The translations under genes and the position numbers were made by a program. From assembly GCA_010093815.1 (NCBI GenBank), contig ML996565.1: 64,000 nt of DNA. One strand, written 5' to 3'. The notes under the pieces are model-generated. The model had not been told where the DNA came from, searched no databases, and saw only the letters and a list, made by a program, of their open reading frames with translations. Shown piece by piece: positions 1-64,000 of this stretch. This DNA is from Pseudovirgaria hyperparasitica (taxonomy: Eukaryota). Positions within the stretch are counted from its first letter, which is position 1. Every line of letters begins with the position of its first letter.

Positions 1-1064
1 CCGTTACCGTAGCCCATTGTGCCTCCCCAGAACAGTACAGCGTTCTCGAATACAAATTCAAAGATATGAGCTGATGGGAGATATGTTAACAAACTGTCAC
101 CAGGACCCAAGTACTGGCCGACTACCGGGTTAACACCAGCTAGTGCTGCGACGACATTCTTGTGTTTTAGCAAGACGCCCTTTGGAGTTCCCGTTGATCC
201 CGATGTGTACATGACGCAGGCCAAGTCCTCGGGCTTTGGCATGACTGCCTCAACTGGGTTTTCTTCACCCAGCTTCTGAAGGTCTGCGATGCTGATGATT
301 TCAACGTCATTGTATTTCTCTTTCAGTTTGCTTATGTCGTCCTGCTTGACCTCGGTCGCATCGTCATAGATGAGGTGCTTGAGATTCTCTCCAGCTGATA
401 GAGGATTCAAAAGCTTGACCAGTAGAGTTGAGTCCAGATACATGGCTTTGGACTGGGTCTGTTTGATCGAGTGGGTCAATCCTTCTTCTCCCAGGGTATC
501 ATAGGCGGTAACAATGGCCATGGATTGAAACATGGCACCGTGTGCCATGGAGAGCCAGTGGGCACTGACAAATGTTAGTATTGAATATAGGCAGTAGCGT
601 CACGCAGCTCCTAATTACCTCGTGGGGGCATAAAGATGGACTTTGTCACCGGCTGTCAACCCGAGCTTCCGAAGACCAGCGCCATATTGCAGAGCTTGCT
701 TCTCAAACTCAGAGAAACTCTGATACTTGTAGCCACTCATCTCGAAATATGTCCACTTCTTATCGACTTCTTGTTGCTTGCCATCGACCAACTTCTTGAC
801 CTTTTTGGTCTCATTATGCAACTTTATCAGCTTGCGAGTACCCACACATTTCGCATTGCCGTACTTTGTAGACGCATACTTGAGTATATCGGGGATAGTC
901 TTAATCTCTTCGAGTGGCCTTGAGTGTAACTTGTCCTTGGCCTTGACGTTGCGTCGTGGTATCGTCTCGCCATCTACTTTTTCGAAGCCAGGAGCATTAA
1001 CGGTGTGCGGGCCTGGCTTCAGTGATTTTGCCTGGGGCATATATGTCTTGAGGTCCTGCGGCAT
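1..1064 (-). CDS. Long-chain fatty acyl-CoA synthetase (Faa1/Faa4-like), 5' part; runs off the window start
   Basis: ATG at 1064, exon 1 to 619, GT-AG intron 618-565 giving ...HLYAPTSAHWL...; downstream IVTAYDTLGEEG and the AMP-binding motif CVMYTSGSTGTPKGV are readable on the minus strand. Confidence 0.92.
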
Positions 1065-2729
1065 GGTGGCTTTCTACCTCCGTCGGTCGATTGAATGGAA
1101 ATGTAGGTTGCGCGCTGAGACACATAAGTCAGCAGAATGACCAGGTGGCAGTACACGGTGACCCTCGGTTACGTAGCAGAGGTGTTCGCGGTGGCAAGTT
1201 CACGTACTGCGCTTCAAACAAGCTTCCCTGTCGACACAGACTTGATATTCGGGTGGGAGTTTAGGTGTGTAAGAACACAGCGGGTGTGCGATAGAGGGAG
1301 AAAGGGGATAATGGCTGGCTGGCTTTGTACTGACAGCGCAGTACAAGCGGTAAGGGTGTTGACGACCAGCACACGGGCGGAGAAGCTGGGCAGTGGAAAG
1401 CTACTAAGCCTACTATTAGGTCAACAGAGCTTGGGCCAGCGTCATCACACGGCCGCCTGCAGATTCCCAGGATCCTACGAATTAATAGTAGCCCTGGAGA
1501 TATTATCATACGAATCTGTACTCACTAGTAATATTGACCAATACTGAGATTGAGGCAGGCAGTCAACCAATCAAATCTCTTTCCTATGACATTTCCGGTC
1601 CAACTTCTTCCACGGGACCTGATACAACCTGATGGAATTCACGTTCTTATGCCGCTTTCATAACTGGTTCGATATCGTGCCATCCACATAAGTCCTAAAC
1701 TCATACATGTACATGAGCCAGTAGAAGGGCCTGATTCATTCCCCACTGATCGCCTGAGGCGTCTTGATGCGAAGCTGATACTTCACAAATTGAGTCAGGT
1801 ACCTTGGCCTCAACAACGATCCTGGGGGAACCTTGCACCGAACTGGCGGCGGCCTCGGCACATAATTAGTAGGTCCAGGATCAAGTTCCGAATAATGATC
1901 CACACCCACGCACACACTAAAGCAAAGCAATTAATCTACTACATATGAGCGCCCTTGCAGCAATCCAATAACTTAGCCTAGCTCGAGAACTGCTCTAGTA
2001 TACTGTTCACTCCAAGCCTTTGAGGTATGGACATTCTCGTAGGTTGCTTACGTCTCTATCTGGCCATCCAGCACCGGGAGATGCACTGCCTCTCGCAAGA
2101 CAAGCCAGCTTCGAGGTTTCTTCTTAATACGAAACGGTCTTCTCAGCTCGGTGCCAAGCCTTACCAGACTCCAGCGTCAGCCTCCTGGTCGTGCCTCGGC
2201 GCCGGGACGTTGTTGTTGTCTTCTTGCGAGACACGACTCACGAGAATCTGGACGTGTTCGTTCCCAACAGAACCTACCCTATCACTAACAGCCTTATAAA
2301 TGTCATCGGTTAGATTCTACCTTAGCTTACGGACTGCTCAGCTTATGCACCGCACCGATGAAGATAAAGTTGCGATACGTGCGCAATCGCGACAGACCAA
2401 CTCCTTTGACACCAAGATCGGGCCGATCTAATTACACCACCACTTTGCCACCTACACTTCTACATTTCCATACATGATTTCTGCATAGCATTACGATTTG
2501 TGTTCACGTCATCGTATACCGATACATCTTCTGTAGGACACATATAAAGCAGACGCCACAAGAGCTTTCTTTGCTTCGGTCCTGAGGTCATTCAGGCATA
2601 TCTGTATCAAAATCATAATAGTGCGTTCGCAACGACCTCTTATATAAAATAGGGTATCAAGAGAGCAGGCACCATCCCACTTATATCAGCTTCTATTTCT
2701 ATCTATCAAAGCCTGTGTCGGTCCACGAT

Positions 2730-3592
2730 TTAATCTACCTTTGCCGAAGATAGCACAGGAGACGTAAATGGGACTTTCCGACCATCAGCAAGCACCCTCT
2801 CAGTCTTCTTGATCCGCCAGAGGGCAAATGGGTAGACAACGTCGCAAATAATGCTGACTCCCCACATGAACACAGCAAATGGGTTCATGACATACCCATG
2901 GGCCTCTCTCCAGAAATACCACTCCCAAGCATAAACAGCATACAGCCCAAACACGCTACCGAAAGCTCTCGTTGCCCTGAATCAAACGTCAACAGGGCCT
3001 ATGTTGGATTTGAGGATACTGACCATATTCCCCAACTCACACCTCCTGAGTGACCCCTCACGCCCAATGCTGCCAAACTCGCAGCGCTCAGATAGACCTG
3101 ATTAAACAGCGCGCTCCAAAACCCTAGCTCAGTTGTGTCCGGTCCTACGACGCCCCTGTAAAACTTTCCCTCTCTCCTTCCAACATCATTGTCAATCCAC
3201 CATTTCGCAAATGCCCATTGGCCCCAGATCGCTAGCCCAGCCAGCACGATGAATATCTTCCCCATATTCCTTGCTATCTGTGGCGCGTGCGACCATTCAT
3301 ACCGAGCATATTTCACAGTGCCATAGACCATGAAGCAATCAATCACAAGCCAGACAGTGAAGACGGTTTTCTCGAGCAGCGACTCGGCGACGACGAGTGC
3401 GTATACAAGTTCCCAGGCAAAGTTCAGCGCCAGCGCGAAGAGAGGCATGCCGTATGATTTATCGCGGAAGGATTGCCGTGTGTATAAGATGTAGGTGAGT
3501 GTCCAAAGGGAGCCACCGAGTTGGAGGAGAGCGTTGCATGTTGGAACGACGTGTTTGGGGACGTGTGGTGGAGGGATGTCGTTTGATCCCAT
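2730..3592 (-). CDS. Integral-membrane terpene cyclase, Pyr4/PaxB/AtmB family
   Basis: Motifs W-x-L-x-Y...RDKSYGMPLFALALNFAWE and RGHSGGVSWGIW; intron 3023-2977 joins in frame to WATRAFGSVFGL; multiple hydrophobic helices. Confidence 0.8.
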
Positions 3593-4112
3593 TGTTAATG
3601 GTCACGAACTTGATGAAGAAACTCGTTATATGAGTGAGAGAGTGGAAGCTGTAGTTGCGTAAGCAAATAGTCTATATAATTATTATCTAAAGTTTGAACG
3701 TTCAAGCTTTTGGGGGCCGATCTTTGCCTAGCAACGTAAGCTTCGTACTCGAATCTTCTCGTCCGTGTAAGCTTGCTCTTATCGTATGATCTCTGCTGAA
3801 AGAGTTTAGGTGTCGGACTTGTTGATGTTTGTCAATCGCTTTATGCGCCCCGGGCCCAGTCCCATGTCTTAGTATTAGGTCGCTCTTGCACTTGTGAGGT
3901 GATAGAGCAAATTACTAGGTATTTTACAGCGATAAGACAAGGACACGATTTACTTCGTATTGGGCACTTGAAGAATGGAGTAGCATGACAACTGCGTGCT
4001 CGTGATTCGTTCTACTCGTGGATTACGCACGATATTGTGATCATTGAAACGCCCGCCAATGCGTAAAAAGCAATAACCCCCTGTCTTGCTTTCAAACACG
4101 CATCTTCGCTCC

Positions 4113-5098
4113 TCAGGTCGCTTTTTTAGCGAATTCAACGCGCAGAATAAGATGTCCATAACCAAAACCATCCATCTTCTCACATGCTTTAGCAGCATCG
4201 GTTCGATCTGCAAAGGAAACAAAGGCGAAACCCTTAGCGCGGCCTGTGTCACGATCTTTGGCAAGGAACACACGGGTGACATGGCCGAAACGGGAGAACA
4301 TGTCGCGAAGATCTTGCTCTTCGGCGAACTCTGATACCTGTTATTTTAATTAGTAAGTACGGGAGAAAGATAGCCGCAATGAGAGGCTTCTAGCCGGAAA
4401 ACTCACGTTGGTAACACGCAGTGTTGCGAGATCGTCTCTCTCGTACTTTCCGCCCATCTTCTCCCCTGTCGGCGCACCACCCGTCCGTCCTCTCAAGTGT
4501 GGTGGCACGTAACTTGAACCGCCTTGGCCGAGAGATCCTGATTCCGGCACATCATCGATGGTCTCAGCCGGGGTTGGGTCACCCTCTGGTGCCATCGTGT
4601 CCTTGAACGGACACTTCGTCGTCCAATGGTCCCCGGAACAAATACGACACTTGATCTTCGCATCCTTCAGGTTGGCCTTCTTCTTTTCTTGCTCGCCTTT
4701 GTCCTCGGTACCAGCTTTCCAGTTCGCAGTTGGGCGGAAAGCAATGTTCTCTGCGACACTGGTGGTGTCCGTTTGTGGGCCGATGGGCTTACCCTTCTCT
4801 GCGCCAAACTTAGGCCATTGCTTGTGCTCGGCGACGCGTGGGTTAACGACTTGCTTTACCACCGTCTTGCGGATGCGACGTGTTGTCTTCACACGTTTGC
4901 CATCGTCGCGGATAGACCAGGTTATTATTGTTTCAGTACCGTCTTTGTTTTTGATGATTTGCTGAGGTGGGAGGGCGACAGGATCTTCTTCGTCTTCATC
5001 TTCGGCCCAGTCAGTGCGTCTGCTGGATGAGGGGTTAGTAAGGTGATAGAGATTATCACGATCTGAACGACTCACTTGTTTTCGAGCTTCGAAGCCAT
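4113..5098 (-). CDS. TIF35: Translation initiation factor eIF3 subunit G
   Basis: ATG at 5098, introns ~5075-5020 and 4406-4338; eIF3g N-domain (WPKFG...GP...TT), zinc finger [16 protein letters not shown]-terminal RRM (KGFAFVSF). Confidence 0.95.
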
Positions 5099-5780
5099 GA
5101 CTGCTATTGTGCAGTGCGGGACAGTTCGGCGTTCGTGAGTTATACGTAGTCGTTGACGTGGTGTTTTGCTCAGGAGGATATGCTATGAACTAGAAATTCG
5201 CTATGAAATGGACAGACGTGTGGGGCGAAATATCGCTGAGCCCGCGAAGCGTGCGGTGCTGCCTCAGGCTAATTACCACGCTTTAGTTTCACGTAATCGT
5301 CACGTAGGGCGGACTTCGGCCTTTACAACACTCTCTTTTCTTCTCCATCTTCCTCCACCACCGCAAAGCCCGCGCGTCGCCATGCACATCCCAAACTGCC
5401 CGGCGAGCTTTGATTCCGAGCGATAATGTTGTGTCCAAGACCGTTAGATCGGCGCCCCAAAGCGCCGATTAAACCCGGACCTTTGGCCCAACGCAACTGT
5501 AGTGGAACTCTTTCCAACATGGAGCAATATTTCGCAACTCAATTATCGGTAGCGGGCCTTAGCTCGCCGATTAAACCCAGTCGCATCGGTATATTCGGTA
5601 AACAATCTCATGATTGTAGAATGTATGCAGAAGTATAAAGGTTTGTGAAAGTCCGTCGTGCATCACCTGTCCTATGACATCGATCTGGTAGCATCGATAT
5701 TGGACATATATCTCTCCTGGGATTTCGAATGATCAGTCTTTCTTTCGTTTAGCAAACACTCTATATATCTCGCAATCAAC

Positions 5781-6746
5781 ATGAGTAAAGCGATCCTCGT
5801 CACTGGGGCTACGGGCAAACAAGGAGGTGCCGCTGTTAACGCATTGGTTGCTTCCAACGCGGACATAGAAATTCTTGCCGTCACTCGCAACCCAAACTCA
5901 CCCGGTGCCCAGAAGCTTGCTCAAACATCGCCAAAGATAAAGCTCGTCCAGGGCGACCTTACCGATCCCGCAAGGACATTTGCCAACGCGAAAATTGCCA
6001 CTTCGACTCCCATCTGGGGCGTATTCTCCGTTTCGACCAACACAGCTAGCAATTCGAAGAACTCATCTACCTTCCAGATTCAAAGTACCAGAGATGTCAA
6101 CAGGAAGCTCGATCCGGAGGAACTGCAAGGAATCAACCTCATAGACACAGCTATTAAGGAGAACGTCAAATTCTTCGTTTTCACATCCGTTGACCGACAT
6201 GGTGATAAGTCAACCAATAATCCAACCTCTGTACCTCACTTCATTAGCAAGCACAACATCGAACAGCATCTCTTCCAGCATGCTTCACAAGCTGGAATAG
6301 GCTACACAGTACTTCGACCTACTGCCTTCATGGATAACGCTCTTGGCGGGTTCGGGAAGATGTTTGGCACGCTATGGAACACGAGACCCAAGAACATGAA
6401 ACTGCAGCTCATTGCAGCCAGTGATATCGGATATTTCGCTGCGCAGGCCTTCCTGAATCCAGAGTCCGAGATATACAAGAACAAGTGTATCTCTTTGGCT
6501 GGAGACGAACTGACCTTCGAAGAGGCCAAGGCGAAATTTAGGGAGGTGGCGAACATGGAATTCCCCACAACCTTCTCCCTCATAGGCTACGGGTTACTAA
6601 TGGCTGTTGCAGATCTTCGGCTCATGTTTAAATGGTTCGAGACTGAAGGCTATGCTGCTGACATTGAGGGCCTGAGAAAGATTCATCCTAGGTTGAAGAA
6701 TTTCACTACGTGGTTGAATGAAGAGAGCGGCTATGTGAAAAAGTAA
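5781..6746 (+). CDS. NmrA-like NAD(P)-binding Rossmann protein
   Basis: 321-aa ORF with ILVTGATGKQGG, VPHFISKHNIE, LRPTAFMDN, LAGDELT motifs. Confidence 0.9.
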   Translation: MSKAILVTGATGKQGGAAVNALVASNADIEILAVTRNPNSPGAQKLAQTSPKIKLVQGDLTDPARTFANAKIATSTPIWGVFSVSTNTASNSKNSSTFQIQSTRDVNRKLDPEELQGINLIDTAIKENVKFFVFTSVDRHGDKSTNNPTSVPHFISKHNIEQHLFQHASQAGIGYTVLRPTAFMDNALGGFGKMFGTLWNTRPKNMKLQLIAASDIGYFAAQAFLNPESEIYKNKCISLAGDELTFEEAKAKFREVANMEFPTTFSLIGYGLLMAVADLRLMFKWFETEGYAADIEGLRKIHPRLKNFTTWLNEESGYVKK

Positions 6747-7456
6747 ACATAAGTCTCTCGCGTTGTTTACAGCTGGCGAATCAGAGCCAGCCCAGCTCGT
6801 TGCTGTGGCACAGGAATGTGGCGCCACGGTCTGCAAGCCACCTTTTTCTTTTGCTCAATCATTTCAATCCTGTATCTCTTTCATGGTTTACCTTTTGTCA
6901 AATCACTGCCCAGGTCTATCTATATATGTATGTTTAGTTTGTGACAGCTGTAGAGTCTAAGTCTATCCATCGTGTAAAAACATTGAATAGCACGAAACAG
7001 TGAGGTCGGATACAGGACAAATTCTCGTGAAAACTGTTTAGAATGATTCAGCCGCAGTCGGGCTTACGGCTGAATACGATAGAGGCCAGAACTATGCGAA
7101 GTCTATGTACTAAGGTCGAGTAATCCAACGTAGATACACGAAATGGCGGAGCACTAGTCGCTGTTCAGCTTATATAAGCTCTCCGTTGCCTAACTATTCA
7201 GTACAAGCCACGGCTAGATCGGTATACGTGCAGTTCTATCTTACTGTGACAGCATGGAGCAGTCTTCGTCAGCTTATCTTGTTTAATCACATGTTGACCG
7301 CTCGTGTCTCCCTATGGTCCTACAATGCCCACACTTGAGGTACAAAAGAAACATGAGAGGGAGATATAAAGCCAGACCTGCTGGTGCTTTCACTCCTAAC
7401 CCATTCACTCCTAAGCATTTATAAAAAGTCCTACTCGACATCACCATCTCATTACC

Positions 7457-7586
7457 ATGGTAGACTTGTTCATAGACGACTTTCGAGGGGCTCAATATGC
7501 ACGAGGAACTTCAGCATATAACAAAGCTGCTGTGTAGTACGTAACTTCCACTTATGGAAAGTCCCGTGACCTGAGTCCCGATTCGA
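7457..7586 (+). pseudogene. 5' fragment of an FAD-linked oxidoreductase gene interrupted by the retroelement nest
   Basis: ATG 7457 reads MVDLFIDDFRGAQYARGTSAYNKAAV*YVTSTYGKSRDLSPDS(I) and continues in frame at 41126 once the insertion and one TCGA copy are removed; TATAAAA at ~7420; in-frame TAG at 7535. Confidence 0.85.
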
Positions 7587-7718
7587 TGTGGGAACTTTGG
7601 TAAATTAGACGTGGCAAAATTAATTAACGTGTCTACTAAGTCTATCTAAGTACTATATATACTAGCCTAACGCTAAATAAGATCTAAGTAACGGGGATTA
7701 CCTAATAGGAATTCTATA
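7587..7718 (-). repeat. Element A 3' LTR (132 bp)
   Basis: Direct repeat of 40990-41121 differing by C/T and G/A transitions. Confidence 0.93.
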
Positions 7719-8100
7719 TCTTCCCCCTCCTAATTATACGAGCTTCTATAAGGCTATTAAAGATAATTAACGGAGTTAGAATATATAATATAGGGAGGTA
7801 GGCGTGTGAAATCTCTTCGGTGCTAGGCCGTATTAGTAACACGTCGTATAAGGGCGGTAGTCTAAGCTTATTTTAGTGCTAAATAGTTACCTTTACTATT
7901 CCTATATTCTACCGTCCTTTAACCTTATATTTCTTAACTAATTTAACCTTTTCCTTAGTTTTTCCAGCGCTAATTCCTTTTAATAATATCTAATAATATA
8001 GCTGAAACTCCTACGAACTTAGAAATTACTCCGATTAATACTATAATTTTATATATATAAACTTTAACTTTACCTTTTTCCCTTCTAACTTAAACTTCCT

Positions 8101-9000
8101 ATAGCGGATATAGTTATAAACGAGGATCTTCGTCATGCTTTCTTAGGTCCTCCGTACGGAAATCCTAACTAGTTATTACTTAATAAAGTATTAGCGGTAA
8201 ATAAAGGTGCTCTAGATAGTAGATTAAGTTACCTTATTCCTTAAGTGTAGGTTAACTATATAGTTCATAAGAGTTACTTAAAGATAGCCTATAGCTATCT
8301 ATATCCGAACGGGCCTTAGAGTTTACTATTCTTTTAAGAACTAGACCTAGAAGATAAAGCTTTAGCTTAGTTAATTAAAGAAGGCGGTTAGAGTCTTAAA
8401 CCTAAGGTCTCTAAGGCTGAAGTTAAGGCTCCGGCCTCTTAAGGATCGGTAATAGCTATTAACGAGCCTCTTCCTAAGGTAGAAGGTAATTCGTTTAATA
8501 TACCCTTCTATAAGAATCCCGCTAACCTATATAGATCTTCTAGGTAAAGTTACGGGTCCGGAGTCTACGTTAATTACCCTTAATAAGCCCTTTAAAGCCC
8601 CTATAAAAGCTAGTCGGTTCGCGAACCTATCGGAAGACTCTAATAATATTTTCTATTCTAAAAATAAAGATAGAGAAAGCTCTAGGTTATTAGACCTTAA
8701 TAGTAATACGTTAATCGAAGTTAACGAGCTCGGCGATATAGTTACTTCTAAGGTAACTAAGAAAGGTAAGTCGCTAAGTCTTATATTAAGATTCTAGTTC
8801 CTAATTCTTATCTAGGCTCTCGTCCTAGAATACCTAGGACTCTAGTAAAGACCCGTAGTACCGTAAGAACTCTATTAAAGGTGTTTAACAGCCCTAAAAC
8901 TCGCTCTATAACTTCTAAGCTAGCTATTATAGACCTTAAAAGTCCTAATAAGGTCGTTAAGAAGACTCCCGTAAAGCGAAAGGGGTCTATAGCTTCTCGT
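8101..9000 (+). pseudogene. Element A antisense accessory gene, 5' half (RIP-decayed, spliced)
   Basis: TATA-like run 8051-8060, ATA (RIP of ATG) at 8101; introns 8486-8534 (GTAATT..GCTAAC..TAG) and 8766-8815 (GTAAGT..CTAAT..TAG) each restore an open frame; only TAA/TAG stops. Confidence 0.7.
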
Positions 9001-9238
9001 TATAAAGAGTAAAGACGTAGGATAGTAGTCTAATAGTTTATAGAGAGACATAGGAATGTATTTATAGAGTAGTCTTACTCTTATACGAGGTTGATTCCTA
9101 ACGAGTAGGAATCGGTTTATACGGTCTACTTATATAGTAACCTCGCTTAACCCAGCTAACTCATCCTAGCTCTAGCCGCTACGTGGCTATATGGATTAGA
9201 ATAGTCTATATAGATCTATTAGGGTTCCCGTCCTAATA
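9001..9238 (-). repeat. Element B1 3' LTR
   Basis: Matches 25036-25273 and the reverse complements of 31775-32012 and 39713-39950. Confidence 0.92.
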
Positions 9239-9717
9239 ATATCCTTTTTCTTTTTATGCTTTGCCCCGAAGTACTTAAGTATATATAATTCTAAGTCTCT
9301 ATAATCTATCGTATATCTATATATCCGTAACTAAGTTCCTATAACGTTATAACCATCCTTAATATAGGTAAACTCGAGATTCTAGTTTACTTTTACTAGT
9401 TTATATACGCGCTCATCCCTTACTTCGTGGCTACTACCTAGAATATATAATTACTACTTTAGTTAAGTATATATTTAGCTTCGCTCGCCTTTAATTTTAT
9501 TCTCTAGTATATCTACCTCGCTCTTAAGGTAAGTCGTTAATTTATATACTATCTTCCCTAGTTTAGGTTTAGAAGGGTCTATTATAGTCTATTCTTATTA
9601 GAACCGGTCCTATATAACCTATTCGCGTTATTACGGTTACTAATTTAGCTTTATTAATTACCGTTAAGGGTGGACGAATATTCCTTCCTTAGATCTCTAG
9701 CTAACGTGTGTATATAG

Positions 9718-10610
9718 ATGTCTAATACTAGTCCTATCTCTAAGCCTACCTCCTCCTCTTATAAGACTCGCTCTAAAGGTATTACCTCCTCCCCGGCTAC
9801 GCCGGCTAAGAAGCCTACCTATTAAGGTAGTATAAAGGCGCGCTCTAAGTCGGAGAAGAGGGTAGCTAGGGCTACTACTACTACTTCTACCTCTACTACT
9901 AATATAGCCACTAGTCGCTCTAATCTAGGTAATTCTAGTACTAAATTTATGGATGAAGCGGTCGTAAGTTCTCCCCTTACTCTAACGTATACGCCGTCTA
10001 CTCTACCTCCTCTAGAGGATGAAGAAGATCTCGTTATAGATGATAATCGCGAGCCCTTACGCTTATCTACGCCGCCGCCTCGCCGCTCTCCCTTCCGGTC
10101 TAATATAGACCGATTTAGTTACTCTAGATCCTTTTAGGACCTTAATATTCGCTCTAAACCCTAGCCTACTAATAATAAGGTCTAGGTTACTAAGGATACT
10201 AAACGTGGTCACGGTTTACGCTATAGAAAAACGGCGAACTATAGTTCGATATACTATAAGTATATTAAGGGCTATATAGCCGGCTCTAAATATCTCTTTC
10301 GCTCTAACTCTAGTATTAGCTACTACTCTACTAACCGCGACGGGCCTATACGCCCTATCTTTACTCTATCTACCCGCTACCGCCGCTATACTATAACTAG
10401 TAAGACTTATCTATAGGTAAGTATAATAGACTATCTTAGTCTAGTATAATCTAAAGTTATCCGCGCTAATATATTCTTAGGTTCCTATATATATATAAGA
10501 TATATATAATAACCTTCGCGTCCGCGAGACCCTTAGGGGTCCTTATAGCTATCTATCTACTATATAGAGGGAGTTTAGGGAGCGCTATAAGCTCTTCCTA
10601 GAGGTTATTA
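9718..10610 (+). pseudogene. Element B antisense accessory gene, 5' exons (continues at ~18913-19280)
   Basis: Long frame from ATG 9718 with only TAA/TAG stops (S/T/P/K-rich, then TAC/TAT codons spaced as CxxC...CxxC-x6-C); intron 10417-10480 GTAAGT..GCTAAT..TAG. Confidence 0.6.
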
Positions 10611-10630
10611 AAGTATAAGTTACGAACACG

Positions 10631-11206
10631 TGTTAGGCACGTGCCTACCAGTTGATTATACATGTATGTAGTAGTTGTATATAAGTAGTATACTCCACCC
10701 TTAAAGTAGTAGCTTTAAGATTCGGTCCTTTTAGTATAGTTAGTTAGTGCGTAGAGCCCGCCTCCTTATATAATCTTAAAGCTACTACGGGGTTATAGGT
10801 TTAACTCTCGGTCTAGTTAACTATTATTGAATTTCGCACGATTTCGTTTAGCTTACCACGTTACGTATACTTTATGTACGTGACGGATAACATAGTAGTA
10901 ACGTTACTATAGTAAGTTAGCGTGTCTAGTGCTAGAGGCGGCATTACGAGTATTAATTAGGTATACACATGATTCATTTATACTAGGCCTATTATAGCTA
11001 GTTTATCTTTCATAAGGTAGATACCCACGACGTGTAAGGGCACGCGCCTTCGAAAAGGGGAGATATTATTAGGCACGTGCCTGCTAGTTAATTATATATG
11101 TGTGTAGTAGTCGTATATAAGTAGTGTACTCCACCCTTAAAGCAGTAGCTTCAAGATTCGGTCCTTTTAGTATAGTTGGTTGGTGCGTGGAGCCCGCCTC
11201 CTTATA
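10631..11206 (+). mobile_element. TRIM-like non-autonomous miniature LTR element C (576 bp)
   Basis: 140-bp LTRs 10631-10770 and 11067-11206, 296-bp internal part with no evident ORF, PPT GAAAAGGGGAGA before the 3' LTR, TSD ACACG (10626-10630; right copy split by element D). Confidence 0.88.
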
Positions 11207-11829
11207 ACATGTAATGGATATAACCAAGGTGTTGCTGCAATGGTAATCAAGATATATTATGATTTAACTTAGTGAGTATAGGGATAAGCCGTATGGTTAT
11301 AGCTTTAAGTATAGTCTTAAGCGAGGTCACGTGATACCCCTATACTAGTCTCTATCTATCCCGGCTCCGTTATATGATGCTAGAGATAAGGTAAAGCCGA
11401 AGTCCATAACATACCCTTGTTCTCTAGGATCGTCCTAGGGACCGGCTTAGTGTTTTATATAATGATAACCGGCTCGGTTGGGTCTTGGGTTTACGGTCTT
11501 TATATCATACTATATAATAACCGTAGGGCTATATATTCCTTCTGGCAAGGTAGTAGCTTTTTATAGTAGCGTCCTAGCGGTCACGTGGCGGAGGTAGGCT
11601 CCTCGCATTACGGCGTGCTACGTCGGGTCATGTAAAGGTAGGGTAGCCTACGCACGAACCGCGCGTCCCGTTTTATTATTATCCGTTTTAGGACCGGCTA
11701 CTCTCCGGGCCAGGGGTTATATAGTAGTGGTAGGGTAGCTTGCGCACGACCCGCGTTTATTATTATTATCGTCCATTTTAGGACCGGCTCCACCCCGGCC
11801 CACACGATTTTCCCTAACGCGAGTATATG

Positions 11830-13400
11830 GGTCCCACGCCTAGCGACTTTCTTCTTCCTTAACTATTCTTACGCCTACTATCTCGATACCGCATAGTGGC
11901 TACCACGATATTAGTAAACTCGTATACTACCTCGCAGCTTCCATACTATTATTATAAGCGCTCTAGGCCTAAATAGTCCTATTATAGAAGCCGGCGCCGT
12001 ATCGGCGGTAGCTATAGGTGCTAGAGCTTAGGACCCCGACGATCGTCGCGCGCCTAGGCGCTAGGAACCAGCCGATCGTACCGTGAGTGGGTCCTGTCCC
12101 TACGCCGTTCCTCATACTAACTAGATAGACTATTCCTCCTACCGTACCCCGATAGGCTAAGCCTATTCGCCGTATAGGGCTATATATTATAGAGGGTAAC
12201 TTATTAGAAGACGAGCGTACCGAGTCCGTGTACTTCGTATATCGTATATATATAAAGACCCTAGAGAAAACTAGGGTACTTAGGTATATGCCGTCTCTGC
12301 GCCGTGGCGGCGCCTACTAATCTTAGAGCGTAGCTATAAGCCTAGCCGCGGCACTAACTATATAAAGTGCCACACGTCGAAGGGGACCTACTTATAGAAT
12401 ACTAAGGAGCTTGCTACGCACCCGGCCTTACGTAAGGCGCAGAGTCGTCTTAAAAAGTTTATACACGAGTCGGTTAATAATAACTTTAGCTATATAACGG
12501 ATCGTGGTAGTCGCGGCCTAGACCCGACAAAGCCTTTATCCGGTAAGTAGCCGCGTATAAACTCTAAGTTCTACCGTCTATATAAGGACTATAAGTCTAA
12601 CTTAGAGATTACCTATATCGCGCGACGTAACGCTAGTATTGTTAGTTAGGCTCCTATAACGCCTTATCGTGGCGCTATAACGTCGTTTAAGCCGCCGTAT
12701 CGCGGTAGTAGTAACCGTGGCTAGATTAGTAGCGTGATTCACTAGATGAATTAGTATATGTCCCATAACGAGGCCTAGATAGGTAAGCTACGCACTAGTG
12801 TCGGCACCTTATAGGTATATAAGCTTTATAAGCCTAAATACCTATTCTAACGCGTGACGTAGGGCACCATATAGTAAGTCGCGTCCGGGTTGGCCCGCCT
12901 AGCGGAGCTACTATCTCGCCGTCTTATTACTTAGGTAGTCATGGAGGATAAGGAGCCCTTATTAGATAGTAGCCGCTCGCGCCGACCCCGGCCCGTAGGC
13001 TATAGAGAGTCGCCGACTCGGAGCTCTCGTCATCGCCCTATTAGGCCCCCCTAGCTCCCTATTACCGCCCCTCCTCGTAAGTCCTCGCCGTCTTATCGTT
13101 AGCCCCGGACCCCTCCTCGCTACCGTGACCGCTCCTAGTCCTACGAGCGTCGTAGCCGGTCCCCCGCCTACCGCGATCGGTCTCCCCGCCGTTATAACCG
13201 GTCGTATAACTATTAGGACCGGTCGCACGACCGTCGCCGTCGCTCGGGTAGCCGTTAGTATCATTCCCGCGAGGATCGTCAAGCGTCGCGCCGCTATCGG
13301 TCGCCGGCCCGCCCCCGCCATGACCCTCCCGTAGACGAGTACGACTCGCCCTCGCCACCCGCCTAGATTAATGGCCGCCGCCGTCGTTAGGAGATAGCCT
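11830..13400 (+). pseudogene. Element D antisense accessory gene (RIP-decayed, spliced)
   Basis: Intron signals GTGAGT..CTAAC..TAG (~12083-12128) and GTAAGT at 12542; CxxC-x6-C-spaced codons at 12359-12391; R/P/S-rich low-complexity tail. Exon phases not all resolved. Confidence 0.5.
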
Positions 13401-13619
13401 AGGGGAGGACTAGGTGACTAACCTTATATTAGGATTTACGGATGAGGACGGTACCGGCCCCGGCGCCGTGTAAACCTAGGGTAGGGCTAGGTGAATAACC
13501 TTTTCATGTCTTAAGGCGGGTGTCGGTTTATTATTAGGTTACACTAGGTACTAGCGTTCGGCGTTTATTTCTTTCTTTCCTAAAATCTCTACTCTTATAT
13601 TAGGTTGTCGGGGCCGCCG

Positions 13620-16600
13620 TGGGCCTATAATAGTAGAGTAATATTACTACTTAGGGATGTGTTAGAGTCGTAGGCCGTTATATAATCGAGCGTCGCCATA
13701 TCTAGACTCGAACCGGTCTAGCGCCTCGGTATCTTCTACGTCCTCAAGTAGGACCTATATTAGTTATAACTAACCTTTCTACTTTACGAGCACCTGTCGC
13801 TTATTCCGCCCCCGTGTATTTTTTATACGTAGGATGTCCTTAACCTTATACTCCGCGACGTCCTCGTCTACTTCGTTAAGCTCGAGCGCTAGGCCCGGGC
13901 GGGTATCGAGCCGCTCTTAGCTAGGTAGGGGGTCCTCTACGGCGCGCTTGATAAGGCTTATATAGACTATTTTATAAAGGTCTCCGGGGAGGTTAAGGGT
14001 TACTATTAAGGGGGTAGGTTAGGCTATAACCCGGTATTTTACCTATAGCTAGTCGAGCTTCCGGCTTAGGCGGTTAGTCTTTATGTTCCGGAGGGAGAAC
14101 TATACTATATCGCTAACCTTAAAACGCTTAGCCGGGCGTCGTAACCGGTTTACCGAGTCTTAGGAGCGCTGCTCGGCCTAGGTAATAGCCGCTTAAGCTA
14201 AGGTAGTGCCGTCCTAAAGGTGTTTAAGGAAATTCATAGCCTAACCTTTCGCCGAGGTCGTAGAGGCGTTAGGGAGTGGCTACCGTGGCAATAGTTCGAC
14301 GTAGTATCCGTTTAGGAGTAAGTTTAGCGCTATACTAGTTACTAATAAGGTACGGTTATTAAGGGCGAGCTAACATACCGGGAGATATTCCGGCTAGTTA
14401 GTTTACTCGAAAGTCACTATAACGCGTAGTATAGCCTGCACCTCCTGGTTCGCACGCTTAGTACCGCCGTCCGTCTACGGGTAGTAGGCCGTAGAGAGGT
14501 CCTAGCGCACACCTATTATGGAGTAGAGGGTTATCTAGAACTACCTAAGCTAGTCCGAGCCCCGGTCCGTGATTATCAACTAGGGGAACCCCTAGAAACG
14601 CCACCACGTGTTACGGAACCGCGTAGCGTAGTCCTCGGCCACTATAGAGGTTATCGCCTCTAGCTAAATAAACTTTAAGAGCCGGTCTATAATAATAAGA
14701 AGATATCGGGGCCGGGACGGGTCCGATTAGGGGAGGTCGGTCATAAAATCTATAGAAATTTAGGACTAGAACTAGTCCGGCGTCGGAAGAGGCTAGAGGA
14801 GGCCAGGGGCCTTACGTTAGTTTATATAGGCCCTATAGTAGTTATAGTTTCGCACGAACTACTAGATATCGGCCTATATCCGCTCCTAGTAGTACTCCCG
14901 CCGAATGGCTACGTAAGTCTCGTTCTTACCGGGATGGCCCGCGAGGGGGGAGGTATAGGACTTCTAGATAATGGTCGTGGTAAGGGGTTCCCACTCGGGC
15001 ACCTAAATAACCCTCCGCTATATTAGTGTTCCGTATACCGATATAGCGTAGTCTATAACCTATTTAGTAGTAAGCGCCTCCGGTAGGAAGAGGCGTGCCC
15101 CGCCTACCACGGCCCCGTGGCGGGCCCGGTATACCGGGACTAACTAAATAGCCTAGTCCTAGAGCTCCTAGAGGTGGGGGTTGGTAAAGATGCTTCGTCC
15201 CTAGGGGAGATAGGACTCCCCGGAGCGGGTACTTACTAGTGCTATTCTAATGGCCCGTGGGGTCATGAGCCGTCCCCTTAGGAGGGACTTTTTAGATAAG
15301 TTCTAGTCACGGCGGCTTAGGGCATCCGGGCGGGCCGCCTAGGATCCCGGCCGGTATACGAGATCGTAGTTAAATAGTATAAGCTAGTCGGACCATCGTT
15401 ACTACCGTGGGATAAGAAGGTAAGACTTAGTAAAGTACTCGAGGTTTTTATAGTCCGTATAGACCGTGAAGGGGTGGTAGACGCTTTAGAGCTTAGGTTC
15501 CCACGCCTAGAGATACTAAACTACTATAAGGAGCTCCTTATCATGGATCGTATAGTTCCGCTAAGCGGCCGTGAGGGCCGCGGAATAGTAGGCCACCGGG
15601 TACTAAATACCCCGAACCTTTTAGGATAGGCATCCACCCGTCGCGTGTCCGGAGTAATCCGCCTCGACTATTATATCGCGTGTCTCGTCCTAGGACTAGA
15701 GGATTAGCCCGGTAATGAAAGCGTTCTTTAGCGTATTAAACGCGCGGTCCTTGGCCGGGCCCTAGTAGAAGGCCGTCCCGGCCTTAGTAAGGGCGTGGAG
15801 CGGGGCCGCTATGGTAGAGAAGTTAGGGAGGAAGTTATAGTAGAAGTTTACGAACCTAACGAACCGCCGGACGCCCCGGACCGTAGTTAGGGGCTTCTAG
15901 TCCCGGATAGCGGCGATCTTCTCCGGGTTAGGGCGGATTAACTCCCTAGCGGTAATAACGTAACCTAGGTACCGGACCTCCTTAGTAGCGAAACGGTATT
16001 TAGTAAGGTTATAGTAAAGGTCCGCCTTTATAAGGAGAGATAGGATAGTTTTTACGGCGGCCTAGTGGTCTTCTAACGTGCCCGGGGTGTATATAAGGAC
16101 ATTATTAAGATACGCTATATAGGTAACCCCGAGGACCCCGCTTAGTGCCCCGTTAATATAGTACTAGAAGGAGGTAGGGGCGCCGGAGAGACCGAAAGGG
16201 AGAACTATCTATTCGAAGAGGCCGAACCGGGTACGGAAGGTCGTCTTATGTTCGTCCCTAGCGGCGACCTATAGTTTATGAAATACCGCCCGGATGTCCA
16301 CCTTACTAAACCACGACGCATTACTAATGGTGTATAGGGTCTCGCGTATGAGTGGTAGCGGGTATCGGTCCTATTCAGTAATGCTATTAAGGGCCCTATA
16401 GTTAATATATAGCCGCTACTTCCCTCCCGGCTTAGGGATAAGGAGTACCGGCGCCCCGGCCGCTAAGGAGCTAGCCCGTATCCATCCCTTATCTATGAGA
16501 TCCGTAAGCTAGCGACGGAGCTCCACGAGTTATTTCTAAGATATAGCGTAGAGGGGTCCCTAGGGGAGGTTCATGGGGGTTCCCGCCGGTATAGACTTAA

Positions 16601-18630
16601 TGCGGATATAGTAGTCGGTGTTCCCTCTATGGGGAGGTAGCGCCGACGCCTTTTCCTTATTAAAGAGATCGCGGTAGGTGTATAGCGTTAACGGGAGCGG
16701 GCGCCTATCCTCCGTAAGCTTAGTCGCGTCCCGGCCGGTTACCGGAGGTGACTAGGGGAGCATAAGTTATAGGAGGCGGGTGACGTCGCGGATACTAGTA
16801 GCGACTACTCGCCTACGGCGGTAAGCCGTCTCTAGACCCCTAGGAATATAGCCCTTCTTGGTAAGGACCCGGATGCTTATTAGGCGTCTATAGGTATTAA
16901 TATCCCGGGCTATAAGGCCGTGGGCGCGGTAAAGCGTGATTTCGCCTACGCGTATATCGATAACGGCGCCGGCCTAGTAGAGCCACGGGCTCCTAAGGAT
17001 GAGGTCCCGGTTAAGCCCGGGCACCATATAGGTGGTAAGGCGTTATCGCTACCCCGCGATGTCATACTAGATGGTAACGACTTCCGTAATCTCCGGTCCT
17101 AACGCTCCGTTAGCGGCGAGAGCCACTCGACGACGTAGAACCGAGATACACGACTTAGCCACGTCCGCCGTAAGGGCCGGGCTAACCGCCGCGAAACACT
17201 CGCACCCTATATCTACTAAGGCGTCCATATGCTTCCTATTCTAGAGGAATAGCGATATAATGGGTGGGGGTCCGTCCATAACCCGAGCGGGCGCGCTGTC
17301 CTCTAGGTCGGAGCCGTTATCCGGGTCGCCCATGGCTTCGTTCCTTACTAAATGTGGTAACGTCCCCCGACCCGGGCTTTAGTAGGGGGCTATACTTCCC
17401 CCGCCTTAGAGTTAGAATTAGTATTATCCTAAGCCGGGGCCGCAACCTTAAGCGCTCGTATATTAATAGCGTTTAGACAGCCCCGGTGTTAGTAGCCAGC
17501 CTAGCCGCACCGGGTATACACGCCCGCCGTGCGGCGCTCCTAGAATAAGTCCTTCGGGATCCACGAAGGAGTCTCTTTCTTCTTAACCCCGTCCCTACCC
17601 TTTACCGTTAGAGACGCGGCTCGCTCCTTACCCTTTATCTTAACGGCCTTAATAGCGACCGCCGACATCGTCGTGTCGCCGTCCTTATCCTTACTAGGCC
17701 TATTTTAAGGTGCGGCGCTTTGCCTAGTGCGGAGCCGGAATAACTCTATATCTATGCCGATATCCCGAAGGCGGCCTACGGCGGCCTTATACTAGTCTAG
17801 GAGGCCCCGGTTTAGGGCCACCGCCTAGGTCTCCTAGTTAAGGCCGTCCCGGAGCCGCATAAGCTTCTAGTCGTCGGCCTAGTATATTCCCCTAGCCTCC
17901 TAGAGGGCGGTATAGAACCGCACGAAGTACTCCATAAACGGCTCCTTTACCTTTTACGTAATTATATTTAACCGCTAGAGGGCCCGCTCTTTGGCATGTG
18001 TGTCTCTAAACTAGAATTTAAGGTAGTCTAAGAACGCGTGCGGGTCCTAGTCGCCGTTTAGCCCCCTAGTGGAATACACGGCGCTAACCCCCCTCTATAC
18101 CTTAGGCGCTAGGTTAGCCTAAATAAGGGCTATTTAGTCCCTATGGGTGCCGATAAAGTCGGCGTCCCGGGTAATCTTATACCGTATCGTGACGGACCAT
18201 GTACGGAAAAGGGCCTTAGACCCGTTATACGGGTCGCCAAGGGGGAGGGGCTTCCTCTTAGGAGCCCGGTCGAGTATAATATACGGCGTAGAAAGTGGTA
18301 AGGCGGGAGCGCGCGTAGGAAAGGCTGGTTCGGGCCCGTATAGGCGTTAGGGCGCTACCGGGGAGGAGTCGGGCTAGGGTAGGGACGAGTCGCCATAAGT
18401 TAAGGTAGCGGGAGTACGGCTATGTAACTCGACCGTAAGGAGGCGGGCGTCGATACGTTATAGAGCCGTATAGACGCTATATTCGATATTAGATATCCGA
18501 GACTCGCTTACCGCTTAGACGGCCGTAATAGACTCATGGATAGACCGTATCTCGTCCCGAAAGCTAAGGAAGGAGTTAGAGAGTTACCGTATTAGATTAG
18601 AGTCTTACGGGTTAAGACTGTCTTATACTA
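13620..18630 (-). pseudogene. Element D gag-pol (zinc knuckle, PR, RT, RNase H, IN, chromodomain)
   Basis: After reversing RIP: CTRCGQAGHQHRGC ~17480-17525, AYLDDVLI ~16095-16120, chromodomain-like EY.V.DIL...VLVKWKGW..PTW ~13700-13860. Confidence 0.85.
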
Positions 18631-18912
18631 TAAGGCCACGTATAGGAAGAGATAATCGAAGTTAAATTAATGTAATAGATATAACCAAGGTGTTACTATA
18701 ATGGTAATTAAGATATATTATGATTTAACTTAGTGAGTGTAGGGATAAGCCGTATAGTTATAGCTTTAAGTATAGTCTTAAGCGAGGTCACGTGATACCC
18801 CTATACTAGTCTCCATCCGTCCCGGCTCCGTTATATAATGCTAGAGATAAGGCAAAGCCGAAGTCTATAACAAACACGTTAATTATTTTTAATACCTATT
18901 GATATTTCTAGC

Positions 18913-19280
18913 CGCCGCGAGATCCCTAGCGCCTAGGCTATCTATTCTAGGGAGTCTATCCTAGCTATAGAGGCCGTAGAGAGGATTCGCTCTATCCCCT
19001 CTCGTCCGTCTCGCGCTACTAATAGATCTTATAAGAGGTCTACTATTTCTCCCTCTAAGTCGCCTTATAAGAGGGTATATATTCCCTTCTAGATTATTCT
19101 AGATTATATTAGCTAACTTTAGACCTAGTCGCTGCGCTCCGGCGCTTAAGGCTCTTCCCTCTAGGCTCTAATGGATTAGGTTATTACTCTAGAGGCTAAG
19201 GTTATTACCCTCCGCCGCTATATCGTGCGGTTAGAGAGGACTATACTAGAGGTTATAACGGATAATAAGATAGAGGAGTA
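18913..19280 (+). pseudogene. Element B1 antisense accessory gene, 3' exons
   Basis: Frame resumes after acceptor TTTCTAG ~18911; further intron GTATAT..GCTAAC..TAG ~19075-19122; charged coiled-coil-like end. Confidence 0.45.
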
Positions 19281-19849
19281 GCTCTATGGTTCTGGCTCTG
19301 TGTGTTAGCTCTATATATTCTAGATCTACTATAGGTGGTGCGCGCCGGCTCTATTTACCTGGCTTTTATCCGTTTTAGTCCTTTTTTAGACCGTTTAGAT
19401 ACCCGTCGGCTAGTTTCTAGTAATTTAATTCTTAACTTAACGATATTATGTGTGCGCTCGCTTAGCTTATAACTATCGGTTTCTATATTCTAATTTTCCT
19501 TAAGTCACCTAAGTATAGGCACCGTATATTAATTAGTTTATCTCTATGAATTCTATTAGAGTACCTAAACTAGTAGCCTAGTAGTTATTAGTTCGGGTAC
19601 TCTAACCTTTTATATTTTATGTTAAGAGTTTAATTCTATGGTAGGGTATCTTTTTTAGGTTCTTAGTCCTATATTTTTCTCGTATATAATAGTCCATATT
19701 AGTCTATTCTAGACTCTTCTATTATAGTATATCGCGTTACGTTTCTAAAATAGTTACTTACGCTTTCTTCGCGTCTAGTAACCGTGCGACACTTAAATTA
19801 TAGGGCTACCTTATAGAGTTTTCCTAGTGCGCGTCTAGATTTCCTAATT

Positions 19850-22800
19850 AAGTACTTCGTTCTCTATGATATCCTTCTTCTTTTTATAATAACCGCGACG
19901 TCGCTATGTTTATATTAATAATATACTATTCTATATCTTTTACTTATACGCAGCTATTATAGAACTTAAGATATATACCGCTGGTTCCTAGGTGTCCTCG
20001 TCCTTAGTGCAGTCCTTCTAACGGATTCTATATTTCTAAATACCATCTTTATTAATTCTATGTTTAATAATATAGTCTACTTCGAACACGTCTAGTCTAT
20101 CTTAGGGTATAATAGAGTATAACTATACGTTCGTGCGGTTATACACGTTAGGTTAAAATCTTTTAAGTAGTAAGACGTGGAACACATTATAGATTCTTAT
20201 ATCGCTTTCTAAGTCGAGCTTATAGGCTCTTATACTAATATAACGTTTGATTTAGAAGGGACCAGCTATTTTATAATTAAGCTTCTTATTTACTTATAAC
20301 GTTTATATATTATAGACGTTAAGAAGGACCTTATCGCCCTCCTCGTACGTCTAATCCTTAGCTAACCTATTATAGTACTTCGTATACGAGTCGTTTACTT
20401 ATTAGATTATAGCGCGATAGTTACGTACGGTTTTAAAGATTTTAATCGCTAATTCCTAAGCGTGGACGTTCACGTCTATTATTCGATTAAATTAGACTAT
20501 ATAAGGCTTAAAACCTATCCTTAGACTGCGTCCGAGGTTCGCCTAGAAAGGTATAATACTAGTCATGCTATAACGACTATTATTATATATGAACTCTACT
20601 ATACTTAGTAGGGAGGCCTAGTCGTCCTTACTCGAAATTATAGAATACGCGTAGATAGGCTTCGAGCGTCTAGTTCTATCGCTCTATCTAGCTATCCGTC
20701 TAAGGATGAAATACTATAGATATATTTCTATTCATGCTTACTATTTCGTAGAATAACGTCTAGAATTTAGACGTGAAGGTACTTCCTCGGTCCGTAACGA
20801 TCCTTTTTAGTATACTATAGACCTTAATAATCTCGTTCTAGAATACCTACGCTAGTTCTTTAGATATAATCGTCTTCTACACCGGGATATACCTAGATAT
20901 CTTTATAAGTCTATCCACGATAATAAGAATAGAATTATAACTTATTCTAAGTATCTCGCTTAGAGGTAAGTTAACTATAAAATCTATAGTAACGTCTTTC
21001 TATATAAAGAGGGGGACTAAAAGAGGCTATAAATTCCTATATAGCTTATACCTAGGGGCCTTCATTCTTTAATAAATCGGATAAGTAGCTATCTATTCTT
21101 CGACGTACTTAGGTATATCTTCCTAAAAATAGTACTAACGAATTAAGCTTAGGGTACGTATATACCTAAAGTGTCCTACTAGGTTAGCGTTATGGTATCG
21201 GCTAACTATATTAAATTACGCGTTATCTATTAGTATATAGTACTTTCTATTATAGTAAAGTAAGCCGTCTATAAAGGTCTACTTATAGTCTACTTTAGTC
21301 CGTAATAACCTATCTTACTATATTTTATATAACTTTAAAACTATCGGGTCTATCTTCTATAGATCTATAATTAACTAGGCGAGGTTAATTAGATATTCAC
21401 GCCAGGCATTATCACCCTTCCCAATAGCGCTAATAAACGGCCTACTAGGGACTTCGGTACCGCGTCTTTAGTTACCGGCTTCGGTCTTAGAGATTCGATT
21501 ACCGGCATCGACGTTAGTATCTCGCTAATCGTCTAATAACTTAAAATCTAACCTCGTCCTTAAGAGTTAGGCCTATAGCTACTCTAGGACCCTATAGCTA
21601 CTATAATTCTAGGCGCCTTCTTTATAGTTAGGTCTTCTTAATATTCTATTAGCTAGGTTTATACTTCTAGGTTAATAGTAGATTATAAAGTGAAAGTTCG
21701 TAAGCTACTTAGCCTATTAAACCTATCAACGGTTTAAAACCGTCATACTTATAAACCCCTTTAAGTTATAGTAATTAGTTAGTAACTCGACGTTATATAT
21801 AGTACCTTTAAGATAATATCGCTACTATTTAAATGACTCTACTATTACTAGTAGCTCTTAGTTATAGATAATATATCTAGTCTTAACATTAACTATTTTA
21901 CGCGAGAAGAACGTAACTAGATACTATTAGACCTTTTTAGACTTAGTTAGTCTAGGCTAGGAGAGAATACCTAAGATTATAAATTCTAACGCGTCGGTTT
22001 CGACGTGGATAGATTTAGTTAGATCGAAGTATACTAGTAATGGGGCAGTAATAAATACCTCTTTGATTTTCTCGAAGGAGGCCCTTTCGCCTTCTAATAA
22101 TTCTATAGGCTACAATTTAATATTACGCTATTTCTATCTACCGCGGACCGTAATAGACGAATCTATAGTAGTAGTACGCGCGTTAAGCGGTGCTACTAGC
22201 CGGGAGAAGTACTTAACGAATTTTTAGTAGTAATTAGCGAATCTAATAAAGACACGTATATCTTAAACCGATTTTAGTTTAGGCTAGTCCACGATAGTAG
22301 CGACCCTATCCCTTTCTATAGTTATACCTTAATTAGTAATAACGAAGCTAAGGAAGTTAACGTGGTCCTAGTAGAACTTATATTTAGATAGCTTAATATA
22401 TAGCTTATATTTTTCTAGTCTATCTAGGACTACGCGTACGTGCTAGATATATTCTTCTTCGTTATTAGAGAAGATAAAAATGTCGTTAAGGTATACGATG
22501 CACGTCGTGTTAAGTAGGCCTACTAGCGCGTTATTAATGTACGCTTAGAAGGTCCCTAGCGCGTTAGTTAGTCTAAAAGGGACTACTATATACTTAAAGT
22601 ATCTATAACGGGTCCTAAACGCCGTTTTCTACTTATCGCCCTTCTTAATATATAGGCGGTAGTAGGTATCGCGTAGATCGAGCTTAGTAAAGATCTTCGT
22701 ATACCCTAGTCTATTAATAGACTCGGAGATAAGAGGTAGTAGGTAACAATTCTTTCGCGTAATATTATTTAGGCTATAGTAGTCGATACATAGACGGAGA

Positions 22801-25000
22801 CTCCTATCCTTCTTCTTTATAAAGAGGATTAGAGCTCCGGCTAGGGATATACTAGGCCTAATCTATTCTCGCGTAAGGTTCTTTTCGATGTATTCTCGGA
22901 GGACCTATAGCTTAGGTTCTAATAGAGGGTAGATAGGTCCGTGTGGGGGTTATTAACCGTTCTTAAGGTTAATAGTAAGATCGGTAGATTGGTATTAAGG
23001 TAATTCGGACGAGTCGATCGCTAACGCGATATATTAGTATATTTTATACTAATATAGTAGGTTTTCGTCTACTTTAATACTAAGTTCTCTATTTTAAGTA
23101 AGTAAGAGGACGTAGATAGTAGAGATTACCTTTTTATAGTTCTTCTAGAATTATTTATCGTTAACTAGCTATACTAGGTTCTATTATAGTGGGTGCATGC
23201 ACTAGCCAGCTATTTTCTAGATAAAGTCTAGTTTCGGGTTATATTTTTCGAGCTATAGTATACCGAGAATCATGTTAAAGGGGCTATCTACTACGATAAA
23301 GGTTAAGTAGTAGGGTTTCTACTTCCCCCCGCTATCCTAGATACCGTATTTAATAGTATAGGTACCCTACGATTTAATAGGACTATCGATACTATAGAAG
23401 GTAGTATCTATTAATACTTAAATATCGACGTTAAGTTCTCGTGCTTATTAAGTCGATATAACGTTAGTAGCTAAACCGCTATTAAGTATTACGGTCTAAT
23501 GTTATCCACGGGGGACCTTAATAGGCCTAGCCTATAGTTCGATATACTAGTTAGCTAGTTATCCCTCTATTTTAGTTATATCTATAAGTCACGAGGGTTT
23601 CTCGTAGGTAGTTAGTTTTTTATATTATATACTAGGTAGTTAGGCGCGATATATCCTAGCTACTAGTACTTATAGTATATAACTAACTTAGTATCTATAT
23701 TAGTATTCAGTGGTTTCCTAGAGCGGTACTCGGGTACTATATGGCCTATCCTACTATAAGTATAGTAGGTGACTTTAGGTCGTTTATACGAGTCGTTTCT
23801 CGCGTCTTAATATATCGACCGGTAGAAAGATCCGCGGTATAGGCCTCGTCCTCTTAAGTTCGTAGAGTAGTAGTACCCATAAGGTATTCCGCGCGATCTA
23901 TTACTAAACCGGTCCTCTTTAGATGATTTCGTATCGGATTAGATTAGTAGGGATAGTCGTGCGCCTATACGGCGTTGGTTATTTATTATATACTAGTGTC
24001 GTTCTACGAGATTCGCGAGTGCCTAAAGGTTAGTAGAGATAGACGTTATAAGGTTAATACGTTTCTTTACGCTCGGATTAAGGGACCTTTTAAAGTCGTC
24101 GTATTATTAAACCATATAATCTTTCTCGGCTTCTCTCTAGAGAGGTCGGAGGTATTTAAGAAGTTATAACGGGGATTATCTTTCTCGCTATTAAGTCTTA
24201 AAGATATAGCTCTAAGCCTATTCGCGTCGCTCGGCTCTATCGCCGAAGTATTAAAGAAGGAATTCGGTGAACGTGTCCTAGTTATACGTATCCTTAGAGT
24301 GTTTAATTCGATATACCATCTAACGTTTAGATAGCGTTAGGTCTAGGTAGTTCTATACGAATCTAATCTTATTACTATCGTTCGTGAATAGGTGGAAGAA
24401 TCGGCTATACTAGTAAGTCTATTCGTGAAAGCTCCTTCTAGTTTTACCGTCGAAGTAAGGTAGTTTCTTAGGCTAAGGTAACTAGAATAGTAATAGACTT
24501 AGTTAGACTATTTTAGCTTAAGTTAGTCTATATTAGTATAGGTTAGTTACTACTAGTACTAAAGCGCGTAGTACGGCTTTGAGTCTAGTAGTTTATCCTT
24601 ATACTTTATTAAGTTCGCGAAGTTACTACTCGAGCTAAGTCTAACGCTACCTCTCTATATATAGCTTAGTATATACGTCGTCGTAAGGCGTGGTTAATAT
24701 TAGTTAGTTCTAATAAATTAGTTCGTTAACGTTAATAGGGTCTAGTCTTATAGTAAGGATAGGTCTAGTATAGTATAAACTAGACCGCGATGGAGTATAA
24801 TAGACTCCTTCCTTATTATCTAGGTAATCTTCTATGGTTATACGGAATACCGTACTAGTTATTAGTGCGATAGCCTATAGGGTATGCTCGTCGGTGGAGG
24901 TGGTCGTAGAGAGACTATTCTCTTCGTTTAGATTTAGAGAGAGTCTCTCGTATAAGGTAGTACTACGGGTATTATAGCGCGTAGTAGAAGCTATCTCTAT
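19850..25000 (-). pseudogene. Element B1 gag-pol
   Basis: Reverse complement of B2 gag-pol; RT core (CIVYLDDI, RIP-altered) ~22475-22505. Confidence 0.87.
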
Positions 25001-25035
25001 AAGCTACCGTCGTGCTATATAGAGAGGAATTAAAA

Positions 25036-25273
25036 TATAAAGAGTAAAGACGTAGGATAGTAGTCTAATAGTTTATAGAGAGATATAGGAATATATTTAT
25101 AGAGTAGTCTTACTCTTATACGAGGTTGATTCCTAACGAGTAGGAATCGGTTTATACGGTCTACTTATATAGTAACCTCGCTTAACCTAGCTAACTCATC
25201 CCAGCTCTAGCCGCTACGTGGCTGCATGGATTAGAATAGTCTATATAGGTCCGTTAGGGTTCCCGTTCTAACA
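25036..25273 (-). repeat. Element B1 5' LTR
   Basis: Direct repeat of 9001-9238, ends ...CTAACA followed by TSD CTCGT. Confidence 0.92.
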
Positions 25274-25278
25274 CTCGT

Positions 25279-26500
25279 AAGGTTAGTACGATAGCGCAAC
25301 CTACGGTAAATAAACTTAATAGCTATAGCGATGCTAAGATCGAAGTAGTAGGTTACATAGGCCTCCGAGTTCGATCTAATTACTACTTCTTTTTAGGGAA
25401 GTCTATTAAGTTTATATAGTAGTTAGCTTACTAGAGTAAGTCCTTATCTCGTTAATTATCTTTAACGGTTAGCTAACTTATTCTAGGGTAGCTATTCTCG
25501 GACCCTCCTATCGACGGAACGCTCTATAAGGAATTTATCGATAGTCTTATTAAGGCGTACGCTAGTAGTTAGCACGCCTCGATTCTAAAGGATCTACTTC
25601 TATTCTATATAATGGATAAGTTCGGTAACTACTATTATTCTTAGGATATCGTGGTAGGAGGAGAGATCTTTCGGGATCCTTCAAAACGCCTAGATAGGTT
25701 ATATTCCTATACTATTCCGGCTATCCTAGGCATGATGGCTCGCGGCGTATACTAGTACTTTAGCGATAGCGTCTATAGTTCTTATTCTACTAGTAAAGGC
25801 ATCTTTAGGGAGTGTGTATAGCTTTTTTCTAACGGGTTCCTACTATTTAAAGGTACCTATTTAAACTATTTCCACTAAGGGAATAGGAAATTCTATAGTA
25901 TATCGCGTTATAAGTTATTCCTTTATATCGTTAAAGGCTTTTAATAGGTTTAACGCGTTCCTATAGTGTACCGTAGCGAGCGTAACGTCATTAAAAAGCG
26001 CTAATATACCGAGTAGTCTTTATTTATAGAGATAACTAAGGCTACTAGAAAGTATTTGGCTACCAAACTTTATTAAAAGAAGTTATTAGGTCTTAAGGAG
26101 ACTAGGTCAAACTCTAAGGCTAGTCCTTCGCTCGTGAGTTAGATTTATATCTCGTATAATCTCTAGCTAATTAAAAGGTTATAGCTATAATAGAATAGAT
26201 GTATTACGGCGGTCCGGAGGTCCTTATTCCTAGCTTTAATAATACTATACCTCCCGACCCGAGTATTATCCCTATTCGTTCTATATAGAACCTTAAAGAT
26301 AAAGGACTTCCGCTTAACGAAGCCGTTAAAGATTGGTTTAGTCGTCCGATAAACGCGTTTAGCGAGGTTAGCTACACGCCTTAAGGGCTACTATATAAGT
26401 TCTTAATTAACGATAGCATGCCCGAGGAGGGCGAGAAGGTATTAGTATAATTTACGAAGAATCCACTGAATTCTACTCGTAAGGTCTAGGACTAAGTAGG
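25279..26500 (+). pseudogene. Element A antisense accessory gene, 3' half with DUF3716-like Cys6 motif
   Basis: Frame continues across the B1 insertion (TCT CGT|AAG GTT); intron 25436-25486; 25774-25896 reverts to CxxC-x9-C-x14-CxxC-x8-C with KGIFRECV and GxCxNC. Confidence 0.68.
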
Positions 26501-26799
26501 CGGCTTCTATTTTATAATGATACCCTATCTTATTAAGCATTAAAAGGCGTTAACGGCTTTCTTTTATCTCTATTTGGTCTTACGGTTCTTAAATAGCGAT
26601 TTTAGACTTATATAATATCATTATAAGTCCACGTCTTCTTTCTTTAACCTCCTAGTAATTTCTAAGGCTCGTTAATCTTCTTTAATAGCTATATATATTC
26701 TAAATAAGTAAATAGGGGGTTAGTAGTACTATATATAAAGGAGATAATTAGGGAAAGACTAAAGTTAGTTATATTCTAAGCTTTCCTATAATAGCTTTA

Positions 26800-29700
26800 A
26801 AGGTAATATCTTTTTCCATAGGGAGTACCTCTCTCCCTCTAATCTATTAACTCGTCTTAACGCGCTAGCCATAGCCGCTTAGGTTTCTCTACTACGTTCA
26901 TCTATATAGGATCGCTTTCTCTTTCGCGTGTAAGGTTCGCTTTCTATAAGATCCCGTATAGGGACGTCCGAGTCGGTTAGGGGTTATTTATTTACTTTAT
27001 TAACCTCCTTTAACACTTCTTCTATATCCGAGTCTATATCTATACTTATAGGATTCTTATATTCTAGTTAGATATCCTTATCTAAGTCTATTCGTGTATT
27101 ATTAAACTCGTCTCCTAAGCTTATTTCTTTAGATAATTCTTCCTGTCTCGCTTCTATCGTGGCTTCCTCTACTATATTAATCTCGTTTAACGGGTTATCT
27201 ATCGGTTTCTTAGTTATCGTTTAGGCTTCCTCTACCCTTAGAGCATTATAGCTCTCTTTAATGTTTATTATTAGTAGTTATATTACTCCGCTATTCTCGT
27301 GTTATTCTTCTAGTATATTTCTTAGTTCGTTAATAACGATTAGCACTAGTACAATTAACGTAGTTGTGGTAGCTCTCCGTTTACGTCGATTTCTTATATT
27401 AGTAAGCCTAATTTAACGCGTAATATCTATATCTATCGAGCTCTCCCCTACTAAGAACGAACGTACGCCCTTATACGTTAACTCTCGTTAACTCCGTAGC
27501 TACTATAGCCGATTCTACTCCTTCTTAGGAAGGGAGGATAGAGTCGTCTAATATAGAGTAGGTTTCTCTTTCTCTAAAACCTTCTTAATATCTAGTAAGT
27601 GAGGTGCCACTTAATTCCTAATTTCCTTAGACATTTATAAGTTAATCTCCTATCTCGTCTAGAAGTTATCTAGCTTATTAATATCTCTTACCGTAATTAG
27701 CCTATTACCATATATAAGGTGTCGTAGGATACGTCCGTTAGGTGTTTCTAGCGCGTATATATCTAAGGGGTGTTACATGTGAACCTTATAGGGACCTAAG
27801 TAGTTTATTTTAAACTTCATTTTCTATTTATTCTTTAGTAAAATGATTTAACCGATAGGTAGTCGCGCCTAGTCTTTAGGTTTAAGCCGAGTCGGATCTA
27901 TAAGGTCTCGGCGAGCGGCTTCTATAAGTAGTTTATTTAGCGCTAGCGTCCTAGCGTGTTATACTTTCTTAACTCGCTTAATAAGTTCGTTAAAGGATAT
28001 TAACTTATCCTTTTCTCTAGGAATATTCCCTAGTAAGTTAGGGTGCTATCTATATACTAGATAATATAGACTAACTCCTATACTCCTATATCGTCGGATC
28101 CTCGTGGCGAAAACGGCGGCTAGTAAGTATATATCCTAGTTAGTTACTAGTTTACCTATATATATACGGGTAAGGATACCTCCTAAGGTTCTATTAAGGC
28201 GTTCGACCTTTCCGTTTATACGAGGGTAATAAGACGTAGTAAGTTTATATTCCGTCTTAAGGATACGTAGTAGTACACCAACCACTCTTAATAGGAACTA
28301 TTAACCGTTATCTAAGGTTAGTGCGGCGGGGGGTCTAAAATCTATAAAGATTCGTTCGTAAATGAACCTCGCGACGGACTCTACGGTCGCCTTAGGGCCT
28401 GCCTATATAATAGGCCATCCCGTTATATAGTTAATTACTATTATTACCTAACTATTACCGTTATACATAGTAGGGAGTACGCCTATAAAGTCGATACCCT
28501 ATTCTTTAAAGGGTGCTCGGCGTGTAACCCTATAAAACTATCTCTCGTATTATGGATTTGGTGGCACTCGTTACGCTAATTAGTATTAACGGCAATTACG
28601 AGCGACTACCTCTACGTCTTTCTTTATTTTAAACTACTAGCCTTGTTTTTCTAGGGCTTCTAGTAGTCCGGGCCATATAAAGTAACCGAATTATTAATAT
28701 ATAGTTTCTACTAGCGACTTATAGTATTATTCCGGGATATAAGGCGCTGAATTTTCCGCTAAATCTTCTTAACTATTATTAAAATCCTATAGCTTATATT
28801 AAAGTTTACTCTCGGCGTCGAGACGTAGTTAAGATAGGATTTTAGGAGAGACTTTTAGTACATGCTCTATCGGGTCGGCTCCTTTTAGAAACTCGATGAT
28901 TTAGACTATAAGAACGTGTTCGTTAACTTTACTTAACGGCATCGCGGAGATCTCGCCTTAGAAGTCTAGCCTTCTACTAATGGCGTTAGGTACTACCGCC
29001 TTAGATTCTAGGCGATATTTTATATCGAGATCGAAGCTTCCGAACTTATTAATCTATCTATCTACACGGCCTCCTTATTCCTTTATAGACTTAAGGAACT
29101 ATAGGCTATGGTAATCGGTTAGAATCGTCGTCTTCTTCGTTCCTAGTAGATATCCCTAAGTACGTAGGGCGTATTTAATGGTAAGGAGTTCTTTTTTATA
29201 AACCGGATAGTTAAGCTCGGCGCCATTAAGCTTTCGTCCGTTAAACGCGATTAGCTAATACTACTTACTAGGATCCTTCTAGTAGATTACTATACCGATC
29301 GCATAGTTACTTATATCCGTTTTAATATAGAAGGGCTTAGTCTTATTAGGTTAAGCTAGAACCGGTTCGGAATATAGGGTATTCTTTAGGGTCTTAAAGG
29401 TAAACGCCGTTAATAGCGTCCATTAAATAGACCTGTATTTCTATTTACGGATAAGAGGGTCTACTTCCTTAAGGAGGTCTATTAGGGGTACGGCGATACT
29501 CACGAATCCCTAGATATACCTCTAATAATAATTCGCTAGGCTAAGGAACTATTAGACTTCGCTAACGTTCGTAGGCTCTAGCCATTCGCAAATTACCTTA
29601 ATCTTATCCTTTATTAGGCGAAGTTATCCTTATAAGACGTGGTATCTATAGAAGTTAACTTCGGTCTAGCTAAAACTATATTTCTCTAGATTAGTAAGTA

Positions 29701-31774
29701 AGTAGTATTCACGGAGTAGGGTAAGTACTTTTAATAGTATTCTAGTATGTTCTTCCATATCTTCGGAAAAGATAATAATATTATTAAGGTATATAACCAC
29801 GGATTTATATAGTAGGGGTTAAAGGACTCGATTTATTATCTTTTAGAATATAATAGGTGCGTTTAATAGACCGAACGGCATTACCTTAAACTCGTATTTA
29901 CCATAAATCGTGTTAAAGGCGGTCTTAGGGACGTCTTCGTCGGCTACTCGTACTTACTAAAACCCTAAGGTTAAGTCTATCTTACTAAACACTATTAACT
30001 AGCCGAAGGCACGTAGGCATTCGTCTATATATAGAAGAGGGGTCGTATCCTTACGCGTGAGTATGTTAAGTACTTGATAATTAATATATATTCGCTATTT
30101 GCCTCCGGGTTTAGATACGAAAAGTACTAGGCTACCCTAGGCACTTCCTAATTCTTAGATAAGCCCTCGCTCGATAAGCTTCTATATCTACTTCTACTAT
30201 TTAGCGATTTATTCTAGGGAGAGGCGGTAGACGGCGTTATTAACGGGTCGGCCGTCTTCTATATCTATCTTATAGTCCCATTATCTCGAAGGTAGTAGTC
30301 CTTTAGGTAGCTTCTCTTTAAAGACGTCCTAGTACTCCGTTAAAACCGTTTATAGTATTAGATCGGGTGCCTATAGTATAGGAGGGTTATCTTTCCTAAT
30401 AAACCACATTATACCTTGCTTATAGCCGTTTAGATATTATTTCCGTGCTTAGCTAGCGGTAAGGATGTTTAGCACTTATTCTCCTTATAAGTTAATATCG
30501 ATTAACGCGGGAATCCCCTTAAGGAGATACTCCTTAGTCCTTTCTTAAGCTACTAGCCTTCTAATTACTAGAGAATAGAATCTCTATAATATATCGGGAT
30601 CCTATTTATAAAGCCATTTATAACCTAGAATTAGATCGTAGCCCTTAAGGTCGAGTACTCTCACGGAGATTTCGTAAGTAAAGCTTTCTATATAAAGAGG
30701 GATTTTTATAACTTCTCGACTTATTATTAGGGCTCCTAACAGAAGCTTAACACGTATTACGGGGGTAGATTACGGTACTAGCTTTAGACGTCTAGTAACC
30801 TTCGTTAACGTATACGTTCTATTAGCCCTATAGTTAATAAGAACTAAAACCCTCTAGGGGTGGACTTCCCCTACGTAAGCCTTAAGTTCTAGTAACTATC
30901 TACTAATAGAGTTTAGTTAATAGAGGCGATCGTCGATAACGTCCGTTAACTCCTCTTAATAATAGTAGACACTCTCTAGCGATTCGTAAAGCGCGTTAAT
31001 ATATTTATAGTTCTAGATATTTATCTTATTTTCATCGGTATTATTAGTATAGAAGCTCTTATAGTTACTTATAGTATCTTCTATATCCACTACGGGCGAC
31101 TAGCTTTTAGGGCCTCTTCGTTAAAGACGCTTAACACGTCGTCCTTAGTAGTAATATAGGCTAGCTTATCTAGAGTCGGATTTTCGGGGTAGAATCTCGA
31201 GATATATCCTAACTTCTTATAGTTAAAGTATTCTCGGGTTTCATTAAGAGCTCTTAACGAGCCTCCTTAGTATTTACCACGGCCTTAGCCTCGGTTCCAG
31301 CCTCTACCGCGGCCTCGGTTACTCTATTAACGCTTTATAAACGCGTGGAGCTTACCCTCGTCTCTAGAGTAGTCGCCTAATTTATCTTCGCGTATATATA
31401 AGTCCTTAGAAGGTTTAAATTCTTCCGGTTCCTCCTCTTTATCTTAGTAATATATAGTATTAATATAATGAGTAGCCTCCCGCCTATAGTATTCGTTTCT
31501 AGAGTAGGTATATAAGGCTTCCTCTAGCCTCTTTACCTATAGATACTACTCTCCTAATTCTATAGGAGGAAAGGGCTACTTTTCGATCTTACGTTAAACC
31601 TTAGACTTAAGAGCGCCTAGAATTCTACGCTATATCTTATATTTAGAAGGTATAGGTTATAGAAGTCGTGCCTTTTTAACGATAGCGTCGATAAGCTTTA
31701 AGATAGATCCGAAACGATATTAAGTAAGGTTCTTCTATTCCTTTCTACGCTATTCGGGGCGATTAGTAGAGATA
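26800..31774 (-). pseudogene. Element A gag 3' part and pol (PR, RT, RNase H, IN; no chromodomain recognised)
   Basis: CFNCKKLGHISRFC knuckle ~31186-31236, YLDDI-like ~29770-29800, integrase core ~28000-28600, WLGPYKV ~27785. Confidence 0.85.
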
Positions 31775-32047
31775 TGTTAGGACGGGAACCATAATAGACC
31801 TATATAGACCATTCTAATCCATGCAGCCACGTAGTGGCTAGAGCTAGGTTGAGTTAGCTAAGTTAAGCGATGTCACTATATAAGTAGACCGTATAAACCG
31901 ATTCCTACTTATTAGGAATCAACCTCGTATAAGAGTAAGATTACTCTATAAATACATTCCTATATCTCTCTATAAACTATTAGACTACTATCCCACATCT
32001 TCACTCTTTATATTTTAATTTCTCTCTATATAGCACGACGGTAGCTT

Positions 32048-35000
32048 ATAGAGATAGCTCCTACTACGCGCTATAATACCCGTGGTACTACCTTATATAA
32101 GAGACTCTCTCTAAATCTAAACGAAGAGAATAGTCTCCCTATAACCACCTCCACTAATAAGTACACCCTATAGACTATTATACTAATAACTAGTACGGTA
32201 TTCTATATAACCGTGGAAGATTACCTAGATAATAAGGAAGGAGTCCATTATACTCCATCGCGGTCTAGTTTACACTATACTAGACCCATCCTTACTATAA
32301 GACTAGACCCTATTAACGTTAATAAACTAATTTATTAGAACTAACTAATATTAACCACGCCTTACGACGATATATATACTAAGCTATATATAGAGAGGTA
32401 GCGTTAGGCTTAGCTCGAGTAGTAACTTCGCGAACTTAATAAAGCGTAAGGATAAACCGCTAGACTCGAAGCCGTACTACGCGCTTTAGTGCTAGTAGTA
32501 ACTAACCTATACTAATATAGACTAACTTAAGCCGAAATAGTCTAACTAAGTCTATTACTATCCTAGTTACCTTAGTCTAAGAAACCACCTTACTTTGATA
32601 GTAAAACCAGGAGGAGCTTTTACGAATAGGCTTACTAGTATAGCCGATTCTTCTACCTATTCACGAACGATAGTAATAAGATTAGGTTCGCATAGAACTA
32701 CCTAGACCTAACGCCATCTAAACGTTAGATAGTATATTAAATTAAATACCCTAAGGATGTATATAACTAGGACACGTTCACCGAATTCCTTCTTTAATAC
32801 TTCGGCGACAGAGCCAAGCGACGCGAATAGGCTTAGAGCTATATCTTTAAGACTTAATAGCGAGAGAGATAATCCCCGTTATAACTCCTTAAATATCTCC
32901 GACCTCTTTAGAGAGAAGCTAAGAAAGATCGCATGGTTCGATAATACGACGACTTTAAAAGGTCCCTTAACCCGAGCGTAAAGGAACGCATCGACCTTAT
33001 AACGTCTATCCCTACTAATCTTTAGGTACTCGCGAATCTCATAGAATAATATTAGCGTATAATAAATAACTAACGTCGTATAGGCGCATGACTATCCCTA
33101 TTAATCTAATCTAATACGAAATCGTCTAAAGAGAACCGGTTTAGTAATAGATCGCGCGGAATACCTTATAGGCGCTACTACTCTATGAACTCGAGAAGAT
33201 AAGGCCCGTACCGCGGATCTTTCTACTAGTCGATATATTAAGACGCGAGAAACGACTCGTATAAACGACCTAAAGTCACCTACTATACCTATAGTAGGAT
33301 AGGCTATATAGTACCCGAGTACCGCTTAGGGAAACCACTAAATACTAATATAGATACTAAGTTAGTTATATACTATAAGTACTAATAGCTAGAATACATC
33401 GCGCCTAACTACCCGGTATATAATATAAAAAACTAACTACCTACGAGAAACCCTCGTGACTTATAGATATAACTAAAATAGAGGGATAACTAGCTAACTA
33501 GTATATCGAACTATAGGCTAGGCCTATTAAGGTCCCCCGTGGATAACATTAGACCGTAATACTTAATAGCGGTTTAGCTACTAACGTTATATCGACTTAA
33601 TAAGCACGAGAACTTAACGTCGATATTTAAGTATTAATAGATACTACCTTCTATAGTATCGATAGTCCTATTAAATCGTAGGGTACCTATACTATTAAAT
33701 ACGGTATCTAGGATAGCGGGGGGAAGTAGAAACCCTACTACTTAACCTTTATCGTAGTAGATAGTCCCTTTAATATAATCCTTAGTATGCTATAGCTTAA
33801 AAAATATAACCCGAAACTAGACTTCATCTAGAAAACAGCTAGCTAGCGTATATACCTACTATAATAGAACCTAGTATAGCTAGTCGATAATGAATAATTC
33901 TAGAAGGACTACGAAAAGGTAATCTCCGCTATCTACGTCCTCTTACTTACTTAAAATAGAGAGCTTAGTATTAAAGTAGACGAAAACCTACTATATTAGT
34001 ATAAAATATACTAACATGTCGCGTTAGCGATCGACTCGTCTAAATTACCTTAATACTAACCTAACGACCTTACTATTAACCTTAAAGACGGTTAATAACC
34101 CCTATACGGACCCATTTACCCTCTATTAGAACCCGAGCTATAGGTCCTCCGAGAATATATCGAAAAGAACCTTACGCGAGGATAGATTAGGCCTAGTATA
34201 TCTCTAGCCGGAGCTCTAATCCTCTTTATAAAGAAGAAGGATAGGAGTCTCCGTCTATATATTAACTACTATAGTCTAAATAATATCACGCGAAAGAATC
34301 GTTACCTACTACCTCTTATCTCCGAGTCTATTAATAGACTAGGGCGCGTAAAGATCTTTACTAAGCTCGATCTACGCGACGCCTACTACCGCCTATATAT
34401 TAAGAAGGGCGATAAGTAGAAAACGGCGTTTAGGACCCGTTATGGATACTTCGAGTATATAGTAGTCCCTTTTAAACTAACTAACGCGCTAGGAACCTTC
34501 TAAGCGTATATTAATAACGCGCTAGTAGGCCTACTCGATACGACGTGCATCGTATACCTTAATAACATCCTTATCTTCTCTAATAACGAAGAAGAACACA
34601 TCTAGCACGTACACGTAGTCCTAGATAGGCTAGAAAAACATAAGCTATATATTAAGCTATCTAAATATAAGTTCCACTAGGACCACGTTAACTTCCTTGG
34701 CTTCGTTATTACTAATTAAGATATAACCATAGAAAGGGATAGAGTCGCTACTATTATGGACTAGCCTAAACTAAAATCGGTTCGAGACATACGTGTCTTT
34801 ATCGGATTTACTAATTACTACCGAAAATTCGTTAAGCATTTCTCCCGGCTAGTAGCACCGCTTAACGCGCGTACTACTACTATAGATTCGTCTATTATAG
34901 TCCGCGGTAGATAGAAATAGCGTAATATTAAATTATAGTCTATAGAATTATCGGAAGGCGAAAGGGCCTCCTTCGAGAAAATTAAAGAGGCATTTATAAC

Positions 35001-37200
35001 TACTCTATTACTAGTGTACTTCGACCTAACTAAACCTATCCGCATTAAAACCAACGCGTTAGGATTTATAATCTTAGGTATTCTCTTCTAGCCTAGACTA
35101 ACTAAGTCTAAAAAGGTCTAATAGTATCTAGTTGCGTTCTTCTCACGTAAAATAGTTAATATTAAGACTAGATATACTATCTATAACCAAGAGCTACTAG
35201 TAATAGTAGAGTTATTTAAATAGTAGTAATATTATCTTAAAGGTGCTATATATAACGTCGAGTTACTAACTAATTACTATAACTTAAAGGGGTTTATAAG
35301 CACGATAGTTTTAAACCGTTAATAGGTCTAATAGGCTAAGTAGCTTACGAACTTTCACTTTATAATCTACTATCGACCTAGAAGTATAAACCTAGCTAAT
35401 AGGATATTAAGAAGACCTAACTATAAAGAAGGCGCCTAGGATTATAGTAGCTATAGGGTCCTAGAGTAGCTATAGGCCTAACTCTCAAGGACGAGGTTGG
35501 ATTTTAAGTTATTAGGCGATTAGTAAGATACTAACGTCGATGCCGGTAATCGAATCTCTAAGACCGAAGCCGGTAACTAAAGACGCGGTACTAAAGTCCC
35601 TAGTAGGCCGTTTATTAGTGCTATCGGGAAGAGCGATAATACCTAGCGTGAATATCTAATTAACCTCGTCTAGTTAATCGTGGATCTATAGAAGATAGAC
35701 CCGATAGTTTTAAAGTTATATAAAATATAGTAAGATAGGTTATTACGGACTAAAGTAGACTATAAGTAGACCTTTGTGGACGGCTTACTTTACTACGATA
35801 GAAAGTACTATATACTAACGGGTAACGCGCGATTTAACGTAGTTAGCCGATACCATAACGCTAATCTAGTAGGATACTTTAGGTATATACGTACCCTAAG
35901 CTTAATTCGTTAGTACTATTTTTAGGAAGATATATCTAAGTATATCGAAGAATAGATAGCTACTTATCCGATTTATCAAAGAACGAAGGCCCCTAGGTAT
36001 AAGCCATATAGGAATTTATAGCCTCTTTTAGCCCCCCTCTTTATATAGGAAGACGTTACTATAGACTTTATAGTTAACTTACCTCTAAGCGAGATGCTTA
36101 GAATAAGTTATAATTCTATTCTTATTATCGTAGATAGACTTATAAAGATATCTAGGTATATCCTAGTATAGAAGACGATTACATCTAAAGAACTAGCGTA
36201 GGTGTTCTAGAACGAGATTATTAAGGTCTATAGTATACTAAAAAGGATCGTTACGGACCGAGGAAGTACCTTCACGTCTAAATTCTAGACGTTATTCTAC
36301 GAAATAGTAAGTATAAATAGAAATATATCTATAGTATTTTATCCTTAGACGGATAGCTAGATAGAGCGATAGAACTAGACGCTCGAGGCCTACCTACGCG
36401 TATTCTATAATTTCGAGTAGAACGACTAGGCCTCCCTACTAAATATAGTAGAGTTCGTATATAATAATAGTTATTATAGTATAATAGGTATTATACCTTT
36501 CTAGGCGAACCTCAGACGTAGTCTAAGGATAGGTTTTAAGCCTTAGACGGTCTAATTTAATCGAATAATAGACGTGAACGTCTATGCTTAGGAATTAGCG
36601 ATTAAAATCTTCGAAACCGCACGTAACTATCGCGCTATAATCTAATAAGTAAACGACTCGTATACGAAGTACTATAATAGGTTAGCTAAGGATTAGACGT
36701 ACGAGGAGGGCGACGAGGTCCTTCTTAACGTCCGTAATATACAAACGTCGTAAGTAAACAAGAAGCTTAATTATAAAATGGCTGGTTCCTTCCGAATCAA
36801 ACGTCGTATTAGTATAAGAGTCTACGAGCTCGACTTAGGAAGCGATATAAGAATCTATAACGTGTTCCACGTCTTACTACTCGAAAGATTTCGACCTAAC
36901 GTATATAGCCGCACGAACGTATAGTTACACTCTATTATACTCTAAGATAGACTAGACGTATTCGAAGTAGACTATATTATCGAATATAGAATTAATAAAG
37001 ATGGTATTTAGAAATATAGAATCCGTTAGAAGGACTATACTAAGGACGAGGACACCTAGGAACTAGTAGTATATATCTTAAGTTCTATAATAGCTACGTA
37101 TAAGTAAAAGATATAGAATAGCGTATTATTAATATAAGTATAGCGACGTCGCGGTCGTTATAAAAAGAAGAAGGATACCGTAGAGAACGAAGTGCTAAAC
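32048..37200 (+). pseudogene. Element B2 gag-pol with two CCHC knuckles and a chromodomain
   Basis: After reversing RIP: CYTCGRTGH...C ~33280 and CYKCQQLGH...C ~33370; CIVYLDDILIFS ~34547; FEVD.I..HR...YRIRWKDY..DEDTWE ~36960-37070. Confidence 0.87.
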
Positions 37201-37789
37201 TAGGAAATCCAGACGCGCACTAGGAAAACTCTACATAGTAGCCCTATAATTTAAGCGTTATACGGTTACTAGACGCGAAGAAAGCGTAAATAACCATTTT
37301 AGGAACGCGACGCGACACACTATAATAGAATAACATAGAAGAGTCTAGAATGGACTAATATAGACCATTATACACGAGAAAAACATGGGACTAAGAACCT
37401 AAAAAAAGGTACCCTACCATAGAATTAAACTCTTAACACGAAATATAAAAAGTTAGAGTACCCGAACTAATAACTACTAGGCTACTAGTTCGGGTGCTCT
37501 AATAGAATTTATAGAGATAAACTAATTTATATACGGTGCCTATACTTAGGTGACTTAAGGAAAATTAGAATGTAGAAACCGATAGTTATAAGCTAAGCAA
37601 GCGCATATATAATATCGTTAAGTTAAGAATTAAATTACTAGAAACTGGCCGACGGGTATCTAAACGGTCTAAAAAGGACTAAAATAGATAAAAGCTAGGT
37701 AAATAGAGCCGGCGCGCACCACCTATAGTAGATCTAGAATATATAGAGCTAGGCATAGAGCTAAACCCATAGAGCTAGAACCATAGAGC

Positions 37790-39234
37790 TACTCCTCTAT
37801 CTTATCATCCGTCCTAACCTCTAGTATAGTCCTCTCTAACCGCACGATATGGTAGTAGAGGACGACGACCTTAGCCTCTAGAGTAATAACCCGATCCGTT
37901 AGAGCCTAGAGGGAAGAGCCTTAAGCGCCGGAGCGTAGCGACTAGGTCTAAAGTTAGCTAACACGATCTAGAATAATCTAGAAGGGAATATATACCCTCT
38001 TATAAGGCGACTTAGAGGGAGAAATAGTAGACCTCTTATAAGATCTATTAGTAGCGCGAGACGGACGGGGGGGGATAGAGCGAATCCTCTCTACGGCCTC
38101 TATAGCTAGGATAGACTCCCTAGAATAGNNNNNNNNNNNNNNNNNNNNNNNNNNNNNNNNNNNNNNNNNNNNNNNNNNNNNNNNNNNNNNNNNNNNNNNN
38201 NNNNNNNNNNNNNNNNNNNNNNNNNNNNNNNNNNNNNNNNNNNNNNNNNNNNNNNNNNNNNNNNNNNNNNNNNNNNNNNNNNNNNNNNNNNNNNNNNNNN
38301 NNNNNNNNNNNNNNNNNNNNNNNNNNNNNNNNNNNNNNNNNNNNNNNNNNNNNNNNNNNNNNNNNNNNNNNNNNNNNNNNNNNNNNNNNNNNNNNNNNNN
38401 NNNNNNNNNNNNNNNNNNNNNNNNNNNNNNNNNNNNNNNNNNNNNNNNNNNNNNNNNNNNNNNNNNNNNNNNNNNNNNNNNNNNNNNNNNNNNNNNNNNN
38501 NNNNNNNNNNNNNNNNNNNNNNNNNNNNNNNNNNNNNNNNNNNNNNNNNNNNNNNNNNNNNNNNNNNNNNNNNNNNNNNNNNNNNNNNNNNNNNNNNNNN
38601 NNNNNNNNNNNNNNNNNNGTTAGTAGAGTAGTAGCTAATACTAGAGTTAGAGCGAAAGAGATATTTAGAGCCGGCCGTATAGCCCTTAATATACTTATAG
38701 TATATTAAACCGTAGTTCGCCGTTTTCCTATAGCGTAAACTATAACTACGTTTAGTATCCTCGGCGACCTAGGCCTTATTATTAGTAGGCTAGGGTTTAG
38801 AGTAAATATTAAGGTCCTAAAAGGACCTAGAGTAACTAAATTAGTCTATATTAGACCGGAAGGAAGAGCGGCAAGGCGGCGGCGTGGGTAAGCGCGAGGG
38901 CTCGTAATTATTGTCTATAACGAGATCTTCTTCATCCTCTAGAGGAGGTAGAGTAGACGGTATACGCTTTAGAGCGAGAGAAGAACCTACGACTACTTTA
39001 TCTATAAGTTTAGTACTAGGATTACCTAGATTAGAGCGACTAGTAGCCATATTAGTAATAGAGGTAGTAATAGTAGTAGCCCTAGCTACTCTCTTCTCCG
39101 ACTTAGAGCGCGCCTTTATACTACTATAATAGATAGACTTCTTAGCTGGCGTGGCCGGGGAGGAGACGATACCTTTAGAGCGAGTCTTACGAGAGGAGGA
39201 GGTAGGCTTAGAGATAGGACTAGTATTAGATATC
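37790..39234 (-). pseudogene. Element B2 antisense accessory gene (partly inside the assembly gap)
   Basis: Reverse complement of 9718-10335 and 18942-19280; ORF-track peptide STLPPLEDEEDLVID is shared by both copies. Confidence 0.55.
38129..38618. other. Assembly gap (490 N)
   Basis: Run of N inside B2. Confidence 1.
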
Positions 39235-39955
39235 TATATATATACATTAGCTAGAGATCTAAGGAAGGAATATTCGTCTACCCTTAACGGCGATTAATGA
39301 AGCTAAATTAGTAACCGTAATAACGCGAATAGGTCACATAGAACCGGTTCTAATAAGAATAGACCACTATAGACCCTTCTAAACCTAAACTAGGGAAGAT
39401 AGTATATAAATTAACGACTTACCTTAAGAGCGAGGTGGATATACTAGAGAATAAAATTAAAGGCGAGCGAAGCTAAATATATACTCGACTAAAGTAGTAA
39501 TTATATATCCTAGGTAGTAGCCACGAAGTAAGGGATAAGCGCGTATATAAACTAGTAAAAGTGAACTAGAATCTCGAGTTTACCTATATTAAGGATAGTT
39601 ATAACGTTATAGGAACTTAGTTACGGATATATAGATATATAATAGATTATAGAGACTTAGAATTATATATACTTAAGTGCTTTAGGGCGAAGTATAAAAA
39701 GAAGAAGGATATTATTAGGACGGGAACTATAATAGATCTATATAGACTATTCTAATCTATATAGCCACGTAGTGGCTAGAGCTAGGTTAAGTTAGCTAAG
39801 TTAAGCGATATTACTATATAAGTAGACCATATAAACCGATTCCTACTCGTTAGGAATTAACCTCGTATAAGAGTAAGATTACTCCATAAATACATTCCTA
39901 TATCTCTCTATGAACTATTAGACTACTATCCCACGTCTTTACTCTTTATAAGATA

Positions 39956-40900
39956 TATATTTAACGTATAACGTCTAGAAAGCCATCTAGTATTTAAGGA
40001 CTACCTAGGTTATTACGTCTATAGGCTTCTATAAGGCTATGCTAAAGGGTGTGGATATACTTTAATATATATATCCCGTAGATTTATAGTTTCTCGAACT
40101 TAGGTATAGCTTCCTAGCGCTCTACTAATTCCACGGTATAAATCTATTTCTAGATTAATAAGTACTATTCCTCGTAGGCGTTATCTCTAGTTTCTTCTAA
40201 GTATATATCGGGTACTCGGAGTAGAATACGGCCTCTTCTTACTAGTATAGCTAGGCTTATCTAGTTAGGGTTATTAAGAAGGAGGTTATTAAAGTCTCTT
40301 ACTAGTTCTTCTCGAGTAATATAGTCGTTCCTCATTTATAACTCGAGTTAATTAGTATATATATTAATTAGTACTAACGTACGAGCGTCTCTAGTAAGGT
40401 CCCTTATAGCTAGGTTAGTATTAAGGAGCGCGGTAAGCGCGTTAATGGTGTTTAACGGCTTATTACGGGCGTGTCCTATATTTTAGGGAGTATTAGCTCC
40501 TTCTATAGGGACGTCGCTATCGCGATCGGGGTTCTATAAGGAAGATATCTTAATATAGCTTAGGTAAGGAAGGCGTTTTCTAGGGTGATAATTATCTTCT
40601 AAGTTAGAATTACGGCGTTAATTTATATTAACGAGTAGCTAGAATATCTATCACGGACATAGAGGGAGTTAATATATATTTTTCTTACGTGACTCTTTTA
40701 GCTTATTTTATAATATATTACTATCCGCTAGGACTATTGAATTTAGTCGTTAAGCTTTATTACCGTAATTTCTATCTCTGAAATTAGAATATATTGCTTT
40801 AGAGAAGGGTTTTCGTGTTAGACTCTAGGTTCGTTCTTATTATTATCTAGTAAGTTATATAGTTCGTCGTAAGCGTTAAATGTTTTTAACGAGTTCCCTT
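39956..40900 (-). pseudogene. Element A 5' region / gag N-terminal part
   Basis: Lies between the B2 TSD and the 5' LTR of A; RIP-type composition; position upstream of the gag knuckle. Confidence 0.6.
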
Positions 40901-40989
40901 ATATAAGGGGTAAGATAACTACCCCTTAGGAGGCATCGCCGAAGCGATAGCCTCCCTAGGAGGATAAAAACTAGATTTCAGCTACTAGA

Positions 40990-41121
40990 TATAGAAACTT
41001 TAGTAAATTAGACGTGGTAAAATTGATTAACGTGTCTACTAAGTCTATCTAAGTGCTATATATACCAGCCTAACGCTGAATAAGATCTAAGTAACGGGGA
41101 TTACCTAATAGGAATCCCACA
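40990..41121 (-). repeat. Element A 5' LTR (132 bp)
   Basis: Direct repeat of 7587-7718, ends TCCCACA followed by TCGA. Confidence 0.93.
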
Positions 41122-42592
41122 TCGATTCTGAAGCCTCAGAGTATCAACGATATCAAGCGTGTCCTCGCGTATGCAACGGAACAGAAGCTTGCGGTTTCGA
41201 TCAGGACTGGTGGCCATCAATACAGCGGCGCCTCCTCCACCGGGGGAAGAAATATCTTGCTGGATGTTTCTGAAACATTCAAGAATGAGTTCACGTATTC
41301 AAAAGATAAAAATCTCGTTCGCGTAAGCGTCAGCTGGGCACTTGGGGACTTTCTTGAGAAACTAGCCGATAATAATCTGTTTGTGCCGACTGGGCAGTGT
41401 ATTTACGTGATGCTTGGGGGACACGCGCAATCTGGTAAAAGTGGTCCCTGTCAGTTCTAGAATATATGTGCTAATATTGTCAGGTGGATGGGGCATGCTC
41501 GGACGTAGCTTCGGACTCTTTGCAGATACAGTCAAGGCTCTTGAGATCATTACGCATGACGGTACAGAGCTCGAGGTCACGAAAGAAAGCAACCCAGATA
41601 TGTTCTATGCCCTCCTAGGCGGTAGCCCGGGCAACTTTGGGGTGTTGACCCATATTACATTCACTCCTTTCCACGACGAACAATACAAGGGCTCCCGTGG
41701 CATGAAGGCCATATACAATTACAGTCATGCAAACCTCAAGCGTGTCCTCGACATCCTAGTCGAGATGGCGGAAGACGATGCATTCAGCCGTAATTTTGAC
41801 CTTGGCATCAATTGCCTTGATCTCGGTGCGTCTCTGGGTGGCCACAGTCTTCCTGACATTCCGGAACTCAAAGTGCCTGAGTTGGACATCTACAAACCAA
41901 TGATTGTCATTTACGCTCAGTGGGTTCCTACATCTCCCAACGACACCTTCGGTACCAAAGAACAGGCATGGTTCGATCGCATCCTCAAAGGCCACTTTGG
42001 AATTCCCATATTCGGGCTCAACGAAGTCGTCAAGGCGCCTATGTCCAAGATTGTCCAAATGTGGCTCTTTAAGAAGCATCGCGAGTTCAATACGCCTTAC
42101 GTCAAACGCACGTACCTCACCTCCTCGACTACCCTTTCGAAGACCGGATGGTCCGACTGGGTCGCGAGCCGTTTCGATGCCATCGTCGGCTTCAACAGCA
42201 ACAGTCTGCATTTCGTATCCCAAATTCAGGTCTTCGGTGGCGCGAAATCGCAGTTCCGCGTTAATGCAAATAATGGTACGAGTCACAGCTGGCGCGACAC
42301 AACGGTTTGTGCAACGATTGACTGTTTCCACGAGGACAATGAGATAGCCAGAGAGGCTGCAGAATCTTGGCAGCACAAGAATGACGTCGAGGGTATTGGT
42401 GCAAATGGGAAGTTTAGCAAGGTTGATAAGCGAGTGCTGTGGGGTAGCTATGGAGACTGGAATATGGAGAATGTGTGGCAGTGCTATTATGATGACAAGG
42501 AGAAGTATGAGAAGCTCGGAAGATTGAGAGGTAAGATGGATCCAGATGGGGTGTTCACACCAAATCCTTTCTCTGTGAAGAGAATATTGTGA
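41122..42592 (+). pseudogene. 3' part of FAD-linked oxidoreductase (FAD_binding_4 / BBE-like), separated from its start codon
   Basis: ILKPQSINDIKRVLAYA...SIRTGGHQYSG; intron 41435-41483; GGHAQSGGWG, LLGGSPGNFGV, C-terminal Y...YEKL..LRGKMDPDGVF; open to TGA 42592. Confidence 0.9.
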
Positions 42593-43275
42593 TTAGGCAC
42601 CTTTTTACCGCGAGCATATCATTGTATTCTCTCGAAAGTTTGAATAAGATGCGATAGAGTACCACTACTGTAGCCGCCCTTTGCCCTTTCAACTGCGGAT
42701 ACTAAAACGAACCATCTAATATTCACCGCATTTCCGCCCCTCCAATTTCATTGTAGCTTTCAATGAAATTGGCCTCGAGTCACGTATACTGGTTGCCGCT
42801 AATTAGTGTATCCCCCTATAATCGCGAGGATTTTCGGCATTCGAGACATGAGAAGAAGTACGATTGCAAATGCCACATCTTTGACAACATAGCTATCTCA
42901 GTACATGGGGGCTTTCTCTGCATAAGTTAATAGAATCTTGCAACGTCGTATCTGAAATGTTCTTCTTATTAGTCTTAAATATGCGCATTCTTATCAATAT
43001 CTTCTTCAGTCCAGCCTTAGGGTTGTAGACACGACAGTGGAAAATGAGACTAAGATGCCACAGAAGACGTATAAACTCAAACGACTGGGTATGTTGCATT
43101 CAGCGGCAATATCAAGATGTCCAAGATCTCATAACATGAATAAAGATGCGATCAATAGCTCTGTTTTGAGTGGATAAGCGGACGCGACCGGTTAAAGGTC
43201 TACGCTCATACATTAAACAGTAAGGATAGACTGGATTTGGGTTAAAAGGATGCCGACTCAGAACTGTTGGTCCGA

Positions 43276-44634
43276 TCACTTCCACTGCTCGGTATCGGGG
43301 TCCGTCGGGGTCTCATGTGTCAAGGCTATCTCGTCACTTGTCGTATCGGTGATTTGAAAATCCTGCTGCACCTGGACGCGCCAGCGACCTTTATCATCGA
43401 TCGTGGAGCCCATGCTATTGCCTACACTACTGTTGCGGTCCTCAAGCGACATCCCACCGCTCTCTGCATCTCTTGCTGGGACGGACAATTTCGACCAGCC
43501 AAATGCCGCTCTTCTAGTGCTCTTATCTAGTGATTTAGTTGTGTTCGGCGTGCGGTCTGAGGCACCGCGGGTTGTTTTCCAGATGCTGAATTGACGTAAC
43601 AATGGGCGTAGTGTGGTGAGGCTCCCCGATGTGATGGCGAGTCCGGGTTCGATGAGAGCCCAGATGGCAAAGTTTACCGTGCCAACCAGAGAGCAATGAG
43701 TGATGGGGTATCGCCAAGATAAAAGTGATTGAGCATTTACCTGTGAAATCTGGGGCATATACACCCTTGATGTATGGTATGCGAACGATTGCGGCGATAC
43801 TAGCACTGGTAAATATGTCAGAAAAGGGGAGCATATTGATAGTTAGCCATAGAATAATTTCAGCACTTACACAGCTCCCAGACATAGAATAGGTATGAGT
43901 GACACCTTCGCCTTGCGCTTCATCTTGAGTTTACACACGAGTGCTATAGCGATAACACAGAAGATGATGTCGCAAGTGGCTGAAGTGGCGGCGTAAAGAT
44001 ATGAGACGTTGGCAATAGTCTTGTTTGGTAGACAGGTTCCTCCGTTCAAGTGTCCGGGTAGCATTCTATTCCAGAAGTAACTTACCGGCGAACATTGAAA
44101 ACACGTAATGAACAAGACAGCTGTTCCTATCAGGCCGGTAAATGTCATAGTGGCCCAGAGTATGATCCGTGATACTTGTAGACAGTGATACGGAGGAGGA
44201 AGAACCCAATGGATATCTTTGCAAGCGTCGCAGATAGACAGAACGCGAGATAGCAGTTCCAAAATACCTGCCTCGTATTAGTCTTCCTCGTCCCGAACCG
44301 GAGTGAAAACTGACTCACCTTGAATATTTGCATCAGATTCTCTGGCGAGAGAGTAACCATTGGCGATCCAATTCCAAAATGTACAGCCAGCACTCCACCT
44401 GTTGTGTACCATATGCAAGTCAACTGCATAGGACTATCAGTCAGTTTCTCCACCGCATTGTCACGCTACAAGACGAATAACACGTACCAGAGCCACGACC
44501 ATGAGATAATCATCCACCCCGAATGCTTTCACAAAGAATATTCGAACATAAGTCCTCAGCAACACCGCAATGAGTGACATCGCCCCAAAGGCGATTGACA
44601 CGCCGGCAAGGGAAGCCCCAGCAGTGGTCCACAT
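43276..44634 (-). CDS. PTH11-like integral membrane protein (fungal rhodopsin domain, no CFEM)
   Basis: LRTYVR...FGVDDYL, LAKISI, FQCSPVSYFW, W..IEPGLAITSGSL.TLRPL motifs across several short introns. Confidence 0.88.
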
Positions 44635-45788
44635 CTTCGTACGCAGTTTCGTGAAAGTCAAGGTTGTTGCGCGAGTGAGATGAGCATAGATATCAGAAGA
44701 TAGCCATTTAGGGTCTTTATAGGGACAGCGCTACAGTCTAATATGATATATGTTTTGGGAACAAAAGGAGAGGTCCGCCGTCGGAACACTTGACGTCCCG
44801 GCGCCAAACCACGACATGTATTTTATAGTTGAACTATAATTGTGAGATCTGCATGTTGCAACGCTCATGTCTCGCCCATATAGCTTCGCTTTGAATACTA
44901 GTGAACTGATGGCCTGAGAACCATACAGACTAATAACTCGAAAACCAATGGAGACCGCTCAGAGGCATTCCTGATCGGCAGGAAAGCATTCCCTATGTTG
45001 CTCTCGACGCTCTAATTGAAGCGTCCGTTGAAGTCCGAGAACCTAGACTATTAGCTAGCTCGACGGTGGGAACCTAAGTGGGATTGCAATGGATAGTCAC
45101 AACGGTAACGGCTCCTGTGCCGCCTGCGCTAACCTCGAGATATACTCCGCTTGATGTCTAGTACCTTCTAGCACATACTAGACTATGGGATGTCACTGCA
45201 AATGTTCCGTTGGTGCAGCTCGAGCTTGAACAGCCAGCGAATGGCTTGAATAGCCAGTGAATGGCTCGAATATCTACCATGTATTCATCTGTTGATATGT
45301 CTTGCCGTTGAGGTATCAATTAAGGTTTCAGCGTCTGTGGGGCAACCAAGCTTTGACCATGTGCTCCTGCAGTTCATACAGGTGGCCAAGGAGACGGGGG
45401 TAAGAACGTCAGGTCATATCAGTCTGTGCCTATGCGGGGGTGAATGATTCTAGGAGGGATGCATTAGGCAGACAGCTAGATATGTTCCCGCTACCACGAG
45501 ATTAAAACGTTGTGTCGGCAGTCCGTATGCGTATGCTTGGAACCCACAAACATACATAATATATTATGATCTGTCTCTCGGTCGGCCGGAGCGGCCGGGC
45601 CACCCATACTATGTTGTGGACAATGACATCAATGTCAGAAGCCATTGGACGTATCCATCGTATTGTCACTCGTATTCTCAACACTGGCAGACTCTCCCAA
45701 CGCCTTTGTCACACCTCGGAGCACCTTGCATCACAGCGGATGATACTCAATATGATCCATTCATTCTCAAACCTTGCGATGCCATCCC

Positions 45789-47396
45789 CTAGCTGTTCAG
45801 ATACGTCCTAATGGCTCCTTGCAACCGCGTTGCACCCTCTCCAAGCATTGCTGTTAGATTGTCCAGATCATCTCCCGCAGTGATGCCAAACTTACGCACA
45901 AAATCCTTCGCAGCGCCTTCTAGGTCGCCATAGTCATCGACTGGGCCTTCGTCCTCAGGCCGTCCGAAGTACGCGTTGCTACTGATCGACGTAGCACCTT
46001 CGAATCCTTGTAGGCGGGACTTGGCTTCGTTTGCAGCGGACGGATCATGCATGCCACGACCGAAGAACTCGTCTGACGAGATGCCTTTTTGTGTACCGAA
46101 CTTCTCGCGAGCGAAGCGCTCAGAATCATCTAGGTGGATTTTTATCAGCATCGGGCCAGCATGTGCGACACGTGTTACACACCAGTCTGTGGCTTGCCCA
46201 CAGCACCAAACCCCATCTTCTTCGGGGCAGCCGTCTTCGCGCCCCCAGCAGTCTGTCCAAACCCAAGCCTCTGTATCTGCACACCAAGATTCTCCACGTC
46301 GCTACTCTTACTACCTCCACGCACCGGACTCACTGGTGTAGGGCTAATGATGGAGGAAGATTCGACGACGGACGACTTGACTGTGGCCTCGGCCGCCTCT
46401 GCATCCGGATCATAGCCAAGTTTTGCTATCCGTTCCGCTTCCTCCTTCGCTTTCTTCTCTGCTTCCTCAAAATCCAGACCGTCCGAGGCCACGACCTTCT
46501 TTGCACCCAGGCCTTTCTTCTTTGCACCCAGGATGTTTGTCTTTGGTCGATTAGCAGACACGCCTGCCGGCTTCCGTATGGCGGCAGAAGGAATAGCTTT
46601 GGCGGATGGCGTTGAGCTTTCTGCGGACACAAGAGGCGATTTAGGGCGATTGGGACCGCTGCCGTTCGCAGGCGCATTAAGAAATGGTGATGCTGTACGG
46701 CTACCTTGAGCGGGTGTACCAGTACGCGAAGGAGGGTTGCTAGGACGTTTAATTGTGGGCTTGTCCCATGATGAAAAGAAATCATCTTCGTTCTCTGCTG
46801 GTGTGCTCGCACCCTCAGAGTCAGGATCCGGAATGTCAGTTATCACGACTGGGCCGGGATATCTGTATTGATCAGTGACGTTTCGAGTGCTTATAGATGG
46901 TATAACATACAATTTCGCATCTGCAGTAACTCGCCTAGCTAGCTCCTCTTTATATTTTGTAGCAGCCGTCGAAGTGTACTTCATCTTTGGATCTTTGCTG
47001 GCGAGAGCGGCGCCGCCACCGTGTGTCTGGAAGTATTTCGTGGCGGATTCATTGCCACCAACCTTCATGATTCGAAGCTGATCCCATTGCCAGACTGTAT
47101 TGCAGGGTTAGTTATATTCTATGCACTACAGCTGCCCGACCGTACTATCTAAATTCGTTGACCGCACGAAGGAGATATGGACGCCCAAGTTGCGGTGATT
47201 CGCGGAGCAATCAAGACAGAGGTAGATGCCGAATGGGACCGAGGACCATGTAGGGTTCTTTGCGCCGCAGTCGAAACATATCTGCAGACGTAAGTAAATC
47301 GTATTTCAGACATTGCGAGGGACGTACCTTGTTTGCCGGCTTGACCTTCAGCTTCTCAAACACTTTTTGAGACTCGGTCTTGGAAGCGAGCGCCAT
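45789..47396 (-). CDS. GLO3: ADP-ribosylation factor GTPase-activating protein (ArfGAP2/3 type)
   Basis: [17 protein letters not shown]...CFDC..KNPTW...CLDC...[20 protein letters not shown]-terminal ISSDEFFG and ISSNAYFG repeats; several introns. Confidence 0.93.
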
Positions 47397-48090
47397 GTTG
47401 AGGTCTCGCACAGTCTGCCCTGCTTAGCGAATAGATGTAACACTACGGCGGATGCCGAACAATTCGAGAGTGGGAGAGGAGCTGACGCTGGACGTGCGTC
47501 TCCTTCGTTGCGAGTGGTCTAGTAACTTTCGACACGGTTGGCAGGGGAGAACGCGCGAAAAGGGATAACCTTACAGGTGAGGTGGCAGTATGATGGGCCT
47601 CTGAGCATGCATGACTAAGCGACCTGCACCCTAGGCGACGTCTTAAACCGCTGAATTAACTACTGTTGCTATATTAAATATCCGTCATACATATCTCTGC
47701 TTTCCTTGACATGTAGAACTGTTCAACTGTCTGAATGTAGGCATATGGGCCAATTACGGACTATGCCGATGCGTTTTTTGTCATTTATGCCGACATAGCA
47801 AGAACAGCCCTTGGCCCCTTTCAAGATGTGCATCCTACTGAACAACATAGGTCTTGGTGCAAAATTCGATAGTTTGTGAAGAGCACACTTCTCTCCGCCA
47901 GGGCAGACAGCCACATCTTCCTTACGGCGGGCTGTGCTGCTGACTGTTGAATCACGGCATGTTGGGAACTACCTAAGTACCTGCTGACGCCGCTGACACC
48001 CCGAGGCCTTTTTAGCTCGTGCGATCCATGTATCTAACACAGCATATTCCCGAATCGCACTAAGAGTTACGATATGACAAAAGCGACAAT

Positions 48091-49606
48091 ATGGCATCTT
48101 CAGAGATCGTACGTTCCGTGGGTAAGCTTGTCAATGGCTCCGAGGTTGCAAGGCTCCTTTAGTTGATTGACGCGACGCGTAGGACTTCTCGAGAAGTACT
48201 CGACAGCTCGCCACGATCTCGGCTTCTACACTAATGTCATTGTCGGAGCTGAGTATGTACTGCCACAGTCCTACCAATTGCCATTACAACACCACATCTA
48301 TAGAGCATGTGCAACAATCATTGCAGAGCACGCGAACCTCTCTGTGGAAATTCTCAATGGAAGAACTGCCACCCCAGTCTTTGCTAGACTGACCCAAGTC
48401 GCTTTGGAGGAGTGTGTCATCTTCGAATCAACGACGACTACCGTCAACTATCATGGCATGACTGATCAGCAACTGAGGGAAATTTTAGAGAAACAGCATA
48501 ATCAAGACTTTCCGGATCATGGACCCCTATGGAGACTCTTGATAGCATCTGACACTGCAGTGCCAAGGAACTTCACGGCGTTTTTCGTGTTTCACCATGC
48601 TATTGGCGATGGTACTTCTGGATTAGCCTTTCACAGAGAATTGCTCGCTGCTCTACTCGACAGCAAACATCATTCAAAGGGGAGTGTGGTGCAGACTGTG
48701 CTCACTAGCCCCAAGAAACCTTTACTCTCTGCCGTCGAGGACTTTCTACCATTAAGCATCTCCTGGATATACCTGCTAGGAGTCATCCTCGAGGGCTTGT
48801 TATGGAAAAAATTTGAGAAGGGCTTCTGGTACGGAGGCGTTATACAGAAGCCACTAGAAACCACTGTCCGCACGACAGGTCTGTCGAAATCTAGCTCTGA
48901 AGCCTTTCGAAGTTTGTGTAAAGAGAATGGGACGACTGTCACAGCTGCTCTTCAAACGCTGGTCGCTGAGGTCATACTGGAGATCATGCCGGCTAATTAC
49001 ACAAACATCCGAAGCAACGGCGCCATGTCTCTTCGGAGCTTCATTCCTGACGTCACTCAGAGGTCGTTTGGGGTTTGGGTCACCGCGTGGAACGAAGTCT
49101 ATCAAAAGTCCGAATTATCAACAGAAGGAATGTCTTGGAAGAGGGCCCGTGCGTCAAGAAAAGCAATCGAAGATGCAGTCGCAGCACGTGGCAACAACAG
49201 CGCTGTGGGACTCCTCCGTTACGTACCGGATTATCAAAAATACCTACTGAATAAGTTAGGCAGTCAAAGAGATGCCACATTTGAAGTCTCCAATCTAGGG
49301 GCATACAAGGATGACGCGAGATCACATGATCATCATTTGGGCGGGGAAGATCCTCACATAGAGCGGATAACGTTCAGTCAGAGTGGCAATGTAGCAGGAC
49401 CAGCACTTGCTGTGGGTGCCGTGACTGGGGGGGATGGATGTTTGTCGCTTGCCTTCAGTTGGCAGAAAGGTGTTCTGGCTGAAGACTTCGTTGTGGATGT
49501 GATGGAGAAGACTCGCACACGATTTTATGCTCTCGTCCGTGTACCCTCTCAAGAGTCTGATCCTAGCACTGTGGAATGCAACAGTGAAGACCTATACGAT
49601 GACTGA
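48091..49606 (+). CDS. Alcohol acetyltransferase-like protein (AATase, Atf1/Sli1 family)
   Basis: Exon 1 MASSEIVRSVG (48091-48121), intron 48122-48182, HxxxD motif FHHAIGDG, PLWRL, FEVSNLG, FSWQ. Confidence 0.85.
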
Positions 49607-51870
49607 AGTTACGTTCCAGTCTCAAGAGTATAGAAGGAATGCTGTAGGTCGGATATGCTAAGCTCCTTACGTATCCTGCATCGCCCCACGTGAACATGAG
49701 TCGCAGCCGGGCCACGCGGAAGGATCTGACTAAAAGCTAATTACCACGATTCCGTGCAACGTGGCCGAAAGAGAATTGTCTACCTTTTCTATTCAGTGAT
49801 GTATATGCGGCAACAAGTCTCGTGAGTCTTGAACACAAAGGTCGAATTGATACATCCATATCATCAAAGTATCAACCAAGTGGCAAAGTCATCATGGCAA
49901 AGAGCCGTTAAAGCATGGCTTGTAGTGCTCTTCAGCTGCATGCTTCGGGTTGAAAGCCACATCACCATCAGTTCTGTGTCTTTGCTGCCTCGGTAGCTTG
50001 TCTTTAAGCGCTCTGTTCCGCTTATACTTTCGCCCATACTTTCCCAATGGTTGATCGAAAACCGCAAGACCAAACGCCTAGTGGTGTTTAGTGAGGTTAC
50101 TGTCATAGACTTTTCAACTTCTAATACAGCATGCGACAAAAATTATAACCATGTTAGTTCTGCTCTACGATAGATCCACTTCTCCATCAATCACTTCCCC
50201 TCGTCTCATTTAGGTCTTCTGTACACACTCCTTAGAGTCCAAAGATACTTGTATGGAGCTGGTGTATGGAAGTGATCGGTTTTGTCATCATGATATCTTT
50301 CACTGCATTCATCACGCGTGGCTTTCATCTACTATTGGGCACACCCAAGTGAGCATTGACCAAAACCTGCGCCGAAGAGCTTGGATGTGAGGATGAAGGC
50401 ATACCCTTAGATGAGACAAGATACCTTTCGAAGACTAGGCGTATCTCGGTTGCTCGAGATGCCACTAGAGACGACCTATCATCCCCCCGGGTCAAGGACA
50501 AATCTAGGCGCCGCTTCACGCAAGATCCTTCGTAAGTAACAGGTACTGGAAGTCCCCCGGAGACGATATCTCTCCTATCGCATCCTGCTTGAACAGTATT
50601 CTGACAAGATACCATACCTTTTACTCGAACTCAAGAAACTGCGGCATCCCTCACTACGTTTCCGGACGTCGACACCTATGGTTCTGCGCTCGTCACGGTA
50701 GGAGTACCTCTGTATCATAGCACAGGCTATGCGATGTCACTTCAGCTTTATGTCGATTTTCTGGCATGTTTTGGAGCTCTCACACTGCCGCCTGAATGAA
50801 GCCGTTCCTCCATCCCGTTATGTCTCCCCGCTCTTTACATTCTAGTGGTATTTGGCTTGGCTGTGGTTTATAGAGATACGCTTGAGATCTCTTTGCATGC
50901 ATATCGAACGCGGACTCACTGCATACAACTGTTTAGAGGCGAGACTGGGATCGTAAATCCTGGAGCAGGTGATGTGTCCAGCAGCCTACTCGATGCCTTC
51001 ATTGTGGCATTGGGACTTTTGATGTTCCAATACAAGCAGGAATGGAGAGAAGTATGTAAGTATCGTAGTTCTTATGTCTCGCTTACAATCACATCGCTCT
51101 TCGGATACAACCTTTGTGTGTTCTGCAGTAGACATCTCTCCAATGCGCCCTTGTCTTTTGCCAGCCAAAGCTTGAAGCTTGCTCTTGCGACACCTGCGAC
51201 TCGGTCTCCACGAAGCTAATATCCAATTGTACAGATGATTATATGACGCGAGGAATCGCACTGGCGCGACATCATCTGCCTTTGCCACGGCGCTCATTCT
51301 TACATCTGGCTTGCCGCGTTTTCAAGTCTGTCTATGAACTTCTTTGTGACAGTACTCATTGCCTCCACGTCTGTTCTTCCTCTTGTTCGATTTATATCCA
51401 GTTTGGCAGGCGATGCAGCCTAAGCCTGGTCTTGATTTGGGTGTGAGATTCAACGTCAGTGCAATTGTCGTCTGGATAGACAAGCAAGGTATGCCATCAA
51501 AGATCATAAGATGTCTGTGTGCTTAATAGTTGTAGATTGTGTGTTATCGTGTCTTTGCCCAGGGAAGTCTGACTCCATCTGCGCAAGGCATGCGTGTTAA
51601 CGCCACGAACCATTAATAACGACAAACTTCATATGCTCCGGCGCAATCGCACCACCCGTCACATTGGTGAATGTCTCGGGTGTGGAAGGGTCGAATCACT
51701 TTGGGCCCGCCTCTTTTACTTCCACGGTTTCGGTTGCAGTCGGATCCAACCCACTAACACGACTTTTCCAAAAACGACTATCAGATCTTCAGACTGCAAG
51801 CTACCTATAAACTTTCCTCACCACCAAATACGCGCAGATCGAATGTCCACTCGCGAACAGTCTCTTCACT

Positions 51871-52892
51871 ATGCCTAAGGACAAGACACTCCGCCGTAAA
51901 CCTTCATTACAACCAGCTATCACGTTCGACAACACCAAAATAAAATCACCTCCTTCAAAGCAATTGCAGCAATTATGCGTGTTGTCAACAGACGAAATCG
52001 TGCCCACACGATCACTAAGGCAAAAAAGACAGACCAAGTCTCAGAAGACACCTGCGAAGTCGCCTCAGAGGCCACCGCATAAGTCACCACGAAAGCCAAC
52101 GCCCTGTTTTATCAGAGATCACAAGCAACCCGGCAGTGACTATGGCTCAGTCGATATTCCAGCAATGTCCAGTAGTTTCAATACAACTAGCTTTAATTCC
52201 AGTGGCTACGAGGCAAATACAAGCTGGAGTACAAGAGAAAGTCTCAGCTACGGGTCAAGACCATCGTTCAGTTCCTCCTTACTACATACCTCCTCACCCA
52301 GTCCTGATCCATTTCGAGTTGTGATACAGCCGTGCGAAACTTTAATGGATACGAGGATCCGGGAAGCAAAAATAAGAATAATCGGCAAGTACACGTTGGC
52401 CCGCGAGCCGAAGGTTCTATACTGACTTACCAGGAAGAGACCGTCCCAGTCCTCGACCCATCTTTCGTCAAGGGAAAGGAACACGCATACGGAGCCTATA
52501 TATACCCACCCATGCCGCTCTCTGAAGCAGAATACCGTGGCGCTTCATATAACATCGGCGTATCTTGTGCGAATGGGGTATACGGCACTCATGCAATCAT
52601 CAGCATCAACTGGGTACACCCACCATTTGACATCACCACCGTGGCGAGTGGTGTCGAGCCAATGCTGCCGTTGGAACGCCAAAAGAGCCGTTATCTCCGC
52701 CTTCTCGAAGAAATGGCATTCGTACTTGAACAGGCCATTAATTTGCGAGGTGAGATGGATGATGAAGACAAGAAGAACTTGACGCAGGGAGAAGAGATCG
52801 TGGCAATGAGGATGACGTCTAGTGATGGGGATACTACCGGGATGACCAAGTATCCAATTCTGGGTGGCTCATACGTGGTGACAACATTATGA
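51871..52892 (+). CDS. Hypothetical protein, probably two exons
   Basis: Two overlapping ORFs (184 aa and 186 aa) with CTGAC..CAG acceptor at 52433; a donor of matching phase could not be fixed. Confidence 0.4.
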
Positions 52893-53235
52893 TGGGCTGA
52901 GCTCGAGAAGGCTGTTTGGAAGATGGGCATATACTTGTATTGCTAGAATGGAGAAGCTGGACCAAATAGACATCGACCGCTATACGTGACACGCCCGGAG
53001 AGATCGTAGAATCAGGTGAGGTATCTAGACATGTCCAATCATATGAATGGTAAACATAGCTTATACCTAGATATAGTCATAAGCCAGATAGACCTAACCA
53101 ATATCCGACAAGTGCACCCGTGTCCATTTCGGCGGTCTCGAGTAGTAGCCGTGATGTCGTAGGTCTATAATCCTCCATTACAGTCGACCGTACTGCGACC
53201 TGGACCGATGCACCAGCCCCGATTTTGGCCCATTC

Positions 53236-54279
53236 TTACATGGTCAAGACAACTTTTCCCCTCTCCTTCAACCTCCCATTTGCCGTCTCATATGCCTCCC
53301 TTACGCCTTCCAACGGTATCGTCTCCGCAACCCACACCTTCAGCAAGCCCTTGTCAAGTGCCTCCGAAATCCACTCCAAATCACGCACTGAAGGCTCAAC
53401 AATGAAGAATTCCGCGTGCACACCTTCTTTACCCTTGCTCAGCCCTGCCTCATGATGTGTTGCGGGAAAAGCATAGCTAGCAGAATCGACTGTAATGACG
53501 CTCCCGGTGGGAGATATCAAAGACCAGCACCCCTCCAGCACGCCCCCTCCAACCGTATCAACAACCGCATCGAACACCCGCCCACTCGCACGTAAAGCCG
53601 CATACTCAACAACATCATCCGCCCCGAGCGAGCGCACAAACGTCTCGTTCCGTGCATTCGAGCTCGTCGCCCCTGTCACGCTGTACCCGGCGAGCACCGC
53701 CAGCTGCACCACAATCGCCCCAACGCCCCCCGCTGCACCTGTCACCAGCACCCTCTGCCCTCCGTTTTTCTCTCGCGCAGCACCCGGATCATACGGCGAC
53801 AATACAGGCGTGTCCAGTCGTACTTTGTCGAACAGCGCCTGCCACGCCGTCAACGAGCTCAGCGGCGCCGCAGCGGCTTTTGCCCAGCTCAGGCTTGCCG
53901 GTTTCTGTGCACACTCGTCTTCGCGCACGACGACGTACTCGGCCCATGTGGCGCCGCGGTCCGCGTGGGTCATGCCGAAGACTTCGGTGCCAACGGCGAA
54001 GGGCGAGGATGAGTTGGGAGGGAGGGCGGCGACAGTGCCAGCGAAGTCGTTACCGGGGATTTGCGAGGGGTGGACATAGAGCTCGGGCCAAGTCAAGGTG
54101 TCGCGAATGATTGTGCTCGCGTGGTTACGGATGAGGAGAGTACCGGGAGAAGGGGCTGGGACGGTCCTTGTGGTAATGGTGAGAGCGGAGGACGGAGCAG
54201 GGTTAGAAGGGCTGTATGGCGGTGCGCTGGGAGGAGCAGGGGTGACTTGGACTGCTCGCATTGTAGGTGATTGAGACAT
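53236..54279 (-). CDS. MDR-superfamily NADPH oxidoreductase (quinone/enoyl reductase-like)
   Basis: 347-aa ORF with IPGNDFAGTV, LTAWQAL, VLVTGAAGGVG, DAVVDTVGG, RGKVVL. Confidence 0.9.
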   Translation of the reverse strand: MSQSPTMRAVQVTPAPPSAPPYSPSNPAPSSALTITTRTVPAPSPGTLLIRNHASTIIRDTLTWPELYVHPSQIPGNDFAGTVAALPPNSSSPFAVGTEVFGMTHADRGATWAEYVVVREDECAQKPASLSWAKAAAAPLSSLTAWQALFDKVRLDTPVLSPYDPGAAREKNGGQRVLVTGAAGGVGAIVVQLAVLAGYSVTGATSSNARNETFVRSLGADDVVEYAALRASGRVFDAVVDTVGGGVLEGCWSLISPTGSVITVDSASYAFPATHHEAGLSKGKEGVHAEFFIVEPSVRDLEWISEALDKGLLKVWVAETIPLEGVREAYETANGRLKERGKVVLTM

Positions 54280-55964
54280 GGGATTGGAAGCTTCAATGGG
54301 TGATAGAATGAAGCGTATCGTTATCGGATCTCGCAGGTGGATATTGGCGATGATCGAGGTTGGTATATAGAGTCTAAGTGCTGTGAGTACGAACGACTTG
54401 AGCTAAAAGTCTGGCTCTTTCGTACTTCAAGATAATATAACCAGCAAGGCATCTGGCATGAGAGAAAGTGTTCTGCACAAGCCGAGCTTCGGCCTCACAG
54501 TGTCAAGTAATCAAGACGTAGAACTTCACCTAAAGTAAGTCGTATGATCAGTCGACTCTTGACTTGTCGGTTGTTATGCATAGATATAGTCAAGCTCAAT
54601 CAATGACTCAGCACCTCATATGTATTCGAGAGAGGGTGATCGTACCTGTGATAGGTGAGAAGTCCTAAAATGGATGCGAGGTTCGGAACTTTCGGCTCGG
54701 AATCTCGCGTGTTCGGTGAGGCGAGATCCGAGCCACTTCCACAAGCTGCATCAACAGGTACTTAGAGGTGATTTAATCACGAAGTCAGGCCCGAACCTGG
54801 ATGCGGGCGCTGGCAGATAAACAGATGTTGTATCTCATTTATCACTCATCTCAAAATGACCGCCGTACACAATCTCCAAGCTCATCAACCTCGACAGGCT
54901 GTATGACTTCGCGTTATCTCCCAGCAACCAAGAGGAGGGATATCATCTACATTATCGGAGATCGAACTCTGCTCCCTCTTCCTAGAATGTGAAACTATCT
55001 AATATGCCCTTACAACTTTAACACCCTCACAGGCAGTCATGTACTGAACTTAGCTAGTGATGTTACTCCTTGAAGCCACAGTCAAACAGTCTCACAATAC
55101 TGGTACGTACCACATAAGCATGGCAATGGACTCTTGATGTATGACAACGTCGAGAAGATGTCCAGCTAAGACGACCCTGACAAGCCTGTTGATTTGCAGC
55201 GAGCTGAGTTTGAGGTAGCCGGATGCTTCCTACTATCAGGCATCGAAGCATCACCAGCAGCACGTGCACGTTTAATATAGAAAATCCATCCTTTGTAGTG
55301 GTTGTCAAAGTGAGTTTGAGAAAGAATGATACATGCTGAGGAGGAGAATCGGAAGCCAGACCTATGGAGGTCAAGAGGAGATACGCAGTGATGTGCTTGG
55401 AAGTGCATCACAACGATATGCAGAGTAATCAACGGCTAGTTTCTAGTAGGCCTACTATTCTACGAAGACTTATCCCTCACGTCGGTCAATACTACCACTA
55501 GTTCTGCCATTGGTGAAGTGGCATCTAAAGGAAGTGGAAACATACTGCAGCACTCTTAATACTCAAAATTGTTCTCCCGACTCTCTGGAAGGCTAATACA
55601 AGTGGCACTCATCCTACCATCGAATGAAAGTAAAGATAGGTCCAATTGCCCCTCTGATGACAGACACATGCAGCAGCCTAAGCTATTACTCGGCCGATAT
55701 CAACCAGAGAAGCCTGCGGAAGCTTCCAGTGTTTCTGTTGCCTGCCCAAAGACTACCCCTTGAAGTTCTTTTATATGCCCCTAGTCGTCTCTCTCTCGTA
55801 CTACCTCTGATTCTCTTCTTTTCTTCTTTTAATTAAAACGTACAAGTTTCCCGTTCGGGGACTCTGTATCGTATCTTAAGTCCAAATCATTCAAAAGAAA
55901 CAGAAGGGCAAGAAATGCTATAGAGCATTAGTACTTGTACCATAACCCTTTGAAATCTTCGATA

Positions 55965-56889
55965 CTAACTATAGTTTATAGTACCCTGGAATTTCTCTTC
56001 ACTAGACGCCTGTATAGCGCTCGCCCAGTTATCGATATCTCCTTCGTAGTCATCTATTATCCTATTAGTACGCGTAGGACTATCATGAACACGCCCAGGA
56101 GAAGGAAGGGGAAAACTCATGGACCTACGCTCGAAAAAGTCTGAGTCTAGAAAGATTGAAAGTAGAAAGGGACTAAGATAGGTGTTATGAATATTATTCA
56201 GGTCTGATTCCTCGATATTCTCATCATAATTAGGGTCGTGGATGAGTCTAAAGGAATCCTCAGGCCATCTATTTCCGCACCATGAAACTACGATCTGATC
56301 TCCATTGCTGGGTGGCGCGGGGTAATACCCCATATAGACATCGTCGTGGAGGCGATCGGGATAGTCAAGGCACGATAGCCTACCGGCAAATTTCGTTCCT
56401 AGCACTCTATGGATCCTCCCATTCTTGTGTTTCGGGCCTGCGGGGGGGGCCTCGTAACGCAGAGGCATCGGTCCGCCGCCAGCGGTAATCATCACAGAAG
56501 ATAATGAAATTTGCGTCTCTCGGTCGGTTAATCTCTGTTAAGGTTGCGACCTCTCCCATTGTTCGCGTGACTTTTCTTAGACCTTCAGTAAAACGCCGGA
56601 AGTTTTGTCCTTTCTCTCCGAAGAGGTGTACATAGCCTATCCTAAGGTGTTCCGGGAGTTCGTGGTAGTTTTGTAGGCCCTCATAGGCCAGCCTAGCCAT
56701 ATGTAGAGCTTCCTCTAAATGAGGGCGTATCGTATAGTGACTGCATGTTGAGTGCACGACATAAGTAAGTTCTCGCGGCCTACTTTGCGGCGGTCCCCTC
56801 TCCCTTACTGCCAAAGGAGTATTAAAGAATACTACGAGAATAAGGAGGGAGTGTGTAAGAGAGAGCGTCGTGCTTAAGGAAAAGTACAT
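55965..56889 (-). pseudogene. Putative secreted protein gene with a frameshift or premature stop
   Basis: Hydrophobic N-terminus; 160-aa ORF stops at 56407 while an overlapping frame continues to 55965; TpA-rich; abuts an AT-rich tract. Confidence 0.4.
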
Positions 56890-57350
56890 TTTTAGGATTC
56901 TTGCTACCAGCTTAACACTAGCTTAAAAGGTTAGTGAATAAGAGAAATATAAAGATAAGATAGAAGAAGAAGATAGTAAAAAAGGAAGAAGAAATAGTTA
57001 ATTATAAGACGAGTTCTAACAAGAAGAATAACTTAGCATATTACTATAAAATTCGAAATCGCGCAAAAATCGCGCAAGACTAGGCTGTATGATCTATATA
57101 TAGATATATATATCTATGACATCTAATATTAATATATTAACGCGTCCCTTACTTTTCTATATATATATATTAATTTTATTATCGCTTTAAAACTCTATAG
57201 AGTATAGTAGCTATATAGATGATAATATAGTTTCTTATTAAATAAAGGTAATACTTTAACTATCTCTTATATACATTCATCTATATACCGTAGCATTAAT
57301 TAGTTATACCTATATTTTAAGCTGCATACGGAGTTACTACAAAGTGTTTA
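56890..57350. repeat. AT-rich, RIP-like relic
   Basis: Abrupt AT/TpA enrichment with retained CpG, (TA)n palindromes at 57091-57117, AAATCGCGCAA duplicated at ~57056-57077. Confidence 0.5.
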
Positions 57351-59914
57351 GAGCGTGCCACGTGAAAGGATTTAACTAGATCATATCGCGCATAAGCCAT
57401 AATGTCGCAGTGTGTAAGGCAGCAGTCAGATGATTTAATCTGCAGATGACAAACCCAAGTAAGCGGCTTAGTCTAAAGGGAGTCCCGTGAATTCGAGATA
57501 GAGTCGTGTGAAGTTTGGATTGTTATCAAGTCTTACGCACAGGATTCATCTAGTGTGTCTGTCCAAGAGCGAAATGAGAGAGTCCTGCGAGACCTCAGTG
57601 CGCTCTGTGAGCCGCCCAGCGCAAACCTCAGCTCCGCCAGGGTCCGTAGGAATCCATAAGCAAATGTGCAGAATATGGTGCACAACGTTGTACTGTGAAT
57701 ATATCTTAGAAGCGTGACTTATGCTATGTAAGCAGGACCTCAGTTCGACGACCAGCTCTTGCGGCGACGGAATCTTGCAATGCCACTCACTACTGATCGC
57801 TCAACGCTGACGCAGTGGTCTAGACATTCGGCAGTATGGACAATGACCGAATTCGATAGAAGTATGTCGTATAAATCTCGGCTTCCAAAGATGGACTTGT
57901 GGTAGCAACGTCTGACGCGAGGAGACTTGCACAGCCGCAACGGGCTGAAGATAGTGTGAGACCTGTGGCTTTTGTGGCTCGAGCGAGGCTGGTGAAGCAA
58001 GGATTTCCGCATAGTAATTAGTTCTTGTAAGATCGTAGTGTGAATCCTTCTCAATGCTTGATGCCTCGCAGATGATGGAAATTTGATTCTCGTTTCTTGT
58101 AACACCGGCTTGACAGAGACGGGAGACCAGCATGGAGTTAGGGCCGTCATCTCATCAGATGGAGTGCGCCTCTTACTGTTGTTGGGCGGCAAGTGTGCAC
58201 AACGTAGCCGCAACGTCGGTGACGATTATCATGTTTATGAGAGAGTCGCATCTGCTTGCCCAGTTTGAAGTATTCGAGAGTGTGATGCCTAAACGCGTGC
58301 GTGTGCGGCACAGGAGGTCTCAGAACACTGCTTCATGGGCGTCGGGTGATGGAGAAAACGGCATAGCTTAGTAGGTTTGACTCATGAAGCCATGGAGAAG
58401 TATTGCAACGCAAGGCTGGACGATGATGTCGGGTGTGCCATCATCGGATGGATTCGGGATAAAAGGCACAATGTGGGGGGAGAACGAGAAGTCCTTGGCC
58501 TGTACACATTCGCTTTGTTGACGAATGATGGCAAGACTTCTTAGCCGCTTACAACAAGAGGGGAAATTGTAAGACATTCTTTATCATTTGCTGGAGTCCA
58601 CCCAGATCTAATTGTGAGTGTGAGCCACAGTGTGGCTTCGCTCTCGGGCGCTTACAGGGGGAACCTCCCTGCCCACTCCGTTCTCTTCTTCCTCACCAAA
58701 ACACGACACAAGACGTCAGCGCCCTCTCCTTTCAGACATGTTATGACCTTGCCAGTGTCAGTGTCAGTATCGATGCCCAATGGGCGCATCACGGCCCCCT
58801 TCATCTTGCACTTGCATGCAAAGGCAACCGATTTGTCGAAGGCCTCTCGGCCATCTCAGCCGATTCACGGCGGCGTATCCTTGCTTTCTAGAACCGCAGC
58901 GTCTCGTCCACCAGACCTCGTTCACATAGCACATAGCCCTCTACACCTAGTCGTGTGCTTGTCTTACTGAACATAGGCCAGTGTTCGCTTGCTCCTCGAG
59001 CAACCATGCGCGGTGCGGCTGTGTGGCTGTGGCTGCTTCCAGGCTGTGCATATCATCCTTACTGACAGCGCCAAGAGACTCTGCAAAGCAACCAACATGC
59101 CACAAGCATTTGAGTGTGGACATAGCTGATGCTTACAATCCTCGAACATGGAACAATTTCTAGCAGCATCAGTCTCGTGCTTCGGCTGCTATGACCGAGT
59201 GAACAGGTATGCAGGTAAAAGCAACGCAGCCATAGTAGAACGATTCCGAAAACAGTCCCTATGACCACCATCTCAGAGGCCGTTCACTTAACTGGCGATC
59301 CTTGCGCCTTGAAACTTGGCCAGGAATGCGGTCTGTTTAGGCTGCAAGGTTTCCGTCTCTTATATATCAGATCGACGCGCGGGGCTTTCATCTCATTTAG
59401 AATAAGGCTATGATATTTCCTGCATAACATACTTGCAGAATACTCTTTACTGCGAACCCACGGCGCTACCTGCATCTTCAATCCTCCTTGCGTAAGGTTT
59501 CTTTCAGTTTTCAAGTTTAGGCTTTGTCTTCACAACTCGTTCTTCTTCATATATCGACTTGGTGAACCTAATTCCTCGGGACTGGCGGTGCAGACTTGTC
59601 TCACACTCATCGTCATCTGGTCCCAAAGGTATATCACCAGCCCGTAACCACCAAGGGACCACCGCTCGAACGGCTGAGAGCACTTTTCTGCCCAGCCTAC
59701 TGCCACGCGAAGAATTGTTCCACCCCTGATATCGGCAGAACCCAAGTCCAACACTTTTCCAGTCGTATCAACACATACTCCTGACTGGACAACTTTCTTC
59801 CTCGAGGAGTTTCCCACGGCACCTCTAGGACAATCTATCTTTGACTGAGGCCTGGAAGGTCTGAGATTTAGTATACACATATATACCCGTGGAAAACTTT
59901 TCGAAGCATTCACA

Positions 59915-61348
59915 ATGTGCGTCATCGAGACCAGAGTCTACCATTATGCGAACGGTGTGGAGCAACGGGTGGAAGCACCTCGACTATGTAGTCTCAGCCG
60001 TGGTACTACTCCTTGCAGCAACCTTCGGCGCACGGAAAGGTCATTCAATGTCAGCGATCCTGGCTCGCCAAGCTTCAGTCTTGCATCGCCAACAACACTG
60101 AGCCATCCGCCAACTCCAGTCACTGCCAGAGTCAGAGAAGTGCGACCTGCAGGTGATTACAGTCGGAGCTCAAGCGAGACGGAGCGCATGAAGAGAAGTA
60201 GTAGAAGCTATTCTAGCACCGGGATCAGGCCAGAGATCGTGATTCGTATCGGCGGGTCGAAGAACAAGGAGCAGGAGAAAGCCCACAAACGCCGCTCGGG
60301 AGGCTCTGCAGTGATAAGCAGTGATTCGTCCGATGTGGTGATCGTCGACTCTCCGTCTCAAAGGAGCTCACCTCGACCTGCAGCTCTCCGAGTATCGTCT
60401 TACAGCTATGCCGAGCAGAGTACAGCTACAAACGCCCCACCACCTCCGCCTCCGCCTCCGAGAAATCACCCGCCTGCTGCTGCCGCCGCACCGGATGACT
60501 CGCCGCCCCCTGGCGGTAGACGACGACAAGACCGAGCAGTTGTCCACAATGATGCCGCGGGGCTTGCACCAGAAGTTCTCGACCGAGCAGAGGCGCGCGA
60601 GCGCTACCGCCGCGAGGAAAGACAACGGAGGCAGCTAGCTGAATCCGAGACTGAGCGAATAACCCGCGAAAACATCCGCAGGGAGGAACGTGAGCGAGCT
60701 GACCGCGACCATCGTCACAACGAAGAACGTCGCCGTCGCCGCGACAGCCAAGCACGATCAGATGAACGCACTCGTCGTCATGAACAACCTCAAGAACGTC
60801 CTCGAACAGGCGAACGTCGAAACCCTGACCGTCCTCGTCACTCTGAGCGCTCAGAGCGCTCAGAGCAACCTCTTGGCCGCCGACCATCGCAGAGCCGCCG
60901 CCCCAGCGCAGCACAATACGACAATCGTCCCGATCTACAAGAGACTCTAGGGCTTATGGCTCAGGAGCGCGAACAAGCCCGTCAGGCAGTCCGCCAGGAA
61001 CAAGCAATCAGCCAATATAGTCTACGATATGGTGCAAGTTTCGCGCCTCTTGCAGCACCGCCAGCCGAGCCATTGCCCCAGCCATACGCACTCCGCACAG
61101 TTGCTCCTCCACAACCACCACCACCGCCTGCAATGTACACACAGAATCCATTGCTTGCACATGGCGAGCAAGTCCTCCAATCTGCTCGCGATGAGCGTGC
61201 ACGAAATGCAACACGGAATCTGCAAAGCGCTTTCGACGGCTCGTACGTTGACGAAGCTGCCGCCAATTCCGGCTTCGGCGGCAGTCTTGCGCGCAGCAAC
61301 ACGAATCGTCGCCGTCGCGATTCGTATTATGAAGGTCCGGGATCATAG
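59915..61348 (+). CDS. Hypothetical low-complexity protein (S/P-rich, R/E coiled coil)
   Basis: 477-aa intronless ORF, CACAATG start context, upstream TATA-like run. Confidence 0.75.
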   Translation: MCVIETRVYHYANGVEQRVEAPRLCSLSRGTTPCSNLRRTERSFNVSDPGSPSFSLASPTTLSHPPTPVTARVREVRPAGDYSRSSSETERMKRSSRSYSSTGIRPEIVIRIGGSKNKEQEKAHKRRSGGSAVISSDSSDVVIVDSPSQRSSPRPAALRVSSYSYAEQSTATNAPPPPPPPPRNHPPAAAAAPDDSPPPGGRRRQDRAVVHNDAAGLAPEVLDRAEARERYRREERQRRQLAESETERITRENIRREERERADRDHRHNEERRRRRDSQARSDERTRRHEQPQERPRTGERRNPDRPRHSERSERSEQPLGRRPSQSRRPSAAQYDNRPDLQETLGLMAQEREQARQAVRQEQAISQYSLRYGASFAPLAAPPAEPLPQPYALRTVAPPQPPPPPAMYTQNPLLAHGEQVLQSARDERARNATRNLQSAFDGSYVDEAAANSGFGGSLARSNTNRRRRDSYYEGPGS

Positions 61349-62311
61349 TCACATTACACGTACGGGGTTGTAGGCTCGAGCAGCTCGCTCTACCGAAGCA
61401 ACATTCGACATTTCCTCTTGCATTTGATTTTTTTCTTGCGCTGTATTTTTTTTTTGGGAAGCTTCAGATCTGTACATACATCACCATTGATTTTGCCCCT
61501 TTGCGATTTCCTGCCGGGATATCTGTTCTTGTGATTAGAGGAGGAGAAATTGGGATTTGTGCGCGGATGTCTTGGGCACATCTGCGCTGTGTATATATAG
61601 CTTGTCCACTTTTGTATATATTGGTGCGCCGTTCGCTGGTAGTCCCTCTGCGATGCGAAGAATATACGGATCGTAAGATCGTTTGTATTTTGAACTTTTG
61701 TGTGCGAAGACGTGAATTCGTTATTTAGGACCTACATTACGACTGGAATGCGAACAGTATGAAGGTCATAGATGAAGATAGCTTTACGGGCAGTTGGTTC
61801 CCTAATCCATAGTCACTGAGACGAATTAAGACCTCACGGGATACATTCGTGCTACATTGGTAAGCTGGGGCATCTGGTAGTGCCCGTCAATTCCGAAACC
61901 AGATGTCAAGCAAGCTTTCTTGGGCGTGTGGAAATGGTTGTTTGTATCTTGCAGGGCTCAATGCTATGATGTCCTTAGGTCCTCATGAGCCGAGCCTAGT
62001 TGAGCAAGATAAGAGGCGAATTCCTCGGAATCTGTGTTTGCGTGATCTTTTGCGCGACGTGGGGGAGCTGTCGAGCAACGATGGTACTAATACTCTTGTC
62101 CACGACGAACCGCAATAGTTTGGTCTCCAATAATGTCGTGTTCGCAGCGTGACGACCGGCGATTGAGGTTGATCCAGGCTTGACTTGCGCGTCAAAGTAA
62201 CAACTAAACTAGGCTCGTTGCATATTTCCTCGGTCAGAATATCCTCTGCATCGCCCCCGAGGGACGACTCACTTGGAATTCTGCCACGCATATGGTACAA
62301 TCCAATCGAGC

Positions 62312-62378
62312 CTCTCTCTCTCTCTCTCCTCATCGTCGTCGTCGTCGTCGTCGTTCCACAACACAACACAACACAAAC
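62312..62378. repeat. Compound microsatellite (CT)n-(GTC)n-(CAACA)n
   Basis: Directly visible adjacent simple repeats. Confidence 0.8.
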
Positions 62379-64000
62379 ATAAGCAAGACGAACCCATCCC
62401 CAAAGCGGGGTCCTGCCTCAAAAATCACCCACCCACTCACCCCGTATTCTCCCCGACCTCTCCAGTCCCCCCCAATCCCCCATCGCCCACAGGCATGCAT
62501 CCCCAATCCACCCAGCACCCACGATCCTCCGTCCAGGGCGCTGCCCGCGCGCTATTAATCCGCCAGTCAGAGCCGCACGCCGACATCCAGGTCGATGGAT
62601 GCGATCGGCTTGGCGGCGTCTCGGGGAAGGGGGAAGGAGGGGGGCATGCGGTTATCTGATACGCGGGAGGGGACAGGTTGGTAGGATGGGAGAGGGACAC
62701 TGAATTCAGGGACGTTTTTGATCTATGCTGGCTGCAAGGTACGGGATTCATTGGGCGTGTGCTGTATGTGTGTGTGTGCGTGTGCGTTTGTCTATGTATG
62801 TATGAGTGGGGGTTGGGGGATGGGTCATGTTGGCCGGGGGGGGAGCGGACGGTGTGGGCAAAGCAAGAGGTTATGTGCAGCGATCGGACCGACCGTTTGA
62901 CGCAGTGAATTGAAAGCTACAGGATGATTCGTATGAAGGTGTTCCAATGTCGGGAGTAGTAATATATTTTAGGATGGATTCTTGAGATCAACAGATTTCA
63001 CACCTGAGCTTTGGTACTATTATTGTACGGTGCATGGTTTGTTTGACATGATTGTATCGGGCTTAGCGCCTTCTAGGCGAGAAAGTTCACCCCCGTGATG
63101 CCAACCTGGACCCGGTATAAGAGAGATTTATAAGCTTTATGTCAAACGGCACTAAGGCCTAAACTAGCTAGCCTCACGCCAAGCCACACAATCGTAGACC
63201 TCCAGGTCTGGACGTCTGCAGCTCGTACGAAACAATCGACCGATATACATGAGAGGTTTTCGAACGGCTACAATCCTACGGGCGTTCTTTTCGCACACAA
63301 CAGCCAGAACCAGCGACGATAACGGCCGAGTGACATGCAAAGCAGTCTGATGGCACCGTCTCCATCATTAACCCCCCCAAAAAAAAGGTGGAGAAATCTT
63401 ATAATAAGCAAGAAAAAAATGAACTGATTCTCAGTGGGGCCTTCATTATCCATGTCTCGGGAAAGAGAAGAATAGGGCAAAGGGGCCTAGATGGGTAAAA
63501 GGCTTCTTTTCAAGGCTAGCCATAGAGTGGATGCTCTTAGAACTCTTAATTCGTAGCGCTAATTATTAAGAATGGATACACGTAGAAATCTTCTCTGGCC
63601 CCAGTCCCGCCCGATTACTCGGAGATCTCCCGGAGCAGGGCGTGGAATGGTACGCTTAGTGGAGTAGAATAATGGGGTATCGATGGCGTCTAAAGGCTAG
63701 CTCATTTTTAGTTGAGTTGCTATCGCTCAGTAGTCATTGAGAGATGATTGTTTTGATAGATTGTCGTCGTATATTTCGGTCGGAGTCGTCGTTAGTAGCG
63801 TTGCTGGTTCCCTGTGCTTTTACTTTAGTGCAATGCGGGAGAACGATCGTGGAAGGCACGTCGAAGCCTGCGACGTCGACAGGGCCAGAGCGCCCGACTA
63901 GGAGGGAGCATCCAAATTGACCTCCTCTTTCTTTTTCACCCGAATCGCGGTCCAGATAATACCTTTCGACCAGGGCAAACGTCAAGCATCGGGTCACTGA

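Follow-up and report, generated by a model that had tools for sequence, protein, structure and literature searches.

Genes on the strand opposite to gag-pol, located between pol and the 3′ LTR, have been described in retrotransposons of fungi and plants. The fungal Ty3/Gypsy element Boty (Botrytis) carries the gene brtn at this location (PMC8365987, PMC7264820, PMC4227169), and the plant elements Grande (GENE23), RIRE2, Retand and PvRetro13 carry antisense aORF-3R (PMC7264820). The plant proteins are reported to have no database similarity; nuclear localisation is described for some of them, and they have been suggested to act in regulation (PMC7264820). A first-pass annotation of the DNA analysed here, a 64,000 nucleotide stretch of Pseudovirgaria hyperparasitica contig ML996565.1 (the window), had left undecided whether its antisense accessory genes were already described. 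The class is already published, with Boty brtn and the plant antisense aORFs, and the families found in the window are probably further cases of it. They resemble Boty in that both are fungal Ty3/Gypsy elements in which the interval from pol to the 3′ LTR holds an additional gene opposite to gag-pol, but the families differ, the fungus is another one and all copies in the window are RIP-dead. The plant aORF-3R share position and orientation with the window frames, whereas the plant lineages are non-chromovirus, no Cys motif is reported for them, and homology to the window frames is not expected. Cargo genes of unknown function on a fungal transposon are also described for REP9 (class II, IS3EU-like) of Zymoseptoria tritici, which carries DUF3716 genes (PMC8232023); REP9 is, in contrast, a DNA transposon and not an LTR element with an antisense gene, and the window has no match to the DUF3716 family (PF12511). 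In the literature on DUF3716, on Zn2Cys6 together with antisense LTR elements and on fungal aORFs, with most subscription journals outside the coverage, no antisense gene with a Cys motif was described.

Positions 7585-41123 of the window contain a nest of four RIP-degraded Ty3/Gypsy copies, which belong to three families with LTRs unrelated between the families. The outermost element, family 3 (7585..41123, minus strand), is bounded by 136-nt LTRs (7585-7720 and 40988-41123, 91% identical) with 4-bp TCGA flanks. It is about 9.1 kb long without its two insertions and hosts both copies of family 1, the LTRs of which are 236 nt long. Copy 1 of family 1 (9001..25273, minus strand; LTRs 9001-9236 and 25036-25273, 96% identical; TSD CTCGT) is broken by an insertion at 10336-18941, and inside this copy lies family 2 (11209..18875, minus strand) with 206-nt LTRs (11209-11414 and 18670-18875, 93% identical). 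Copy 2 (31775..39950, plus strand; LTRs 31775-32012 and 39715-39950, 93% identical; TSD AGATA) contains a run of 490 N (38129-38618) and is 92% identical to copy 1. The four LTR pairs are thus 91-96% identical, and the terminal CA of the LTRs now reads TA after RIP. Pfam identified RVT_1, RT_RNaseH, Integrase_H2C2, SH3_Tf2-1 (E 3.7e-12) and Chromo (E 3e-4, below the Pfam cut-off) on the minus strand in family 1 copy 1, RVT_1 (E 2e-23), RT_RNaseH and Integrase_H2C2 on the minus strand in family 2, and only reverse transcriptase and RNase H in family 3 (RVT_1 30115-29650, RT_RNaseH 29422-29047, minus strand). Reverse transcriptase, RNase H and integrase follow each other in the chromovirus-type order in families 1 and 2, and the chromodomain comes last in family 1. 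LTR pairs, TSDs and pol domains therefore bear out the three Gypsy families without common LTR sequence that the first-pass annotation had recognised, while its element limits differ from those found here: its element A corresponds to family 3, B to the 3′ portion of the first family 1 copy and D to family 2.

All three families have long tails downstream of pol. The distance from the end of the RT-RNaseH region to the 3′ LTR is approximately 3.9 kb in family 2, 4.3 kb in family 1 and 5.0 kb in family 3; among 32 related elements that have paired LTRs, it does not exceed 2.6 kb in 24. The tails exceed those of these 24 elements by about 1.7-2.8 kb, which confirms that the pol-3′ LTR interval is unusually long in each family. 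We interpret the nest as heterochromatic and think it probable that each of the tails of these three RIP-dead Gypsy families holds the remains of an antisense additional gene of the aORF-3R/brtn class.

A relic of such an antisense accessory gene is supported for family 1. As in the aORF-3R/brtn class, the pol-3′ LTR interval holds an open frame on the strand opposite to gag-pol (9718..10416, plus strand); it starts with ATG, comprises 232 codons with four TAA/TAG stops and ends with TAG|GTAAGT. Directly 3′ of it is an intron-like site of 64 nt (10417..10480, plus strand; GTAAGT...CGCTAAT...TTAG). In dinucleotide shuffles of 9718-10413, four or fewer stops were found once in 2,000 (mean 14.8), and the RT frame of the same family has 5.7% stops. 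Three-base periodicity reaches a chi-square of 63 at 9541-10440 in copy 1, compared to at most 25 in its own pol, and of 44 for the relic in copy 2. The antisense frame is present in both copies; the counterpart in copy 2 (38619..39233, minus strand) runs for 205 codons until it is ended by the N run and has 81% protein identity to copy 1. Two features weaken the case for this relic: its sequence is in part low-complexity and CT-rich, and one sense frame over it has no more than 9 stops. The predicted protein consists of an S/T/P/K-rich N-terminal part, an acidic patch and a basic end rich in Tyr (perhaps originally Cys), where the motif YYKY-x9-Y-x28-YRRY-x6-Y (10252..10410, plus strand) has Tyr at all positions in both copies. 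That the tails are instead coded on the sense strand, as a third ORF or as an extension of the pol C-terminus past the chromodomain with the antisense frames as mirror images, is most improbable: sense open frames do exist (9822-10118, 11969-12313, 12962-13417, 13062-13367) and periodicity is blind to the strand, but sense frames over the family 1 relic have 9-52 stops against four and an ATG start on the antisense strand, the sense strand of the tails has no intron-like site, and there is no continuity between the sense frames and pol.

The three motif sites that the first-pass annotation had read as zinc motifs are found at exactly its coordinates, on the strand opposite to pol and in the pol-3′ LTR tail. 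Today only 4 of approximately 17 motif positions are Cys, and the reading as zinc motifs depends on the claim that RIP turned Cys codons into Tyr codons, and Gln and Trp codons into stops. This logic agrees with the bona fide zinc fingers of the same copies. In the integrase of families 1 and 2, C-x2-C appears as Y-x2-Y, the CCHC knuckles of gag have Tyr at every Cys position in families 1 and 3, and family 2 retains two of three. The order in which the families have kept the Cys of the gag knuckles agrees with that in the antisense motifs. Furthermore, transitions account for 548 of the 567 substitutions that separate copies 1 and 2 of family 1. Since the Cys of gag and integrase zinc fingers read Tyr in the same copies, original zinc-binding Cys at the antisense motif positions are plausible rather than proven. 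On the other hand, copies 1 and 2 have every motif Tyr and every stop in common, so the original residues are not deducible from them; when family 1 was de-RIPed from these two copies, stops still filled the element and the motif Tyr stayed as they were.

In family 2, the motif consists of CRLC in frame 1 followed by YIKC-x6-Y in frame 2 (12289..12391, plus strand), with three Cys codons intact. The candidate antisense frame (12317..12650, plus strand) has about 110 codons and three stops, its coding strand being uncertain; a sense-strand open frame of 114 codons (11969-12313), which covers part of the same stretch of the tail, speaks against it. Periodicity at 12259-12858 (chi-square 26-28) is similar to that in the pol of this family, and an intron-like site of 46 nt lies at 12083..12128 (plus strand). 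In family 3, the candidate antisense frames (8483..9000, plus strand) begin with an open stretch of 104 codons (8483-8797), followed by a basic S/T/K/P-rich frame that, with the TSD taken out, resumes in the same phase beyond the family 1 insertion, at 25279. The continuation (25279..26133, plus strand; approximately 6% stops) contains the motif YSSY-x9-C-x14-YLNY-x8-Y (25774..25896, plus strand) with one Cys intact (FRECV). Intron-like sites in this tail are located at 8766..8828, 25436-25491 and 26134-26193 (plus strand). The family 3 motif shows no significant periodicity, and the pol of family 3 is hardly periodic either. For families 2 and 3, these sparse data are compatible with antisense genes.

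It is possible, if rather unlikely, that an antisense gene existed in family 1 only and that families 2 and 3 have tails of non-coding or captured junk DNA, their C/Y motifs being chance products of Tyr-rich RIP translations. The stop density of the antisense frames of families 2 and 3 (about 6%) equals that of other frames and is no lower than in several of them, the sense-strand open frame of family 2 is longer, and no similarity across the families was detected. Cys and Tyr together make up 7.7% of the six-frame residues, and the two half-motifs are frequent (85 and 42 matches in 33 kb). The full six-position C/Y pattern with at most two stops, which was defined post hoc, was observed twice compared to a mean of 0.38 per shuffled block. 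Against chance, this full pattern occurs elsewhere in approximately 66,000 codons only at the true integrase zinc finger, and both independent matches are in antisense tails, at a similar distance from a basic N-terminal stretch. Neither the 104-codon antisense open stretch in family 3 nor the periodicity in family 2, which is comparable to that of pol, fits non-coding tails well.

Intron-like sites, too, gather on the antisense strand in all three tails. When they are defined strictly (GTRAGT..CTRAY..YAG), five are found in 10.7 kb of antisense tails, none in the sense tails and one in 20.7 kb of antisense cores. Among antisense GTRAGT, 5 of 12 in the tails and 1 of 17 in the gag-pol cores have this strict context (Fisher p = 0.03), GTRAGT itself being antisense-biased across the whole block. 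The enrichment of such sites, which the first-pass annotation had read as introns, is modest, and some of the sites, as delimited, fail to join the best frames. Its observation that the antisense frames are broken mainly by TAA and TAG is correct as a description. Since TGA accounts for only 0-6 of 4-119 stops per frame in all six frames across the block, the true pol frames having 5.4-6.5% stops, it is not evidence for antisense genes.

Membership of the putative proteins in the Zn2Cys6 or DUF3716 families, to which the same annotation had pointed, was not borne out. Pfam searches with six-frame translations of 7000-32001 (E up to 0.01) gave no match to Zn_clus (PF00172) or DUF3716, and with the four antisense motif stretches no family matched at E up to 10. 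Zn(II)2Cys6 clusters have the spacing C-x2-C-x6-C-x5-12-C-x2-C-x6-8-C. The window motifs share CxxC-x6-C half-motifs with these clusters, but as read they have 0 (family 1), 3 (family 2) and 1 (family 3) Cys, and even if Tyr is taken as Cys, the x9 in the first triad and the loop of 14-28 residues are unlike Zn(II)2Cys6. Because Tyr replaces Cys, a true DUF3716 member could escape the Pfam profile. Word-based protein searches with the frames of families 3, 2 and 1 returned no homologue at E ≤0.01 among 333, 344 and 409 word-sharing candidates, respectively, the proteins searched having 163-520, 131-419 and 127-406 residues. A profile of the two family 1 copies, searched exhaustively against 1,835,955,588 proteins (representatives), yielded 0 matches. 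In the ESM Atlas, the best scores were 0.85 and 0.86, for unnamed fungal clusters, which we regard as leads only.

The antisense genes could also be real and their Tyr genuine, in which case they would have encoded a disordered, basic protein rich in Ser, Thr and Tyr, without a zinc site and unrelated to zinc-cluster proteins. Tyr at all motif positions in both family 1 copies, the first triad with x9 instead of the x6 of Zn2Cys6, the missing Zn_clus and DUF3716 signals and the profile search without a match would fit such a protein. We nevertheless regard it as improbable, since bona fide zinc-finger Cys are also Tyr in both family 1 copies, Cys is kept at three motif positions in family 2 and one in family 3, and relatives alternate between Cys and Tyr at equivalent motifs. 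In addition, position 12299 is G in the window, within a TGC codon of the family 2 motif, and A in all covering contigs of two sequencing runs (14/14 in X1 and 9/9 in X2), where the contigs of four runs were placed at 80% likeness and include thousands of paralogous pieces. Of the 30 depth bins in 9650-12700, only 7 have coverage in X3 and 8 in X4, mostly near 10770-11204 and, in X4, also at 11474-11542.

If the tails do contain remains of antisense genes, as we prefer, the gene of a live element would have had a promoter of its own immediately internal to the 3′ LTR and been transcribed toward pol. Its introns would lie antisense to the genomic RNA; we propose that they would therefore remain unspliced in that RNA and survive retrotransposition. 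The product would begin with a basic N-terminal part rich in S/T/P/K, continue with an acidic patch and finish in a Cys-rich end, and would most likely have been a small nuclear factor that binds nucleic acids or chromatin for expression or copy control of the element; a role in anti-silencing or copy-number control is conjecture. RIP would have changed most Cys codons to Tyr and Gln and Trp codons to stops, so that no copy in the window is functional now. Being dead, the copies are valuable as sequence fossils and not as working genes.

The idea that the three families carry one recurrent module fared unevenly. No shared homologous module was found, as the tails of the three window families have no similarity to each other (best blastp E 0.018). 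Neither the window tails compared to 79 related loci nor the exons of a metagenome family (L043) and two profiles built from motifs of relatives compared to the window gave significant similarity, and viral contigs scanned with pol contained no relatives. Recurrence gains independent support, in contrast, from three further, unrelated Gypsy lineages in metagenome contigs, which have antisense CxxC-x6-C ORFs close to the 3′ LTR. In the downstream regions of the relatives, strict C..C-x6-C motifs are not in overall excess on the antisense strand (12 antisense, 10 sense). Pfam detected only adjacent genes or inverted elements in 42 antisense ORFs of relatives.

Only tentatively do we extend this to the view that many independent fungal Ty3/Gypsy lineages, among them the window's three ascomycete families and no fewer than three metagenomic ones, carry a small intron-bearing gene antisense just inside the 3′ LTR. 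Its nuclear protein, with repeated CxxC-x6-C zinc half-clusters, might belong to unrecognised, fast-evolving DNA or chromatin factors that control the element's own transcription or counter silencing. Such a gene class might have been overlooked because RIP rewrites Cys as Tyr and repeat masking hides the genes from annotation. If the antisense genes of the window are confirmed, several further Gypsy families of fungi would join Boty in having an antisense accessory gene. A common design would then be indicated, in which a disordered basic head is combined with a Cys-rich half-cluster module and with an intron able to outlast retrotransposition. This would provide a handle on the self-regulation of fungal retrotransposons or their interplay with silencing, and would warn annotators that RIP masks Cys motifs as Tyr.

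The first of the three metagenome lineages (L005) has an intact gag-pol and an antisense frame of 420 codons with two stops, which contains CGGC-x6-C...CREC-x6-C. Its protein gave nothing significant against the other related loci, and a PDB sequence search returned only a nuclear-receptor zinc-finger chain (E 0.4). The sequences PCSRCAKEGLVC and CRECKRKKMTC from relatives are like one half of a Zn(II)2Cys6 cluster, at sub-threshold E values of 0.23 and 0.34. In the second lineage, three loci (L043, L045, L060) have a common antisense ORF with CIKC...C-x2-C-x6-C followed by a phase-0 intron, and L043 has Cys where L045 and L060 have Tyr. The third, a family of 11 copies, carries C-x2-C-x6-C-x13-C-x2-C-x8-C approximately 0.2 kb inside the 3′ LTR; all of its Cys columns mix Cys and Tyr, and the frame with the motif has 45 stops compared to 78-119 in the five other frames. 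One of the metagenome lineages has Basidiomycota-like atlas matches.

The region from approximately 7.5 to 41 kb of the window is a low-GC block, flanked by DNA of approximately 50% GC. Self-comparison and six-frame Pfam scans, in which stops were read as X in the translations of the block, showed that it consists of four nested Ty3/Gypsy elements belonging to three families. The outermost is the family 3 element (minus strand), with 136 nt LTRs at 7585-7720 and 40988-41123 that are 91% identical and with TCGA at both flanks. It is the host of both family 1 insertions, copy 1 at 9001-25273 (minus strand, 236 nt LTRs, TSD CTCGT) and copy 2 at 31775-39950 (plus strand, 236 nt LTRs, TSD AGATA). 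The family 2 element (11209-18875, minus strand, 206 nt LTRs) is in turn nested within family 1 copy 1. Copies 1 and 2 of family 1 share 92% identity and 548 of the 567 substitutions are transitions, which is a RIP signature; the window copies are dead. Element A of the first-pass annotation is family 3, element D is family 2, and element B is the 3′ part of family 1 copy 1; the sequence facts reported for them were correct, the element boundaries were not.

The three proposed cysteine-motif sites, at 10252-10410 (family 1), 12289-12391 (family 2) and 25774-25896 (family 3), all on the plus strand, were found exactly where they had been annotated, opposite to pol and between pol and the 3′ LTR. 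The long tails described between pol and the 3′ LTR were likewise recovered: by coordinate arithmetic, RT-RNaseH and the 3′ LTR lie approximately 4.3, 3.9 and 5.0 kb apart in families 1, 2 and 3, respectively. For comparison, an alignment of the four window pol stretches was used to scan metagenome contigs, yielding 79 related loci. LTR pairs could be recognised in 32 of these relatives; measured from the RT-RNaseH match, the 3′ LTR is at most 2.6 kb away in 24 of the 32 and at least 2.9 kb away in eight. The antisense frames had also been characterised as broken mainly by TAA and TAG, which is accurate as a description but not useful as evidence, since nearly all stops are of this type in every frame of the block. 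With 5.4-6.5% stops in the true pol frames, stop density is a poor discriminator as well.

For family 1, the reading as an antisense gene is sound and has good support, in agreement with the first-pass annotation. A plus-strand frame with an ATG at 9718 contains four stops in 232 codons, compared with 9-52 in the other five frames over this stretch and 21 in the 369 codons of the element's RT frame. Only one of 2000 dinucleotide-preserving shuffles of the stretch gave any frame with four or fewer stops. Three-base periodicity reaches a chi-square of 63 at the ORF versus at most 25 anywhere in the gag-pol of the element, and it is also present in copy 2 (up to 44). All stops are common to both copies. 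The ORF terminates at TAG/GTAAGT, and CGCTAAT...TTAG is found 64 nt further on. The ORF is in part CT-rich and of low complexity, and one sense frame there has only nine stops.

A run of exactly 490 N in copy 2 (38129-38618), which is either an assembly gap or sequence that was withheld, takes the place of the intron-like site, of the latter half of the antisense motif and of the position where copy 1 is interrupted; several ORF calls there are artefacts of the run. Copy 1 has approximately 934 nt around 10633-11206 compared with the 490 N of copy 2. This interval (10633-11206) contains two 138 nt direct repeats, 91% identical and 436 nt apart, which abut the family 2 insertion and may represent a tandem duplication or a small element resembling an LTR. 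Contigs of the sequencing-run sets X3 and X4 (another sample under the same species label) match 9650-12700 mainly at approximately 10770-11204, with approximately 90% identity. The sets X1 and X2 contain thousands of short contigs on families 1 and 2 in 9650-12700 (80-100% likeness), thus both families are high-copy in the genome. The un-RIPed letter is found more often in the window copy than in the X1 contigs (C>T and G>A at 160 places versus A>G and T>C at 67).

In the other two families an antisense gene is a candidate reading. For family 2 the evidence points both ways: periodicity at 12259-12858 is as strong as in its own pol and the antisense frame of approximately 110 codons has three stops, whereas a 114-codon open frame on the sense strand (11969-12313) counts against an antisense gene. 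The case for family 3 is weak but present, with an antisense open stretch of 104 codons (8483-8797) and a basic S/T/K/P-rich frame whose phase is kept from one side of the family 1 insertion to the other when the TSD is taken out; against it, the stop density of the antisense frames is unremarkable. Periodicity is uninformative for family 3, since there is little even in its pol. The family 2 chromodomain is followed by a low-complexity stretch (12859-13460) of high GC content and strong periodicity. It is open on both strands (antisense Arg/Ser-rich, sense Gly/Arg/Asp-rich) and may be a C-terminal extension of pol.

Among fungal Gypsy elements, a gene placed antisense between pol and the 3′ LTR has been described before: brtn of Boty/BcGypsy1 (Zhao et al., 2011, as cited in PMC8365987, PMC4227169, and PMC7264820). 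Plant counterparts named in the review PMC7264820 are Grande, RIRE2, Retand and PvRetro13; according to the review, none of the plant antisense ORF proteins has database similarity, some are nuclear and their function is unknown. The family 1 ORF shares the antisense placement between pol and the 3′ LTR with brtn and the plant antisense additional ORFs, and the candidate frames of families 2 and 3 would share it too. We class the window families as additional members of this known group, family 1 as a sound member and families 2 and 3 as candidates.

Strict intron-like sites (GTRAGT, CTRAY and YAG at fungal distances) were found five times antisense and never sense in the tails, and once in the antisense cores. 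Because GTRAGT is more frequent antisense than sense throughout, the appropriate comparison is 5 of 12 versus 1 of 17 antisense GTRAGT (p = 0.03). The enrichment of the intron-like sites in the tails is modest, and some sites, as delimited, do not connect the best frames.

The argument that RIP has converted Cys to Tyr is credible because of internal controls. At the integrase zinc-finger C-x2-C, family 1 now has YPIY and family 2 has YNYY, in each case under an Integrase_H2C2 match. In families 1 and 3 the CCHC-like knuckles of gag have Tyr in place of all their Cys, and in family 2 two of three Cys are kept; the regular expression used also matched one non-knuckle RNase H site, and the others were assigned to gag by position. 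The Cys left in the antisense motifs (none in family 1, one in family 3, three in family 2) follow the same ranking. At position 12299 the window has G (TGC codon), versus A in all 14 X1 and all nine X2 contigs covering it. At the family 1 motif itself, the two copies are identical at every position and so do not reveal the original residues. A six-position C/Y pattern, defined post hoc after the sequences were seen, occurs four times in six frames of 33 kb (family 1 in both copies, family 3 and the true integrase zinc finger); with at most two stops it was observed twice, versus a mean of 0.38 in 200 shuffles. Overall, a zinc-cluster (Cys) reading of the motifs is plausible, if unproven.

Pfam gave no Zn_clus, DUF3716 or other match for the antisense translations, so that formal membership in the two families named by the first-pass annotation fails. 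PMC8232023 describes DUF3716 genes carried by a class II transposon of Zymoseptoria. Word-based protein searches with frames of all three families found no homologue, nor did an exhaustive HMMER search in which a profile built from the two family 1 copies was compared with 1,835,955,588 representatives. No frame showed similarity between the three tails (best E 0.018), nor were the tails similar to the 79 related loci, and the idea of one recurrent homologous module was therefore not borne out. Common to the three tails are position, orientation, a basic N-terminal stretch approximately 170-200 codons upstream of the motif, and the Cys/Tyr spacing.

Recurrence as a design receives unexpected support from the metagenome loci. 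In locus L005 the gag and pol ORFs are intact and pol ends at 5097 in a chromodomain; a 420-codon antisense frame with two stops lies tail to tail with pol and contains CGGC-x6-C...CREC-x6-C; this protein had no homologue in the other loci. Loci L043, L045, L060 and the diverged L050 have in common an antisense ORF of approximately 325 codons, in three frame pieces, in the interval between pol and the 3′ LTR. Its motif is CIKC-x12-C-x13-C-x2-C-x6-C, and L043 has Cys at positions reading Tyr in L045 and L060. A phase 0 GTGAGT...CAG intron starts two codons past the last Cys; the family 1 site agrees with it in both position and phase, perhaps by coincidence.

The antisense strand of an 11-copy family carries C-x2-C-AKEGLV-C-x13-C-x2-C-x8-C. 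Each of the seven Cys columns is a mixture of C and Y, with Cys in 4 to 10 of the 11 copies, and Trp and stop alternate likewise. Summed over the copies, the motif frame has 45 stops versus 78-119 in the other five. In six of the 11 copies, 1953-2158 nt separate the RT-RNaseH match from the motif downstream of it, so that the motif lies approximately 0.2 kb inside the 3′ LTR. The antisense open frame of this family (L066, L032 and nine others) seems to begin within the 3′ LTR and to enter the internal region, and would therefore be partly duplicated in the 5′ LTR.

The module described as recurrent thus recurs as a design in L005, the L043 group and the 11-copy family, but not as a general rule: the long tail is absent in 24 of 32 relatives, and the strict C..C-x6-C downstream of pol is found 12 times antisense versus 10 times sense. 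Profiles of the relatives' motifs gave no match to the window, and Pfam Zn_clus half-matches were sub-threshold only (L005, E 0.34; L038, E 0.23). A literature search, with most subscription journals outside its range, found no paper in which antisense genes of LTR elements are linked with a Cys-cluster motif. It seems to us rather unlikely that fungal Gypsy elements widely carry CxxC-x6-C half-cluster proteins as an accessory that has gone unrecognised. On another metagenome contig (L048:14246-15973, minus strand), a SET-domain ORF (E 5.6e-11) and a TPR ORF are located downstream of a Gypsy pol; these look like a neighbouring host gene and not cargo.

Follow-up and report, generated by a model that had tools for sequence, protein, structure and literature searches.

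Extra genes lying antisense to gag-pol have been described in Ty3/gypsy retrotransposons. In Botrytis cinerea, the gypsy element Boty/BcGypsy1 is described as carrying one such gene, brtn (PMC8365987, citing Zhao et al. 2011, Virology 417:248), and antisense additional ORFs are documented for plant Ty3/gypsy lineages (reviewed in PMC7264820; for Retand, PMC11963269). The domain DUF3716, presented as widespread in fungi in PMC8232023, is placed by the same account on a class II transposon: REP9, an IS3EU-like element of Zymoseptoria tritici, carries REP9-1 and REP9-2, both with DUF3716, REP9-1 being small and having six cysteines. The domain also occurs in host proteins. In F. graminearum, DUF3716 is present in PSC58, which has been named as orthologous to NCU05718 of N. 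crassa (PMC10776026); NCU05718 binds double-stranded TTAGGG directly and without an annotated DNA-binding domain (PMC4650311). We take it from these accounts that DUF3716 might be the DNA-binding part of NCU05718 and PSC58. Among the titles, abstracts, and passages of the literature that we searched, none described an LTR retrotransposon with a gene of DUF3716 type.

The locus studied here is a candidate antisense gene in a gypsy element, termed element A, of Pseudovirgaria hyperparasitica. It lies in a stretch of 64,000 nucleotides, hereafter the window, whose fungal origin, as expected of a DUF3716 host, is apparent from flanking ORFs matching eIF3g, Fung_rhodopsin, Pyr4-TMTC, NmrA, AATase, and others. 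From about 7585 to 41123, the window is occupied by a nest of transposable elements with a GC content of 0.34–0.39, the exception being the inserted element C (11209–18875). The RIP indices of the nest are extreme, at 1.7–2.0 for TA/AT and 0.15–0.31 for (CA+TG)/(AC+GT), as against 0.77–0.78 and 1.18–1.19 outside it. Element C itself is at ~50% GC despite RIP-type indices (2.0 and 0.31, respectively) and many in-frame stops. On the right flank (41124–41457), a FAD_binding_4 match (1.1e-14) starts at profile position 2, exactly at the boundary between LTR and target-site duplication, and on the left flank (7458–7584) there is a short ORF with its ATG just upstream of the target-site duplication. 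Judging from these flanks, the 33.5-kb nest probably splits a gene for a FAD-linked oxidase, into which element A was apparently inserted; this gene adjoins others of secondary-metabolism type (Pyr4-like cyclase, AMP-binding, NmrA, AATase, and zinc ADH).

Element A, which measures 9,087 nt once the insertions B1 and B2 are removed, is a complete but RIP-killed Ty3/gypsy LTR retrotransposon lying on the minus strand. Its 3′ LTR (7585–7720) and 5′ LTR (40988–41123) are both 136 nt long, 91% identical, bounded by the terminal inverted repeats GATGTGGG...CCCACATC, and flanked by the target-site duplication GATTC (7580–7584 and 41124–41128). On the pol-sense strand, a polypurine-tract-like stretch, GGAGGGGGAAG, read from the sequence at 7720–7730, abuts the 3′ LTR. 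The gag-pol region (26540–30985, minus strand) is supported by Pfam, tblastn, and codon signal. Pfam places RVT_1 at 30115–29651 (9.9e-20) and the RNase H domains at 29422–29048 (RT_RNaseH_2, 3.4e-23; RT_RNaseH, 1.1e-20). The integrase region was located by tblastn with the polyproteins P0002–P0004, which carry rve and Integrase_H2C2 and cover 30937–27518 at 33–36% identity. Both the LTRs with their target-site duplication and the order of the pol domains, RT, RNase H, and then integrase, are those of Ty3/gypsy elements. In the pol search, the nearest polyproteins were 35–37% identical at most. From ~27350 down to ~26540, no frame has a better codon score than that of pol, in agreement with the 360 residues that P0002 has beyond its integrase alignment. 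An extension of pol through the region of the motif discussed below was tried and rejected, the pol frame scoring −14.0 over 25487–25899. With B1 left out, about 2.5 kb of element A separates the 3′ LTR, at 7720, from the point near 26540 where pol ends.

The two insertions belong to one family, B, which is unrelated to A. B1 (9001–25273), a gypsy element with pol on the minus strand, is delimited by LTRs at 9001–9238 and 25036–25273 and by a 5-nt duplication, CTCGT, at 8996–9000 and 25274–25278; it is itself split by element C (about 11209–18875), a chromodomain-bearing gypsy element. B2 (31775–39950, plus strand), inverted relative to B1 and also nested in A, is flanked by the target-site duplication AGATA (31770–31774 and 39951–39955), and its 3′ region contains an assembly gap of 490 N (38129–38618), which masks the counterpart of B1 10335–10820. 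Family B has a region of ~2.7 kb between pol and 3′ LTR, where the same antisense frame is stop-poor in B1 (9640–10420, plus strand; 8 stops in 260 codons) and in B2 (38619–39320, minus strand; 7 in 234), the two copies having been RIPped independently. Its stop-free runs reach 103 and 130 codons, and the product, if encoded, would be rich in Ser, Thr, Pro, and Lys. The codon model described below lends this frame no support (−35 and −30), and it had no Pfam match. No similarity was detectable between the 3′ regions of A and B.

The antisense gene of element A had been proposed to run across the B1 insertion site, and the junction claimed there was borne out by a paralogous contig that reads through it. 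This contig covers 25274–25451 (178 nt, 14 differences), and immediately before 25274 it has 16 letters identical to 8980–8995. It follows that a copy without B1 exists and that 8996–9000 joins 25279.

In the gene model examined, all of it on the plus strand, a proposed exon 1 (8101–8485; 128 codons, 8 in-frame stops) would start at an ATA that may be a RIPped ATG. It is followed by an intron-like signal at 8486–8534 (49 nt, GTAATT..CTAAC..TAG), which shifts the frame, a proposed exon 2 (8535–8765; 76 codons, no stop), and a second intron-like signal at 8766–8815 (50 nt, GTAAGT..CTAAT..TAG), which returns it. The first part of proposed exon 3 (8816–9000; 61 codons, no stop) is cut by B1 after 9000 and would continue past it at 25279–25435 (52 codons, 3 stops), up to a third intron-like signal at 25436–25486 (51 nt, GTAAGT..CTAAC..TAG), which leaves the frame unchanged. 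The last exon of the earlier model spans 25487–25899 (137 codons, 6 stops), with an uncertain 3′ limit. All three intron-like signals were found where they had been placed, with canonical fungal 5′ sites, branch sites, and YAG ends. The view that they are three frame-restoring introns holds for introns 1 and 2, whose lengths shift the frame, and fails for intron 3: since 51 is a multiple of 3, its removal restores no frame and merely takes out in-frame stops.

The gene may be longer than proposed, and its motif would then be mid-gene instead of terminal. At 26134–26198, a 65-nt stretch (GTGAGT..CTAAT..AATAG, plus strand) can be read as a candidate intron 4 and would put a coding-like segment at 26199–26546 in frame with the last exon. 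This segment has an intact ATG start and 6 stops, and its codon score is pol-like (a no-stop log-likelihood ratio, LLR, of +12.7 over its 116 codons, as against −6.3 in the complement frame). One more exon of the gene is a possible reading of it, and a second small ORF next to the end of pol is the other. The interval from the last exon to candidate intron 4 (25900–26133) is without coding signal.

The frame had been described as continuous, which is true only if its stops are reverted: the spliced reading holds 17 of them in 454 codons (3.7%). They consist of 13 TAG and 4 TAA, with no TGA; the stops of the true pol frames (110 TAG, 62 TAA, and 1 TGA in 2678 codons, or 6.5%) are likewise dominated by TAG. 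Frames were scored with a codon log-odds model trained on RIPped, tblastn-supported pol frames. With element A held out of the training, its own pol frame reached +0.105 per codon, and the five remaining frames lay between −0.26 and +0.008. When the model was applied to the proposed gene, stops being excluded from the score, the predicted frame was the best of the three plus-strand frames in 5/5 exons; in exon 1, for instance, its no-stop LLR was +3.0 versus −14.8 and −35.2 in the other two. The total over the 454 codons was +6.2, for a null of −60.9 ± 14.8, and none of 1000 simulations, in each of which the least-stop frame was chosen, reached this value. An ORF on the opposite strand between pol and the 3′ LTR is thus present in a statistical sense, as a RIP-broken reading and not as an open frame.

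We looked for other copies of this segment, which would be a one-off capture if element A alone carried it. In runs X1 and X2, which held 94% of the query words, pieces were recovered over 30/30 bins of 25100–28300, many of them 90–99% alike, and five distinct X2 contigs covered position 25816, within the codons of the ECV triplet of the motif. Runs X3 and X4, from another sample under the same organism label, yielded a high-depth contig, 9,033 nt in length (in X3, 6,345 nt), whose differences from the window were mostly A>G (112) and T>C (80). This dominance identifies it as an un-RIPped relative of about one element length. It aligns with the window at 25659–25747, 25969–25999, 26190–26285, 26583–26985, and 27358–28299, and the intervals between these blocks are unequal in the two sequences by 57, 51, 12, and 0 nt, each of them divisible by 3. 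Over the 30 letters that precede 25659, aligned by eye, the TAG of the window at 25642 is CAG in the relative, and the TAC at 25630 is TGC, which gives one direct example of each kind of reversion that the earlier note had assumed. The segment is therefore not a one-off capture, since RIPped paralogs cover the motif codons and the un-RIPped relative aligns just upstream, at 25659–25747. Within 25748–25968, which holds the motif, the relative did not align at ≥80% and has 164 letters versus 221 in the window, that is, 57 fewer. While all copies seen in the strain of the window are RIPped, the high-depth contig suggests that in the X3/X4 strain the family has many copies and is, or was until recently, alive. 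Collectively, codon usage, the type and density of stops, the clustering of intron signals on the plus strand (see below), and the multiple-of-3 length differences from the relative make it probable that element A holds an antisense, intron-bearing accessory gene in the stretch from pol to its 3′ LTR.

We then turn to its Cys-rich part. In the claimed frame, the peptide reads ...PAILGMMARGVY, stop, YFSDSVYSSYSTSKGIFRECV, stop, LFSNGFLLFKGTYLNYFH, stop, GNRKFYSIS, and the DUF3716-like motif, with Y for C, is present as it had been quoted, at 25774–25899 on the plus strand (YSSYSTSKGIFRECV, stop, LFSNGFLLFKGTYLNYFH, stop, GNRKFYS). Each of the reversions invoked, from Tyr TAT to Cys TGT and from Thr ACC to Ala GCC, concerns a TpA that possibly derives from TpG, and a change from TpG to TpA is the canonical RIP context. 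The Cys of ECV is, as claimed, an intact TGT. For comparison we used what we take to be the DUF3716 pattern, C-x2-C...G-x-F-x2-C-V...G-x-C-x-N-C...C-S, a presumed consensus that comes from no tool. With [CY] allowed for Cys, this pattern, written like the intron patterns after the sequence had been seen, matched once (25774, plus strand) in the six frames of 7585–41123 and in none of 300 second-order Markov simulations. For the two halves of the pattern, 33 kb should give 0.013 and 0.027 occurrences by chance, yet both occur here in one frame and at the right distance, and the non-Cys residues of the pattern (G.F..CV, G.C.NC, CS) are intact and correctly spaced. Richness in C and Y is by itself commonplace, as 8.2% of 55-residue windows have 8 or more such residues.

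Database searches gave no match. Pfam, in which PF12511.13 (DUF3716) has 59 positions and a gathering cut-off of 22 bits, returned no family at E up to 10 for the RIPped reading with stops as X (407 residues, three frames, as well as a 55-residue piece with the motif). As five of the roughly eight conserved Cys now read Tyr, such a miss would be expected even for a true member. DUF3716 was also absent from the 85 ORFs of at least 90 codons across the window. The X-read plus-strand peptide had no match at E ≤ 0.001 by phmmer against 1.84 billion protein representatives, none at E ≤ 10 in word-index searches over the 223–713 and 84–268 residue ranges, and none in the PDB; in JGI metagenome contigs, 170 pattern matches were obtained and none was confirmed. 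P0002, the best of the polyproteins from the pol search, was not located in metagenome contigs or IMG/VR. A pol alignment led to 80 IMG/VR loci, 14 of them gypsy-like, the other 66 (7–9 kb, taken as plant pararetroviruses) being left aside. PF12511 was absent from one whole gypsy-like IMG/VR record and from 46 ORFs downstream of pol in 10 gypsy-like IMG/VR contigs, all distant relatives, and a RIP-degenerate DNA pattern from 25719–25747 had no match in IMG/VR. As regards the assignment to DUF3716 made by the earlier note, the presumed spacing is present here and absent from the 300 simulations, and Pfam and protein searches of the RIPped reading gave no backing. Membership, argued from this spacing, is plausible but unproven, and we hold it at a little less than an even chance.

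Under the reading that we prefer, the 3′ region opposite pol would carry an accessory gene of at least five coding segments, with three, possibly four, short fungal-type introns. Introns antisense to the genomic RNA escape splicing from the transposition intermediate, a logic exploited in antisense-intron retrotransposition reporters. By the same logic, antisense introns would survive reverse transcription, so that the element could inherit them, and retention through antisense placement fits the finding of three to four short introns on the plus strand only. The N-terminal half of the product would be basic and rich in Ser and Lys, and its C-terminal module would have had about eight Cys before RIP, of which from five to all but one are now Tyr through TpG-to-TpA changes. 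A basic, Ser/Lys-rich region joined to a module of about eight Cys suggests zinc-dependent nucleic-acid binding, and the product might be a zinc-dependent DNA- or chromatin-binding factor serving the element, for example in transcription regulation or target choice. For this gene we infer splicing, expression, zinc binding, DUF3716 membership, and function; the copy in the window is dead. The whole account, namely an antisense accessory gene of a RIP-killed element A with a DUF3716-like module, we consider to stand at even chances.

A possibility was that there is no gene at all, and that a long non-coding or UTR-like spacer has yielded frames, introns, and a motif by chance in AT-rich, RIPped DNA, picked out by eye. 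Stop-free runs of 35–85 codons are indeed found in many frames of RIPped DNA, so that run length does not discriminate. Intron patterns are at background level over the nest: the loose pattern had 13 matches in 33 kb on both strands versus 9.67 expected, and the strict one 3 versus 2.53. The score per codon of the predicted frame, 0.014, is close to zero and far below that of pol (0.154 in training), and the very large protein sets searched yielded no homologue. Against chance stand the codon score, which no simulation out of 1000 attained, the lead of the predicted frame in every exon, the motif missing from all 300 simulations, the length differences from the relative in multiples of 3, and the pol-like plus-strand score of 26199–26546. 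As for introns, the 1.5-kb gene has three loose-pattern matches on the plus strand (8486, 8766, and 25436) where ~0.22 were expected, for a Poisson probability of about 0.002 with a pattern written after the sequence had been seen; on the minus strand of the same 1.5 kb, there was no match. On balance, we regard the absence of a gene as unlikely. Another reading puts the coding on the pol-sense strand, as a third sense ORF or a long extension of pol, the plus-strand frames scoring well as its exact complement. In the pol control, the complement frame was in fact second best, and here the exact complement outscored the plus frame in exon 2 (3.9 versus 2.0) and in the last exon, counted as exon 5 (11.3 versus 3.5). 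In the 45-codon motif window (25774–25908), the plus frame had −6.0 and two complement-strand frames +2.7 and +2.3, and the residues of P0002 past its integrase alignment would also be in keeping with more pol-sense coding. Since complement frames score higher in places, the call of the strand rests on stops, which number 37 in the complement frames versus 17, on introns, and on the motif, the latter two being found within the gene on the plus strand only. Moreover, the complement frames total −0.1 versus +6.2, the pol frame loses its signal below ~26540 and is strongly negative over 25487–25899, and 26199–26546 clearly favours the plus strand. Coding on the pol-sense strand is for these reasons very unlikely.

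The gene could also be real and antisense while its Cys-rich part is something other than DUF3716, that is, another, perhaps family-specific, zinc-binding or disulphide-rich module, or a stretch that always had Tyr. The evidence for the gene, from codon usage, introns, and the relative, is the same in this case. Windows rich in Y and C are common in RIPped DNA, no search returned an HMM match or a homologue, and the un-RIPped relative is most divergent precisely at the motif, where it is 57 letters shorter and unalignable at 80%. What speaks against it is that the non-Cys residues of the pattern are intact and correctly spaced, in two halves that are each expected so rarely. We judge a non-DUF3716 module rather improbable. 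The question can be put to a direct test, given the high-depth, un-RIPped relative found in a different strain of this organism. If the antisense gene and its module are not confirmed, the window is an ordinary RIP-degraded gypsy nest. If they are, Boty with brtn would be joined by another fungal gypsy lineage, the second to have an antisense accessory gene and the first in which such a gene has a recognisable domain, one that a DNA transposon also carries; it would show how a retroelement can keep a spliced gene, and DUF3716 would gain a biological context as mobile-element cargo, probably DNA-binding. A wider proposal, decidedly unlikely in our estimation, is that in Pezizomycotina DUF3716 is an accessory DNA-binding module common to mobile elements of class I (this gypsy family, with an antisense, intron-bearing gene) and of class II (REP9/IS3EU), that a good part of the apparent host repertoire is element-resident or domesticated, and that the module binds repeat DNA as NCU05718 does, steering integration or countering silencing.

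How, then, does the locus compare with the systems described so far? Compared by description only, brtn of Boty-like elements is alike in being an extra gene of a fungal Ty3/gypsy element on the strand opposite to gag-pol; as far as its published description goes, the gene of element A differs by its three to four introns, its Cys-rich, DUF3716-like end, and the RIP-killed state of the copies in the window. The plant elements, in the accounts cited above, share the long region between pol and 3′ LTR with an antisense ORF, but their hosts are plants and their proteins unrelated, whereas the gene of element A has canonical short fungal introns. The host proteins NCU05718 and PSC58 provide, in the literature searched, the only functional clue for the domain; unlike the gene of element A, they are encoded by single-copy host genes and are not element-borne. 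Within the same literature, the nearest published precedent for DUF3716 as the cargo of an element is REP9. The likeness lies in a DUF3716 or DUF3716-like protein carried as non-transposase cargo by a multicopy fungal mobile element, and the difference in that REP9, as reported, is a DNA transposon (terminal inverted repeats, 6-bp target-site duplication) with real DUF3716 matches, whereas element A is an LTR retrotransposon whose protein is DUF3716-like by pattern. Antisense extra genes in gypsy elements and DUF3716 as cargo of REP9 are, from these sources, known already; what would be new, if confirmed, is their combination in one LTR retrotransposon.
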